64,000 nucleotides of DNA. Source: Hormiphora californensis (Eukaryota; Animalia; Ctenophora). The stretch covers positions 3,968,001 through 4,032,000 of the forward strand of contig CM035362.1 of NCBI GenBank assembly GCA_020137815.1, in the 5' to 3' direction. The translations under genes were made by a program, and so were the position numbers. Below are positions 1 through 64,000 of this stretch, one piece after another. Within the stretch, counting starts at the first letter, position 1. Each line of letters begins with the position of its first letter. Below the pieces are notes generated by a model. The model had not been told where the DNA came from, searched no databases, and was given only the letters and a program-made list of their open reading frames with translations.

Positions 1-412
1 GAAATGGTAAATGGAAATTTTTGGAAGTTTTTAGTAAACTAGATGTGAAATTGAGTACCATTTTCTAATAGAGCCTAGTGTTCTGGAGCATGACACATCT
101 GTTGACTACTCCGAAAGCATATAGGGGGGGGGGCCTTTTTTTGCCGCACACGGTAGCACACATCTCCATGCTCCCCGCCCTCTCGTAGTTCGAGTACTAA
201 CACGGACAATAATGGAGCACAGCTCATTTTCATTTTTCCTACCTCGATGCGGAGTTAACCAATGACTATCTGGCACTACTTCCTCACTTCTTCGCCGGAG
301 CTAGCTCCCACACCTGGCTTCCACTTTTCTCGGTCGACTCCAAAGCACGGCAACTTAGTGTTCTCAACTATAAATATGTTGCCCTGATACTGACTACTCT
401 GAAAGAAGAACG

Positions 413-1198
413 ATGAAGATTATTTACCTGCTAGTATTGGTGGTGGTTGAGGCCGCGGACCCCATAGACTTCAACCCTGTATGGCAGCTTAGCCATGAAC
501 CTGAACCCTGCGGATGGCCATGTTATGGGCTATACGACTGGGATGGACTGACGGGTATGGTATTGGTAGTGATGATACTGCCCTCACTATGGACTACCTG
601 AGCCACTGGGTATGGAAGGAGCCAGCAGACTACATTGCTATCGTGAGGCACCAAGGAGGGGTGGTGGACGCAGTCAAGGTGTTCGAGTTCACAAATTGGG
701 GAATCAGCCTTCTGGAGAGGTTCCAAGATATGAACCCAGGAAGGTGGGTTGTTACCAGTGGGGGACCCATCCAAGAAGAGGTAGCGGGTGACGCCAAAAA
801 TCTTGGAGATGATCCTATATTTGGTGTTGGTGGAGACTTGGCATTCAACTGGGGGTACACCGATAATGGACACAGGATCGTCCTAACTGGAGGACACTTA
901 TCAGCAGAAGATTCTAATGATGACAACACTCACGGGCTGGGAAATGACTTCGCGTGCAATCCTATCACTGGAGTGACTAATGAAAACGGGTACTGGGCAC
1001 ACGAGATATCCAACATTCAGGATTGCCCTCTAGCGACCTGCCATCATGTCAAAGTACAGGGTACCGACCATGGGAACGGGCCTCACCTGAAGAGTGGTCC
1101 AGTGTATGGGAATTACGCCATCTACATCTCAAAGGACGCCTACCACTTTCCCTGGACCTGGATCTGAACTGGACCTGGAAATGAGCTCCTGGAAATAA
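413..1198 (+). CDS. Intronless secreted protein of unknown function, interrupted by apparent 1-nt frameshifts near 540 and possibly near 1150; probably nested in a TRPM intron
   Basis: TATAAATA at 369-376. The ATG 413 frame gives a signal peptide (MKIIYLLVLVVVEA-ADPIDF). Protein-like sequence continues in the 514 frame (GWTDGYGIGSDD...YGNYAIYISKDAYHFP). A plausible C-terminus PGPGSELDLEMSSWK* (stop 1196-1198) lies back in the first frame. Confidence 0.6.
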
Positions 1199-1713
1199 TG
1201 AAAGAAGAGAAAAGAATGCTTTACCTAATTTTATATGTGTAGTATAATAGCAATTATCAAAACTTAGAATTCGGTGAAAAATGTGTCGTTGTTCTCCACA
1301 AAATATTTACCCTTCACACTGCACAAATCATTACGACGGGGGGGGGGTCGATGTGGATGGGTATTTTTCAAATACTAAGGAACCCTTCCAGTTGAGAACC
1401 CGTCGACTAAACAGTGAAAAATAATATTTTTGCACGATTTTGAGACGTTTTTACGCCATAACTCGATCATTTCTCAACCATTTTAGGAAATCTTGGGCTC
1501 ATTGGAAAGAGGACGTCGAGCTCTTTTTAAAGAGCTATGAATTTTGCAGATTCGCTAAGGGTCAATTCAAAAAGGACGTCCGTGATTTTTGGTAGTTTCT
1601 AAAGTTTTCTTAAAATTTCTAAAACTTTCCATGGATACCCGGATTTTGGCAAATGGAAATGGAAATTGTTAGGTTGAACCCCCCCCCCCCCCCCATTATT
1701 ACCCTCATTTCAG

Positions 1714-4700
1714 GGAGCGGATATGTGTGTTGATTACTCTACATCGAATCCAGAGACAGGATATGCTGCTTTGGAACCAAACCATTCACACTTCTTCCTT
1801 TGTGATGATGGTATATGCTCCTTCATAAATCTTTTTATTGCTCCTTTACAAGCATTAAGTTGTGTTATCACCACAAATATACTCCTTCATAAAAATATCT
1901 TCCGTCAGGTACAACGGATACCACTGGAGTGGAGATTAAATTCAGAGGGGAATTGGAATTTTTGATTACCAAGATGTACGAAAAAGACGGTACGTCATTC
2001 ACCCCGCTCTGCCGCCTGGTGGTCTAGAAATATTATAAGATATACAACCACTATAATAATGGGATAGAGTTCTAATAATACACACATATACAGTTGTGAC
2101 AATTCTATCAACTGTTACATTGTCGCATTGTCTTGAATTGCTCATACTTTCTTTTTATTCTAAACGGAAACAGTGTCAACTGTCAAGTGACTCAAACTTT
2201 GTCCAATGTCTGATTTGAATCCACACACTCTCTGTCTCCAGGTGTACCATTGCCTATGATTTGCATCATGTTGGAAGGTGGCAGTCAAAGTATCGAGATG
2301 GCCTTGAACAGCCTTCGGATGGGACAACCATTAGTTGTCATTCGAGGTATGTTATCAGCTAATAGTCTTATATAGTCCCGCGTATCACTATGGCAACCAT
2401 TAGTTGTCATTCGAGGTATGTTATCAGCTAATAGTCCCGCGTGTCACTATGGCAACCATTAGTTGTCATTCGAGGTATGTTATATCAGCTAATAGTCTTA
2501 TTATAGTCCCGCGTGTCACTATGGCAACCATTAGTTGTCATTCGAGGTATGTTATCAGCTAATAGTCTTATTATAGTCCCGCGTGTCACTATGGCAACCA
2601 TTAGTTGTCATTCGAGGTATGTTATCAGCTAATAGTCTTATATAGTCCCGCGTGTCACTATGGCAACAGACAAAACATGGCTTTGAGGAGGTTGGTAAAT
2701 CAGCTCCTACTTGAGCTGCACTCAAGTCAAGTAGATACGTCTTGTTTTGTTCAAACCGTGCAGGGAAGGAGGGTCGAACAAGGCAAGATACTTACGTGTA
2801 GATATATTGACAGAGCTGTTTAACAACTCTTTTCAGGAAGTGGAAGGGCAGCAGATATCATTTGTGCAGCGTGTGACATGGTCTCATTCAAAGAGGAGTT
2901 TATTGATGGGTAAGTGCCAGGAACCGACCGGATCAGGAAATACTGGTCCCTGATTGGCTGATAACCAGCCACGTGACCTAAATAACGAGTTCTGATTGGT
3001 TTTTTACTTGTTTCGGTCGGTTCCTAGTAAGTGCAGAATCGTTATGTTATTGTCACCAAACTTTTTTGTCACCAAACTTGCTAAAATGCTTCACCTCAGC
3101 AGTAGCAGATTCCGATATTATCAATCCTCAATGTGTCCTCAGACTGTCCACGATGTGTGTGTTCATACTATTATTTGGTGCAACAGCACAAGTATTATCA
3201 ATGCTACAAGTTACAACATTTTCCAGAAACTTCATCATTTCAGGGAGTTTGTAATCAGGGGAGTGATAGGGGAAGAAGGCAAGAAAGACATATCGGAGAT
3301 GTTGGAAACTGTGTTTAACAAGTTTACTGAGAGCGCCAAGATAGAACAGCTTCTGGATAGTGTTGTGGAGATTGCCTCGATGAGAAAACAGGTTGGAAAC
3401 GAGTGCAGACCCGGTATATGTCATAGCTGTTACGTCATAGCGTGAAGTCATAGCGTGACGTCATAGTGTGACGTTATACAGCCGTGACGTCATAGCACAT
3501 CATTCCAATCAGCTTCAATCATTCTACATACTTCCCCGGCTCCCCTCCTTGCCAGATCACAAACCACCTTGATCCCTGCTAGGATCAGGAACCCATAATG
3601 TGTTCTAAGCAACTTTCAATCATTTTAATTTCCATCTACATGATATTTGATCCCCCTCTTTAAAATCCATCCTCCCTCCAGCTCCTAGTTCACTTTTAAC
3701 CACCCTGATCCCTGTCAGATAACCATCTACAAGATTGACGGCTCGGAGCCCCTTGATTTTGCCATCTTGTCCTCTTTGATGAAGAGCATTGGAGAGAGTG
3801 CAGCTAGGATGCGGCAACTAAAACTCGCTATCACGTGGGGCCACGAAAAAGTGGCCAAGGAACTTATTTTCGAGAAGAAAGACTACAAATTCAAGGTTTG
3901 TTAAATTTATTAGGTTTGCTAAATTCCTAAAGTGTATCTATATTGGTAATTTGGTTCCTCGTTTGGCCGCGGCCCACTCCGTATGAATTTCGCTCGCGAA
4001 CACCATGAATTTCCTCGTTTAATCATCCATTTTATGTTGTTCTAAACTCACTATAACTCACTATAACTCAACTAATAATTCTCAGAATAATAATTCGATT
4101 CCCAGAATGAGGAGCTAAACTCCCTACTTATGTTCTCCATCATAAACCGCCGAGTGGAGTTTATCAGACTATTATTGGACTACGGTGCGGACCTGAAGAA
4201 TTTTCTGACTGCCAAGAGTCTAACTAAGCTGTACAATATCCTGCCGAGGAACAGTGGCGCATTCAGACTGCTAACAAGATTCGATCGGGCGGTGAGTTAG
4301 TTATTTAATTAATAATATGTATTTAATTAGTTAATCATGTTTTGGCAATTAGCCAGCTTTTTAAATCGAGTTTTATTTAAATTTGCATGCGTCTAGTTTT
4401 CATTCCTTCTTGCTATAAACTTTACTGAAGCTCCGATCACAGATGTTCCTCTGATTACAATTATCCAGCTAATTATATAATTATCTCTCTATATCTTGCT
4501 ATACTTTCTATAACACCATCCTAGGCTAAGAACCCTGATCATTTTAAGAACTTAACAAGACGGGTGAGCTGCAAAAAATTATAGCTGCATCGCGTTTGAG
4601 TGTTTGTGTCTGTGAAACCGGGTTGCTAAGAGACCAACTTACAAAAAGTACTCGGGTATTTTTACCAATAAGTACCCATGATGGTATATACATACCCACG

Positions 4701-7700
4701 CAGCGCCGCCACACGTATTTTGATTGAGTTGTAAGCAGTTTGTATAAACATCACAAATCAAAAGTATTTTTTGTAAGTTGCTCTGTTAGGCAACTGATCA
4801 ATGTTTTGCTGCCTTGTGTTATGCTCTTCGTTTGTTGGATAAAATTTTATGACCCCCCTTTTTCGCAACATTGATTCGAATTTTGCTGACCTCTTACCTA
4901 AAAAAGAGCAAAGTTTTAAATTTTTTACGAAATAGTTCACGGTATTCCGATTTACCGGATTATAAACCCTTTCCGACCTTGAACTTATTAAAAAAGACAT
5001 GACAAATATTCGTCGAATGTAACTATTAACTATTCCACAGCATCGACTGGGGCTAATAGTTATAACGCCAACGCCCAACTGTGAATGTCGTGGACCTTTA
5101 TTCTACTCTCTCTCTATAATAACCGTCACACCCCCTCCCCTTCTTTAGATTTGTCTTCGAGATGTTGGTGAGCTGATGGAGATTGTTATGGAGGGAACGT
5201 ACCACTCAGTACTCACTCAGGACAAATATAATCAAGATATGAGAGAGGATGACCGATTCGATGTAAGTTACACACCATATTTGGGCATATATGACGTCAT
5301 CATATGCCCAAATATGGCAGGAATAAATACAATCAGAACATGGGGAAGCCTTTATGTTTGAAAATAATTTTGTATAACAATTCATATTTTATCTAACTTG
5401 TATAGCGCTTTTTTAGGATGGCTTAGTGAGTGATGCCGCTATCAACTGGAACCAGTTGCAAATCTATGACCCCCAACAACCCTACCCAGCGACGTCCTAT
5501 CGTCGCCTCCCTTTCCTCAACAACTACATTCATGCTGTTCCTGGTCACCATGACCGTACTGCGTTTCGGAAGCTGGAATGTCTGTGGCCTGGCTGGTGAA
5601 GCGAGGTTAGCACACGTCGTCCAGGATTTCGAGAACTACCATCTTTCCGTGGTCGGTATTCAGGAGACCAAGGTCAGAAGCAGCAGAATCGAAACCGTCC
5701 CTGGAGGCCATAAACTTATCCTGTTTAACCAGGATCGCGGACAGTGGCACGGAGGACTCGGCTTTTTGATCAACCGTGATTTCACGGTAAATGTCAAGTC
5801 CTACAAACAAATTAGTGACAGAGTGGCGTACCTGGACGCAGAGCTCCCTGCATCCAGCCCCGACAAGCCACCAACCCATTTACGTTTCATAAACTGTTAC
5901 AGCCCCACCAATCCAAAATCCATCCTCAACCCTCAACTCGCACAACGCTTCTACGATGAGCTCAGTCAAGCTCTGGACGTACCTGCCCGGTACGAACCAT
6001 GGATCCTCGGAGATTTTAACGCTAAAATTGGCAAATTTCCCTTTGACGATCCTGTCAGTGGAATCAACGAGATAATGGGTTCATATTCAATTGGACGGCG
6101 AAACGAAAACGGCCAGCGACTTGCAGACTTTTGCATCACAAACAGCCTCTTTATAGCTAACTCTGCTTTCAAACACTCCTCACGCCACATCTCCACTCGG
6201 ACAGGTTGGGTGAAGGAAAAGAAATCAGGGCTTACAAGGCCGTATTTCTCACAGATTGACTACATTCTGTGCAGGTCCCGAAGCAAAAGTTTCCTCACTG
6301 ACGCAAGGGCCTACGCCGGAACAACACACAGGAGCGATCATAAACTTGTGATTGCCACTGTGAACACTGTCAGGCACAAGCTGTACCGCAAGAGGGCAGT
6401 TGTGTCAAGACAATACGATACCACCACGCTAATTGCTAGTGCAGCAGCACGTGCTGAGTATCAATCGGAACTTGACCAGGGAATAGCAGCTACCGACTCA
6501 TCCGAGTCAACAAACAATGATTTCAAAAACCTCTTCGATAACGTCAAGCTCGCGGCCACAAAATCTGTTGGGTTCAAACCTCTTGCTAGGAAGAGGCACC
6601 ACACATCAGACCCGGAGATAGTGGATATGTCATCTGATCGGAAAACCCTCCTGAACAAACTGAACAACAACTCCCTGAGTATCCGTTCCGGTCTGAGAAA
6701 GAGGATTAACCGTTTATCTGCTGACATCAAGCGCAGACTAAAGGTCCTGCGAAGAGAAGTAGCTGAGAGTCTTGCATCAGCCATTAACAACACTGATGAC
6801 TCACGCAAAATGTTCGAGGCAACAAGACAGCTGGCAGGAACTGTGAAACCTGAGCCAGTCACAGTTCACGACAGTGAAGAAAACCTCGTTCTCAAGGACA
6901 CTGAGAAGGCCAGGATTATTAGGGATTATTTTGAGGAGCACTACACCTGCCCTGCAGACGAGACCCCCCTTGAAGCTTTTCATGGACCTCCTAGACCTCT
7001 GGACACCCCCATCACCGCAGATGAAGTGAAAAGAGCAGCGTCCAAACTAAGGAATGGCAAGGCTGTAGGTCCAGACGGTATCCCTAACGAATTCCTCAAA
7101 CATGCCACTACATCGTTCTACGAGAGTTTCACATCTCTCATCAACCGATGTTTTGAACAGCATGAGTCAGTACCTTCTTTCACAGAAGGTTTCTTGGCAC
7201 CCCTCCAAAAACCTGGTAAACCCAAGGGCCCTCTTAAGAGTATAAGACCCCTATGTTTGCTTAATGGAACCAGAAAGATCCTTTCCATCATTATACTGCA
7301 CCGCATCAGGGACTGTGTGTCATCATATACCGGTCCTTGGCAGCATGCATACAAGCAAGGCACCAGCACCGGAAGTATTGTATGGGCGCAGAAGCTCTTG
7401 ATATCGGTTGTGAAGGAGAAACATTGGTCATTTCACAAAATGGGAATTGATATGTCTAGTGCCTTTGACACCATTAAGAGGCCAGTGCTCCTGAATGTCC
7501 TACAGGATGCAGGGTGCAGTGAGGATGACCTTCGCCTGGTCAGGTTCATGCTAGCTGATACAAGGCTGAGAGTGAGAGTTGATAACTGTTTGTCTGAGGA
7601 GTTTAACGTTTCCATCGGAGCTTTTCAGGGAGATAGTCTGTCTGGCAATCTCTTTACTTTATACCTTGCGGGAGCCCTCAATCACCTACGCTCAATAACA

Positions 7701-10700
7701 TCAACAACCCGACCAAACCCACCAATACAAGAAAACCTACTCCCGGTAGAGTGGGAATATGCAGACGATGTAGATTTCATCGACGAATCTGTTGACAACC
7801 TGACAGCCATGTTACCTATCTGCCAGGAGATTTTAGAGGAGTGGAATCTTCACGTCAACGAGACTAAAACCGAGCACGTCCATGTCTATCTTGCCAGCAA
7901 AGACGAGGTCGATCACAAGGGCGAGCCTGTGAAAGACCGAGAACCATGGAGAAATTGTATCTCACTTGGCTCTAAACTTGGATGCAAGGAGGACATTGAA
8001 CGACGTTGCAACCTTTCAAACCTTGCTTTTAGGAAATACAAAGCAGTTTGGGAACAAGGGCCTAGGATCTCCCTTGATACCAGGCTAAAGATATACGAGG
8101 CGCAAGTGGTATCAGTGCTGATGTACAACTGCAGCAGTTGGGCGGCACCTAAACAGACACTGCACTCACTTGATGTATGCCATAGGAAGCACCTCCGCAA
8201 CATCCTAAACATCAGGTTTCCTATTTGTATCTCCAACAAAACCCTGTACAAAAGGTGCAACACAGCACCCCTCAGCGAACGTGTATCCCGGGCACGGTGG
8301 AAAATGTTCGGTCATATTCTTAGGAGTCAGACCAACGCCCCTGCTATGATGGCTCTTAAATTCGCTGTATCATGTGACATGAGGGGTAGACGAGGGAGGC
8401 ACCAAACAAACCTCTTTTCAGTACTTAAATGTGATCTTAGGGAGAGGGGTTTCGATATATTGAATGATTTTGATGCGGTAATGGAGGCTGCGAGAGACAG
8501 AGTTGGGTGGAGAAGTATGAGTGTCGCTCATCAGTTTATTAAGGAGCTAATTTATTGGACATATTTAAACTGTACGAGTTCTATAATATAATAATATGTA
8601 TAGCGCTATAAAACGTTTCCCCTCTTTCTTCAGAATCCCTATGACTTGATGGTGATCTACTCAGCTCTGATTGATGCTCCTGACATGGCCAGGTTCTTTT
8701 GGGAGAACAGTCGAACACCAATAGCAACTTCCCTTATCGCACACAAGGTAACAAGTTGTTACTAACAACTTAGGATTTGAAGATCTGAGTCTGGAATCTA
8801 TAAATAATCGCCATGACGACATAATCTGAGATATTGTCTATGTTTTTCATTCTATGTCTTCTAATTATTATAACGGGAAGACATATAATATGTCTGGTCT
8901 TAGTTTTGAAATTACCCCTCATCTCGAGCTATAATAATGCATATAGGGGTGACTTCGTAACCAATATATATCTGGGTTTAAGATACAGATTCTAATCGTG
9001 GGAATATTATTCAGGTGTTCCTTTTCCTTGATAAAATGGAGGCAAAATGGGCGCGGATAGACGAGGAAATGACTGAGAAACTGGAAACCTCTGCTAGGTA
9101 AGAATTCACCCGTGCCCGCCTCTGCTAGGTAAGAATTCACCCGTGCCCGCCTCTGCTAGGTAAGAATTCACCCGTGCCCGCCTCTGCTAGGTAAGAATTC
9201 ACCCGTGCCCGCCTCTGCTAGGTAAGAATTCACCCGTGCCCACCTCTGCTAGGTAAGAATTCACCCGTGCCCACCTCTGCTAGGTAAGAATTCACCCGTG
9301 CCCACCTCTGCTAGGTAAGAATTCACCCGTCCCCACCTCTGCTAGGTAAGAATTCACCCGTCCCCACCTCTGGTAGGTAAGAATTCACCCGTCCCCACCT
9401 CTGGTAGGTAAGAATTCACCCGTCCCCACCTCTGCTAGGTAAGAATTCACCCGTCCCCACCTCTGCTAGGTAAGAATTCACCCGTCCCCACCTCTGCTAG
9501 GTAAGAATTCACCCGTCCCCACCTCTGCTAGGTAAGAATTCACCCGTCCCCACCTCTGCTAGGTAAGAATTCACCCGTCCCCACCTCTGCTAGGTAAGAA
9601 TTCACCCGTCCCCACCTCTGGTAGGTAAGAATTCACCCGTCCCCACCTCTGCTAGGTAAGAATTCACCCCTCACCATCTATCATGGTAGTGCTACCCCCA
9701 CCCCCAATTCTGCTAGATAAGTTCAACCCCCCCCCCCCTGATTAAAAAGGGTTCATTTCACCAAATTCTAGAACAAAGAACAGTCAAATCTCCAGATACT
9801 TTGACTCTATAATTATAGTTGTGTCATGTTATATCCTCTAACTTGTTTTCCTCCTTTGCAGAGAGTTTGAAAAGTTGGCATGTGGACTGATGACCATGTG
9901 CTACCACAACTACGATAAACAGGACTGGATACAAATCCTCGTGGTAAGAGTAATAATTTATAGTTTTTAAATAATTAATTATTAATAATACAGTCGGACC
10001 CCGATTTAACGGCCCCCGATTTAGCGGCCCCCCGATTTAACGGCAGCCTAATCTTCCCCCGATATAGAAAATCAACAGTATTTGACTCCGATTTAGCGGA
10101 CACCCCGATTTAACGGACAAAACCCTTTCCCCCGAGGGTGCCGTTAAATCGGGGTCCGACTGATAAAGATTTTGGCCAACTCGACATGTATACTCTTCAC
10201 CAGGAACCGACCGAACTAGGAAATACTGGTCTCTGATTAGCTGATAACCAGTCACGTGACCTAGTAAATAACGAGTTCTGATTGGTTGTTTAGGTACTTG
10301 TTTCGGTCGGTTCCTGCTTTTCACAAAGTACAGTCGGACCCCGATTTACCGGGCCCCGATTTACCAGAACCCCGATTTACCGGGAGGATAAACTTCCCCC
10401 GATATAAGAAATTGACGACATTTTGCCCCGATATACCGGGCACCCCGATTTACCGGGCAAAACCCTTTCCCCCGAGCATCCCGGTAAATCGGGGTCCGAC
10501 TGTATGTCATGTCTAAACTCACAATTCCATTAGGTGCCCCTCAAGGAATGGGGAGGTCTGAACCTGTTTGACCTGGCCACTATTATTGAAGCAAAGAATT
10601 TCATTGCCCACGCTGCATATCAGAGTTATCTAACGGATCTGTGGATGGGGCAACTGAAACCAAGCACCCGGGCTTTCAAACTTTTTGTAAGTTTGCACAT

Positions 10701-13700
10701 CCAAAACGAGATATATCCTGCCCTCTCTTATTTTAGTGACCATCTTGCCGCACACAGTTGTTATGTTTGTACTATAGTTATATTTTACACCCCCCCTCCT
10801 TCTATTTTGTGCAGGTTGGTTTAGTACCTCCGATTCCCATGTTTTTATCATACAACAAGATTCCCATGAGTAAAAAGGACATCGCTCGGAGAATCCTACG
10901 GGGCCAAGAGATAACGGTAAGGTCGTTACCATTGTGTTACCATTGTGGTATGTTACCATGGTTACCGTTGTGGTCTCTTACCATGGTTACCGTTGTGGTC
11001 TGTTACCATGGTTACCCTGTTTTTATTGTTTATTGTGATCAGGCAGATCCTTTCTCTTGTGCTTTGCTCAATGTGAGTGGAGCGAGCTGAGAGTAGGAAT
11101 CGTTGTTTGTATCAGTATAATTTAATCAGTATCAGTATAATTTAATCAGTATCAGTATAATTTAATCAGTATCAGTATAATTTAATCAGTATCAGTATAA
11201 TTTAATCAGTATCAGTATAATTTAATCAGTATCAGTATAATTTAATCAGTATCATTATAATTTAATCAGTATATCAGTATAACTTAACAGCATATCAGTA
11301 TAATTTAATAAGTACATATTACAGGGTATGATAGGGAAAGAAAAGGTAACAATATTTCTTGTGAAAATTATCTCGTACGGTTTTTTTCTTTATATGAAAA
11401 CTTGAACGGAAGCTATCGAGAAGCTTTTCTTTGCTTACTCAACAAGTCTTTGCTATACAAAACGCTACCGTTCGTCCGTTCGCATAATATATACTCGACT
11501 AAACTTTTCGAGAAGATCTTACTTCCGGACAGACACATGACCATAACAATTCTAACTAAACTGCAGTTTTGAGAGTTTCATCGCACACAGCTCTGATATT
11601 ATTGTTGCAACATTCCCTTGTTGAGTAAGGGGAGATCTCACCAGCAGCCCTTACTCAACAACTGTATTGCAGCGCCATACCCCATTTGACAGTGCGCTGA
11701 TTAGATGGGGTCGCCGCGCCAGACAGCTCAACAAAGATTAACTGCACTCTAATATTGGGTGGCCTGACTATGTACATTGTTCATAGATTAATCCCTTACT
11801 CAAATTTTCGCCACCCTTTTCAGACACGTCGGAAGCCGGTTGACGACGACGTTGAATTCGCACCCCAACTTCGGGCATACGACTACGATGAAAACGAAAC
11901 GAGAAGATCACCAACTTGGAAAGAGAAATTCTACTATTTCTATACATCACCTGTCATCAAGTTTTACCTAAACACCCTGACATACCTTCTCTTTTTATTG
12001 TTATATGGGTGAGTAATGACGTCACACAGGTGTAATGACGTCACACAGGTGTAATGACGTCACACAGGTGTAATGACGTCACACAGGTGTAATGCACGTC
12101 ACACAGGTGTAATGACGTCACACAGGTGTAATGCACGTCACACAGGTGTAATGACGTCACACAGGTGTAATGACGTCACACAGGTGTAATGACGTCACAC
12201 AGGTGTAATGACGTCACACAGGTGTAATGCCGTCACACAGGTGTAATGACGTCACACAGGTGTAATGACGTCACACAGGTGTAATGACGTCACACAGGCG
12301 TAATGACGTCACACAAGTGTAATGACGTCACACAGGTGTAATGACGTCACAAACGTGTAATGACGTCACACAGGTGTAATGACGTCACACAGGTGTAATG
12401 ACGTCACACAGGTGTAATGACGTCACACAGGTGTAATGACGTCACAAACGTGTAATGACGTCACACAGGTGTAATGCACGTGATGTAGGTAATGGCGTCA
12501 TGTGATATGAGTGATATGTCAAGCAGTATCTGATATCGGTTATTGTATCTCTCAAATCGAAAACTTTAACCCGATACGATAGTATTTTTAACTCACTATT
12601 ATTCACTTACTAATCAACTAATTAACTAATTATAACTTCTCTGAATCTCAGATTTGGTTTATTAGTTGAGAATGATGGCCTAGTGATAGACAAGAATGGA
12701 TCCAGGCTGGAGTACCAAGATCTCTATACCATGGTCTTTGTGCTGTCTACCGTACCAGTCGAGTTAAATCAGGTACGTCTCCAACACCATCTTTGGGCAT
12801 ATAATGACGTCATCACATGCCTAAATATGGTTTGTACTAGTACTGCAGTCGGACCCCGATTTACCGGGTAAAACCCTTTCCCCCGAGCATCCCGGTAAAT
12901 CGGGGTATGACTGTATGTCTTGATAAACTATCAAGTTTCTTGTTCCTATTGATTATTTAATTAAGGAGTTAATTAATTTTAATCACTGCTCTTTTTTAAT
13001 TAAGGAGTTAATTAATTTTAATCACTGCTCTAGATACGAAATGGTCGGACGAAAAGTAATTGGAAAAAGTTCAAGGATCACTTTATGGATTTGTATAACT
13101 TTATGGACGTTATAGCTGTTCTCATGTTCATTGGTACGTTGCCCTTATATGGTATTGGTATGTTGCCCATATATGGTATTGTGATGTTGTCTGGAATCTT
13201 CTGTTTGCTAATCCAATCTAAGAATTTTCAAACGGTTGCTGAACTGTCTGTATAATAAATCACATGTTAACATCTTTCTCTTCATCTTCTTATATCCTAA
13301 CGATTCTCAGGTGCATTCGGATTGAAAGCCAGTACCCCCTGGATATGCGCCAAGTCGCAACCAGAGGCCTGTATTGCAGATGGCGGACACACAGCACTCG
13401 ATCTAAACAACTTCGGGTATTATAAATCATGTCTGAACAATCAATCCATGATCACATTTAGACTCAATATTATACCTTCATAAACTAATTCATTAAGCTT
13501 TTCTTTACATGTTAGCTTGCATGATTGATCGATTTCAATCGGTTTTCCTCGCGTGATTCCTCACGATGCACGTGCAGCGCGTGAGTTCTGATGTACTTAG
13601 TTGCACGTGCAACGGAGTGCGGGAGAACTCACGCACTCAAATACACGTGCAACGCGTGAGTTCTCACGCACTCAGATGCACGTGCAGCGCGTGAGTTCTC

Positions 13701-16700
13701 ACGCACTCAGTTGCACGTGTAGCATGATTAACGCCATAAAATTCCTCTTTCCAGTTCGTACCACATCAGTTCAATGCTATCCACCTTGGTATTTGTCATC
13801 TACATGTTTCGTCTTATGGCCTACTTCCGCATCCACCCATTGATTGGTCCTAAAATCTTCACTCTTCAACGGATGACTATAGACCTAGTGTTCTTCCTCT
13901 TCTTACTCATGGTAATTAAACTAATTAGCTAATTAATCAATTACCCACCTCCCGCAGGACGTACCACGCCAACAGGCTGCTCTCCGCTATGTGTTTTAGT
14001 TTCTACTGCTTTCGGTTCGTCCAGTTATTTGAGATAAATGACCAAATTGGACCTAAAGTGTTTATGCTTAAAAAAATGGCTATTGATCTCTTCTTCTTCC
14101 TCTTCCTCCTTTTGGTAAATTTGAAGCGAGGGATATAGAGACATATATAGGAAGAGATAAGTTGCATATACACTTTTAGCACGCGTTTCATGGCTAGTTT
14201 TTAGCACATATTGGAGCTCCAAGTCCAAAGTCGATGAAAATTTCACAACTTTTTATGCCCTAATAATCCAACACGCCCTTTTAGTAAAATATCTTGAACC
14301 AACCCGTATTTGACTAGCATTTTTTAATCCCATCCCCTCCCCAGGTGTTCACTGTTTCCTACGGTGTTGCATCTCAAGCTCTGCTCTACCCATTCCGTGA
14401 GGACAGTTGGTCTGGGGCAGCTTTTGAACTTCTCGGCAGGTCATACCTTAATGTGTTCGGGGAGATTGATATGGACGGGTTCGAGGATGATCTTAAATCA
14501 GGTAGGATAATTATATGATGGGTTGATTAATTTGTTAATTTGTTAATTGGGCGAATTATCCTACTGATAAGATTCTAACCAACCTTTCGAGTTTTTTTAT
14601 AACAGGTGCATATTGACATACCACTCATTCCCTATAATACCAAATAGTTATTCGACTAATTATTATCTACTAATCATTCAACTAATCATTCAACTAATTA
14701 TTTAATTAGGCCATTGCGAGTTCAACGACACCAGTACCTTTCTCCACACCAACTTTACCGCGTATTCCAGCGAAATAGCTGATGTTGCCGATCTTGAGTG
14801 CACTAAGGATAATTTGCTTGAATACACCACGGTTAATATAATTCGCAGTAATTAGCAATAATTAGCAGTTTATAATTAGCAGTTATTTATTAGCAGTAAT
14901 TAGGCAGTTAGCATCACTCACAAAGCAAATTCATATGCAGCTAATGACACCTTCATGTCACCATTACAAATTTGCTATAGAAACAATCCTTGTGCTAGGT
15001 CACTGCGGGACGTATTCTACGTTTCCGTGGACAAATTGGGAGGCTTACAGCCCCGCGGAGATTAACAAGTCTAGTACCTGCACCTTCGATAATTGCAAGG
15101 AATATACAATTGTAAATTAATTAGCCGTTAATTAATTAGCCGTTCTAATTCTAGCCGTTAGACTATGATACTAGTTCCATATGGATCACTGTAAAGCTCT
15201 CTGATGTGTTACTAAAAATACTATAAAACACTCCCCACTCTACTAATTATCTAATTACTCTAATTATAAAGGAAGCAGCACAATACTAATCTATGACACG
15301 TTCTGTAATCTTCTGTCAGAGCAATGGCCTGACCCATTCTCGCTTCTCTCAAATAAGCGCGAGAACTGTGGTCAGAGCATTGGCCTGACAGGTAATCTTC
15401 AGATCATACTACCGCGCTCTTTCCAATAACTTCTTACTCTAACCCTACTTGATAACGAAGTTACCCCTCCCGTGCCAGAGCGCGAAGGGGTTATTTCGTA
15501 ACCAATTACTCTACTTGGTAAAGATTCTAGGAACTATATTATAGCCCACATACCCCTTTCATCTTCTCATGTCCATGAATCTTGTTGAGTCAACAGCATG
15601 AAACCACTATAATAATTGTAATACTGACTTGCTGCAGTATTACAAGACAGTGGGACACCCTGTACTGACTTGCTGCAGTATGGTGGGGGATGGTAGAAGC
15701 CGGCCACTGCCCTCTTCTTGGCCACTACCATGAAAGCTGGTCCATTTTAAGCCTGCACCCATCCCCATGCCTCTATTATTTCCGCCTCCCCATCTCCCTC
15801 TCCCAGCTGCCTATTTTAAGCCCAATATCTCCCTCTCTGACAGGCCCCATCTCCCTCTCCCAGCTGCCTATTTTAAGCCCATGATCTCCCTCTGACAGGC
15901 CACTGTGTAGGCTGGAATACTACCCTCTTATTGCACCCCTCTATGGGAAAAATGGCCTGTACTACGAAAAATCTTATGCACGATACTAAGGTATAAAGTG
16001 GAGTTACATGTGGTGTTACTTGTGGAGTTACATGGGGTGTTACATGTGGTGTTACATGTGCTGTTACATGTTACAATGTTACATGTGGTGTTACATGTTA
16101 CATGTGCCTTGCAAGCTACTGTGTCTATTACGGTGTCTATCACGCACACAAATGTCCTTACCTTCGTGGTAATGACCTCGTGGAAATTACCTCGTGGAAA
16201 TGACCTCGTGGAAATGACCTGATCGTTACGGCTACGCCACGCTGATTGCTGAACACCCTCGCCTATAGTTTGGTCCGTGAGGTTCAGTTTACTTCATGCT
16301 ACACGTGCAACCTGCTATGCTATCAATGTGCCTGTATGTGTTACATGTGATATGAAATTGATGCTGGATGGTTTATTTTGCAATGTGTAGTCCATAACAT
16401 TATGTATAGTCAGACCCCCGATTTACCAGGCAGAACCCTTTCCCCCGAGCATCCCGGTTAATCAGGGTCCGACTGTACTTGTATAGCCTTTCTCAGCCTT
16501 TCTCAGCAGCACTTTTTGTAGCCCAAACTCAGGAACCGACCGAATAAGGAAATACTGGTCCCTGATTGGCTGATAACCAGTCACGTGCCCTAAATAACGA
16601 ATTCTGATTGGTTGTTTACTTGTGTCGGTCGGTTCCTATACCCACAACAATTCCTCTAACACACCCTCACTAGGTGGGTCAAGTAAACTTCTACACTGCT

Positions 16701-19700
16701 TTTGGGTTGCTCTGTATGTACCTTCTGTTTGTCAACGTCATGCTTATCAACCTTCTCATCGCTATCTTCTCAAACACCTACGAAAATGTGGAGCAGCAAT
16801 CTGGTAAGAGCTGGAGGTTAACATTATTGAATGTGTAATATTATTGAATGTGTAACATCATATTGTTGTGTAACATCAGCTGCTTATAATAACCTCTCCA
16901 CCCCCGCCAGGTATCATCTACAAGACCCAACGTGCTGAGATGATCCTGGAATTCATGCAAAGACCTCCCCTTCCCAACCCTCTTTCCCTTCTATACTTCT
17001 CATTCCTCGTGTCGCGGAAGATCTATCAGAAATATATCAAGAGGATTAACTATGAGCGGGATCTACAGAAGATGAGTAAGTTAATATGTGCTGAACCATT
17101 AGCCAGGAACCGACCGAATCAGGAAATACTGGTCCCTGATTGGCTGATAACCAGTCACGTGACCTAAATAACGAGTTCTGATTGGTTGTTTACTTGTGTC
17201 GGTCGGATTAGCGAGACCTAGGACTGTGTATAATTAGCTCATTTGGTACTTTCTCCAATCGTTGCAGCTTGGTTCCCACAAACTTACGAAACTACTTTTA
17301 CTCCCTAACAATTCTGCCTCTCCCCAGTATATTTTCTAACAATTCTCCCTCTCTACCCAGTGTCAAATAAAACTACTTTTACCCCCTCATATTATCTAAC
17401 AAATTCTCTGTCCAGTATCAAATATGCCAAGTGGACGGCACAGTTCGATGGCCTACAGAAGTTCTCTGATGGAGGCGGAGTGTAGGGCCCAGTTTATACG
17501 GAAAACTAAGCTAGAGGCAGGAAATCAAACAGTCTCAGCCCTCTCAAGGTATACATATCAGAAATATAACATGGAGAAAATGCATAACGATCATTACAAA
17601 TCCACTAGGTGTATTGCAATAAACCCCACAACAAGAACAATTGTTTTTGCCAAAAATATCACTTTTTCTCACTGTTTTTTATTCACATTATTATTGAGCC
17701 ACGCGGTTATAGAATAACCCCATACTGGTCCCTGATTGGCTGATAACCAGTCACGTGACCTAAATAACGAGTTCTGATTGGCTTATAGAATAACCCCATT
17801 ACAGCGCTAGAACCGCAATATTGTAAGTGTATCTTCTTCAAAACCTAGTTCTCTACTTAGTCCTTGACCTCTCATTCTATCGTGTGACTTAATAAATCAC
17901 AGAACGTTGACCTGTATACTGTATAATTCTACACAATATACTATACTATATTCTATACTATATTCTATACAATATACTATACCCTTCGAGGGATACTATA
18001 CCCTTCGAGGGATATCGCTACACTATCATACATGATATGACAGTGGTTACTTTTACTGTTTGAATACTCATTAAATAAAATGACCCTTTACTAAGCCGCC
18101 CTACAAGTCACTATAACAGCCTTTTTCTAATCCTCCACTCCCCCATCCACACCACCCCTCCACATGTGGACCCCCTCCACATATGACACCTCTCCCTCCA
18201 TGCCTTGTCCATGACACATCTGACAGCACACTATTTTTTTACAGCAATGAGAACAACTTTGAGCCTACGTAAGTGCGAGCTGTAAACGCTGTGTGTATGC
18301 TGCACGTGTAAAGCAGGAACCGACCGAATCAAGAAATACTGGTCCCTGATTGGCTGATAACCAGTCACGTGACCTAAATAACGAGTTATGATTGGTTGTT
18401 TACTTGTGTCGGTCGGTTCCTGGTGTAAAGAAGCATATAAATCATCAACTAATTATATATGCAGCTAATTAATAACTGTATATCCTGCTAATTATATCCT
18501 GCTAATTATATCCTGCTAATTAAGTTCATTAAATTGGAAATTCTTAACTTGATTTATACTGTGTGACATATATACTCATAAAAAAGCACTATATTCTTAC
18601 GCAATAGCTGTTGACTTTGCAAGATAGAATATGCTTCATAACTACACCATTACATAACCCATCCTCCCTACCCAGACAATACCACGACCTATCGAACCGT
18701 ATAATGAGGCTGGAGAGTCAGCTTGTAAGCACGGGAGATAAGATATCGGAGATACATGAAGTGGTAGCCCAGAGGGCACGGATCAAAATAAAGGTAACCC
18801 ACGTGGGAGAGGGGTGTCGGTATGAGGTACCTCGATTTACGGGGCAAATCCCTTTTTATTTCACTGATCAGCATCCCGGTAAATTATTATAATATAGGGA
18901 GGTGTTGCAATTAGCAATTCAATGCTGGGTTACCATGTTTTGGCATGAGGCTCAAATAACAAAGGGTAGTATTGCCTCACTAGAGTCACATGATATAGCG
19001 GTGTTTCCAGTTTCGTGCAAGTTTCAATGGACCATTTAATTAAAGTAAATCACTCAATTATAGTTGCTGTCAACAAATAATAAGCTACAAAAAGACTGTA
19101 TACAAATCTGTAGATGCAACTTACATAGACCAATTGAGTGTTTACTAGGGTACAGACAGACACTGTGGGTTGGGTTTTACTTGCTATACTTTCTGTTAAC
19201 TGCTAAACTTTAACTGTGATCTTCCTTCATAAATCAGAAAATAGCTCGTACTATACCGTTAGCCCTTTTTTAGTTCGTACAAACAATGAAACATAAACTA
19301 GTAAAGAACATGATGAATATCAATGATATATGACTTGTTTGATTGAAAACGAGCTGTATCTTCTATGAAGAATCCATGCAGCTCACGTATTCAATAAAAC
19401 AAGTTTCCCGTTTCTCTCAGCACCCCTCGGGCGACAACGACCACTCTGACAGACATCCACCAAACGCGGCTCAGGTTTTCCAAAATCTCCTTAAAAAAGT
19501 CAAGAGACGCCGCGAGACAAGCGAGGGCGCCGAGTCCCTGGGCGAGTCGCTGGGCGAGGTTGAATCTACCGAGGTAGAGCTGAGTGAGAATTGAGAAAGG
19601 CACGTGCTGACCATTAGATCAGTGGACCGTCTAGTGAATGTGCGTGTGGACCGTGTGTGGAAGTTTGCACGTGCTGACGAGATAACACATTGGAGTATAT

Positions 19701-22700
19701 GCACGAGATATTATGAATACTCTGACACCCCCTGATTTTAAACAGAGCATGTTTTCTGCTGAGTGACACTGCATTGATCTGCCACACTGTCCCACACTGT
19801 CCCACATAGTCGCTGCTCGAGGGACAGTGTAGACAGTCAATGACATTATTATATTGACATTATTCAAATAAAATTAGTTTCGGAGCTGGGATACTGATAT
19901 GTTATTTTATGACTGGGTTATAATTGCTCTGATCACCACTGCACTGCTGTTTCCATATTTTTTCTGCTGTTGACTGTTGACCATATATGGACATATGACG
20001 TCATCATGATTTCTGCTGAAACTCCCCCTCCCCCTCCCCCTCTGACCCCTTCCCTCACAACCCCCCTCCCCTTCCAGCCATCTATAGATCAGTGGAAGGG
20101 TATAATCTCCCACACCCTCTCTCTAACATCACCCTATCCTGGTACGGAGGTGGAACGGTTCCCGCTAACTAAGGAACAAGCCAACTGGAAGGTATGTTAT
20201 GATATGTGATATGTGATATGTGATATGTGATATGTGATATGTGATATGTGATACGTGATCTTGTGTGTGATATGTGATCTTGTGTGTGATATGATCTTGT
20301 ATGTGATGTGTGATCTTGTATGTGATATGTGATCTTGTGTGTGATATGTGATCTTGTGTGTGATATGTGATCTTGTGTGTGATATGTGATATTGTGTGTG
20401 ATATGTGATCTTGTGTGTGATATTTCTGTGTGACTAGAAATAATTTGGCTCTTAAACTAAAAATCCATCACATTTCCTCAAATATTCTATAGTTTTTGGG
20501 GATATCTGAAAATCTCCTTGCCCTATAGATTCCAAAAATTATTCTTGCTTTTATCTAACAGCCCATATTAGGTCATTTAATCCCACGCTCCTTATTAGGT
20601 TATTTTATCCCAACTTCTATTCCTTATTAGGTAAAGGTAGATAACTACACTCCCCCTACCTTTGATAATAAAAGTATTCCCCACTTGGACCCCATCAATC
20701 CGTAAGTAACTAAATGCAGTTCAATATTCTATCTGTTTGAAACAGTATTCTATCTGAGAGCTAACTGGAATGAAAAGTGAAACTGAAAGCTAAACTAATC
20801 GCGGCATAGTAAACCTGACGACAGCTCTGACTAGCATCATGACTAATTATAATACTGATTGACTATAACATACTAGACTACAGTATAGTACTGACTAATT
20901 AACTGACCAATTAACTGACCAATTAACTGACTAATTAACTGACTAATTAACTGACTAATTAACTGACCAATTGACTGACCAATTGACTGACTAATTAACT
21001 GACTAATTAACTGACTAATTACCGGACTAATTACCGGACTAATTAATTGACTAATTACCTGATCAATTAATGACTAATTAACTGACTAATTAACTGACTA
21101 ACTAACTGACTCGCAGGGAGGTATATCTCATGAAGATTCCAGCGCCCAAACGAGATCACACCTGCCATTCACCGAGTCCCGACACAACGACAGACACTAC
21201 TGAAGACAAACCGACAGATCAGACTGGTACAGAGGGGACTACTGCAGATCAGACTACAGCAGAGGGGACTACTGCTGTAGAGGGATCGGGGGCAACTAGG
21301 GATTACATGATCGTCAATGATATCTGTCTGGTCAATGTGTTTAGAGATGACACTGAAGAAGACATGTACGAACAAACAACCACATGATAACCACATAGCA
21401 ACCACATAACAACCACATAACAACCACATAACAACCACATAACAACCACATAACAACCACATAACAACCACATAACAACCACATAACGACCACATAACAA
21501 CCACATAACGACCACACGGGTCATGGACATATTACATAATTACCCAATTAGTGTAATTACTACTAAATGACTATACCTAACACACGGTGTGTTCTAAACC
21601 AGTTTACACGCTCTCTTTTCCAGGGCCGAAATAAAGTTCAACCATGTCGACAATAATGGAGTTGACAGGATCAGTTACATGGGTCGGTACAATGTGTCAT
21701 CTTCTGGCAATTACCCAAGGTAATTAATTAGTATAATTAACTCTAATTAATTAGTAACAGATAGTAAATAACTAATTAGCGGATCAGTTATATTAGTTTT
21801 GAATCACTTCATTGCGTCCCTTAATATAAACAACATATTATAGTCACCTGATCATATGAGCCAGGAATTTAATATACTGACTCCACACTAGGAACCCGAA
21901 AGGAAGGACGGGGCTAGAGGGACGAGGCAACCTACCCCGATGGGGACCCAACAAGATGTCAATTATCATCGTTAGCAGGTAATGGTTTGAGAACTTTATA
22001 ATTTCCAAAAATATATCTCAAATTGAACCAGTATTCTCCTATAATATGCTTCGTATTTATTGTCTCTTTATCTTTTATTTCCCTCAAAATACTCCCTATA
22101 AATACATAAGATTTAGTTAGTTAATATAATTAATTTAATTAACTAACTAATTAATCAGGTATAAAGTTTAGTTAACTAATTAATTAACTAACTATAAAGT
22201 TTAATTAACTAATTAACTAATCAGGTATAAGGAGGTTACAACCCATACCGACCCACAACATGGGCACAGTATGATTGTCAATAAACAGGGTAAACCAGTG
22301 GCAGAGGTGCTCCTGTTGAGGATGGAGGGTTCCGAGAACTATGTCTTCCCTCAGGTGAGAGAGAGAACTATGTCTTCCCTCAGGTGAGAGAGTAATATCT
22401 ACAATGGATATAGTGTCTATAATTAATAAGGTAATATGGTAGTTCTGGGCTGAACTTTTTCGACCGCTTTAAAGCGCTTTAAAGCGTTTGAGAAAGCGCT
22501 TTATAGCGCTATAAAGCGCTTTAAAGCGGTACCGCTTTAAAGCGCACCGCTTTAAAGCGCTTTTAAAGCGCTAAAAGCGCTTTAAAGCGATTCTTGTAGC
22601 GATTTAAAGCGCTTCCGAAAGCGCTATAAAGCGCTTTCGCAAGCGCTTTAAAGCGCTACCGCTATAAAGCGCTTTTTTTGTTCAAAATCCAAAAATAAAG

Positions 22701-25307
22701 CGCTTTAAAGTGCTTTAAAAGCGCTTTAAAAAGCGCTATAAAGCGCTTTTAAGAACGCTTTATAGCGCTTTAAAGCGCTTTTAGCGCTTTATAGCGCTTT
22801 AAAGCGCTTTAAATCGTACAATAGCGCTTTAAAGCGCTTTTTAAAGCGCTTTTAAAAGCGGTCTAAAAAGCACTTTTAAAAAGTGGTTTAAAAAGCGCTA
22901 CAAAGCGCTATAAAGCGCTTTTTAAAGCGCTATAAAGCTATAAAGCGCTTTATAGCGCTATAAAAAGCGCTTTCGAAAGCGCTTTATAGCGCTTTAAAAA
23001 GCGCTTTATAGCGCTATAAAAAGCGCTTTTTTGGCGCTTTCGAAAGCGCTTTTAAGCGCTTTTTATAGCGCTTTAAAAAGCGCTTGATAAAGTGCTTTTT
23101 AGCGAAAGCGCTTTATAGCGCTACAAAAAGCGCTTTAAAGCGCTATAAAAAGCGCTTTATAGCGCTTTAAAAAGGGTAGAAGGGCCACGGCCCTTGAACA
23201 CCGCCACGTGGCGGTTTTAACCGCCACGTGGCCCCTGGACGTGGCGTCAATTCTCAGGACGTGGCGCCAATGAGCCTTTTTGGCGGTGTTCATGTGGCGT
23301 TAATAGTCGAAATTGGCGCTTCGAATTGGCGCTTTTCTTTTTTGGCCCCAGGGACGTGGCGTTGGCCCCAGGACGTGGCGTCAATTTTTGAGTGGCGGAG
23401 ATGTCAAAATTTTTTGGCGCTTTCGGATGACGCCACACCCGAAAAATTCGAATCGCCAATTTGTTTTTTTGGCCTATCATTTGGCGCTAATATTTGGCGC
23501 TAATTTTTTGGCGCCATATAATTTGGCGCCATATAAACTGATGCCAGAAACCCCCTAGTGGCTCCTAGGGACCCCCAGGAGGCGCTAGAGTCACCTAAAA
23601 GCCCCCTAGAAGGCTCCAAGAGACCCCTAGAGGCCACTAGAGTCGATTAGAGTCCCTCAAAAGCCCAGAAAGATCGAATGCAGCCCCAGATGAGCACACA
23701 AGGCCCCCAAAAAGCCACCAAAGTTCTCTAGAGTCCCCTGAAACGCCCCAAGAGGACACCAGAGGTCCCTGAATGCCCGTAGAAGTCCCTAAAGACCCAC
23801 AGAGGCATCAAGGATTGAACAGTTAAAAAAGAGCTGTGTTTATGTAAATATATCGCCATGTAAGAACTCAATTAGCGCCATGTAAATGGCACTAATAATT
23901 ACTTTGGCGCTTTGATGTGGCGGAGTTTATGTGGCGCCAATTATGTGGCGTCAATTATTGACGCCACACCGAAAATTCAAAAAAACCACGTGGCGCTAAA
24001 ATCGACGAAAAATCCATTGGCGCCATCCTTTCAAAATTGACGCCACGTCCTGGGGCCAACGCCACGCCCCTGGGGCCAAAAAAGAAAAGCGCCAATTCGA
24101 AGCGCCAATTTCGACTATTAACGCCACATGAACACCGCCAAAAAGGCTCATTGGCGCCACGTCCTGAGAATTGACGCCACGTCCAGGGGCCACGTGGCGG
24201 TTAAAACCGCCACGTGGCGGTGTTCAAGGGCCGTGGCCCTTCTACCTTAAAAAGCGGTTTCAAAAGCGCTAAAAAAAGCGCTTTATAGCGCTATAAAAAG
24301 CGCTTTATAGCGCTTTGTAGCGCTTTTAAAGCGTTTGAGAAAGCGCTTTAAATCGCTACAAGAATCGCTTTAAAGCGCTTTTAGCGCTTTAAAAGCGCTT
24401 TAAAGCGGTGCGCTTTAAAGCGGTACCGCTTTAAAGCGCTTTATAGCGCTATAAAGCGCTTTCTCAAACGCTTTAAAGCGCTTTAAAGCGGTCGAAAATG
24501 TTCAGCCCAGAACTACCATATTACCATTAATAATCACATACTATAGTGTGTATAATGACATGTCTATAGGTATAATTGAGTTCTCATAATTTGGTGGAAA
24601 CATTGGATAAGATTTGTTCTCTTGCTTCTTGTCCTAAACATAGCTTGTTCTTTCAGGGATTCCTGGCTCCAAAAGAATCCAGCCGCCACTCACATCAACG
24701 AATTCTGTTGGACCTGTGCTTTGACTATCAGAACAGGACAAAACAGGATCAAAAGACGCTCGTCCACTCTGTTGATCAGCTGTTCAAACACCACAAAGAG
24801 GTACTCCTTCACAACTAATTATTTATTGTGCTCCTTCATAAAACAAGACGTTTATGTATACTTGCTCCTTCATAAAACACTCTATTGTCAGATCGAGAGG
24901 AGTTACCTGGATGATTCAATGAACACAGACCACGCATGGATTGAAGTTGTGGTTGCCTCTGTGCATGATAATCAATACAACATGCCTCATAGCTTCCAGA
25001 ATGGACGAGGGGTAATTATTAATTAATTAATTAGTTAATTAATATTAATTCTATAATTTGTCCTGAAAATCTCATTAGTTTTCCACAATTAATGCCATCT
25101 CTCCTCCCTCAGGTGGAATCAGTTGAATGGGTATCCCTGGTGGAGCGGCCCCACATACATTCCAACATGGCAGCTGTCATGAAGAAGACCCTGACCATGC
25201 TCAAAGCATACAACCCATACAACACCAATGTCACACCCCCCGCCTCTCCCTCTCTAGAGAGAAAGGAAGAACTACCCAGCAGCAGCAGTACTAATCGGGT
25301 ATGTTAA
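1714..25307 (+). CDS. TRPM2: TRPM2-like cation channel with C-terminal NUDT9-H domain; 5' exons lie upstream of the window
   Basis: Phase-consistent GT-AG exons: 1714-1810, 1909-1989, 2242-2346, 2837-2909, 3244-3391, 3719-3895, 4106-4291, 4525-4563, 5149-5262, 8634-8747, 9015-9097, 9862-9943, 10534-10686, 10815-10916, 11824-12008, 12652-12772, 13034-13133, 13311-13416, [13755-13911 or 13958-14114], 14345-14501, [14710-14831 or 14999-15111 or 15899-15990], 16674-16803, 16911-17075, 17416-17548, 18676-18793, 20078-20191, 20631-20701, 21624-21719, 21892-21978, 22225-22354, 24657-24800, 24892-25011, 25113-25307. TRPM motifs: LEPNHSHFFLCDDG, EGG..GSGRAAD, QLKLAITW, FYTSPVIKF, IGPK, YLNVFGEI, NVMLINLLIAIF, QRPPLPNP. 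NUDT9-H motifs: NPKGRTGLEGRG..WGPN and YLDD..NTDHAW. Confidence 0.93.
2325..2669 (+). repeat. Tandem array of about 60-70 bp units copying the exon 3' end and donor site (5 donor copies)
   Basis: caaccattagttgtcattcgag|gtatgttat repeated, with junctions at 2346, 2415, 2474, 2546 and 2616. Confidence 0.9.
2918..3026. mobile_element. hAT-like MITE, about 109 bp (family A)
   Basis: TIRs CAGGAACCGACCG...CGGTCGGTTCCT with 8-bp TSD GTAAGTGC (2910-2917 and 3027-3034). Other copies: about 10201-10316, 16530-16638, 17105-17206, 17722-17782 (partial), 18314-18422 (TSD GTGTAAAG), 27975-28083 (TSD CTCTCTGT), 28868-28955, 35593-35701, 54662-54770 (TSD ATTTATCA), 57598-57683. Confidence 0.88.
5410..8596 (+). 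mobile_element. Full-length non-LTR retrotransposon (RTE-like, single APE-RT ORF) in a TRPM intron
   Basis: 11-bp TSD TGTATAGCGCT at 5399-5409 and 8597-8607; uninterrupted ORF; short TAA/TATAA-repeat tail. Confidence 0.93.
5430..8591 (+). CDS. LINE endonuclease/reverse transcriptase polyprotein
   Basis: APE motifs GSWNV, GIQET, LGDFNAKIG, IDYIL and SDH; RT motifs KAVGPDGI, RPLCLL, IDMSSAFD, QGDSLS and YADD. Confidence 0.95.
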   Translation: MMPLSTGTSCKSMTPNNPTQRRPIVASLSSTTTFMLFLVTMTVLRFGSWNVCGLAGEARLAHVVQDFENYHLSVVGIQETKVRSSRIETVPGGHKLILFNQDRGQWHGGLGFLINRDFTVNVKSYKQISDRVAYLDAELPASSPDKPPTHLRFINCYSPTNPKSILNPQLAQRFYDELSQALDVPARYEPWILGDFNAKIGKFPFDDPVSGINEIMGSYSIGRRNENGQRLADFCITNSLFIANSAFKHSSRHISTRTGWVKEKKSGLTRPYFSQIDYILCRSRSKSFLTDARAYAGTTHRSDHKLVIATVNTVRHKLYRKRAVVSRQYDTTTLIASAAARAEYQSELDQGIAATDSSESTNNDFKNLFDNVKLAATKSVGFKPLARKRHHTSDPEIVDMSSDRKTLLNKLNNNSLSIRSGLRKRINRLSADIKRRLKVLRREVAESLASAINNTDDSRKMFEATRQLAGTVKPEPVTVHDSEENLVLKDTEKARIIRDYFEEHYTCPADETPLEAFHGPPRPLDTPITADEVKRAASKLRNGKAVGPDGIPNEFLKHATTSFYESFTSLINRCFEQHESVPSFTEGFLAPLQKPGKPKGPLKSIRPLCLLNGTRKILSIIILHRIRDCVSSYTGPWQHAYKQGTSTGSIVWAQKLLISVVKEKHWSFHKMGIDMSSAFDTIKRPVLLNVLQDAGCSEDDLRLVRFMLADTRLRVRVDNCLSEEFNVSIGAFQGDSLSGNLFTLYLAGALNHLRSITSTTRPNPPIQENLLPVEWEYADDVDFIDESVDNLTAMLPICQEILEEWNLHVNETKTEHVHVYLASKDEVDHKGEPVKDREPWRNCISLGSKLGCKEDIERRCNLSNLAFRKYKAVWEQGPRISLDTRLKIYEAQVVSVLMYNCSSWAAPKQTLHSLDVCHRKHLRNILNIRFPICISNKTLYKRCNTAPLSERVSRARWKMFGHILRSQTNAPAMMALKFAVSCDMRGRRGRHQTNLFSVLKCDLRERGFDILNDFDAVMEAARDRVGWRSMSVAHQFIKELIYWTYLNCTSSII
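9088..9669 (+). repeat. 31-bp minisatellite (about 19 copies), each unit containing the exon end and donor site
   Basis: Unit cctctgctag|gtaagaattcacccgt(g/c)ccc(g/a); the first junction (9097) is the real exon boundary. Confidence 0.95.
9991..10502. mobile_element. Cluster of Tc1/mariner-like MITEs (family B, CAGTCGGACCCCGATTT termini) around a family A MITE
   Basis: Copies at 9991-10162 and 10331-10502 with TIRs, the second flanked by TA on both sides; related copies at about 12846-12913, 16408-16476, 34400-34571 and 47348-47412. Confidence 0.85.
11111..11310. repeat. 20-bp minisatellite
   Basis: (atcagtataatttaatcagt)n. Confidence 0.9.
12013..12482. repeat. 19-bp minisatellite starting just after a donor site
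   Basis: (gtaatgacgtcacacaggt)n, about 24 copies; most units contain TGACGTCA and CAG|GT. Confidence 0.92.
13755..13911 (+). CDS. TRPM alternative exon A (S4, S4-S5 linker, start of S5)
   Basis: 157 nt, ttccag|...|gtaatt; encodes SYHISSMLSTLVFVIYMFRLMAYFRIHPLIGPKIFTLQRMTIDLVFFLFLLM. Confidence 0.88.
13958..14114 (+). CDS. TRPM alternative exon B (paralogue of exon A)
   Basis: 157 nt with the same phases, ccgcag|...|gtaaat; encodes TYHANRLLSAMCFSFYCFRFVQLFEINDQIGPKVFMLKKMAIDLFFFLFLLL. Confidence 0.88.
14710..14831 (+). CDS. TRPM pore-turret alternative exon C1
   Basis: 122 nt, phase 1 to 0; encodes (G)HCEFNDTSTFLHTNFTAYSSEIADVADLECTKDNLLEYTT. Confidence 0.8.
14999..15111 (+). CDS. TRPM pore-turret alternative exon C2
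   Basis: 113 nt, phase 1 to 0; encodes (G)HCGTYSTFPWTNWEAYSPAEINKSSTCTFDNCKEYTI, clearly homologous to C1. Confidence 0.8.
15899..15990 (+). CDS. TRPM pore-turret alternative exon C3
   Basis: 92 nt, phase 1 to 0, ctgacag|...|gtataa; encodes (G)HCVGWNTTLLLHPSMGKMACTTKNLMHDTK. Confidence 0.72.
20198..20423. repeat. Degenerate GATATGT/GATCTTGTGT repeat after a donor site
   Basis: Seen directly in the sequence. Confidence 0.85.
20891..21110. repeat. 12-bp (CTGACTAATTAA)n array upstream of a candidate exon
   Basis: Seen directly; ends at ctgactcgcag (21116). Confidence 0.85.
21376..21516. repeat. 11-bp (ACAACCACATA)n array
   Basis: Seen directly in the sequence. Confidence 0.9.
22430..24525. 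mobile_element. Foldback-like non-autonomous DNA transposon (Merlin-like termini) built from AAAGCGCTTT palindromic repeats
   Basis: TIRs GGTAATATGGTAGTTCTGGGCTGAAC...GTTCAGCCCAGAACTACCATATTACC; 8-bp TSD ATTAATAA (22422-22429 and 24526-24533). Confidence 0.88.
23175..24246. mobile_element. Second non-autonomous element nested inside the foldback element
   Basis: About 210-bp TIRs GGTAGAAGGGCC...GGCCCTTCTACC; 8-bp TSD TTAAAAAG (23167-23174 and 24247-24254). Confidence 0.9.
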
Positions 25308-26514
25308 AAAGCAGCTTTTTTGTAATCCCTTGCATATCTGGCATGTTAATTTCTAGTTTTTACCCAAAAAACTGGCATTTTGTGATATTTTACCCCGAAA
25401 AACCTCTGCCCCAGTTTGAACATTACGTGGCCCAATATAAATCTGACAATTAACACGGTCTAGATCAGTCTGTGAGTCTAACATGGGTGTATAATGAGGC
25501 ATTTTTTACACTACACTCTATCTAACATTTTTCTTTACACTCTCTAACATATGAGTCTTGCATTATTCTTTACATCATCGCATATATTTCATATCATCCA
25601 ACCTAGACAGCTTCTAAAACTGCACTCTTCCAAGCTCTCGTGTTGTAGCACACATTTCACTCACCCCCACTCAAACCCCACCCTCTCTCTCTCAGCCGAG
25701 GATCCTATCACGACGGGAATCAAGAGCTGGACCCATGCCACCAACATTCGACTAGTTAATTAATCAATTAATTGATCATCATTCCTGAATAGATCGCACA
25801 CATACCTCTGAAAGCAGTATCTCTTTCTCTTTCTCTCCCAACTTTACAAACATTGCCAGACCATGATTCTACCGGGTGGGGTCTCTCTAATACCCAGGAA
25901 TCTGATCTCAGGAAGATAGCTAGCACGTGGAAAATAAAGGCAGGTCTGACGTCGTCATCAGCTCGAATAGCTCTGGAGTGACGTCATAGCTCTGGATCAG
26001 TGACCTGAAAATGAGAGAGTAATAAATGGATGAGAGAACTGATGAGATGAACTGCGTGAGACACCCTGTACAACGTTTATAGTTTTAGATATTAAAGATT
26101 TTTGTTTGGCGCACGAGGTCGCCGTTATATGTTATTAAATATTAACTGAAGTTTTGGGGGAAAGAATAAGAGACAAGTTAAATTGTGTTTTAAGCGAGAA
26201 ATTTGTTGTCGCTGAAATTTTTTAACGTGGGCACACTTACTAAATCTAAAACTGTAAGTGAGTGATAAAACAATATAATCAGAGCTTTGGAAATCTTCTG
26301 TCTGGCGCCGCCGACCCCATCTGAGCTCACTGTAGATTTGAGAATCAAATGGGGGTATGGCGGCGCCGTACAGGAATTCTTTTAGAGAAAGCAGGCATTA
26401 TAAAAGTACGGGCTGCTTTCATTGATTTGTTGTTGCTTTATTGATTGGTTTGTAAATATATATGACATTAGTTACACCCCACTAAACTCCCTGACTTTCG
26501 TCAATTTGTTTAGA

Positions 26515-26516
<2 letters not shown>

Positions 26517-26585
<69 letters not shown>
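26517..26585. repeat. (TA)n microsatellite
   Basis: Seen directly in the sequence. Confidence 0.95.
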
Positions 26586-26588
<3 letters not shown>

Positions 26589-27071
26589 ACCAATATGTCA
26601 CCAATATGTCACCAAATCTCACGGCTATTGCTTGAGATTTCAGGGAATAGCCAAGAATTTGGGCACGTCGCGCCCTCTTTTTTCGCGAAACCCTCACACA
26701 GAGAGGGGCTGCTTCGCAGCCAAGCCAAGAATGCTCGAGAGGGTGAGAGTTGTCAGGCCAATAAGGAACCATAATAAAGTTCAAGAGCCTCCAAGAGCGC
26801 ACCAGGTCCAAGAGCACACCAGGACCAGGAGAGCACCCCATCCAGAAGAGACCACGCGCAAGGGATACCACGCGCAGAAGAGGCCGCACGCGCAAATACA
26901 ACGCCGCGCTGGTCTCTTCTGCGCGTGGTGTCCCCTGCGCGTGGTATCTTCTGGATGGGGAGCTCTCTTTGATGAGGTGCGCTCTTGGAGTGGTCTCTTC
27001 TGGATGTGGTACGCTCTTGGTTGTGGTCTCTTTTGGGTGTGGTGCGCTCTCAGGTGTGGTCTCTCTTCGAT

Positions 27072-27434
27072 GGTAAGCGGTAAATACTCACTCGGTTCTT
27101 CACATTTTTGGGACGTTTTTGGCCATAACTCAGCCATTTCTTGACCAATTTGCAAAATCTCGGGCTCATTGGAAAGAGGACATTAAGACCTTTAAAATGA
27201 GCCCTAGAAAATGAAAATCGGCGCAAAATGCGCGGCGTTATGGCGTAAAATGCGCGTTTTCGCCATAGCGCCGCGCATTTTGCGCCGATTTTCATTTTCT
27301 AGGGCTCATTTTAAAGGTCTTAATGTCCTCTTTCCAATGAGCCCGAGATTTTGCAAATTGGTCAAGAAATGGCTGAGTTATGGCCAAAAACGTCCCAAAA
27401 ATGTGAAGAACCGAGTGAGTATTTACCGCTTACC
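27072..27434. mobile_element. Near-perfect hairpin MITE inserted in an older inverted-repeat element (about 26761-27531)
   Basis: GGTAAGCGGTAAATACT...AGTATTTACCGCTTACC; 9-bp TSD CTCTTCGAT (27063-27071 and 27435-27443). Confidence 0.88.
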
Positions 27435-28133
27435 CTCTTCGATAGGGTGCGCTCTCAGGTGTGGTCTCTCTTCGATGGGGTGCGCTCTTGGGTGCTCTTG
27501 GAGGCTCTTGAACTTTATTATGGTTCCTTATGCTCTGACAGGGTGAGAGTTGTCAGGCCGTGGGGAGGAGCGTGGGGGAGAGACGAGAGTACACCCTCCT
27601 CTGCATTAAGTGTACCACTTGAGTGATCAATGGTCAGGCACCGCACTGACAGCTTTAAAAGTGGACAAATAAAAACAAGTTAATTTGTATAACTCGAAGA
27701 ACACTGTGGTTCAACTTCAACTCGTAGTCAGCTCAGCAAAACTTCACATATATTATTTGCATCCTTCTAAACGCTGTCTGGCGGCGCTGACCCAATCTGA
27801 GCGGTCTCAACACATCTAAAAACAATATAAGACAATTCTTCCCAATTCTTTCAAAATCTCTGATTATATATGGTCATTTGTCCATCAATATTCTCTCCAT
27901 CAAAATAGCAATCTGTGAGTAAGCGTGTTAAAAACCGAAGCCAAAAAGTTCTTAAGTCCTCAGTAGCTCTCTGTCAAGAACCGACCGACACAAGTAAACA
28001 ACCAATCAGAACTCGTTATTTAGGTCACGTGACTGGTTATCAGCCAATCAGGGACCAGTATTTCCTGATTCGGTCGGTTCCTGCTCTCTGTCCACTTGCA
28101 GGGGTTGTGGTTGAACAAGTTATAAGGGCTGTG

Positions 28134-31100
28134 CTACAGAGCAAAGTTGACCGTCACACAACTACCATCTACTTCACTTCTGAAAAGATTCGTCGTATAT
28201 TAAAATGGTATACATAAATATATGTTTCTTTGATTTGTATAATAATAATATATTCTCACTCTAAATTTAACTACTTGTCTCTCTCTCTCTTACTCAACAA
28301 CTCTCTCTCTTACTTATGGAATTTCCTCCTGCAAGTAACGGCATCTTTGGCGCTTCCAAATGTCACCACGGCCCTCCGTTCACTGGGGAACGTCAGGACT
28401 TCCTGGCAGGATATAGGTAGATTTAGTGGAAAGGACAATAAGACTCCCATTTAGTGAAAACAACACAACAAGTACTATCATTGAGGTTTGTGTGGCTCAA
28501 AAATGTGTGCGCTCTGGAGGGTTTGGTAGATCAAATTGAGGTAACTACAGAAGTCGAAAAACAGTCTGAATGTAATGATATATCGAATTGTAAATTACCC
28601 TGACAGAACCCGCTGACGAGAACAATTCCCGTATCCGAGATTTAGAAGTGTGAGAACTAAGATCAGTTACTAGCAACGTCGTATTAGGGTCACTTAACTG
28701 AAAAAGGGAAAATGTGTTACCCAGATGGTTTTTTTGGGAGAAATGTGTTACCCAGCTGGTTTTTTTTGGGAGAAATGTGTGACAATTCGGTTGTTTTTGT
28801 ACGGCTTCTAAACTTGAGTTAGCATCAAGGGTTGTGTAAGAGTAGGGTCAAAACATCCATACCAACTAGGAACCGACCGAATCAGGAAACACTGGTCCCT
28901 GATTAGCTGATAACCAGTCACGTGACCTCAATAACGAGTTCTGATTGGTTGTTTCCTGATTCACACTAACCTTAGATAGATCCGAGGGAATGTATTCATA
29001 CTTTCCAGCCAGTTTAATTGGACTTCGACTTCTACTCCTTTTGTGAACCCGTCTGTTCATATGAATGGCCACACTTCCTCCCTTTAACACCCCTTGTTCC
29101 TCTAGATTTCGTACTATAACCTGAGATGGGGAGAGTTGGAGAAAGGGGGGAGGACACAAAAAATAGGAAAAAAAAGTTGGGCATCAAGTGCGTTCGGATT
29201 GCATTGCTCTTTTGCAACTAAGGGTTAAAGAGCCAATATATCGTTGTTTAAATCATAGATAAATTTAATTCGATTAAATCACTAGTATTACAGTATTACC
29301 TCCGTTTTAAATTTCGGGTTGATATAAACTAATCTTCCTCTTGCAGGGGGATTCGGCGGTAAAGGCAGCATGGGTGGGATAGAGATATGAATCTGAGGCA
29401 GGGCAGGTAGAATAAGTGAAGGAGGGGGCGGTAGGCTGGGCGGTAAGGAGATCTTTGTTTCCCTCGGTGATGATTTGGTCGGCGATTTTTCAGCGGTGGT
29501 ATCAGATCTGAAACAAAAGGTGCAGGGTGTTATAATAATCATAATAATAATATTGTGAATACAAATCCATTAAGAGAGGTCGTCGAGAGCATCAAGCACT
29601 GTCTTGATTCAGCAGTGACAGCCCCGAGACTGCTCTGTCTGGCGGCGCCAGATGGGGTCGGCTGCCGGCGCCAGTTCCAGACTGCTGCTGCAATAATTGC
29701 AAATCTGATATACCTGCGCGCGGCGCGCGAAGAAAAGTGCACTTTACAAACAACGGAGGGAGAGGGAGATGGCGCCTTTGTAACCTCTACGAAAGACAAC
29801 TTGGGAGAGAATTAGATTAGAAAAGAAGGAAGAAGGAGAATAGGAGAATCCAGAAAGTATCTAGTAGATAGCACTTGTGATGAACTAAAGGTATAATATT
29901 GATCATCACCAAATCACAATGGGGGGGGGGGGGGCCGATTTTGATCATCAAAGTTACAAAGTTACAAAGTTACAAATCACTTGTCAGGCACTGACTGTAC
30001 ATCGCGCAAGTACTCCTCTTCGAGGACAGTCTTATATGAGACAACAAATCACTTACTTATTCGAACCTCCCCGTACTACAACGCTGATTTTCTGAATTGG
30101 TGTGGAACCTTCTTTTTGTTCATCAGCCTCATAGTCCAAATCTTCCTCCTGAGATGAAAATGTAAAGACTCAGAGAGATCAATGAAATAAGGGAAAACTG
30201 AATTTGGAGGTGTAATACCATAATACAGGGTGTTCATTTTGTAAATATCCAAAATGAACACCCTGTATTATTTTGTTTCAGAACCTTAGAAATATGGTAA
30301 CGAAATCACCCCTAATCACGCTAAAACGTGCCTTACTACCGCGATTCATCAGGGGTAATTTCGTTACCAAGGAATAATGTTAATAACATTATGCTACCCA
30401 TAATATGAACATGATTCTCCTACCAGGAATCTCTTATCTTCATGGGGGTCATTGTTCAACCAATATAGTTCTTGGGTACAGACTGTACCAAAGAACTGTA
30501 CCCTTGAACGGATAACTGTACCATACAGTTACTAACTATACCGTACAGTTACTAACTATACCGTACAGTTACTAACTATACCGTACAGTTACTAACTATA
30601 CCGTACAGTTACTAACTATACCGTACAGTTACTAACCGTACTGTACAGTTATTAGCCGTACCGTTTCTCAAACTCCGTACCTCATTATCCGAGAGAAGTT
30701 TATCCTTTTCTTTTTCCTCTTCCTGCTCTTTGTTGGTAGATTTTAGAACTTCATCCAGAGTTACCTCACCTTAAAACACAGACTTATTTTCAGTTAAAAT
30801 CGACAGGGGGTTGATCTGTGAGCGAATCAATGGCAAATTGTGTGGCTCACACTGCACGTGAGGGTTCAGTAAATCAGTAAATCTTCAATCCTCAAATACA
30901 ACTTGGTAATGAAATTACCCCTCCGCACAAGCTCACAGAGGGGTGACTTCTTAAAAATACAACTCACCTTCGGGTGTGACTGCTTCAACAGTGGTAGCTG
31001 GTATCTCTCCATATATATCCACCTCCTCAACGTCAGAGGCATATGTTGGGGTCGTAGGACTAACTGCTAGAAATAACTTGGTTATTAATCAATCAGAATT

Positions 31101-32099
31101 AATTATAACTTGGTTATTAATTAATTATCAACTCAATAAATTAATTAGTTATTAGTTGATTAATTGGTTATTAATTAATTAATTAGTTATGTAATTAGTC
31201 ACCTTTCTCAGGTGAAATCTCCGGTGTTGAAAGACCAGTGTTTTTTGTTGGTGTGGTCGATATCTGATCCTCTTCTTCTTGTCCTGGTTGTAATTTACTG
31301 GGTGATTTAATTGGTGTTCTAATTGGGGATTTAACGGGTGATTCTTTTAACTTTTTGACCGGAGTTTTCTCCTTTTTCTTTTCGTCCACCATCTAGAAAA
31401 GAATTAAGATTCAGTTTAATTCAGATTCAGATTCAGTTTAATTCAAAATAGTGTACAACATATATTTTGTGTATAACACCTGAGTGGTGGCAGCGTCTCC
31501 CCTTGCAAGGAACCACTATACAATCCTGCCCATCTTAACTCACTGAACTTCCCCCTTGACTAATCGGCTAACAAACAAGTAATTTATATCATTGTCTTCA
31601 TACCTTTGCTTTCTTCTTCTTCATCCTTACAGGCTCCTCCGCGGGCTTGGGAACTGGATCGGTAGTGGTGGTTGAATCTTCAAAAACAATATCTGATGCA
31701 AGGGATATGTCCAGCTCACTTACAGACTTTTCCTTTTTCCTTTTTCCTTGCTTGGGCGTTGAGTCTGGAAAACAATGTATATATCAAGGTTTAAATCATG
31801 TTGTTGAATATTATTGACTATTGTTATCCAGTTTAAAATTTGCTTGTCCTTGTTGAAGGTTTTCTAGAATCGGAGACCACATGTATGGCGGGATCCATAC
31901 ACAATAACAAATAGCAACCTACCTAACATAGCAAAGTGTTTATGTATTGTACTGACTCACCTAACAGCTGTTCCTCTGAAAGACTCTTCCCACCACTGGT
32001 AGCCCCCGAGGTTAGCGACTCATTCAGTAATTCATCTTCTTCAGCTTGGTTTATACTAGCAACTCTCTTTGATTTTCTGGACGACTTCTTGGATGGCAT
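28134..32099 (-). CDS. Multi-exon RBM33-like RNA-binding protein (charged low-complexity N-terminus, Pro-rich segment, C-terminal RRM)
   Basis: ATG 32099 gives MPSKKSSRK..EEDELL. VYINPKFK resembles RBM33 IHINPHFK. The RRM is split over the last exons: TLLVTDLSSHTSKSRIRELFSSAGSVR|EVLTFPSERRAVVTFGSAKDAVTCRRKFHK|SEVDGSCVTVNFAL* (stop at 28134). Confidence 0.7.
30518..30662. repeat. 20-bp minisatellite near a minus-strand donor site
   Basis: (ccgtacagttactaactata)n. Confidence 0.88.
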
Positions 32100-32107
32100 G
32101 TTGTGGA

Positions 32108-32236
32108 TTGAAAAAGCTAAAACTGGGAAGAAATGGAGGTTTGAAAAAGCTAAAACTGGGAAGAAATGGAGGTTTGAAAAAGCTAAAACTGGGAAGAAAT
32201 GGAGGTTTGAAAAAGCTAAAACTGGGAAGAAATGGT
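32108..32236. repeat. 33-bp tandem repeat (4 copies) carrying acceptor-like sites just upstream of the RBM33-like ATG
   Basis: Minus-strand unit aaacctccatttcttcccagttttagctttttc. Confidence 0.85.
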
Positions 32237-33311
32237 GGTTTTTAAAGAGGAAATGGGGATTTTGGGGCGTTATGATTGCAAAACACGTGGAACGATTTGG
32301 TGAGAATAAATTACCCATATTATAATACATTGAACAACCAATATCAATATAACTCAGATATAAAACAATCGACGGGATGCGATAAAACTTTCTTTGACAA
32401 AAACTTTCTAAAAACATCTGATACCAATTATATAATGTACGCTTAAACAATTAATAGAAGTATAGAACATAGACAGTAAACATGTAATAATTAAGCAGAC
32501 TTTTATGTAATCAAGAAGACTTTTAATTAGATATATACCCTGCTAACTTAAATAACCCGCCAGTGGCGAGAAGTCCCACTGGCGCGCTCTCAATAAACAG
32601 CTAGTCCAGCGGCAGATTATTTCCCACTGGCAGGTTATTTATTATTAACTCCTATGTTACATTCAAAGTGAGTGTAAATGATCAGTTCTTACTGAAATAC
32701 AGAGGGAACACTATTTGCAAGAGTTACACACTACATTGGAGAGAAAGAAAGAACACATTCCGTCAATTACTCTCTCTTTATCTCCCCTTCTTTCTCACTA
32801 TCTCAATTCCTCTGTGTTATGTCTGGCATGCCCCATATCTTGTTATTTCTTTCTCTCTCTCCTTAGTAACTGTTACCAAACACTATACACTCAATTGAGA
32901 GATGTTTTTGACTGTTTCTCAGTTCTCTTTGTGTGTTTTCGTTAGTGTTCTCTCTCTTGTTATTGTGTAATACTTGAAACAAACGACTAAAGCAGGGTAT
33001 ATAACCCATAAACTCTGACCAATGGCACGTTATTGGTTTAAACCCCTCCGCCTCTCCCTCGGCTACGCCTCGGGATCGTCGTCGTGATTTAAACCAGTTT
33101 ATCCGCCACTGGCGGATAAACTACAGCTACCTTCTCCCAGCGGCGCGCTGGGAGAAAGGTATCTGAAATAACGTGCCAGTGGCCAGAGTTTATGCCTCAT
33201 ATATGTAATCAAGAAGACGTTTAATTAGATATATGTAATCAAGAAGACTTTTAATTAGATATGCGACGGTAAAAATAACAGTTCTCTCTCTCCACTCTCA
33301 CTTCCTTCACA

Positions 33312-33888
33312 CTACAAGAATATCTTCTTGTACTGGGCATCAATCAGTTCATCAAATCCCATCTTGTAGATGTTAGAGAGAGGATTACCAGATGGACCTC
33401 CAGGTAGTATTGTTTCTAGGAAGTTGCTCGCTAAATCCGTCACCATCCGCCAGGACTGAAACAAAGGGGGTGAAGTAGCGGTCTGAGTGGACTGGGGGGG
33501 GGGGGGGTTGTAGTGAAGTAGTGGTTGGACCAGTCCGAGTGGGGGGGGAGGGGGGAGGGGCGGGGAGGGGGAGGGGCGGGGAGGGGGGGGGGGGTGAAGT
33601 AGTGGACAGTATACAGCAATGGGTTGTGACTTGTGAAGTTTAGGTGAAGTAGTGAACACATATATATAATGTCTTGGTGAAGTGACTAGAGAAAGTAATG
33701 GTGATAGTCACGGATTGAACAGCTACAGAGAGCTCTCTTCTTCTCTACCTCTCTCTCTTTTTGGGTTTGTCTTGGAGAGGTGTACGGCTATACTACTTTA
33801 TTTATAGAAGTCACGATTCATTCAATAACCCGACGGGCGATATAATGGCCCATTATAAGGGTTAGATCGATTCAGTTATTCGGAGAGC

Positions 33889-33969
<81 letters not shown>

Positions 33970-36900
33970 CCGAGAGAGAGACCGAGAGACCGAGAGAGAG
34001 AGAGAGAGAGAGAGACCGAGAAAGAGAGAAGAGAGACCGAGAAAGAGAGAGAGGGGTAGAGACTAGAGAGAGGGGTAGAGAGAAAGAGAGCTCTCTTTTC
34101 AATCCGTGACTATCACCATTACCTTCCAACCGATCTATATCTGTCGTAGTAACTAGTATCGCAATAACATTGTTTCTGTTCTAACCCTCCCGAAATACAG
34201 TCTAGCCAGGCAAGCAATAACATTGTTTCTGCTTATCCGTGAAATGTTCCTGTTCTATTTTCTTGTTCTTCCAATCTTGGCATCAGGAGGAGATCTACCA
34301 AACCGAAGTAAGTGAAAATTAAAAAACTTTTTTGTGTTAGTTGCGCCTTTCTCGTTGTAGCAAAAGGAACACCACCAGGAAAATCCGTTTTTTTCACTAC
34401 AGTCAGACATCGATTTACCGGGATGCTCGGGGGAAAGGGTTTTGCCCGGTAAATCGGGGTGCCCGGTATATCGGGGTGAAATACTGATATTTTTCTATAT
34501 CGGGGGAAGTTTATCCTCCCGGTAAATCGGGGTTCCGGTAAATCGGGGCCCGGTAAATCTGGGTCCGACTGTATTATATTATTACTGCTTCCACCTTCAA
34601 AATAAGCCCACATTCCAAAACCAGCTCTAGAGGTTAATGAAGATGAGATTCGCCCAGATAGCTATGGGCAGCTTGCGTCCTACGAAGGAAATCCATCCCT
34701 TTACGACACCAAGTTTAGCCTTGACAAAGATCTCTCTACTGTGGCTGCGTCCACAGAATATTGGGGCAACAATACTATGTGGTTCACCTTTAGGAAGACC
34801 GTCATTGTCAACAAGATAGTGATTTACAACAAGTTCAGAACAAACTGGTAAGGTCCCATCGATCTCACTGAAATATCAGCTAATAAATTATCCGTTAAAC
34901 CCCATAACAATGCGATAATTCCATCTAGGTTTGACCCTGAGTTTTTCTGTGTCGCTTCTGATTTCAACTGGCAGACATGTTTGGCGTTTGAGGAAAACTG
35001 GAAACTTACAGCACAGCGAGGGGCTGAAGAGGTACAATATATATTGTATATGTATTAATTTCTTTAGTAAACACTGTTTGGTATATCTGTTTGGTTTCAT
35101 TATTCACACCAATGGTGTTGGCGGGTGTGACATGACATCGAAGACGCTCATTTATCACCCGCCAACACCATTGGTGTGAATAATGAATCCAAACAGATAT
35201 ACTACCCCACCAGGCACCAGCCTCCACCATCTCATTCAAACTGTTTGGTTTAGTTCACTCTGGTTCTAACTAATTAATTAAATCTTCACCCCACCCTGGG
35301 TAGATAGTGGGTGTCGGGTGATTTTATAAAAAGGGGTGCTTACCAATTACCACACTTTATATCCTAACACGGAACACCTTTACTAAATCCCAACACCCAT
35401 TACTAAATCCCATCACACAGGTTGGAGTGCTCGAGGATAGATTCATGGTGAACCGGAGTCCTGATCAGGCTGACCAAATCTACACCTACCCTTGTGGACT
35501 GTTATTGGACCAACTGGTCTTCTACAAAACATCGGGTCAAATTGTGTTCTCAGAGATTGTGTTTTTCGGGAAGTACTTTGGTAAGTTTGTACCAGGAACC
35601 GACCTAATCAGGAAATACTGGTCCCTGATTGGCTGATAACCAGTCACGTGACCTAAATAACGAGTCCTGATTGGTTGTTTACTTGTTTCGGTCAGTTCCT
35701 GCTCTAATTTGAGAGACCGAAATTACATGTACAATGTTCCACCGACGACCGAGACTTGACTTAATATCACTCTCCAGTCTTGACCGACTAAATACCGAAT
35801 ATAACACTACATAGTTGATCACTCTTCATTCATCGGTAAAAATTCTAAACTTCCTTAACACTCAGATAATAATAATAATAATTATTATTATAACACTCAG
35901 ATATATATACCGCGTGGGCCAATAAAAAGGGAGGGTCTTAAATCTTAGATTTCTCGGGCAGCTTAATTTCAATGGTTCTGAAATTTTGACACAATGTTGT
36001 TGAGCTTATGCCAGATATGTGTACAGAGTTTCAAGTCCAAAAATGCAGAAATTCATTAATGAACCGAAATTCCTTTTTTTATAGTTAATTGGAGGTTTTC
36101 CCTTGTTCCAAGTCGATTTGGATCGCAAAATTGCAGCCACTCAATAGTATTAACATTTTTCAATGGCAATCTGAAATTTCATTGAAAATGAATAAAGTTT
36201 AGTGGGTGAAATTAATGAATTAAAAATGATCATTTTTTCAAAAAACATATTTTCGCTGAAAATGAGAAATTTGCACTGTAGAGATGAAATCAAAACCTAG
36301 CTGGGTTATGCTTTAATCATTTAAGTTCATTCTGGTATGAAAAACTGTTAAATTAAAAAAATTAATTTTTTTTAAATTTTCAAATTTTCGTTAATAACTG
36401 CATAAATTAACATTTAACCGATAGTTCATTAACAAACCGTTAGTTGAGACATTAGCAAATCGAAACCTTGCTAATGGAAGCTTACCAATGCCTATACTGA
36501 TTGGTAACAACAAGCGTAATGTGACCTCCATGTAAGCAAGAAAAAACGTAATCAGGTTGTTACAAAATCATGTTAGCAAGATTGCAATATGTCTCGAATT
36601 TCCTTTGTTGTACCCAGTATCACATATCCGGCGTGGAGTGCAAAAGAGGTCCCTAAAAAACGGGGAAAAAACGAATAGAGAAAACCTACATTGGCTTAAA
36701 ATCATGAATTTAGGGTCATTAATGAATTTTTGCATTTTTGGACTTGAAACTCTGTACACATATCTGGCATAAGCTCATGAACATTGTGTCAAAATTTCAG
36801 AACCATTGGAATTAAGGTGCCGGAGAAATCTAAGATTTAAGACCCTCCCTTTTTATTGGCCCACGCGGTACACTGATCTGTATCCAATACATATATCCAA

Positions 36901-39900
36901 TAACCTGTAGCCAAATTGATCTGGTCACTAGTGATATATGTGTATGGTACTGAGATCTACTGACAACTGTTTGAGCTCCCAACTAGCCTTTAGGCACGGT
37001 GTACCCTCTCTTGTCAGGGAGGGAGAGAATGAGTGAAAGGGAGAGAAAAGTGGGGATCTAATGCCCGAAACTAACCTGTGACCCATAGATATACCCTCCA
37101 TGTGGTTTATCCCTCCTGACCCCCACACAAACACATTCCTCACAGTGGGTGGTGGGCCTTGTAGCTGTATCGAGCCCCAACCATGAGGGTAGTTTTCCAC
37201 CGAATAGAATGTTTACCATTTTCAGCTGCTCGATATCACCATACGTTTCACCCTGAAGTGTTTTTGGGATTTAGCTGTCACGTTTTTTGTAGGCCGAAAC
37301 AGCAGGTCAAGTCGGCATTGTACCCGCGCAGCTAGAGAGAAGAGATACCTAAACAAAAGAATTTTAACAGAACCCTAAAGACTCTAAAACAGAATACCTA
37401 CAGAACACCTAAAGAACACCTGCAGAACACCTACATTATACTCGGCATGTGTGTCTGCCAGTGATTTCCTGACAACTTCCTCAGTAAGGTATTTATCAGA
37501 CCGTACCATACTGTCGACTATCTTCAGGGTCGCATAGGACAAATACTTTAGGTACTTGTCAAGACGCTCTGAAATGTTGAAATTTGAGGATGACAGCTCT
37601 ACAAATAAAATATTTGAATGATTTCGGCTAAACTATTTCAGGCGTAACCCGGTATTTGGGGGTTCTAGTATTTAATTAATTAACTAATTATGTAGTAATT
37701 AATTACTCCCCTCAATTATTGTGGGTATTTTACCTGGAGCCAATCTTGTCCCTAGGATGTTTCTGGCGAGATTTCTGTGAAGGATCTTGAAGAATGCAGC
37801 AGGTTTGGAGTCAAGTGTTGAAAACATGTCCCACTGTTTTAATTCACCCTCGATACCTAGATAAAGTAATTTTAATGTATCTCCTTCTGCTGTAGATAGA
37901 AGAGAAAGAATAAGGATCGGTTGATTGTTTATTAGCTGCATAATCAGTGAATAAATCTGGATTTCTCTATCAATTCGTCCAGCAGGAAGGAGAAATCAAG
38001 ATAGTAGACACACACACTGAATACAATTCCTAGGATTCAGATCTTATCAACAGGGAGAAGACACGAAAAAAAACAGGGAGTTTGGCAGTCAAATTGCAAG
38101 GAAAAGAAACTGAAAATTATACAAGGTGATTTAATTCTCTGTACATATACCTTCGTCAGATAGAAGATGTCCAATTCTACCTAGAACCATGTCAGTCCGG
38201 AGAGAGTGGGTGTCAGACTGAAACTTCTTAAAATCATCAGCTGTGAACTTTTCCTTGCTGGCCAGGAGTTGGGCAACCCTGAAATAAAGTCACACCGAGA
38301 GTTAGTGTGTGTAGTTAGTGTATAAACAGAGTTCATTATTAAGGTGGTACTATAGTGACACAAAACTGGAGCTATATTTATTATACCTGTCATAACGGTA
38401 ATTGAGAGGTAATTATACCTGTCATAACGGTAATTGGGAGGTAATTATACCTGTCATAACGGTAATTGAGAGGTAATTATACCTGTCATAACGGTAATTG
38501 AGAGGTAATTATACCTGTCATAACGGTAATTGAGAGGTAATTATACCTGTCATAACGGTAATTGAGAGGTAATTATACCTGTCATAACGGTAATTGGGAG
38601 GTAATTATACCTGTCATAACGGTAATTGAGAGGTAATTATACCTGTCATAACGGTAATTTAGAGGTAATTATACCTGTCATAACGGTAATTGGGAGGTAA
38701 TTATACCTGTCATAACGGTAATTGAGAGGTAATTATACCTGTCATAACGGTAATTGGGGGGTAATTATACCTGTCATAACGGTAATTGGGAGGTAATTAT
38801 ACCTGTCATAACGGTAATTGAGAGGTAATTATACCTGTCATAACGGTAATTGGGAGGTAATTATACCTGTCATAACGGTAATTGAGAGGTAATTATACCT
38901 GTCATAACGGTAATTGGGAGGTAATTATACCTGTCATAACGGTAATTGAGAGGTAATTATACCTGTCATAACGGTAATTGAGAGGTAATTATACCTGTCA
39001 TAACGGTAATTGAGAGGTAATTATACCTGTCATTACGGTAATTGAGAGGTAATTATACCTGTCATAACGGTAATTGAGAGGTAATTATACCTGTCATAAC
39101 GGTAATTTAGAGGTAATTATACCTGTCATAACGGTAATTGAGAGGTAATTATACCTGTCATAACGGTAATTGGGAGGTAATTATACCTGTCATAACGGTA
39201 ATTGAGAGGTAATTATACCTGTCATAACGGTAATTGAGAGGTAATTATACCTGTCATAACGGTAATTGAGAGGTAATTATACCTGTCATAACGGTAATTG
39301 AGAGGTAATTATACCTGTCATAACGGTAATTGAGAGGTAATTATACCTGTCATAACGGTAATTGGGAGGTAATTATACCTGTCATAACGGTAATTGAGAG
39401 GTAATTATACCTGTCATAACGGTAATTGAGAGGTAATTATACCTGTCATAACGGTAATTGAGAGGTAATTATACCTGTCATAACGGTAATTGAGAGGTAA
39501 TTATACCTGTCATAACGGTAATTGAGAGGTAATTATACCTGTCATAACGGTAATTGGGAGGTAATTATACCTGTCATAACGGTAATTGAGAGGTAATTAT
39601 ACCTGTCATAACGGTAATTGAGAGGTAATTATACCTGTCATAACGGTAATTGAGAGGTAATTATACCTGTCATAACGGTAATTGAGAGGTAATTATACCT
39701 GTCATAACGGTAATTGGGAGGTAATTATACCTGTCATAACGGTAATTGAGAGGTAATTATACCTGTCATAACGGTAATTGAGAGGTAATTATACCTGTCA
39801 TAACGGTAATTGAGAGGTAATTATACCTGTCATAACGGTAATTGAGAGGTAATTATACCTGTCATAACGGTAATTGAGAGGTAATTATACCTGTCATAAC

Positions 39901-41696
39901 GGTAATTGAGAGGTAATTATACCTGTCATAACGGTAATTGGGAGGTAATTATACCTGTCATAACGGTAATTGGGAGGTAATTATACCTGTCATAACGGTA
40001 ATTGAGAGCGGAGAATGTAGTCGAGATGGGTTTATCGGGGTCCTGGAACAAATTGTTCGCTGTCGCTAGCCACCCTTCCTCCGGGTTAACAATGCTCATA
40101 TAGTCGTCACCTGTGTAGTGGTGGGGATCATATTATAGGGGAGATAGATGACATGTTACAGGTAACTTATATTAGTGGTGTGACGTCATTGGTCACACAC
40201 TTACCTGACAGGTAACCCTTCCAATGATTAGCCGTATCCCACGCAGGAAGGGGTATCAGCCCAGTTGCAGTGGATCTGAGGGGCACAAAACCACTCTGCT
40301 GGTACGCAATGTTTCCCTGAGAAATATAGACACTTTTTACCGAGCCACTAAACTCCATGGTATTTAATTAAGAAGCTGAAGTATATTTTACCAAATAATA
40401 TGCTGAGTCACACACCTGACTATCCGCAAAAAGAAAGTTAAGGCCAGCTAAATTCCTGGCAACCAATTTCCTCGCTTCCTCCACATTTTTACAGGTAGGT
40501 AATTTGTGAAACACCTCTGACATGATAATCTCACCCTCAAGGGGCATCGCAAATGACGTGGCTAGGAACTTCCCATCTCGAATTGGTTGCTTAGATGCCT
40601 CCAGGTTTCGTTCAATTGTGTTTCCCTCCGCCGTATCATAAAAGTAGTACGTCTCCCCGGCGATCTCAACAACGCGTCCTTTCAGCTGTAGGAACACCCC
40701 ATCACGTTCATATTTCCCATCCTTAACATTTTCCACGAAATAATCGGACATATCTAGCATACCAAAGGTGAGAGTTGCCGTGATATCTTGAGTTCTACCA
40801 AACATCGTGGTTGGGATTGATGTTATTCCAATACCAAATAGATCAAAACCTTTTCCATCTGTATAGTGTAGTTCGTGAAAGAATCCAGGAAGCCTCGACA
40901 CATCCATGTGGGGGTCCGATGCCATGATGGGCTTTCCACTTTCCGTTCTTTTCCCGGACACTACCCAGTTGTTACTGTTTATCATCTTAGGAACCTCGCT
41001 CAGATCGTGATCTGCAAAGGGCCGGAAATCCGATATTGATCGATAAATTTCAATAAGTTCATCCGTTAGATTAGTGTAGTGAGGAGCAAACACTTCTGTA
41101 AGTAAATCCCTGTTATCCGTTTCACGGAGAATCTCAAGACCCAACTTTTCAACTTGAAGGAAAATGTCGTTGAGCCCGGCGTATGCTACAAATTTAAACA
41201 TTGACATAACATCAACGGGGGTAAATAACTCAGGGTGGTAGTTGAGTAAAACGAACTCTAAAGGGCGAGGGTTATTGGACATCCAAGAATTAATACCATC
41301 CACATAGTGCTGGTACACAGCTAAAGACTCCTTGGGTATAGAATCATAATTCGCCTTACTTCTCCCATACACATTCATCTGTTGTGCCTTGATGTCTGTG
41401 TCTAGAGAGGCTCTACTGAAGGGCAAGTACTTGGTTAATAGACCCTGGGATGCGAGACGAATCAGACACAACTGTACGTATCTATCGTGGGCCTGAATCC
41501 ACCCAATGGCCTTGAAGAAATCTTCATCACGATTTCCCCCCGTTGCTTTGAAATACATCCCCTCGGCCCGTGTAAAGTTTATCTGTGAGCCGGTGATGTT
41601 GGTCATGTAGGTCTTCCCAACGTATTCATACTCCCAACTAATCTGTGAAACTAATACAGCCAGGAAACCGGCGAGCAGCCACAAAATCTTGTTCAT
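33312..41696 (-). CDS. Penicillin acylase / acyl-homoserine-lactone acylase family Ntn-hydrolase (peptidase S45), 8 coding exons, about 740 aa, N-terminal hydrophobic signal
   Basis: Exons 41696-40416, 40316-40205, 40110-39987, 38278-38151, 37856-37734, 37568-37435, 37252-37076 and 33455-33312 sum to 2223 nt in frame. Motifs: GWIQAHDRYVQL, PLEFVLL, catalytic SNNWVVSGKRTESGKPIMASDPHM, FADSQGNIAY, NPEEGWLATANN, SWRMVTDL..PGGPSGNPLS. Confidence 0.9.
33890..34090. repeat. (GA)n microsatellite inside a degenerate inverted-repeat element (about 33694-34123)
   Basis: gtaatggtgatagtcacggattgaa and ttcaatccgtgactatcaccattacc flank the tract. Confidence 0.8.
34244..35791 (+). CDS. Secreted protein of about 187 aa (possible galactose-binding/discoidin/F-lectin-like fold), nested antisense in the last acylase intron
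   Basis: Exons 34244-34307, 34625-34847, 34929-35031, 35421-35580 and 35778-35791 total 564 nt in frame. Signal peptide MFLFYFLVLPILASG; motifs LDKDLST, VNKIVIYNKFRTNWFDP, DQIYTYPC, IVFSEIV. The fold assignment is inference. Confidence 0.8.
35082..35200. mobile_element. Small hairpin MITE
   Basis: tatatctgtttgg.ttcattattcacaccaatggtgttggcgggtg followed by its reverse complement. Confidence 0.7.
35910..36868. mobile_element. Non-autonomous Tc1/mariner-like element
   Basis: About 160-bp TIRs CCGCGTGGGCCAATAAAAAGGG..., flanked by TA on both sides; no transposase ORF. Confidence 0.85.
38381..40008 (-). repeat. 32-bp minisatellite (about 51 copies), each unit containing the acylase exon-3 end and donor site
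   Basis: Minus-strand unit c(t/c)caattaccgttatgacag|gtataattacct; the real junction is at 39987. Confidence 0.96.
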
Positions 41697-41849
41697 CCTG
41701 AAATAAGTCATCATGTTCAAGGAGAGGATTTGGCCTGTTCTTAGTTCTAGTTTGTTAGTACTGTCGTAAAATTACTGGCAATTAGGAGATGTGCATTATT
41801 TTGCAAATTGCAAGTCAGCGTCGGCCGTCGAGGGAGAAAAAAGTTGTAA

Positions 41850-42000
41850 TGAGGCCCCTCGGAAATGTTCAAGTCATGCACAATCAAGTCACGCCCACCA
41901 ATCACAGCTCAGAACGCGCGAAGCACTCCGCGCGTTCTGAGCTGTGATTGGTGGGCGCGACTTGATTGTGCATGACTTGAACATTTCCGAGGGGCCTCAT
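41850..42000. mobile_element. About 150-bp palindromic MITE (second copy at 43433-43584)
   Basis: ATGAGGCCCCTCGGAAATGTTCAAG...CTTGAACATTTCCGAGGGGCCTCAT; a different hairpin element follows at about 42018-42225. Confidence 0.85.
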
Positions 42001-42370
42001 TTGTAAAGTCTGACTTTAAATAACTGTCGTTTTTACCGCACTCGATTTTGCTCTATTATTACAATAACTCCGGTTCCTGATGAGATAAAGACTTGAAACT
42101 TGGGGGCTGCGAAGAACATGCTAAGTTCTTCCTAACCTCCAAATTTCAAGTCTCTATCTTATGAGCAACTGGAGATATTGTCATAATAGAGCAAAATCGA
42201 GTGCGGTAAAAACGACAGTTATTTAATAATAATAATAATAATAGTAACAGTTTATATCCCGCACTGACACAGTTTGTATACAGACAACTCGTTTTCCTTA
42301 ATTTGAAAGGGACTGCAGTAGACTGCCTGCTCCTAGCACGGTTCTCTGATAACGGTGAGTTAGTGGGGAA

Positions 42371-43327
42371 CTATCCCACTTGGATAACGTTATTGCGGAT
42401 GAAATAGCAGCCGTCAGGATCTTCTGATCGTATCCGCTTCAAAGTGGACCTTAGAGCTCTTTGCTCTTTCAGTTCAGAGGGCGTAAGATTCGGAGAGAGA
42501 TAAACAGCCGAAAACTGTTCAGAGTCTTTGAGGTTTCGTGCCTTTCTGAGGAGCGCGAGGAGAGTCGCTCTCTTCTCCAGGGATACTAAGAGCGGTCTAG
42601 GGCGCTTCTCATTTCTTTCGCCGATGCGTTTCATCGTAGTCACTTTCGGTTTCTCTTTTAATTCCTCAAAAAGTTCGTCTAATGTAGTTTTAGCCACTCT
42701 ATCGGTTGTTTCTGGGAGACCAAACACAACCATGTTCTTCTCTCTTCCGGGCTGTTGGACGGGAGTAGGATGATTCATTGGTAGTGGTTTTCTCACTTTG
42801 GGGGAGGTTGCAGCACAATTCTGTGCTAGCACAGTAGAGTAGGCTTTCACCTTCTGCACCGATGCTGTCACTGTACTGAGCTGTTGCTTCTGGTGGTTGA
42901 TAACCGTTTGCTGAAGCTCGATCACGCTAACCCGATGGCGGTCAAGTTCTTCTTTACATTCACGAAGCTGTTTCTCGAGGTTTTCCGCACTGATAACCGT
43001 TTCAAAATTGTTCATTGTTGCTCGGGCAAGTTTCATACTGGAGAGAAAAATACGCGAAGTAGCCTCGATTATTTCACTCGTAGTTCGGTCCTTGAGACAA
43101 TGTCTAAAGTACGAACCCCAATGCTTGCTAGGCGAAGCTAAGCTGTCGTTGGTTAACATTGAATCGGGTGCAGCTTGAATCGATCTATAACATTGAGTAA
43201 ACTCATCTGGTGCGATGTTCGTCGTGTTGTCCGAATTCAACAGATAAACTTCAGAAACAAAGTCATCCACTGTCTCTTCTAATCGTTTTATCACAGGGTT
43301 ATCGCCCTCGTACTTCGCTTCCGACAT
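42371..43327 (-). mobile_element. LINE ORF1-type protein (CR1/L2 group; coiled coil plus RRM-like domain) in an ORF2-deleted element (about 42224-43430)
   Basis: Motifs REKNMVVFGLPE, RIGERNEKRPRPLLV and VYLSPNLTPSELKEQRALR. Downstream there is only a stub (SCLYTNCVS) and an (ATT)n tail. Confidence 0.8.
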
Positions 43328-43962
43328 TATCAACGTTTCGTTTTTTCTGCCCTTCGGGGCTGTTACATCGGATTCATCTTCCTGCTCAAATTAATTTGTT
43401 TAAAGTAGTGTTGAAAAGTTTGAAATCAGACTATGAGGCCCCTCGGAAATGTTCAAGTCATGCACAATCAAGTCACGCCCACCAATCACAGCGCAGAACG
43501 CGTGAAGCACTCCGCGCGTTCTGAGCTGTGATTGGTGGGCGTGACTTGATTGTGCATGACTTGAACATTTCCGAGGGGCCTCATAAAAGGAAAAAAATGT
43601 GTGGAATTTTCTTGTTTTAAATTTTGAAATTTTTATTTCCAGAAACACACTTTTTGCGTTGGCCTATGCTACAGGCCTAGAAGTTGGCCTATGCTACAGG
43701 CCCTAGAAGCCGTGGAAAACGCGCGCACTTGGGGTCTGCAGCGCATGCCAAGCCTAGAAGCCGTGGAAAACGCGCGCACTTGGGGCCTGCAGCGCATGCC
43801 AACTTTTTGCGCGGCGTCGTTGGCGCGCAAAACATTGAAAACTGCGCGGCGCGCTGAGTAAAAAAATAAAAGTTTCCGAAATGAATTTTTCCGGAAGGTC
43901 TGGAAATTTCCTCCTTTTTCCCCAGCCAACGAGTGTAACGTTTGACCTCTCCTTCCCTCAAC

Positions 43963-45428
43963 ATGAAAGTGTTTATTGACCGTGTCACCAGTAAGTTATA
44001 TCATTGACGCCTCACTCTCAAGTGCCTTGCTATGGATTGAAGTTTAATTAGTGTTTTTGGAACAATTCTTACAATTTTCCGCTCCAGGCGCTGATCACAT
44101 CACCGATGCCTATCCCCACACCGTGGAATTTGGTGGTGCCATCCTGAAGTTCCCCTGCAAGGTAAAATCACAACTCTATCTACAGCCTTCTTAGCAAAAC
44201 TATTCATCTCCAATGGGAAGATAACAATACTGATTATGACGTTGCTATGAGTTTGTCAATTTAAACAGACCAAGGTGACATTCTGTGACACCTCTCTCTC
44301 TCTCAGTGGGGAATGTTCTCCGACAACGAGGACATTGTCCTTGCAGGAGAGAACCCCTCTGCCGAGGCAGATGATATGGGTGGTTCTGATGAGACCCGAG
44401 TGAGGGCTATTAACCTGGTTCACATGAACGGTCTCGTTGAGTGTGATTTCATGACAAAGGGCGCCTTCAAGGTATGTTACTATCAGTAAAAACATTTCGA
44501 TACATTACCTCTCCTTGATCTCTAACATTTCTTTAGCTAAAATCCCATTTATCCCCCCATCCATTGAGATTATTATTTATCCACGGAGAGCTAGAGGGAA
44601 GGATTGATTTCTCCATCTGTCACTAATCCCTATCCCCATTTATCCCTCCCTCCTTTTTCTCTATCTCTATCTTTATCTCTAAATTTCATCTCTTTTTCTT
44701 TAGGAGTGGATCAAGGAGGGTCGAGCTGAGATGGAGGCCTACCTGAAGAAAGATATCCAGGTCGCCAACGAGTTCACCGTAAGTGCAGCAAGTTTAGGGA
44801 AACCTTCCCAATTATTACATTTCAATCTTCCGGTAATTTATGGAACAGAAAACAGTGAAATAATTGGAAATGTTTTCCCTCTCTTGGATTGGAAATTAGT
44901 TTCCTATTTTTATAATCCGCTGTCTATAGATTCCAATTTCCATGATCTACCCTCCTATTATAACACTCTAATTATCTCTCTCTCCTATTTAGAAAAAGTC
45001 CCCGGAAGAGATTGAGGCTGAGATCGATACCACTGTCAAGGCCTGGCGGAAGGGTATCCAGGAGTGGGCCGGTATGGTACTGAAAAACTGGAAGAACGTC
45101 ATGGTCTTTTTCGTAAGTTTTATTTTCTACATTTAGCCATAACTCCACTCCCTGACGACATTTCAAGTCTCTATCTCACCTGATCTCACCAGGGAGTGGA
45201 GCTATGGCCGTTCGAAATTTCACAAAACCCAAATGAGGGTCTTTTTTGTTTGGGGCTTAGGATTGCTAGAGCAGGTGGTTGATATATCATTGTCTAAATG
45301 TATGCTAAACCTCCTCACAACAGGACAAGAACATGGACTGTGATGGTGCCAAGGCCATCTACATTGGTGACGAAGAGGGGGACAACATGTACTTTGTCAA
45401 GTGTCTGTACCGAGAGGATAAACAGTAA
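43963..45428 (+). CDS. TPT1: Translationally controlled tumor protein homolog (divergent)
   Basis: Six exons: MKVFIDRVT|SADHITDAYP...|...LAGENPSAEADD...AINLVHMNGLVECDFMTKGAFK|EWIK...|...VLKNWKNVMVFF|DKNMDCDG...YFVKCLYREDKQ*, colinear with TCTP motifs; pyrimidine-rich leader. Confidence 0.75.
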
Positions 45429-46245
45429 AATGTTGACCGGATATTCCTTTTTCTTAGGTAAACAACAAACAAGACTTTGTACTCTGTTTACACAAAGCTT
45501 TTATGACGAACTTTGTGAATTGTGGAATGTTAAATACAATTCTCAAAATATTTGGTCACGCCTCACAATACATTTGGGGAAAAGGGGGGAATTTGTTTTG
45601 TCTCAAAGAGAGATAGGGTCGAGAAAGGGACAATGTGGGTGTGTAACAAAACCCACATCGCTACTTCCTCCTCTCACACCCCCCCCCCCCCCCTTCCACA
45701 CACACCGTCCACCGTGTGCCTCTGAGCTGGCGGGGTAACTTGACGTAACGCGCGATCTTCTCTTGTTTGTACAAAGTGCGCAACTGCTTCAAATACCCCA
45801 CCCTGTTTAGCCGACGAGCTTTGCTTGTCAAGATTCCGTGATTTTGATGATTTCACTCAAAGATTCCGTGATTTAACACTCTTCCTTTTCTCTCTAGGTG
45901 TGTTGCAGCCCCAAGGATTTGTCATATACGAGTGGAGATATTGGCCAACATTACAAACTAACGGCCCTACATCTCAAACGAGACTCAAAAAGATAAAACG
46001 GGGATGATTTTTTGATGTTTTTAATTCCTTTTCATTACTTTGAAAGTAAATACAACGATCTTGTTTTCAATTTAATCTGACCTGCAGAAAATGAAAATAG
46101 AGAAAACATAAAGAAATCATGAAAAAACAAACAAAATTAAATACACTCACAAACAGTCCCCAATTATTTAACAAGCAACTCTTTAATTACTCATAGAGAG
46201 AGAGTCTGAAAAGTCACTGGACACTATAAAAATCACCAACATTTC

Positions 46246-49200
46246 CTACTTCCATATTTTCATTATACCCCCCATATCCACACTCACCAAACACGGTTGG
46301 GTCGTTTTAACAAACGCCAAATCTGTCACTGCGTGATGGTGTGCTGGAGAGGGCTGGGATAGTCCCTTGTTTTCGGTATAACTCATCGCTATATCTTCTT
46401 CTGCTTGGATAATTTCCACGTCTCGTATTATTGATTTACGGTACACCTGCGAGGGAGGGATTTGAGAGATTGTTCTTCCCCAAAATGGGACAATAAACAG
46501 GCACATTTCACTGGATCTGCTAAGTCCTCACACGTGTGAGCTACACTATGTCTCACCTGTCGCCCGATTATCTCCCGGGGCCCAGATAGCACGGAACTGT
46601 CTGATTCGTGCCGGGTGTTCCATAATCGTACACAATAATCCGCGCCACCCGTTACAAGCACATCCGGGCTAAGCGGTAACACGGATCGAACCCTGGGAGA
46701 AGAGGGGTTGTCAGTCAAATCGGGCCTGGGCTGGACTCAAAATCCTGAATCCAGAGCACAGAGACAAAAGATAGAATTCTGTTGCGCGGCGTAAAAAGCA
46801 ACTGCTGACAATGACCGCGACGCAACTTTCCATAGCTAAATCGAGGCGTGGACGAGGTAGACCCTGTTGAGAGCAATTGTGAGTGGGTTAACACTGGCTG
46901 TGTGGAATCTGTGAGCCAACCGGCTACAACTTGCCTAGTGCTCGACCCTGTTTCACGGAGGTGGGTTAGAACATAACAACCTGCTACAGACTATGTGTAT
47001 CTTGTTTTGTTCAAACACACATTAACTCGACAAACAGGTTTTCAATTTGTGTAATTAAAGTGATTAACTATATTACCCGGAATTTGGTTGATCAGCGGGG
47101 GTAGTTAACTCTGTGGTGGCAGGTCCGTACCAGAAGGCCCTCTCCTTACACCCACTCTCCATATTCCAAGTGCCGACCTGAAATTAGTCTCAGACAGGTC
47201 AAGTAATTAGACAATAGTCTCTCAATTGATGATTTAGTAATGGTGGGTAACTGTTTGTTAGTTAATTCCCACTAATCACATATCACACTGAAACATAGGT
47301 TTCAAAACATATGCAAGACCCCCGTAAAACTACATCTGTAATAAAACAGTCGGACCTCGATTTACTGGTCAAAACACTTCCCCTGAGCATCTCTGATCTC
47401 GGTAAATCCGACTAAACAATAAACATGGAATTAAACATGGAATTAAACATGGAATTAAACATGGAATTAAACATGGAATTAAACATGGAATTAGTGGTCC
47501 GACTATATACCTCGTTATATCCCTTTATTCCAACGTTTATCGTACTGCTACATGCCAGCGAGGGAGAGAGACATGTTATAGGTTCAGTGCGGTCTGACTG
47601 CCAAGAAGTGATTGGTAGACGAAACCGGAGGTCCCAACACGTCAACCATCCATGCCTGAATGAATAATGATAGAGTTGTTATTATCATTGTTAACATGCC
47701 TGAATGTGATAGATCTTTGTTAGACTTAGGGTGATATATGAGATGTTCCTGAGCATTGTTCCATCTCTGATACAAATAACCTTTCTGACCCCAGTTTTAG
47801 GGCTCGTTTAGCCCCCACTCGATACCTACCTGAGGTAGGCTACCTCCTTCCCTACCTAATATTATAATTTATAATATCCCCCCAAGTACCTACAGCTACC
47901 TTATTCCAAAATAAATCCAATACTCCCCCATGCCTACCTCGCCCCCATCCCTACCTAGTGTAAGGGAGAAAGTGAGAGAACAGCTAAGAGAAGGTATTAT
48001 TCCTACGTAGTTCCCAAATAAAAATTGTTCCTGCCTAGTACCGAGACAGATCCAGTGCTCGATACCTCCCTACCTACTATTACCCTACCTAGTTCCCTAC
48101 CTCACCCCCATACCTACCTAGCTCCCTACCTAGTTCCCTACCTCACCCCCATGCCTACCTCGCCCCCATCCCTACCTAGTTCCCTACCTACTATGTATTA
48201 CCTACCTAGTCCCGAGACAGATCCAGTGCTCGTTCCGGTCAGTACACATGGCACTAACAGGTCCGTATTGAGGTTTATTGCTCAACTTGAAGACGAATGA
48301 TCCACATCTCATATCCACACAAACTATATTCCCATTGCTTGTACCAACAACTAGATTCTGTTGGTCTCCTATCGTGGGAGGAGTTGGTTACTATGGGGAT
48401 AGGGGATAGGATAGTTGGTTTATTATTTATTATTTAGTTACTATGGGGGCAGGGATAGAGGGGAAAACATTGTGATAATACTGAATATAAATCGAAATCT
48501 ATAATCAATTAAACGATAAGCAGTTGGTAGTTTATTAATTAGTAATTAAGTACATAATAATAATCAGTTGATAAGTTAAGGTTACCCTTATTACTGATCA
48601 TCAATTAATTAATTAATTAATTATTATCACTAATTACCCGATCCTAATGTATCCATGTCCACAACAACATCCCCACTTTCTATATCCAAGGTTTGAGCAG
48701 CACATACCTTCAGCTCCTTTACACCCACCTCATGTAAATTACCCTCTCTTGTCACAACTGCTACTTTGTCACCTAGAAGAAGAGTGTTGTCACAACTGCT
48801 ACTTTGTCACCTAGAAGAAGAGTGTTGTCACAACCGCTACCTTGTCACCTAGAAGAAGAGTGTTGTCACAACTGCTACCTTGTCACCTAGAAGAAGAGTG
48901 TTGTCACAACTGCTACTTTGTCACCTAGAAGAAGAGTGTTGTCACAACTGCTACTTTGTCACCTAGAAGAAGAGTGTTGTCACAACTGCTACTTTGTCAC
49001 CTAGAAGAAGAGTGTTGTCACAACCGCTACCTTGTCACCTAGAAGAAGAGTGTTGTCACAACTGCTACTTTGTCACCTAGAAGAAGAGTGTTGTCACAAC
49101 TGCTACTTTGTCACCTAGAAATATAGTTGGGTATGATATCCCCTCATTTCTCTCCCTCCTGCGCTACGTCTAGTTAGGGATGGGAAAATAAAGGGGGACA

Positions 49201-52200
49201 TCGTACCCAAGAAATATCATAGAGGGTGTTTTCGTGAAAGTCAAAAACACAGTAGCTCCGCTTTGAGAAAAACTGGGTCAAGTAAGAGGCTATGTGGAGA
49301 GCTGGTAACTGCGACAGATGGACTATATTACCAAGAAAAGGGAATATATTGCCGCACAGAGGAAAAACAAACATTTTAAATCACCTTTATCATAGAAGGC
49401 AAGTCCCTTGATTGGCTGTCCTGGTCGGGAGTAGGTCTGCCTACTAGAAATAACAATATTGCGACTATCAAACTTTTTGGTGTTCCAAATCTTGACATTT
49501 CCATCCTCCGAGGCAGGTAGCCAGGATTGAGTGGATGGTTGATACTTTGACGTGGTTAATTGCTGCCTTGTGTTCGTTCATCTGGGGATATTTAGGTGTC
49601 ATCTGTGGGAGGAAATTGGGGTGTTTAGGTGTCATCTGTGGGGAGGGAATTGGGGTGTTTAGGTGTCATCTGTGGGATGGGGATTGGGGTGTTTAGGTGT
49701 CATCTGGGGGGAGGGAATTGGGGTGTTTAGGTGTCATCTGTGGGAGGGAATTGGGGTGTTTAGGTGTCATCTGAGTGGGTAGATTGGGGTGTTTAGGTGT
49801 CGGGCGGGCTAACAAACACCGTCAAGTACCCAGCCATCAGGGAGGAGGGAAAATTAAACTACCTGACAGACTAGGATACCCTTGGGTTGCCAGGCAGCGG
49901 GTGGTGCCCCCACTCCCTTTCGTTCTTCTCTCCTACTCGCAAAATACTCCGTCTTCTTTCTATTCAACAGTTCTGAAAATTGAGTCGGTGATAACCAAAA
50001 CTTCTTGAATTTCATCAATAAAATTAAACACCTTTTAATTTTGATTGGTATTTTAAATCAAAGAGTTATTACACTTACTAGTCAGATTATCATCCCTCTG
50101 ATTACTATCCCAATCCCAGCCCCTCTCTTCTCCTCCACCCTCTTTAGCGACATCAAAACTCTTGGTAGAATCAGATAAACTAGGTGAGGAGGGGGTTTGT
50201 TGCTGACCAGGTGCATTATCAGCATCCAGGTAGTCAAGACGCTTGATCTTGGTTTCATCGACAACCAGACCAGGATTGTCGTCGTAAATTCCAGCGCTAC
50301 TGGGTGATAACTTCTGGATGTAACCTGTGTGTGGGTGTCGTTGGCTTGGTTTGGTTTGCTCATTTGGAACTGTAAATCATAACATAGAACGTGAAAATCA
50401 TATTTGAACGGGAATAGAGAGAACGAAAGAGAGAGACTGACCAATATATACACGAACCTGCGAGTGTAATGATTTGTCTCCGTTGTTTGTCACCCATCCC
50501 AAGATTAACCAACTTCCCAACCACAGCCCCAACCTCCGACCCCTCCTCTGCTCCACTCCCCTTCTCAAAAGCCCTCAACAGCTTATCTTTGTGCGGTGAA
50601 CCCACAACAAAATCTAACAACTGCCTCGGTAGCGGCATTGGGAGAGCTTGAAGGAGTGCACGCTCATTATCCGGGTTGTGAACTGGTAGTTCCAGGACCG
50701 GATGTAGGAGTGGGAGAATCTTGCAGTATAAGTCAGCAGGATGGAGTTGCTGCGAGGCAGTGGAGATGAACCGGACTGTACTGTAACGTAGCCACAAGTT
50801 AGGATGGCACAATAGGGGAACAGTTTCCCTTACTAACTCCTCCAATAATCCCTCCTCAAGGAGACCTAGTTGGGTCAGGGATATGAGCGCTGTGAGGGTT
50901 TTACAAACAACGAATTCCTCTGCATCACATAGCCCTTGTGATAGAAGGGGTTTCAACATTTTGAGACTTTGCCACCCCACAAAAGCTGCAACCCCGACAA
51001 CACTTTCAAAGAATGCTCCCCGTAACCGCCAATCGTCTTTATCATTTAGAAAAGTTATCACGTGTGATAGGATCAGGTCGTTAGCCTTTTCTAACCCGAA
51101 AAACACGCACAACTTGGTGATGCTAATCTCCAACAATATTCTCCGAGCGACCTTGTCCTCACCCGTCAGGATCTGTCTCACTGGAACTTGAACAATACTG
51201 TGAAGCTCCTGGAGTTCATCGTCGAAATTTAGGGGCGGATTTGGAGAGAGTTCGAGGAATGAAAGCGCCGCCTCCGCAAGCAATCCAATGTGCTCCGCGA
51301 AAACCCGCTGAACGAGCGGTTCCGGATCAAGAGAGAGCTTGTTGACGCACGGGAAGATGTACTCCGGGAAAATGCTTTGGTAGGTACTGACAGACGTTGT
51401 TTTTTGGAGGGAGTTAGAGAGGGTGGCGATTGATTGGGCACGTATCTGGGCTGCTGGGTCAGCTGTAAAGAATAGAATGTGAGGAAGGATACGATCTAGT
51501 ACGAGATCATCTGGAACTAAACTAGCCAGTCTTTCCAGGAGGGTGAGCGCCTGGAGTTTAACCGATTGTCGGTGGATTCCACGAATACAGGAAGTAATGA
51601 GAGAGAGGATTATGACGTAACCACCACTTTTATCATTCCCAGTTTTACTAAGCGTCTCCTCAATCATCGCCCACTTGTTTGCAATGTAGTGGAGTTTCCG
51701 GTCGGATGAGTTGAATAACGGCCCCGAAAAAATCTTGATGAAGGAGTAGAGGAAAGGAAAATGTGGCGGGAAGGTGTTCTCATAATACTGGAGGTACTCC
51801 TCTGCGGACATCCGCTTTTGTGGATCAACCTCTAACATGGACCTCACCATCCTCCGGATATCCACAGTTTCAATCTGATCCACAAGTTGATCGGGGCTGT
51901 AATTTCCATGTTTGTAGGAGATCAGATTGTGTATGTTAAACAGTTGTCCTCCTTCCAGGTACATCTCAGCGATAACGCAGCCCAGGGAGAAGATATCCAT
52001 TGCGGGTTGGAGGGGAGGTTGTTCAGTCTCTGAGGGACTGAGTTGCTCCTTAAACCGTTCCGGTGCAATGCTGCAACTTCGTTTCCGGGATGACGCGAAG
52101 AAGAAACTAAAAACCGCTGGGTTATCCTCGAGGAGTTCAGTTGGTTTGAACACCGCGAAATCCTGTCAGTAGGACCCAATTCCATGACGTCACAAGAAAG

Positions 52201-52837
52201 TTCTCCGTTTTCAGATCACCGTGGACTATATTCTTGCTGTGGCAATCTTCCAACGCGCGTAACATCTGGTAGACTACCCACAGCTTCTCAACAGCACTCA
52301 AGAAGGGTCGACTGTGGATACGATCCGAGAGGCACGACCAGACATACTGTCTGATTAGGATGCCACTTCGTTCTGTTATGAGTGATTTAGGGGCGGTTAG
52401 GGTGCCGGGTGTTCCTTTGAGGGCAGTGTGGATTTGGGCTATCTTTTCGCTGTAGCTTTGGAGAATACTCCGTTCAATTCTTGGAAATACCTTGACGACA
52501 ACTTGGCTGCCTTTATATCTGGGAGAGGGGAAATGATAATCATCATAGTACAGTTGAAAGGGGAAATGATAATATTAGTGAATAGTGGAATCTATTCAAA
52601 TCAGGGGGCATACATACAGTAGGATAGAAACAGAAAATATCAAGGTTGACAATTTTGTTTGGCAGAACACGAGTTTGGAAATTTAAAAAAAGAACACATC
52701 ATGTCTCACCTGGCACGGGCGATTTTCAGGAATCGAGTACTTCCCAACTTTTCAGCGAACTCATATTCCTGAAGCTCTGTGAAGTATTCTTCAACAGAGA
52801 ATATTTGGGTTGGAACGAGGGAGATTTGGTTTCCCAT
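46246..52837 (-). CDS. PIK3R4: Vps15 / PI3K regulatory subunit 4 (kinase-like, HEAT and WD40 domains); two 1-nt frameshifts in this assembly
   Basis: MGNQ myristoylation-type start at 52837; motifs LGSTRFLKIARA, RPFL..EKLW, HGDLKTENFLVTSWNWVLLT[D]FAVFKP, MDIFSLGCVIAE, ITFLNDKDDWRLRGAFF, WQPKGILV..EHKAAIN; ends HHHAVTDL..GIMKIWK*. Confidence 0.93.
47420..47493. repeat. 12-bp (AAACATGGAATT)n array
   Basis: Seen directly in the sequence. Confidence 0.9.
48750..49118 (-). repeat. 38-bp minisatellite (about 10 copies), each unit containing a Vps15 acceptor site and exon start
   Basis: Minus-strand unit actcttcttctag|gtgacaaagtagcagttgtgacaac. Confidence 0.93.
49591..49801 (-). repeat. 33-bp minisatellite of acceptor-like sites upstream of a Vps15 WD40 exon
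   Basis: Minus-strand unit ctaaacaccccaattccctcccacag|atgacac; the real acceptor is tatccccag|atgaacgaacac. Confidence 0.88.
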
Positions 52838-53568
52838 TCACATGCCTTTTTTTAGCTATATAATGTTAGCCGTTAGGGGAGGGGTGTCAGATAAATATAT
52901 TGTAATGGGGGTTAGAAAATATTTCAGGGGAAGGATGTGATGGCAAAAAGGGGAGGTATGAGGGGGGGGGGCAAAAAGGGAAGGTGTCAGGGTTTCTAGT
53001 ATATTTTAGAGGCTCTTTTTAACTCACTCGATACAGCTGAGTCACAGTGACTCCTGTGTATCTTTTTTTGCCATCACACTGTGACTGTCACTGCAGACAG
53101 ATCTCGCAGTTTAAATCACATCTATTTATCACATCTATGACCTCTTTCCTAGATCTGGACACATTCAACACGAACAAGATATTTGGTCAGACATGTGGAG
53201 ATTTGGCATCTCAGTGTAAGAAATGTATACAAATCTTGATTTTAGTCATGTCATTATTTGTCTCTCTTCACTGTACTAGCTCCTACGCGTGTGCGTTCTA
53301 CTTTAGAACTGTTATGTTCTTTAACTTTAAATTTGTGAGATAGGGTCGAGCAAGGCAACTACGGAACTCTTATACTACTTCGTTATATAATGCGACTTAG
53401 TTAGACGATTGTTTTTTTCCAAACAATTAACAAATATAGAACACCACCTTAGCAGGTGAAATTTCATATCTGAATGATCTACATTCATAATACATATATA
53501 TGTATTTTAATATCAATACACACACTTCTACACCCTCTTTTTATAACGCACAGTCTCTACAGTCGATA

Positions 53569-58003
<4,435 letters not shown>

Positions 58004-59530
58004 GCTAGAGAGGAGGTGAAGGTTTAGTCATTGATTTGATATGAATTGATAAGAGCGGTTGCCATGGGCGTAAACCCCTGTTGGGGACCCACGCAAGATT
58101 TAGCCATGCTCAATTAGTTGTTGTTGTCGTCATGAACAATTGTTGATAAGTTGTGTTGTGGTGGAGAGTGAGAAAAAAAGAAGAGATGTTAGAAATAGAG
58201 AGATGTTAGAAATAGAGAGAAAGTGACTTTATGCATGCCACTTGGTAAATGGATGAATGATAAAATTATGTGGTAACTCAGGGGCACTTTCCATGCACAC
58301 GACTTGCTTATTATGAATGAGCATCGAAAATTTATAAACAGCATAAAACGCTAGGGAAATGCTAGGTGTTAAAATCAATTCTAGTAGCTTGGATTAAGAG
58401 AACCTTATCGAAAAATAGTTGAAAAGGGATTGTTTGAGAGTATTTTCCCGGCTGTGCGAAAGATCGAGAAAAAGATCGTGAATCGGAGGATAGAGATATA
58501 TAGTTAAACATCATCATCAATAGGTATTTAATGATCGTTAAAACTGCGATATAGCCACGTGAAAACAGCCCTAGTTAGAGAGGAAGAGGACTAAACAGGA
58601 TTTTTTAACTTCTGAAAATTTGTAACTTTGTCTCAAGAACATTTAGAGCGAACCTTTGTTCTATAAGTAGCGGCCTTTGTTCTTTGAGACGTCTGAGTTG
58701 GTCTAATAGTTGTACTTGATTTTTTCCGTTCTGAGATTTGATATGTATCATTGCCTAGCTAGACTGAGTTTCACACGCCTGATATCAGATATAATGTTCA
58801 TGTTTTACTGCTTTAATTAAAAGTGTTGCTTGCCTGCCCGATCTTCTTCACAGATTATTTATACCGCAAGTTCGGAAGATTTTAAGAGAGAGAGATCAAA
58901 CGAAAGAGAGATTATATATTGTGCTTATTAACCGATTCAACATACAGGTCATGCTTGACAATACGTCTTTCCTCACTTTTCTTTGCACTGTTTTCACAGC
59001 ACCGTATTGTGTGAAACTGTTACCATTTTAGGAATTTGACGGGCCTGCTCTTCACGAGATTATAGAACCGAAAGGAATGTGAAAGGTGTCTTTGTCAAAC
59101 AGATGCACCCCTTGACCTTTCTTTTAAAATAAATTTAAACAAGCACATGTGCTCTTCAACTCTTTTAACTTTTTAAAAACAGACTTTAGCCGGTGGATGC
59201 TCGTGTGTGTGTGTTATCTTTTCATTTTCTCTCTCTTTACCGCTTAGATGTTCTCTCTTTACCTCTCGCTCTCCCTCTCTCTTTATGTTATAGTATTGTC
59301 TGTTGATACGATTGCTCACCGGTTTATTTCTTTGAGTATCATTTCATTGTAATTCTCTCAGTTAGTTTAGACTACACTGTTTAGTTCTTAAACTTTTGTT
59401 GCCTGCTCACATGTTTCCATGATCAGCTGTGTTCCTTACTAACAAGTTCCTTACTAACAAGTGTTTGTGGTAAACATGTTTAGATTTCGGATTTTTCCAC
59501 CCTTTGTTTTTTTCAAGTTCCAATTTCACT

Positions 59531-59841
59531 CTTGAACTAACAAATCGCCACTTTTAGAATCAATTTTTCCCCCGATACATGCCCTTTTTGAACTAAAAAT
59601 CGCCACTTTTAGAATCACTTCCCCCCCCCCCCCCCCCCCCCCGATACATGTCCTTTCTGGACTAACAAAAATCGCCACTTTTAGAATCACTTTTCCCCCG
59701 ATACATGTCCTTTTTGAACTAACAAATCGCCACTTTTAGAATCACTTCCCCCCCCCCCCCCCCGATACATGTCCTTTCTGGACTAACAAAAATCGCCACT
59801 TTTAGAATCACTTTTCCCCCGATACATGTCCTTTCTGGACT
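59531..59841 (+). repeat. About 55-70-bp tandem repeat copying an acceptor-like site and the candidate start codon of the downstream gene
   Basis: Unit aatcgccacttttag|aatcactt..cccgatacATG(t/c)cctt, 5 copies; the last ATG is at 59826. Confidence 0.85.
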
Positions 59842-62340
59842 CAAGAAAACCGTGGTGTACGCAGCGTCTCTGCCAGCTTTCCCAGGCACAACTCTCGGAG
59901 GTAAGTTACATCCATATATGGGCATATGACTCACCAAAATACTGTATGTACTACAAAGCATGCATGAATATGCAAAGCATGGAAAAACTATCTTTGTTAT
60001 CTGGATATAGTAAGATGATTTAACTAAAATTTAAGCCTCAACCAGAAAAAAATTTGATACAAAGGATTTCTACCTCAAACGTACTCCTAAGGTTCCCCTC
60101 TAACGATCCCAACCAATGCTCAAATTGAGCAGAGGGTGCAAAGGCCTCATTTCCGGGTGGGCGTGGTACCTGTGTTTTCAGCCTGAGGCCAAAACCATAA
60201 GTCCCCTTAAAATAGGAGCAGAGAAAAAATCGAGGGCACTAGAGTGATCAGCGTCCTCGAATTAGTGGGGGTAGGTGATGGAATTAAGTCTCTATCTCAT
60301 CTGGTTAATTAGATAATTGGATAATTAGGTTTGCGCATAACCGTTTTTTGGCTATATGACTATAGCCACTTAGGAATGATTTAGAGACTTTTCATTGGTG
60401 CCATTTTGTAGGCAAAGAGAAGTTATGGGGGGTCGACGTCGGACTTTTAAGCTCTATCTTCAACCGTTTAGCCGTTATTTGGCTTTAACGGTGTTCAAAA
60501 ACGGGCTTTTTACAGTATTTTACTCATTTGGAGTATCTTAAAAGCCAAATAACGGCTAAACGGTTGAAGATAGAGCTTAAAATTCCGACGTCGACCCCCC
60601 ATAACTTCTCTTTGCCTACAAAATGGCACCCATGAAAAATCTCTAAACCATTCCTAAGTGGCTATAGCCATATAGCCAAAAACGGTTATAACTATAAATG
60701 CTCAAACCTATTTATCCAATTATCTAATTAACCAGATGAGATAGACTTAATTCCATCACCTACCCCCACTAATTCGAGGACGCTGATCACTCTAGTGCCC
60801 TCGATTTTTTCTCTACTCCTATTTTAAGGGGACTTATGGTTTTGGCCTCAGGCTGAAAACACAGGTACCACGCCCACCCGGAAATGAGGGCTTTGCACCC
60901 TCTGCTCAATTTGAGCATTGGTTGGGATCGTTAGAGGGGAACCTTAGGAGTACCTTTGAGGTAGAAATCCTTTGTATCATTTTTTTCTGGTGTTCCTGGC
61001 TTATCACCTTACTAATACCATACCTTAACCAACTACCATTTCGGCTAGAAGTAGGGGTGTGGTACTTGGTAGGACGTGTGACGTCACATTTGTGAATGGT
61101 AGCGACTTTAGCTTCACAAGCTGAAAGCATGCCAATTTGGACCAAGTCCAATAAATTTAACTTCACTAAGTTCACAGTGTTATCAATTTAACATGAAACA
61201 ACACGCCTCAGGTCCTGCATGGTCTTGAGAGATATGGATTCCCCTCTTCTGCTGAAATAGAGAACTGTGCGTACGTTCAAGCTACCAATGCGAATCAGTA
61301 CATGGAATTAGTGGCCAAGGCAATATATGATATCCTACGGTTGAAGAAAAATATTCACAATCTTGACCAAGAAGCGGTTAGTTTTTCAAAGATTGCGTTT
61401 TGTTTCCCTCAAATTTCAAGATCTTGTGACGACAGGATGTTCTTTTCAGCTAAGACGAGCCTTTGACGAGCTTCGTTTTGGAAAACAAGGAACCACTGAC
61501 AGCAATGCTAATAGCTCTAACAGCTCCCTTCAAGGTATAAAACCGTCGATCTATTCCCTCTCGGACGTTCTTTCAGCCTGCCATTTCATTGTTACTCAAC
61601 GTAAAACATAATAACAAATTCAAATTAACCAGGTAACGGGGAGCTATTCTTTGATCGGACGAAGTACGATAAAAAGACACCGTACAACAAAGTCAAGGTC
61701 ACGAAATCAACCGTAAAACCAAAACCACAACCGGCAAGAAATCACGTGAAATTCCAAATTGAGCAGATGGAAACCAAGGTTTGTTAAACTCGGGATCCCG
61801 ATAGAGCTTGTTATGTTCTAACCCTCCTTTACATTTGTTTCGCGAGCGGGGTGCGCAAAACACAGTCTAGCTAGGCAAGATAGAGCACTGTTAGTGGAAC
61901 GCGATCTATTCCTGTGTTTGTTAAACTCAATTGAAATTCAGTTGGACAAGGCACTTTGTTAGCACTTCGTCTCTTTAAATAAAACTAATCCTAACTTTAA
62001 AGTATTACTACTAGGAGGATCAAGAGGTGGCACTACCCGTGAAGACTGCACAGAAGCAACGACTGGTGGCCGTCAGATCTAATGTCAGTGAAGATTCAGA
62101 CGAAGTTAGTTCCACAACTTCAACAAGTTCGGCGGACAGGGAAGAAATGGGGCAACTGGATCGCATCATCGGCTACGTGAAAAGTAACAAGTTCAATTCA
62201 GATGCGTTCTGCTCGAAAAGTTGAGAGAGAAATATCCGAATGATGCAAAGCTCTCTCATAAAATGAAAATCAAGCTACATTGTCTGTTAGAGCTTCTTGA
62301 TGGATTTGAGTGTTTTGATGAGTTTGCTGAGATGGCTTGA
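59826..62340 (+). CDS. Putative multi-exon gene with a KIX-like N-terminus (MED15-like), one frameshift near 62200-62220
   Basis: In-phase exons 59826-59900, 61212-61376, 61451-61535, 61633-61778 and 62015-62340. SAEIENCAYVQATNANQYMELVAKAI resembles KIX helices 2-3. The C-terminal frame reads LREKYPNDAKLSHKMKIKLHCLLELLD. Confidence 0.55.
60041..60991. mobile_element. About 950-bp foldback (long hairpin) element in an intron
   Basis: Arms of about 450 bp (accagaaaaaa..gatacaaaggatttctacctcaaa through gccgttatttggcttt) are inverted around a spacer of about 50 bp. Confidence 0.85.
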
Positions 62341-63439
62341 GAGAAAAAAAAAGAAACTGATTCGTATGATTTGACCCAAATATTTCATTTAGACGTTTCT
62401 CAAACATTGAGCGTGAAATATTTATTCTACCGATGCGTGGTTAGAGATTCAAAAGATCATTAACATAAGTTTTGTATCTTTAATTTCTTAAACTTTTATA
62501 GATCACCTCGACGTTAGGCTTTAGCAAAAACTCGTTCTATTTCTGAGTCCCACCTTTGAGTGTCATCACTTTTTTGAAGGATTTATCTACAGAGTAGTAG
62601 CGGTGTCTCAGGTAGATGTAAGAAGGAAGGAAGCGGTGCAGCGTATTCGAGCTCTTGAAGTATAAAGCAATAACTAGTAAGGGAGAAGAGAGCTCCAAAA
62701 AACCAAACTTTGGATTTTGTGGAGAACAGAGAGTACGCTGACGGTCGGCGTTCTCGGTGGACACCAGAGTAATTTCCAGAAGGCTTCGTCCCCTTGACCT
62801 GTGGCTTGACTTTGCGGCCCCTTGGCCCTACTTGAGGGGGCTCTGCTCACTTCACCCCGCCGGGGCTGCGTCCCTGGGACCCCCTTGGCAAACGCTGCTG
62901 GCCCCCGATAGTGCGGGATAAGGCAGCGACCCCCATACCCCTGCGTCGACCGAGGCTGCCACCCATGAAACGACTCACACCCCTGCATTACCTAAAGTTT
63001 AACGCTTTCGTAATTGGCATATATGCAGTATGCTACAGACCGGCATAAGGCAACTCTTTTCAACGCTTTTGAACTTTTTACTTTCGTAAAAAACTTTTTT
63101 TTTTCAGAAACGTGTGAAAAAATAATAATAAAAGAAGCCACAAATGGCCTAACACAAAACAAATCAAAACAAACAAAAAAACACAAATCCCGACATGACA
63201 AAAAAAAGAAAATAACGCAAAAAAAATCAAAACGCTAAGAGCACACGCCCTAAAGGGGACCAGAAAAGACAAGAAAAAAGGAAACCAAGCGAAGAGAAAA
63301 GACTACTACACAAAACACACACACACAAACAAAACACCACAGCACTCACCCAAATGCAACACACATGCACAAACACTCGACATACAAAATATATATTGAA
63401 TTAAATCATCATAGTAGTTAAAGGTGGATTAATTAATAA

Positions 63440-64000
63440 GTTAGAGTATTTAATAAGTTAGATTAATATGATAGCTTGAAACCACGTTTCAAATAAAAAA
63501 CACGGTAGAAAAAGGTGCTGTAAAAAACTCAAGGTTACAGATCAGTGGTCGTATGATTTGTCGAAAAGGTAGGTCTTCAACCTTGATTTGAAGATGACCT
63601 CATCTGAACAATTTCTGATAGAGGCAGGTAGGCTATTCACAGCCTAGGTCTGATACCTGGAAAGCACGCTGAGACGTTTTGTACTTGGTGGAAAAGTCTC
63701 TCTCAAGGAGGGTATCATCATTGTCATACCTCAGAGATTTGATTTTAGGTTGTCGCCGTTGGATAATATCCTGTAAATATGATGGTGCAAGATTGTTGAG
63801 ACATTTGAAAACCATGAGACAAATCTTGAACGATCTGGCCGAAACAGGAAGAAAATGTAGCTGCTTTTGAGTTTAGTCACTCCTCTCCACTGCCTTCTGC
63901 CGAAAACAAATCGTGTCGCAGAGTTTTGAACTTTTTGTAGTCGAGAAATGTCACTTTGATCTGCACCAATTAACACGTCCATTGCAATAATCAAGACGTG
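63440..64000 (-). mobile_element. Decayed 3' end of an L2/CR1-group LINE (RT C-terminus), running off the window
   Basis: Frameshifted peptides LQKVQNSATRFV, FKICLMVFKCLNNLAPSYL and NSLPASIR..FKSRLKTYLF; AT-rich repeat tail. Confidence 0.82.

Follow-up and report, generated by a model that had tools for sequence, protein, structure and literature searches.

A TRPM2-like channel gene in the window (the whole stretch of 64,000 nucleotides analysed here) contains two adjacent homologous exons, A and B, which encode the same S4 to S5 region and very probably form a functional mutually exclusive pair. The explanation that we favour, and consider likely, is that the gene mostly splices in exon B, and that a smaller share of transcripts carry exon A in its place, for a channel whose PIP2-coupled gating would be tuned differently.

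The part of the gene that lies within the window, and several of its constitutive exons, are the following:

1714..25780, + strand: TRPM2-like gene, part within the window; its 5' end lies upstream of the window
12652..13133, + strand: constitutive S2-S3 exons (12652-12772 and 13034-13133), with the E..Q and N..D residues of the Ca2+ site
16674..16803, + strand: constitutive S6 exon, starting in phase 0
20078..25298, + strand: NUDT9-H-like C-terminal exons, with RILLDL at the Nudix-box position

The gene model comprises 33 exons from 1714 to the stop codon, with canonical splice sites throughout, and is colinear with four ortholog proteins (tblastn); a segment at 4525-4563 was excluded, being absent from all four orthologs used. 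From a relative comes a full-length mRNA contig, L001, whose exon sequences are about 70-82% identical at the nucleotide level; it encodes a protein of 1527 aa with SLOG, TRPM2-like and Ion_trans domains, and the Pfam domains LSDAT_euk, TRPM2-like and Ion_trans were found in the ortholog P0084, with which the window exons are colinear. The best PDB match of the ortholog is Nematostella TRPM2 (6co7, E 4.5e-144), the NUDT9-H region included (residues 1182-1499 of P0084 against 1228-1546 of 6co7, E 8e-32). The SLOG/MHR N-terminus and the six-helix channel domain of the TRPM family are present and, at the level of the sequence, so are the four residues (E, Q, N, D) of the Ca2+ site in S2-S3, which were defined for TRPM2 in PMC5976436. 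Judged by these matches, the gene encodes a TRPM2-like channel, and this assignment in the first-pass annotation, made from the letters alone, was borne out by the Pfam domains, the PDB matches and the NUDT9-H region. The unchanged exon B peptide in a Pleurobrachia bachei gene model (P0002) probably places the window in a pleurobrachiid ctenophore. Ctenophores contain several TRPM paralogs. For the L001 membrane domain, AlphaFold run on the single sequence gave an uninformative model (pLDDT 41).

In an ungapped register, the Nudix-box position (24657-24800) reads RILLDL in the window, RV(L/V/I)LDL in three orthologs and REFSEE or REFGED in three paralogs. The canonical box of the invertebrate TRPM2 chanzymes, REUXEE, is absent from the window gene, and ADPRase activity is predicted to have been lost in this invertebrate TRPM2-like protein. 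An earlier survey (PMC6461439) reports all invertebrate Nudix boxes as canonical and, in a figure legend, no ctenophore TRPM2; the present finding suggests a TRPM2-like lineage in a phylum where that legend had none.

The exon pair and its constitutive neighbours are arranged as follows:

13311..13416, + strand: upstream constitutive exon, end of S3 and S3-S4 loop, ending in phase 2; joined to B in an X1 contig
13755..13911, + strand: exon A, S4, S4-S5 junction and first half of S5; divergent, likely the minor form
13912..13957, + strand: spacer between A and B, 46 nt, with YTAAY branch-point-like adenosines; likely too short for splicing
13958..14114, + strand: exon B, the same S4/S4-S5/S5 region as in A; conserved main form
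14345..14501, + strand: downstream constitutive exon for the last part of S5, the pore helix and the FGE filter, starting in phase 0 and ending in phase 1

Both exons are 157 nt long, have AG and GT flanks and share an open frame, and the anatomy first described for them (equal lengths, phases, splice sites and the 46-nt gap) was confirmed from the coordinates. Their peptides are identical at 26 of 52 residues, and the motifs FR, IGPK and M.IDL.FFLFLL are, as had been pointed out, kept in both despite the divergence. The S4-S5 region of TRPM structures in the PDB is matched by B (best E 6e-8) and by A (best E 2.9e-6), and tblastn detected no S4-S5 copies beyond these two in the 64-kb window. 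In the 33-exon model, A alone or B alone yields a protein of 1328-1338 aa; A and B together lead to a stop at aa 741 and the omission of both to a stop at aa 731-769, as expected from the earlier claim that both exons, or neither, break the frame.

Along the B/C1 path there are 32 other introns, and the spacer has half the length of the shortest of them (91 nt); its predicted branch-point-like YTAAY adenosines lie 13, 21 and 25 nt from the donor of A. Exclusion may be steric, the spacer being likely too short to be spliced out: a branch point placed 13-25 nt from the donor of A would block double inclusion. Transcripts with both exons or with neither would run into early stops, and NMD would serve as a back-up. 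Mutual exclusion by steric constraint plus NMD is a principle described in PMC4165533.

The tandem A-B layout is also found in P0001, an independent read-through protein from another genome, in which the spacer is inferred to be 44 nt long and is unlike the 46-nt spacer of the window in sequence. If retained together with both exons, the 44-nt spacer would keep the frame in that species, while the spacer of the window would not. That the two copies are an assembly artefact, made of collapsed haplotypes or pieces of paralogs, is so improbable that it may practically be set aside: the copies diverge by 50% at the amino acid level, the flanking exons are continuous and colinear on both sides, and the genome behind P0001 is an independent one. 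When lobate-type B exons are read through in the upstream direction (P0003, P0005 and P0083), no in-frame A is met within about 57-65 codons, and therefore the 46-nt geometry may not hold in lobate types.

Directly upstream of the exon A acceptor lies a strong hairpin-forming repeat array (13562-13727), which might affect the inclusion of A; the fold energy of 13560-13760 is about -97 kcal/mol, with no shuffle control. A perfect 18-nt inverted pair (13710-13727 and 16294-16311, separated by 2566 nt) has one arm ending beside the predicted branch point of exon A and, even when 2 mismatches are allowed, no further copy in the window; it could represent two repeat copies or a long-range RNA pairing.

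For the splicing of A and B, two read sets (X1 and X2) were compared with the window, at a contig depth of about 4.5 and with no available run recorded as RNA. One X1 contig of 349 nt joins 13416 to 13958 at GT..AG, with B in and A skipped, which is one of the junctions that the first-pass annotation had named; 31 unaligned letters of the same contig, skipped as a repeat, fit the end of B, implying that B is joined to 14345. Double inclusion was seen in 0 of 1 contig in the window species. The X2 contig on exon B is about 86% identical. Exon A was covered by neither X1 nor X2 contigs, at a depth too thin to show absence. The L001 mRNA of the relative uses a B-type exon and a C1-like pore loop (see below).

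RefSeq X isoforms are automated models, which would rest on RNA-seq alignments. Among the 12 isoforms of the Bolinopsis microptera ortholog, 10 are of B-type and 2 (X5 and X9) carry another 52-residue exon; no isoform (0/12) has both, these being gene models from which frameshifted forms would be omitted. The differences between X5 and X4 are confined to 30 residues within 915-966, and P0040, a genomic read-through of the Bolinopsis alternative segment, ends at the same donor position. The 3 Mnemiopsis isoforms listed, from a cluster of 4, are all of B-type and none has both exons. No spliced A-type protein appeared among the candidates listed (1 of 4; 13 of 585), where only the genomic read-through P0001 is of this type, and no S4-S5 alternatives occur among the isoforms listed for the TRPM paralog clusters (15 of 45, 15 of 31, 11 of 11 and 14 of 14).

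Exon B is probably the conserved main form, and A a fast-evolving, minor form; B would act as the default exon, replaced by A in a minority of transcripts. The original proposal of one gene encoding channels with two gating modules is supported in part, by B-only splicing and the same-site swap in Bolinopsis, and has to be modified in that the exons are unequal, with B as the main form and A probably the minor one. A different interpretation would treat A as a pseudoexon in decay that transcripts leave out entirely or take up only as noise, as might be suspected from its missing RNA cover in both read sets (2/2, depth about 4.5) and from the use of B in L001 and in the 3/3 listed Mnemiopsis models. 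This is quite improbable, since A is conserved in P0001, an exon swap at the same site is present in the Bolinopsis models, and the sequence of A departs from what neutral decay produces.

The last point comes from a neutral-decay test, in which 3000 simulations were run from B down to 26/52 identity (B was fixed and indels were not simulated) and scored with a PSSM built from 54 other TRPM peptides. The scores of A and B are 72.8 and 85.4, respectively. Of the simulated sequences, 974 of 3000 were stop-free, with a maximum score of 42.8, and 0 of the 974 reached the 72.8 of A; only 311 of 3000 were stop-free with both splice sites intact. The Bolinopsis A exon scores 45.8, barely above the neutral maximum. 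By codon position, A and B are identical at 28, 39 and 23 of 52 sites. Exon A shares 34 of 36 residues with the A part of P0001, beside the changed 44-nt spacer, whereas B is identical to its counterparts at 52 (P0001), 49 (Bolinopsis), 48 (Mnemiopsis) and 47 (L001) of 52 residues and its peptide is unchanged in the Pleurobrachia bachei gene model P0002. Because no stop-free simulation scores as well and 34/36 residues are kept in P0001, the sequence of exon A shows the mark of purifying selection. The suggestion that both exons are selected is hence borne out by the neutral-decay test, P0001 and the near-invariant B, and conservation in relatives, proposed as a check on it, was found for A in P0001 and for B across ctenophores.

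Between the two lineages, A is identical at 26/52 and B at 49/52 residues. Nevertheless, in 7 columns the two A exons side with each other against the two B exons, and in 0 columns is a residue shared by species; the A-specific columns include Thr36 (in 0/10 paralogs) and Pro28 (in 1/10). In a tree of 18 rows and 52 columns, the long branches of which weaken all three topology tests, the B exons group together (87/87) and the two A lineages stand apart without support. In AU tests, a lobate-only duplication was rejected (p 0.024), and neither one A clade (p 0.455) nor a Pleurobrachia-only duplication (p 0.295) was. A single old duplication behind the A exons seems, on these sequences, a more likely history than separate ones. 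Pleurobrachia-type and lobate ctenophores might instead have gained their A exons by separate duplications of the same exon, given that the tree parts the two A lineages, if with no support, and that a clade of the window A and B has an AU p of 0.295; this we regard as doubtful in view of the 7 A-against-B columns, Thr36 and Pro28 among them, the 0 species columns, and the rejection of the lobate-only topology but not of one A clade.

As to what the swap would change, exon position 28 corresponds in ungapped alignments to human K918, zebrafish R934 and Nematostella R969 (the Nematostella numbering was verified at E893/Q896). This position is Asp in B, Pro in all three A versions and K/R in 40/54 other TRPMs. 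At the S4-S5 junction, Glu25 accompanies Asp28 in B, and none of the three A versions has an acidic residue at positions 22-29, the net charge of which is -2 in B, +1 in window A and +2 in Bolinopsis A; the linker charge difference noticed at first is therefore real. In PMC8125603, the PIP2 EC50 rose from 11.9 to 52.2 uM in human K918A and from 2.1 to 22.9 uM in Nematostella R969A, and the shift in the equivalent mutant of zebrafish R934 was not significant. Since a position that serves PIP2 in TRPM2 is Asp in B and Pro in A, A would probably retune PIP2-coupled gating; as the role of A, such a retuning of the PIP2 response or gating has about even chances. With no basic residue at 28 in either exon, it can only be guessed which way a PIP2 effect would go.

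By spacing, exon positions 19, 28, 33 and 39 correspond to TRPM8 R842, R851, K856 and R862, residues that influence how the channel responds to voltage, cold and PIP2; at human TRPM8 R842, charge reversal abolishes responses and R842A reduces them (PMC9805079). The S4 Arg is present in 52/54 TRPMs and in window A, and is Gly in Bolinopsis A. With Pro28 and no acidic residue at 22-29, exon A would alter the coupling of PIP2 and voltage to the gate, while the swap would leave the Ca2+ ligands, the filter and the ligand domains unchanged. It is also conceivable, if rather unlikely, that A is spliced in and yields non- or weakly conducting subunits that dampen B channels in mixed tetramers. Such a role would fit the fast evolution of A relative to B between the lineages, as well as the Bolinopsis A without the S4 Arg, whose TRPM8 equivalent R842 matters (PMC9805079), but window A still has the S4 Arg, GPK and the core of S5, and among pleurobrachiids its conservation is strong.

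The retuning reading is of interest because the S4-S5 junction, probed so far mainly via point mutants, is the site from which the TRPM gate is controlled by PIP2, by the TRP helix and by the Ca2+/voltage-sensor-like domain. Two natural, selected versions of it in an otherwise identical protein would make this coupling directly testable, and they suggest that exon swapping serves ctenophores, as it does bilaterians, to diversify their sensory channels.

The first-pass annotation described the A/B pair; the pair stands, but a candidate second cluster in the same gene was missed, which encodes the outer pore loop and consists of:

14710..14831, + strand: C1, 122 nt, phase 1 to 0, 2 Cys and 2 N-x-S/T; counterpart of the L001 mRNA loop
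14999..15111, + strand: C2 (candidate), 113 nt, phase 1 to 0, 3 Cys, starting with G-H-C
15899..15990, + strand: C3 (candidate), 92 nt, phase 1 to 0, 2 Cys, net charge +2, starting with G-H-C

All three lie inside one intron, bounded by the filter exon (14345-14501) on one side and the S6 exon (16674-16803) on the other, where the outer pore loop follows the filter (PMC5976436), and all three, C1 included, begin with G-H-C. The 64 kb contain 4 instances of an acceptor followed by the GHC motif (chance mean 0.98), 3 of them in this intron on the coding strand. With a loop profile made from 10 non-window loops, by which 1498 candidate segments (686 acceptors) were scored, C1-C3 are the top three loci with 27.6, 12.9 and 10.1 bits, the next locus having 7.1. 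In tblastn, C1 is 52% identical to residues 997-1040 of P0084, and C3 is weakly similar to the Bolinopsis loop (E 0.04). Any single C exon keeps the frame, and pairs, all three or none lead to an early stop. The encoded loops of C1, C2 and C3 are 40, 37 and 30 aa long, with charges of -7, -2 and +2 and 2, 1 and 1 sequons.

C1-C3 are uncovered by the X1 and X2 contigs, whose depth of about 4.5 is too thin to show absence; transcript support exists for a C1-like loop (L001), C2 and C3 having no RNA support, and one pore loop each is found in the Bolinopsis (12/12) and listed Mnemiopsis (3/3) models. The phases, frames and motifs of C1-C3 suggest that they are likely a second mutually exclusive cluster, and it is rather probable that C2 or C3 is used. 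They would then swap a disulfide-bonded, glycosylated outer pore loop and, combined with A and B, give up to six forms; in TRPM8 the Cys pair and the glycan of the outer pore loop are of importance (PMC9805079).

A 72-nt segment in frame before C3 (15320-15391) was rejected as an exon, as the orthologs lack it and it contains an internal 19-nt direct repeat. An X1 contig departs exactly at the GT of the element 15312-15391 into sequence absent from the window, and the element is probably a dispersed one and not an exon. The pairing of 15320-15391 with the C acceptors was at best modest in comparison with random windows (6, 18 and 77 of 300).

Several other features of the window may be listed. 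Candidate cassette or alternative last exons of the channel gene are located at 19421-19600, 18245-18268, 4525-4563 and 21117-21400; the 19421 segment resembles one that some Bolinopsis isoforms carry and others lack, and it contains in-frame donors or a stop with which the NUDT9-H domain would be lost. The largest intron contains an intact ORF of 1053 aa (5430-8591, + strand), which by eye is LINE-like with endonuclease and reverse transcriptase, and an ORF of 220 aa (505-1167, + strand) lies within an upstream intron of the gene. An open frame of 467 aa on the minus strand (40368-41771) matches Pfam penicillin amidase (E 2.4e-53) in an animal genome, and is a candidate for horizontal origin that is worth checking. 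A VPS15-like kinase/helical ORF (50360-52165, - strand) and a weak 7tm_1 receptor ORF (54783-55835, + strand) were also found.

Taken together, a wider reading can be put forward tentatively, namely that a splice switch for the TRPM2-like S4-S5 PIP2 contact may have been kept since before the cydippid/lobate split, that its combination with three loops in the Pleurobrachia-type lineage may give up to six channels, and that NUDT9-H catalysis may have been lost independently of vertebrates. If true, this gene would provide a natural chimera series for the coupling of PIP2 and S4 to the TRPM gate.

The closest known system is the ortholog of Bolinopsis microptera, TRPM-like 2 (XP_063693143-155), in which X5 and X9 replace the same 52 residues; its A exon differs in being 26/52 identical to window A and without the S4 Arg, and its models contain a single pore loop. 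We found no paper describing this isoform swap. The first-pass annotation knew of no such swap in TRPM genes, which agrees with the papers found but not with RefSeq, where it is present (XP_063693147.1 and XP_063693151.1). In the literature found on TRPM and ctenophore splicing, with subscription papers largely outside the search, there was no S4-S5 exon swap in TRPM, including the accessible passages of PMC6137742, PMC7143563, PMC13483504, PMC2865541 and 10.1101/2021.11.14.466824, and no literature was found on Pleurobrachia together with TRPM2. Drosophila trpm has alternative exons A1-A6, which may be a precedent for a TRPM swap, their positions not being given in the text passages of PMC2865541. 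In ctenophores, an exclusive exon pair was predicted for a Mnemiopsis myosin (PMC3912159).

Nematostella TRPM2 (6co7; PMC5976436, PMC6461439) has in common with the window gene the SLOG/MHR region, the transmembrane part, the Ca2+ site and the NUDT9-H-like C-terminus; the window gene differs by Asp/Pro in place of Arg969, a non-canonical Nudix box and a longer outer pore loop. TRPM3 alpha1/alpha2 resembles the window gene in that splicing in S5-S6 alters channel properties (PMC12799467), but the TRPM variants in the passages of that 2025 review are truncations and the TRPM3 pore insert, no swap of homologous exons being named there, nor any variant in S4-S5. The alternative segments of Drosophila TRPA1 A-D confer different thermal gating, and are located within the N-terminus as well as the allosteric nexus, not in S4-S5 (PMC10073219).

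Voltage-gated channels offer parallels in a different family. The exons c/d of para lie near DII S4-S5. Duplicated exons swap a gating segment in the insect Nav exons IIIS3-S4 27A-D, k/l and G1/G2 (PMC3805903), and exclusive exons change a gating segment in Cav1.2 8/8a (PMC3060452) and SCN 5N/5A (PMC8383430). Such Nav/Cav pairs often comprise a main and a minor form of a 6-TM-type module, as in A/B, but only one of four domains is changed there, whereas in TRPM all four subunits would be, or mixed tetramers would form. The protostome Cav3 exons 12a/12b, which are exclusive, Cys-containing pore loops differing in length and Cys number, are a model for C1-C3; they lie ahead of the filter and act as a switch of Na+/Ca2+ permeability, whereas the candidate C1-C3 follow it (PMC5379919). 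Mutually exclusive exons for gating segments and pore loops are an established feature of Nav and Cav channels, and the TRPM case appears, from the papers found, to be new apart from the RefSeq models.

Follow-up and report, generated by a model that had tools for sequence, protein, structure and literature searches.

A TRPM2-like channel gene of the ctenophore Hormiphora californensis carries three tandem homologous exons for the loop behind its selectivity filter, and from their sequence these post-filter-loop exons are likely to be spliced in a mutually exclusive manner. The gene lies in a stretch of 64,000 nt (contig CM035362.1 of assembly GCA_020137815.1, positions 3,968,001 to 4,032,000), called the window here and numbered from its first letter. 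The three exons, C1 to C3, and the constant exons on either side of them are as follows:

14345..14501, plus strand, constant filter exon with the end of S5, the pore helix, the filter FGE and acidic post-filter residues; ends in phase 1
14710..14831, plus strand, C1, 122 nt, flanked by AG..GTT, 41 aa, two Cys, two sequons, charge -7, two His
14999..15111, plus strand, C2, 113 nt, flanked by AG..GTA, 38 aa, three Cys, one sequon, charge -2, one His
15899..15990, plus strand, C3, 92 nt, flanked by AG..GTA, 31 aa, two Cys, one sequon, charge +2, three His
16674..16803, plus strand, constant S6 exon, starting in phase 0; Ion_trans at E 0.0006, 82% identity to both lobate orthologs

An earlier note, made from the letters of this DNA, had placed between the filter and S6 exons three exons of 122, 113 and 92 nt running from phase 1 to phase 0, exactly one of which would be needed for the frame. 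These coordinates, lengths and phases were borne out, and the three open combinations among the eight of C1, C2 and C3 are the three singles. As only one exon at a time fits the frame, mutually exclusive use, and with it several versions of the channel, is likely. The motifs described before were also recovered in all three, namely a GHC start, a CTxxN motif (CTKDN, CTFDN and CTTKN) and a sequon between the cysteines (NDT and NFT in C1, NKS in C2, NTT in C3); C2 has a third cysteine beyond the pair described in that note, and a possible alternative in-frame acceptor at 14981, 18 nt upstream of the exon. The combination of acceptor and GHC, a pattern picked after the fact, was found three times within the 2172-nt interval, whereas 20000 Markov resamples averaged 0.029 occurrences and none of them reached three.

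The host gene was modelled over the following span, its 5' end not being located inside the window and a few small exons being left out:

1714..25287, plus strand, modelled host gene, a TRPM2-like channel with SLOG/MHR region, six-helix core, TRP region and NUDT9-homology tail; open frame of 1315 aa

Its nearest proteins are those of the ctenophores Mnemiopsis leidyi and Bolinopsis microptera (about 70-75% identity), and JGI protein P0035, a ctenophore ortholog, is 72% identical to it. SLOG, TRPM2 and Ion_trans domains were found in the orthologs by Pfam search, and together with exon-by-exon tblastn and TRPM fold matches this established the SLOG/MHR N-terminus, the six-helix core and the TRP region. 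The filter exon is about 70-72% identical to Mnemiopsis and Bolinopsis. A C-terminal NUDT9-homology domain is likewise present: the ortholog tail matches NUDT9 with E 1.8e-30 and also nvTRPM2, and window exons 20078-25287 match the NUDT9-homology tails of the orthologs. The best solved-structure match of P0035 is nvTRPM2 of Nematostella (6CO7, E 5.5e-144). In a 14-row protein tree, a quick version rather than a careful search, the window gene, P0035, Mnemiopsis and Bolinopsis formed one clade (SH-aLRT 100), within which the window gene branched outside the other three with support 87. Eight predicted GT..AG introns are joined by contigs of run X1 (RNA by guess), indicating that the host gene is transcribed and spliced in the source organism or a nearly identical one. 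The ENA fragment P0016 matches the window over the 9943>10534 junction, shows intron-like residues after 10686 and then ends; it is either a partly spliced message or reflects a different intron content. Within introns of the gene lie an intact-looking LINE element at 5430-8591 on the same strand (endonuclease and reverse transcriptase, 1053-aa ORF) and a large inverted-repeat element at 22440-24520, with AAAGCGCTTT-rich arms, in the intron before the Nudix exon.

The Nudix box in the tail (24657-24800) reads RILLDL in the window and RVLLDL, RVILDL and RVVLDL in three orthologs (RVLLDL in P0035). The canonical box of an active invertebrate-type TRPM2 chanzyme, defined as REUXEE in the excerpts of PMC8145809 cited here, was found neither in the window gene nor in P0035; NUDT9 has REFGEE, and the ctenophore position resembles the RILRQE of human TRPM2. 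From this degenerate box, ADP-ribose hydrolysis is predicted to be lost, and the sequences would make this loss independent of that in vertebrates. Given that, according to a figure legend of the same 2021 review, ctenophores had yielded no TRPM2-like sequences (PMC8145809), the host gene and its degenerate box inform how TRPM2 lost its enzyme activity.

With GHC removed, similarity between the loop exons has a z of 7.5 for C1-C2 and 3.8 for C1-C3; that of C2-C3 alone is not significant (z 1.2), these two being linked only via C1 and the profile described below. Identical residues amount to 20 of 37 (C1/C2), 11 of 31 (C1/C3) and 10 of 31 (C2/C3), so that the loops to be exchanged would be 32-54% identical in their residues, with both cysteines included. 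Third codon positions are identical at 24%, 29% and 26% in the same pairs, which is chance level, and different codons are used at 14 of the 20 identical C1/C2 residues. Neutral copies with a forced open frame, aligned in the same manner, never showed the C1/C2 pattern (0 of 7500); that of C1/C3 arose at five levels of divergence in 0, 3, 32, 38 and 35 out of 1500 copies each. At the observed divergence, 3-5 per 100000 neutral copies retained the splice sites together with the frame, GHC and CT. Chance-level third positions together with kept residues, cysteines and splice sites point to long purifying selection, strong for C1/C2 and moderate for C3, which speaks against a lack of purifying selection on C2 and C3, the outcome named earlier as fatal to the idea. 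To judge from its codons, each copy was under purifying selection over a long period, a signal compatible with a recent loss of use.

The same loop could be compared in other ctenophore proteins. An HMM built only from the Mnemiopsis, Bolinopsis and P0035 loops, searched against 2734 six-frame ORF segments of the window, ranked C1, C3 and C2 at the top (E 1.4e-6, 9.3e-5 and 0.0045), followed by a segment with E 0.13. Against C1 the P0035 loop scores 86 (z ~11), against C2 40 and against C3 26, and both this loop and C1 have two sequons and a charge of -7. As P0035 comprises 1528 aa on a 5045-nt contig, its C1-like loop is presumably a spliced one. The Bolinopsis loop best matches C3, with a score of 34 (z ~6) vs 22 and 14 for the other two exons, and the two have in common their short length and a Trp that follows GHC; Mnemiopsis likewise has a short, C3-like length in its loop, yet this loop scores 40 both to C1 and to Bolinopsis. 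These equal scores weaken an assignment of Mnemiopsis to C1 and Bolinopsis to C3 as different paralogs. Two paralogous ctenophore TRPM proteins, P0046 and P0049, are 92.5% identical and differ mostly in the same post-filter loop, which represents either fast evolution or a second case of swapped exons; fast evolution of this kind can explain the loop difference between Mnemiopsis and Bolinopsis. Overall, the loop sequences suggest an old split into long and short forms. A tree of the loops leaves all three inner branches open, and C1, C2 and C3 as a lineage-specific clade were not rejected (AU p 0.109). No counterpart of C2 in other species was found by word-index searches and a full profile search, and an atlas search gave no usable match. 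In a metagenome scan for orthologous DNA, 57 pattern matches yielded one locus, which turned out to be a long ORF resembling prokaryotic ones, matched by chance. A single loop is present in all 12 Bolinopsis isoforms and in the three Mnemiopsis isoforms read (of four cluster members), and for paralog genes, too, the listed isoforms show a single loop per gene (one gene with 15 of its 31 isoforms listed, another with eight loop-bearing rows). As annotation pipelines list limited isoforms, one loop per gene model is weak evidence.

A second pair of alternative exons lies upstream of the filter exon:

13755..13911, plus strand, exon A, alternative S4-S5 exon, 157 nt
13958..14114, plus strand, exon B, alternative S4-S5 exon, 157 nt, conserved (94-96% to lobate orthologs)

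The intron between A and B, at 46 nt, is the shortest of the 34 gaps in the model, the next having 91 nt; a short intron between two exons can exclude their double inclusion sterically. One X1 contig skips A (joint 13415>13957), and one partly covers the filter exon, which is joined there to exon B. Of the 12 Bolinopsis isoforms, two use a different S4-S5 exon; with identities of 48% to A and 45% to B, this is not clearly the ortholog of A. In a close relative, the genomic ORF P0082 retains 34 of 36 residues of A and all 52 of B, the two lying in tandem across a different short spacer, and exon B is also matched by the Pleurobrachia bachei protein P0137. From the exon swap in Bolinopsis and the skipping of A in X1, the S4-S5 pair proposed in the earlier note is real, and it is better supported than the C cluster. 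No further duplicated exons besides this pair and the C cluster were found among the 32 modelled exons.

On a matrix derived from 29 constitutive exons the splice sites of the C exons are weak, the C2 donor scoring below all 29. A recent 49-nt tandem duplication (15788-15898) has copied the polypyrimidine tract and acceptor of C3, creating a decoy acceptor at 15844 that scores 8.8 vs 2.9 for the true C3 acceptor on this small matrix; splicing to the decoy leads to a stop. No piece or joint of C1-C3 occurs among the X1 pieces listed, which is not evidence of absence for such shallow contigs with 55 further pieces outside the list. X1 depth was 0.65 in bin 14914-15487 and 0.08 in bin 15488-16061; as it could stem from C2, from the open segment X introduced below or from a dispersed palindromic repeat at 15447-15506, it is not usable as evidence for the C exons. 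The gaps between the C exons measure 167 and 787 nt, the shortest constitutive gap 91 nt. A scan for RNA pairing of the splice sites with the introns gave no common docking site in the C cluster, and only two of 24 site-intron pairs exceeded all 25 shuffles, so that RNA pairing was rejected as the mechanism of exclusion.

Other explanations of the cluster have to be weighed against mutually exclusive splicing. A constitutive use of one exon, most likely C1, with C2 and C3 formerly functional, now rarely or never spliced in and not yet decayed, would agree with the finding that no gene had more than one loop in the lobate isoforms read, with C1 as the copy with a clear outside counterpart, and with the weak C2 donor and the recent decoy before C3. 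We consider this unlikely, though the most serious of the alternatives: C2 and C3 would both have to lose their function recently and together, after their third positions were saturated, C3 resembles the loop in use in Bolinopsis, and the one-loop models count for little given the limited isoforms in the annotation. A further open segment deserves mention here:

15272..15391, plus strand, X, unproven open segment, 120 nt, flanked by AG..GT, phase 1 to 1, two Cys; keeps the frame only as X+C3

With X added, four of 16 combinations keep the frame (C1, C2, C3 and X+C3), and the remainder run into a stop 41-108 codons beyond the filter exon. As a real optional exon before C3, X would give a 71-aa loop with four cysteines, like the long loops of ctenophore paralogs, whose C-E-R-W-P motif is loosely like the C..EQWP of X, and its donor is good. 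Such an exon appears improbable, since X is not homologous to C1-C3, has no significant similarity to any loop tested and was not found by the outside-species profile; its acceptor is among the weakest, it contains a 19-nt near-palindromic repeat, one arm of which is complementary to the C3 acceptor at 12 of 14 positions, and many open AG..GT segments arise by chance in the interval between filter and S6. Searched individually against Pfam, neither the filter exon nor C1, C2, C3, X, A or B was recognised.

Every combination of more than one C exon stops before S6, and gaps of 167 and 787 nt, compared with 91 nt, pose no steric barrier to double inclusion, both of which would suit C2 and C3 as mainly poison exons that are included with C1, shift the frame and lower the channel level by message decay. 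A poison exon does not need a conserved protein sequence, yet residues, the Cys pair and sequons are kept over saturated third positions, making this role very improbable. An assembly artefact or collapsed alleles can practically be dismissed, even with the locus seen in one assembly only: alleles would be near-identical, but the copies are 43-49% identical in DNA, differ in length and show no blastn similarity.

Mutually exclusive splicing of C1-C3 would act on the outer pore. In the earlier note the exons had been labelled as encoding the pore turret, which proved wrong: in TRPM2 the term turret denotes the segment connecting S5 to the pore helix (excerpts of PMC8145809), and the C exons encode the end of the post-filter helix and the post-filter loop, after the filter. 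Its assignment of the cysteines to the TRPM pair with a glycosylation site in between is supported by alignment through the Mnemiopsis ortholog, which puts them on C996 and C1008 of human TRPM2 and GHC on H995-C996; the second cysteine is nearly invariant in 45 TRPM sequences. A model of the Mnemiopsis stretch (mean pLDDT 86.7) matches TRPM structures; in it the C-exon region comprises the last part of the post-filter helix, then a loop with the lowest confidence of the core (74-75), and finally a short helix preceding S6. As the filter and the acidic post-filter residues are encoded in the constant exon, basic selectivity is predicted to be common to all versions. According to the parts of the literature cited, the disulfide of the TRPM2 post-filter loop stabilises the pore (PMC8145809), loop residues H995, D1002, E1010 and D1012 affect acid inhibition (PMC2945533) and H995 affects copper inactivation (PMC4227687); the normal function of TRPM8 depends on both the disulfide and the glycan, and this glycan, situated between the two cysteines, shifts gating (PMC10301734); the pharmacology of TRPM3 is set by loop length, with the Cys pair serving as a redox switch (PMC9290681, PMC12905292). 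From these mammalian data and the differences of the C1-C3 loops in length, charge, histidines, sequons and cysteines we infer that exon choice may tune proton, metal and redox sensitivity as well as gating. The earlier suggestion of tuning is thereby a reasonable one for pH and metal ions, with mammalian mutants as its basis; for toxins it would be speculative.

The process could be envisaged as follows. Each C exon would be used singly in some cells, and messages with none, two or three of them would stop early and be removed by nonsense-mediated decay. The weak splice sites would leave the choice to trans-acting factors, and exclusivity would rest on these sites and on the decay of frame-shifted messages. 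In the protein, the Cys pair is expected to form the TRPM outer-pore disulfide with a glycan on the loop between, giving channel versions that share filter and gate and are predicted to differ at the pore mouth in length, charge and sugar sites. The loops (41 aa, charge -7; 38 aa, -2 and a spare Cys; 31 aa, +2 and three His) may leave basic selectivity as it is and instead shift proton and metal inhibition, redox sensitivity, the range of gating or delivery to the surface. With the second, presumably sterically excluded S4-S5 pair the number of core variants could rise to six at most, the 2x3 proposed in the earlier note, which might additionally allow heterotetramers. More tentatively, the gene may represent two-cluster combinatorial splicing on one TRPM2-like channel, in which an old S4-S5 switch is combined with three loops of opposite charge that were duplicated before the cydippid/lobate split, yielding six or more cell-type-specific cores that differ in their sensitivity to acid, metals and redox state, the hydrolase motif being lost independently of vertebrates; we regard this full scheme as possible, yet doubtful.

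Outside the channel gene the window contains, on the minus strand, at 40368-41720 a single-exon ORF of 450 aa assigned to the penicillin amidase family (Pfam E 2.1e-53), which continues in spliced exons downstream. This family is mostly known from bacteria, so that the ORF is possibly an old gene transfer. A VPS15-like kinase/helical ORF (50360-52153, minus strand) and a weak rhodopsin-family 7TM ORF (54810-55835, plus strand) were also seen. Exact matches in the protein collection searched were found for 0 of four window ORFs.

Ctenophores are placed at or near the base of animals, and the cases in which swapped pore-loop exons were tested are protostome Cav3 and mammalian TRPM3; if true, a three-way loop cluster together with an S4-S5 pair would mean that the same design arose in a lineage that branched off very early. 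Non-bilaterians have been reported with lower exon-skipping rates than bilaterians (PMC6335736, in part). Three selected loops with charges from -7 to +2 on an identical filter and gate would also be a natural experiment on the TRPM post-filter loop. No description of a swapped-loop cluster in ctenophores or TRPM channels was found in the literature searched, including parts of PMC13483504, PMC11526382, PMC6335736 and PMC6790391; this covers mostly texts other than subscription journals and supplements, where ctenophore isoform tables could list one.

Among known systems, nvTRPM2 of Nematostella and other invertebrate TRPM2 chanzymes share with the window gene the FGE filter, acidic post-filter residues and the NUDT9-homology tail; they differ in that no such exon cluster is described for them in the excerpts of PMC8145809 and in the degenerate Nudix box of the window gene. 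Exons 12a/12b of protostome Cav3 (Lymnaea LCav3) are, like the C cluster, tandem-duplicated, encode an extracellular pore-domain loop outside the filter and differ in length and cysteine number; they are mutually exclusive, as C1-C3 probably are, and their choice was shown to shift Na+ vs Ca2+ permeation (PMC5379919, in part). Cav3 has two such exons, for the turret and descending helix before the filter, whereas the C cluster has three for the loop after it; Cav3 belongs to another branch of the channel superfamily with the exons acting in one domain of four, in contrast to all four subunits of the ctenophore TRPM. As the function of the Cav3 exons was tested and C1-C3 are known from sequence, the likeness is one of working principle only, and C1-C3 do not belong with the turret exons. 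The long and short pore-loop variants of TRPM3 concern the same family and region, and there outer-loop splicing changes the pharmacology (sections of PMC9290681 and PMC12905292); these variants differ in loop length of one sequence, whereas the ctenophore gene would swap whole paralogous loops. The C cluster is best read as belonging to the general class of tandem duplicated exon substitutions, in which homologous exons are swapped and which are enriched in ion channels, often ancient and convergent (PMC9741552). The survey defining this class covers human and Drosophila, with no mention of TRP or TRPM in the text searched; here the animal is a ctenophore, and two clusters lie in adjacent parts of the channel core.
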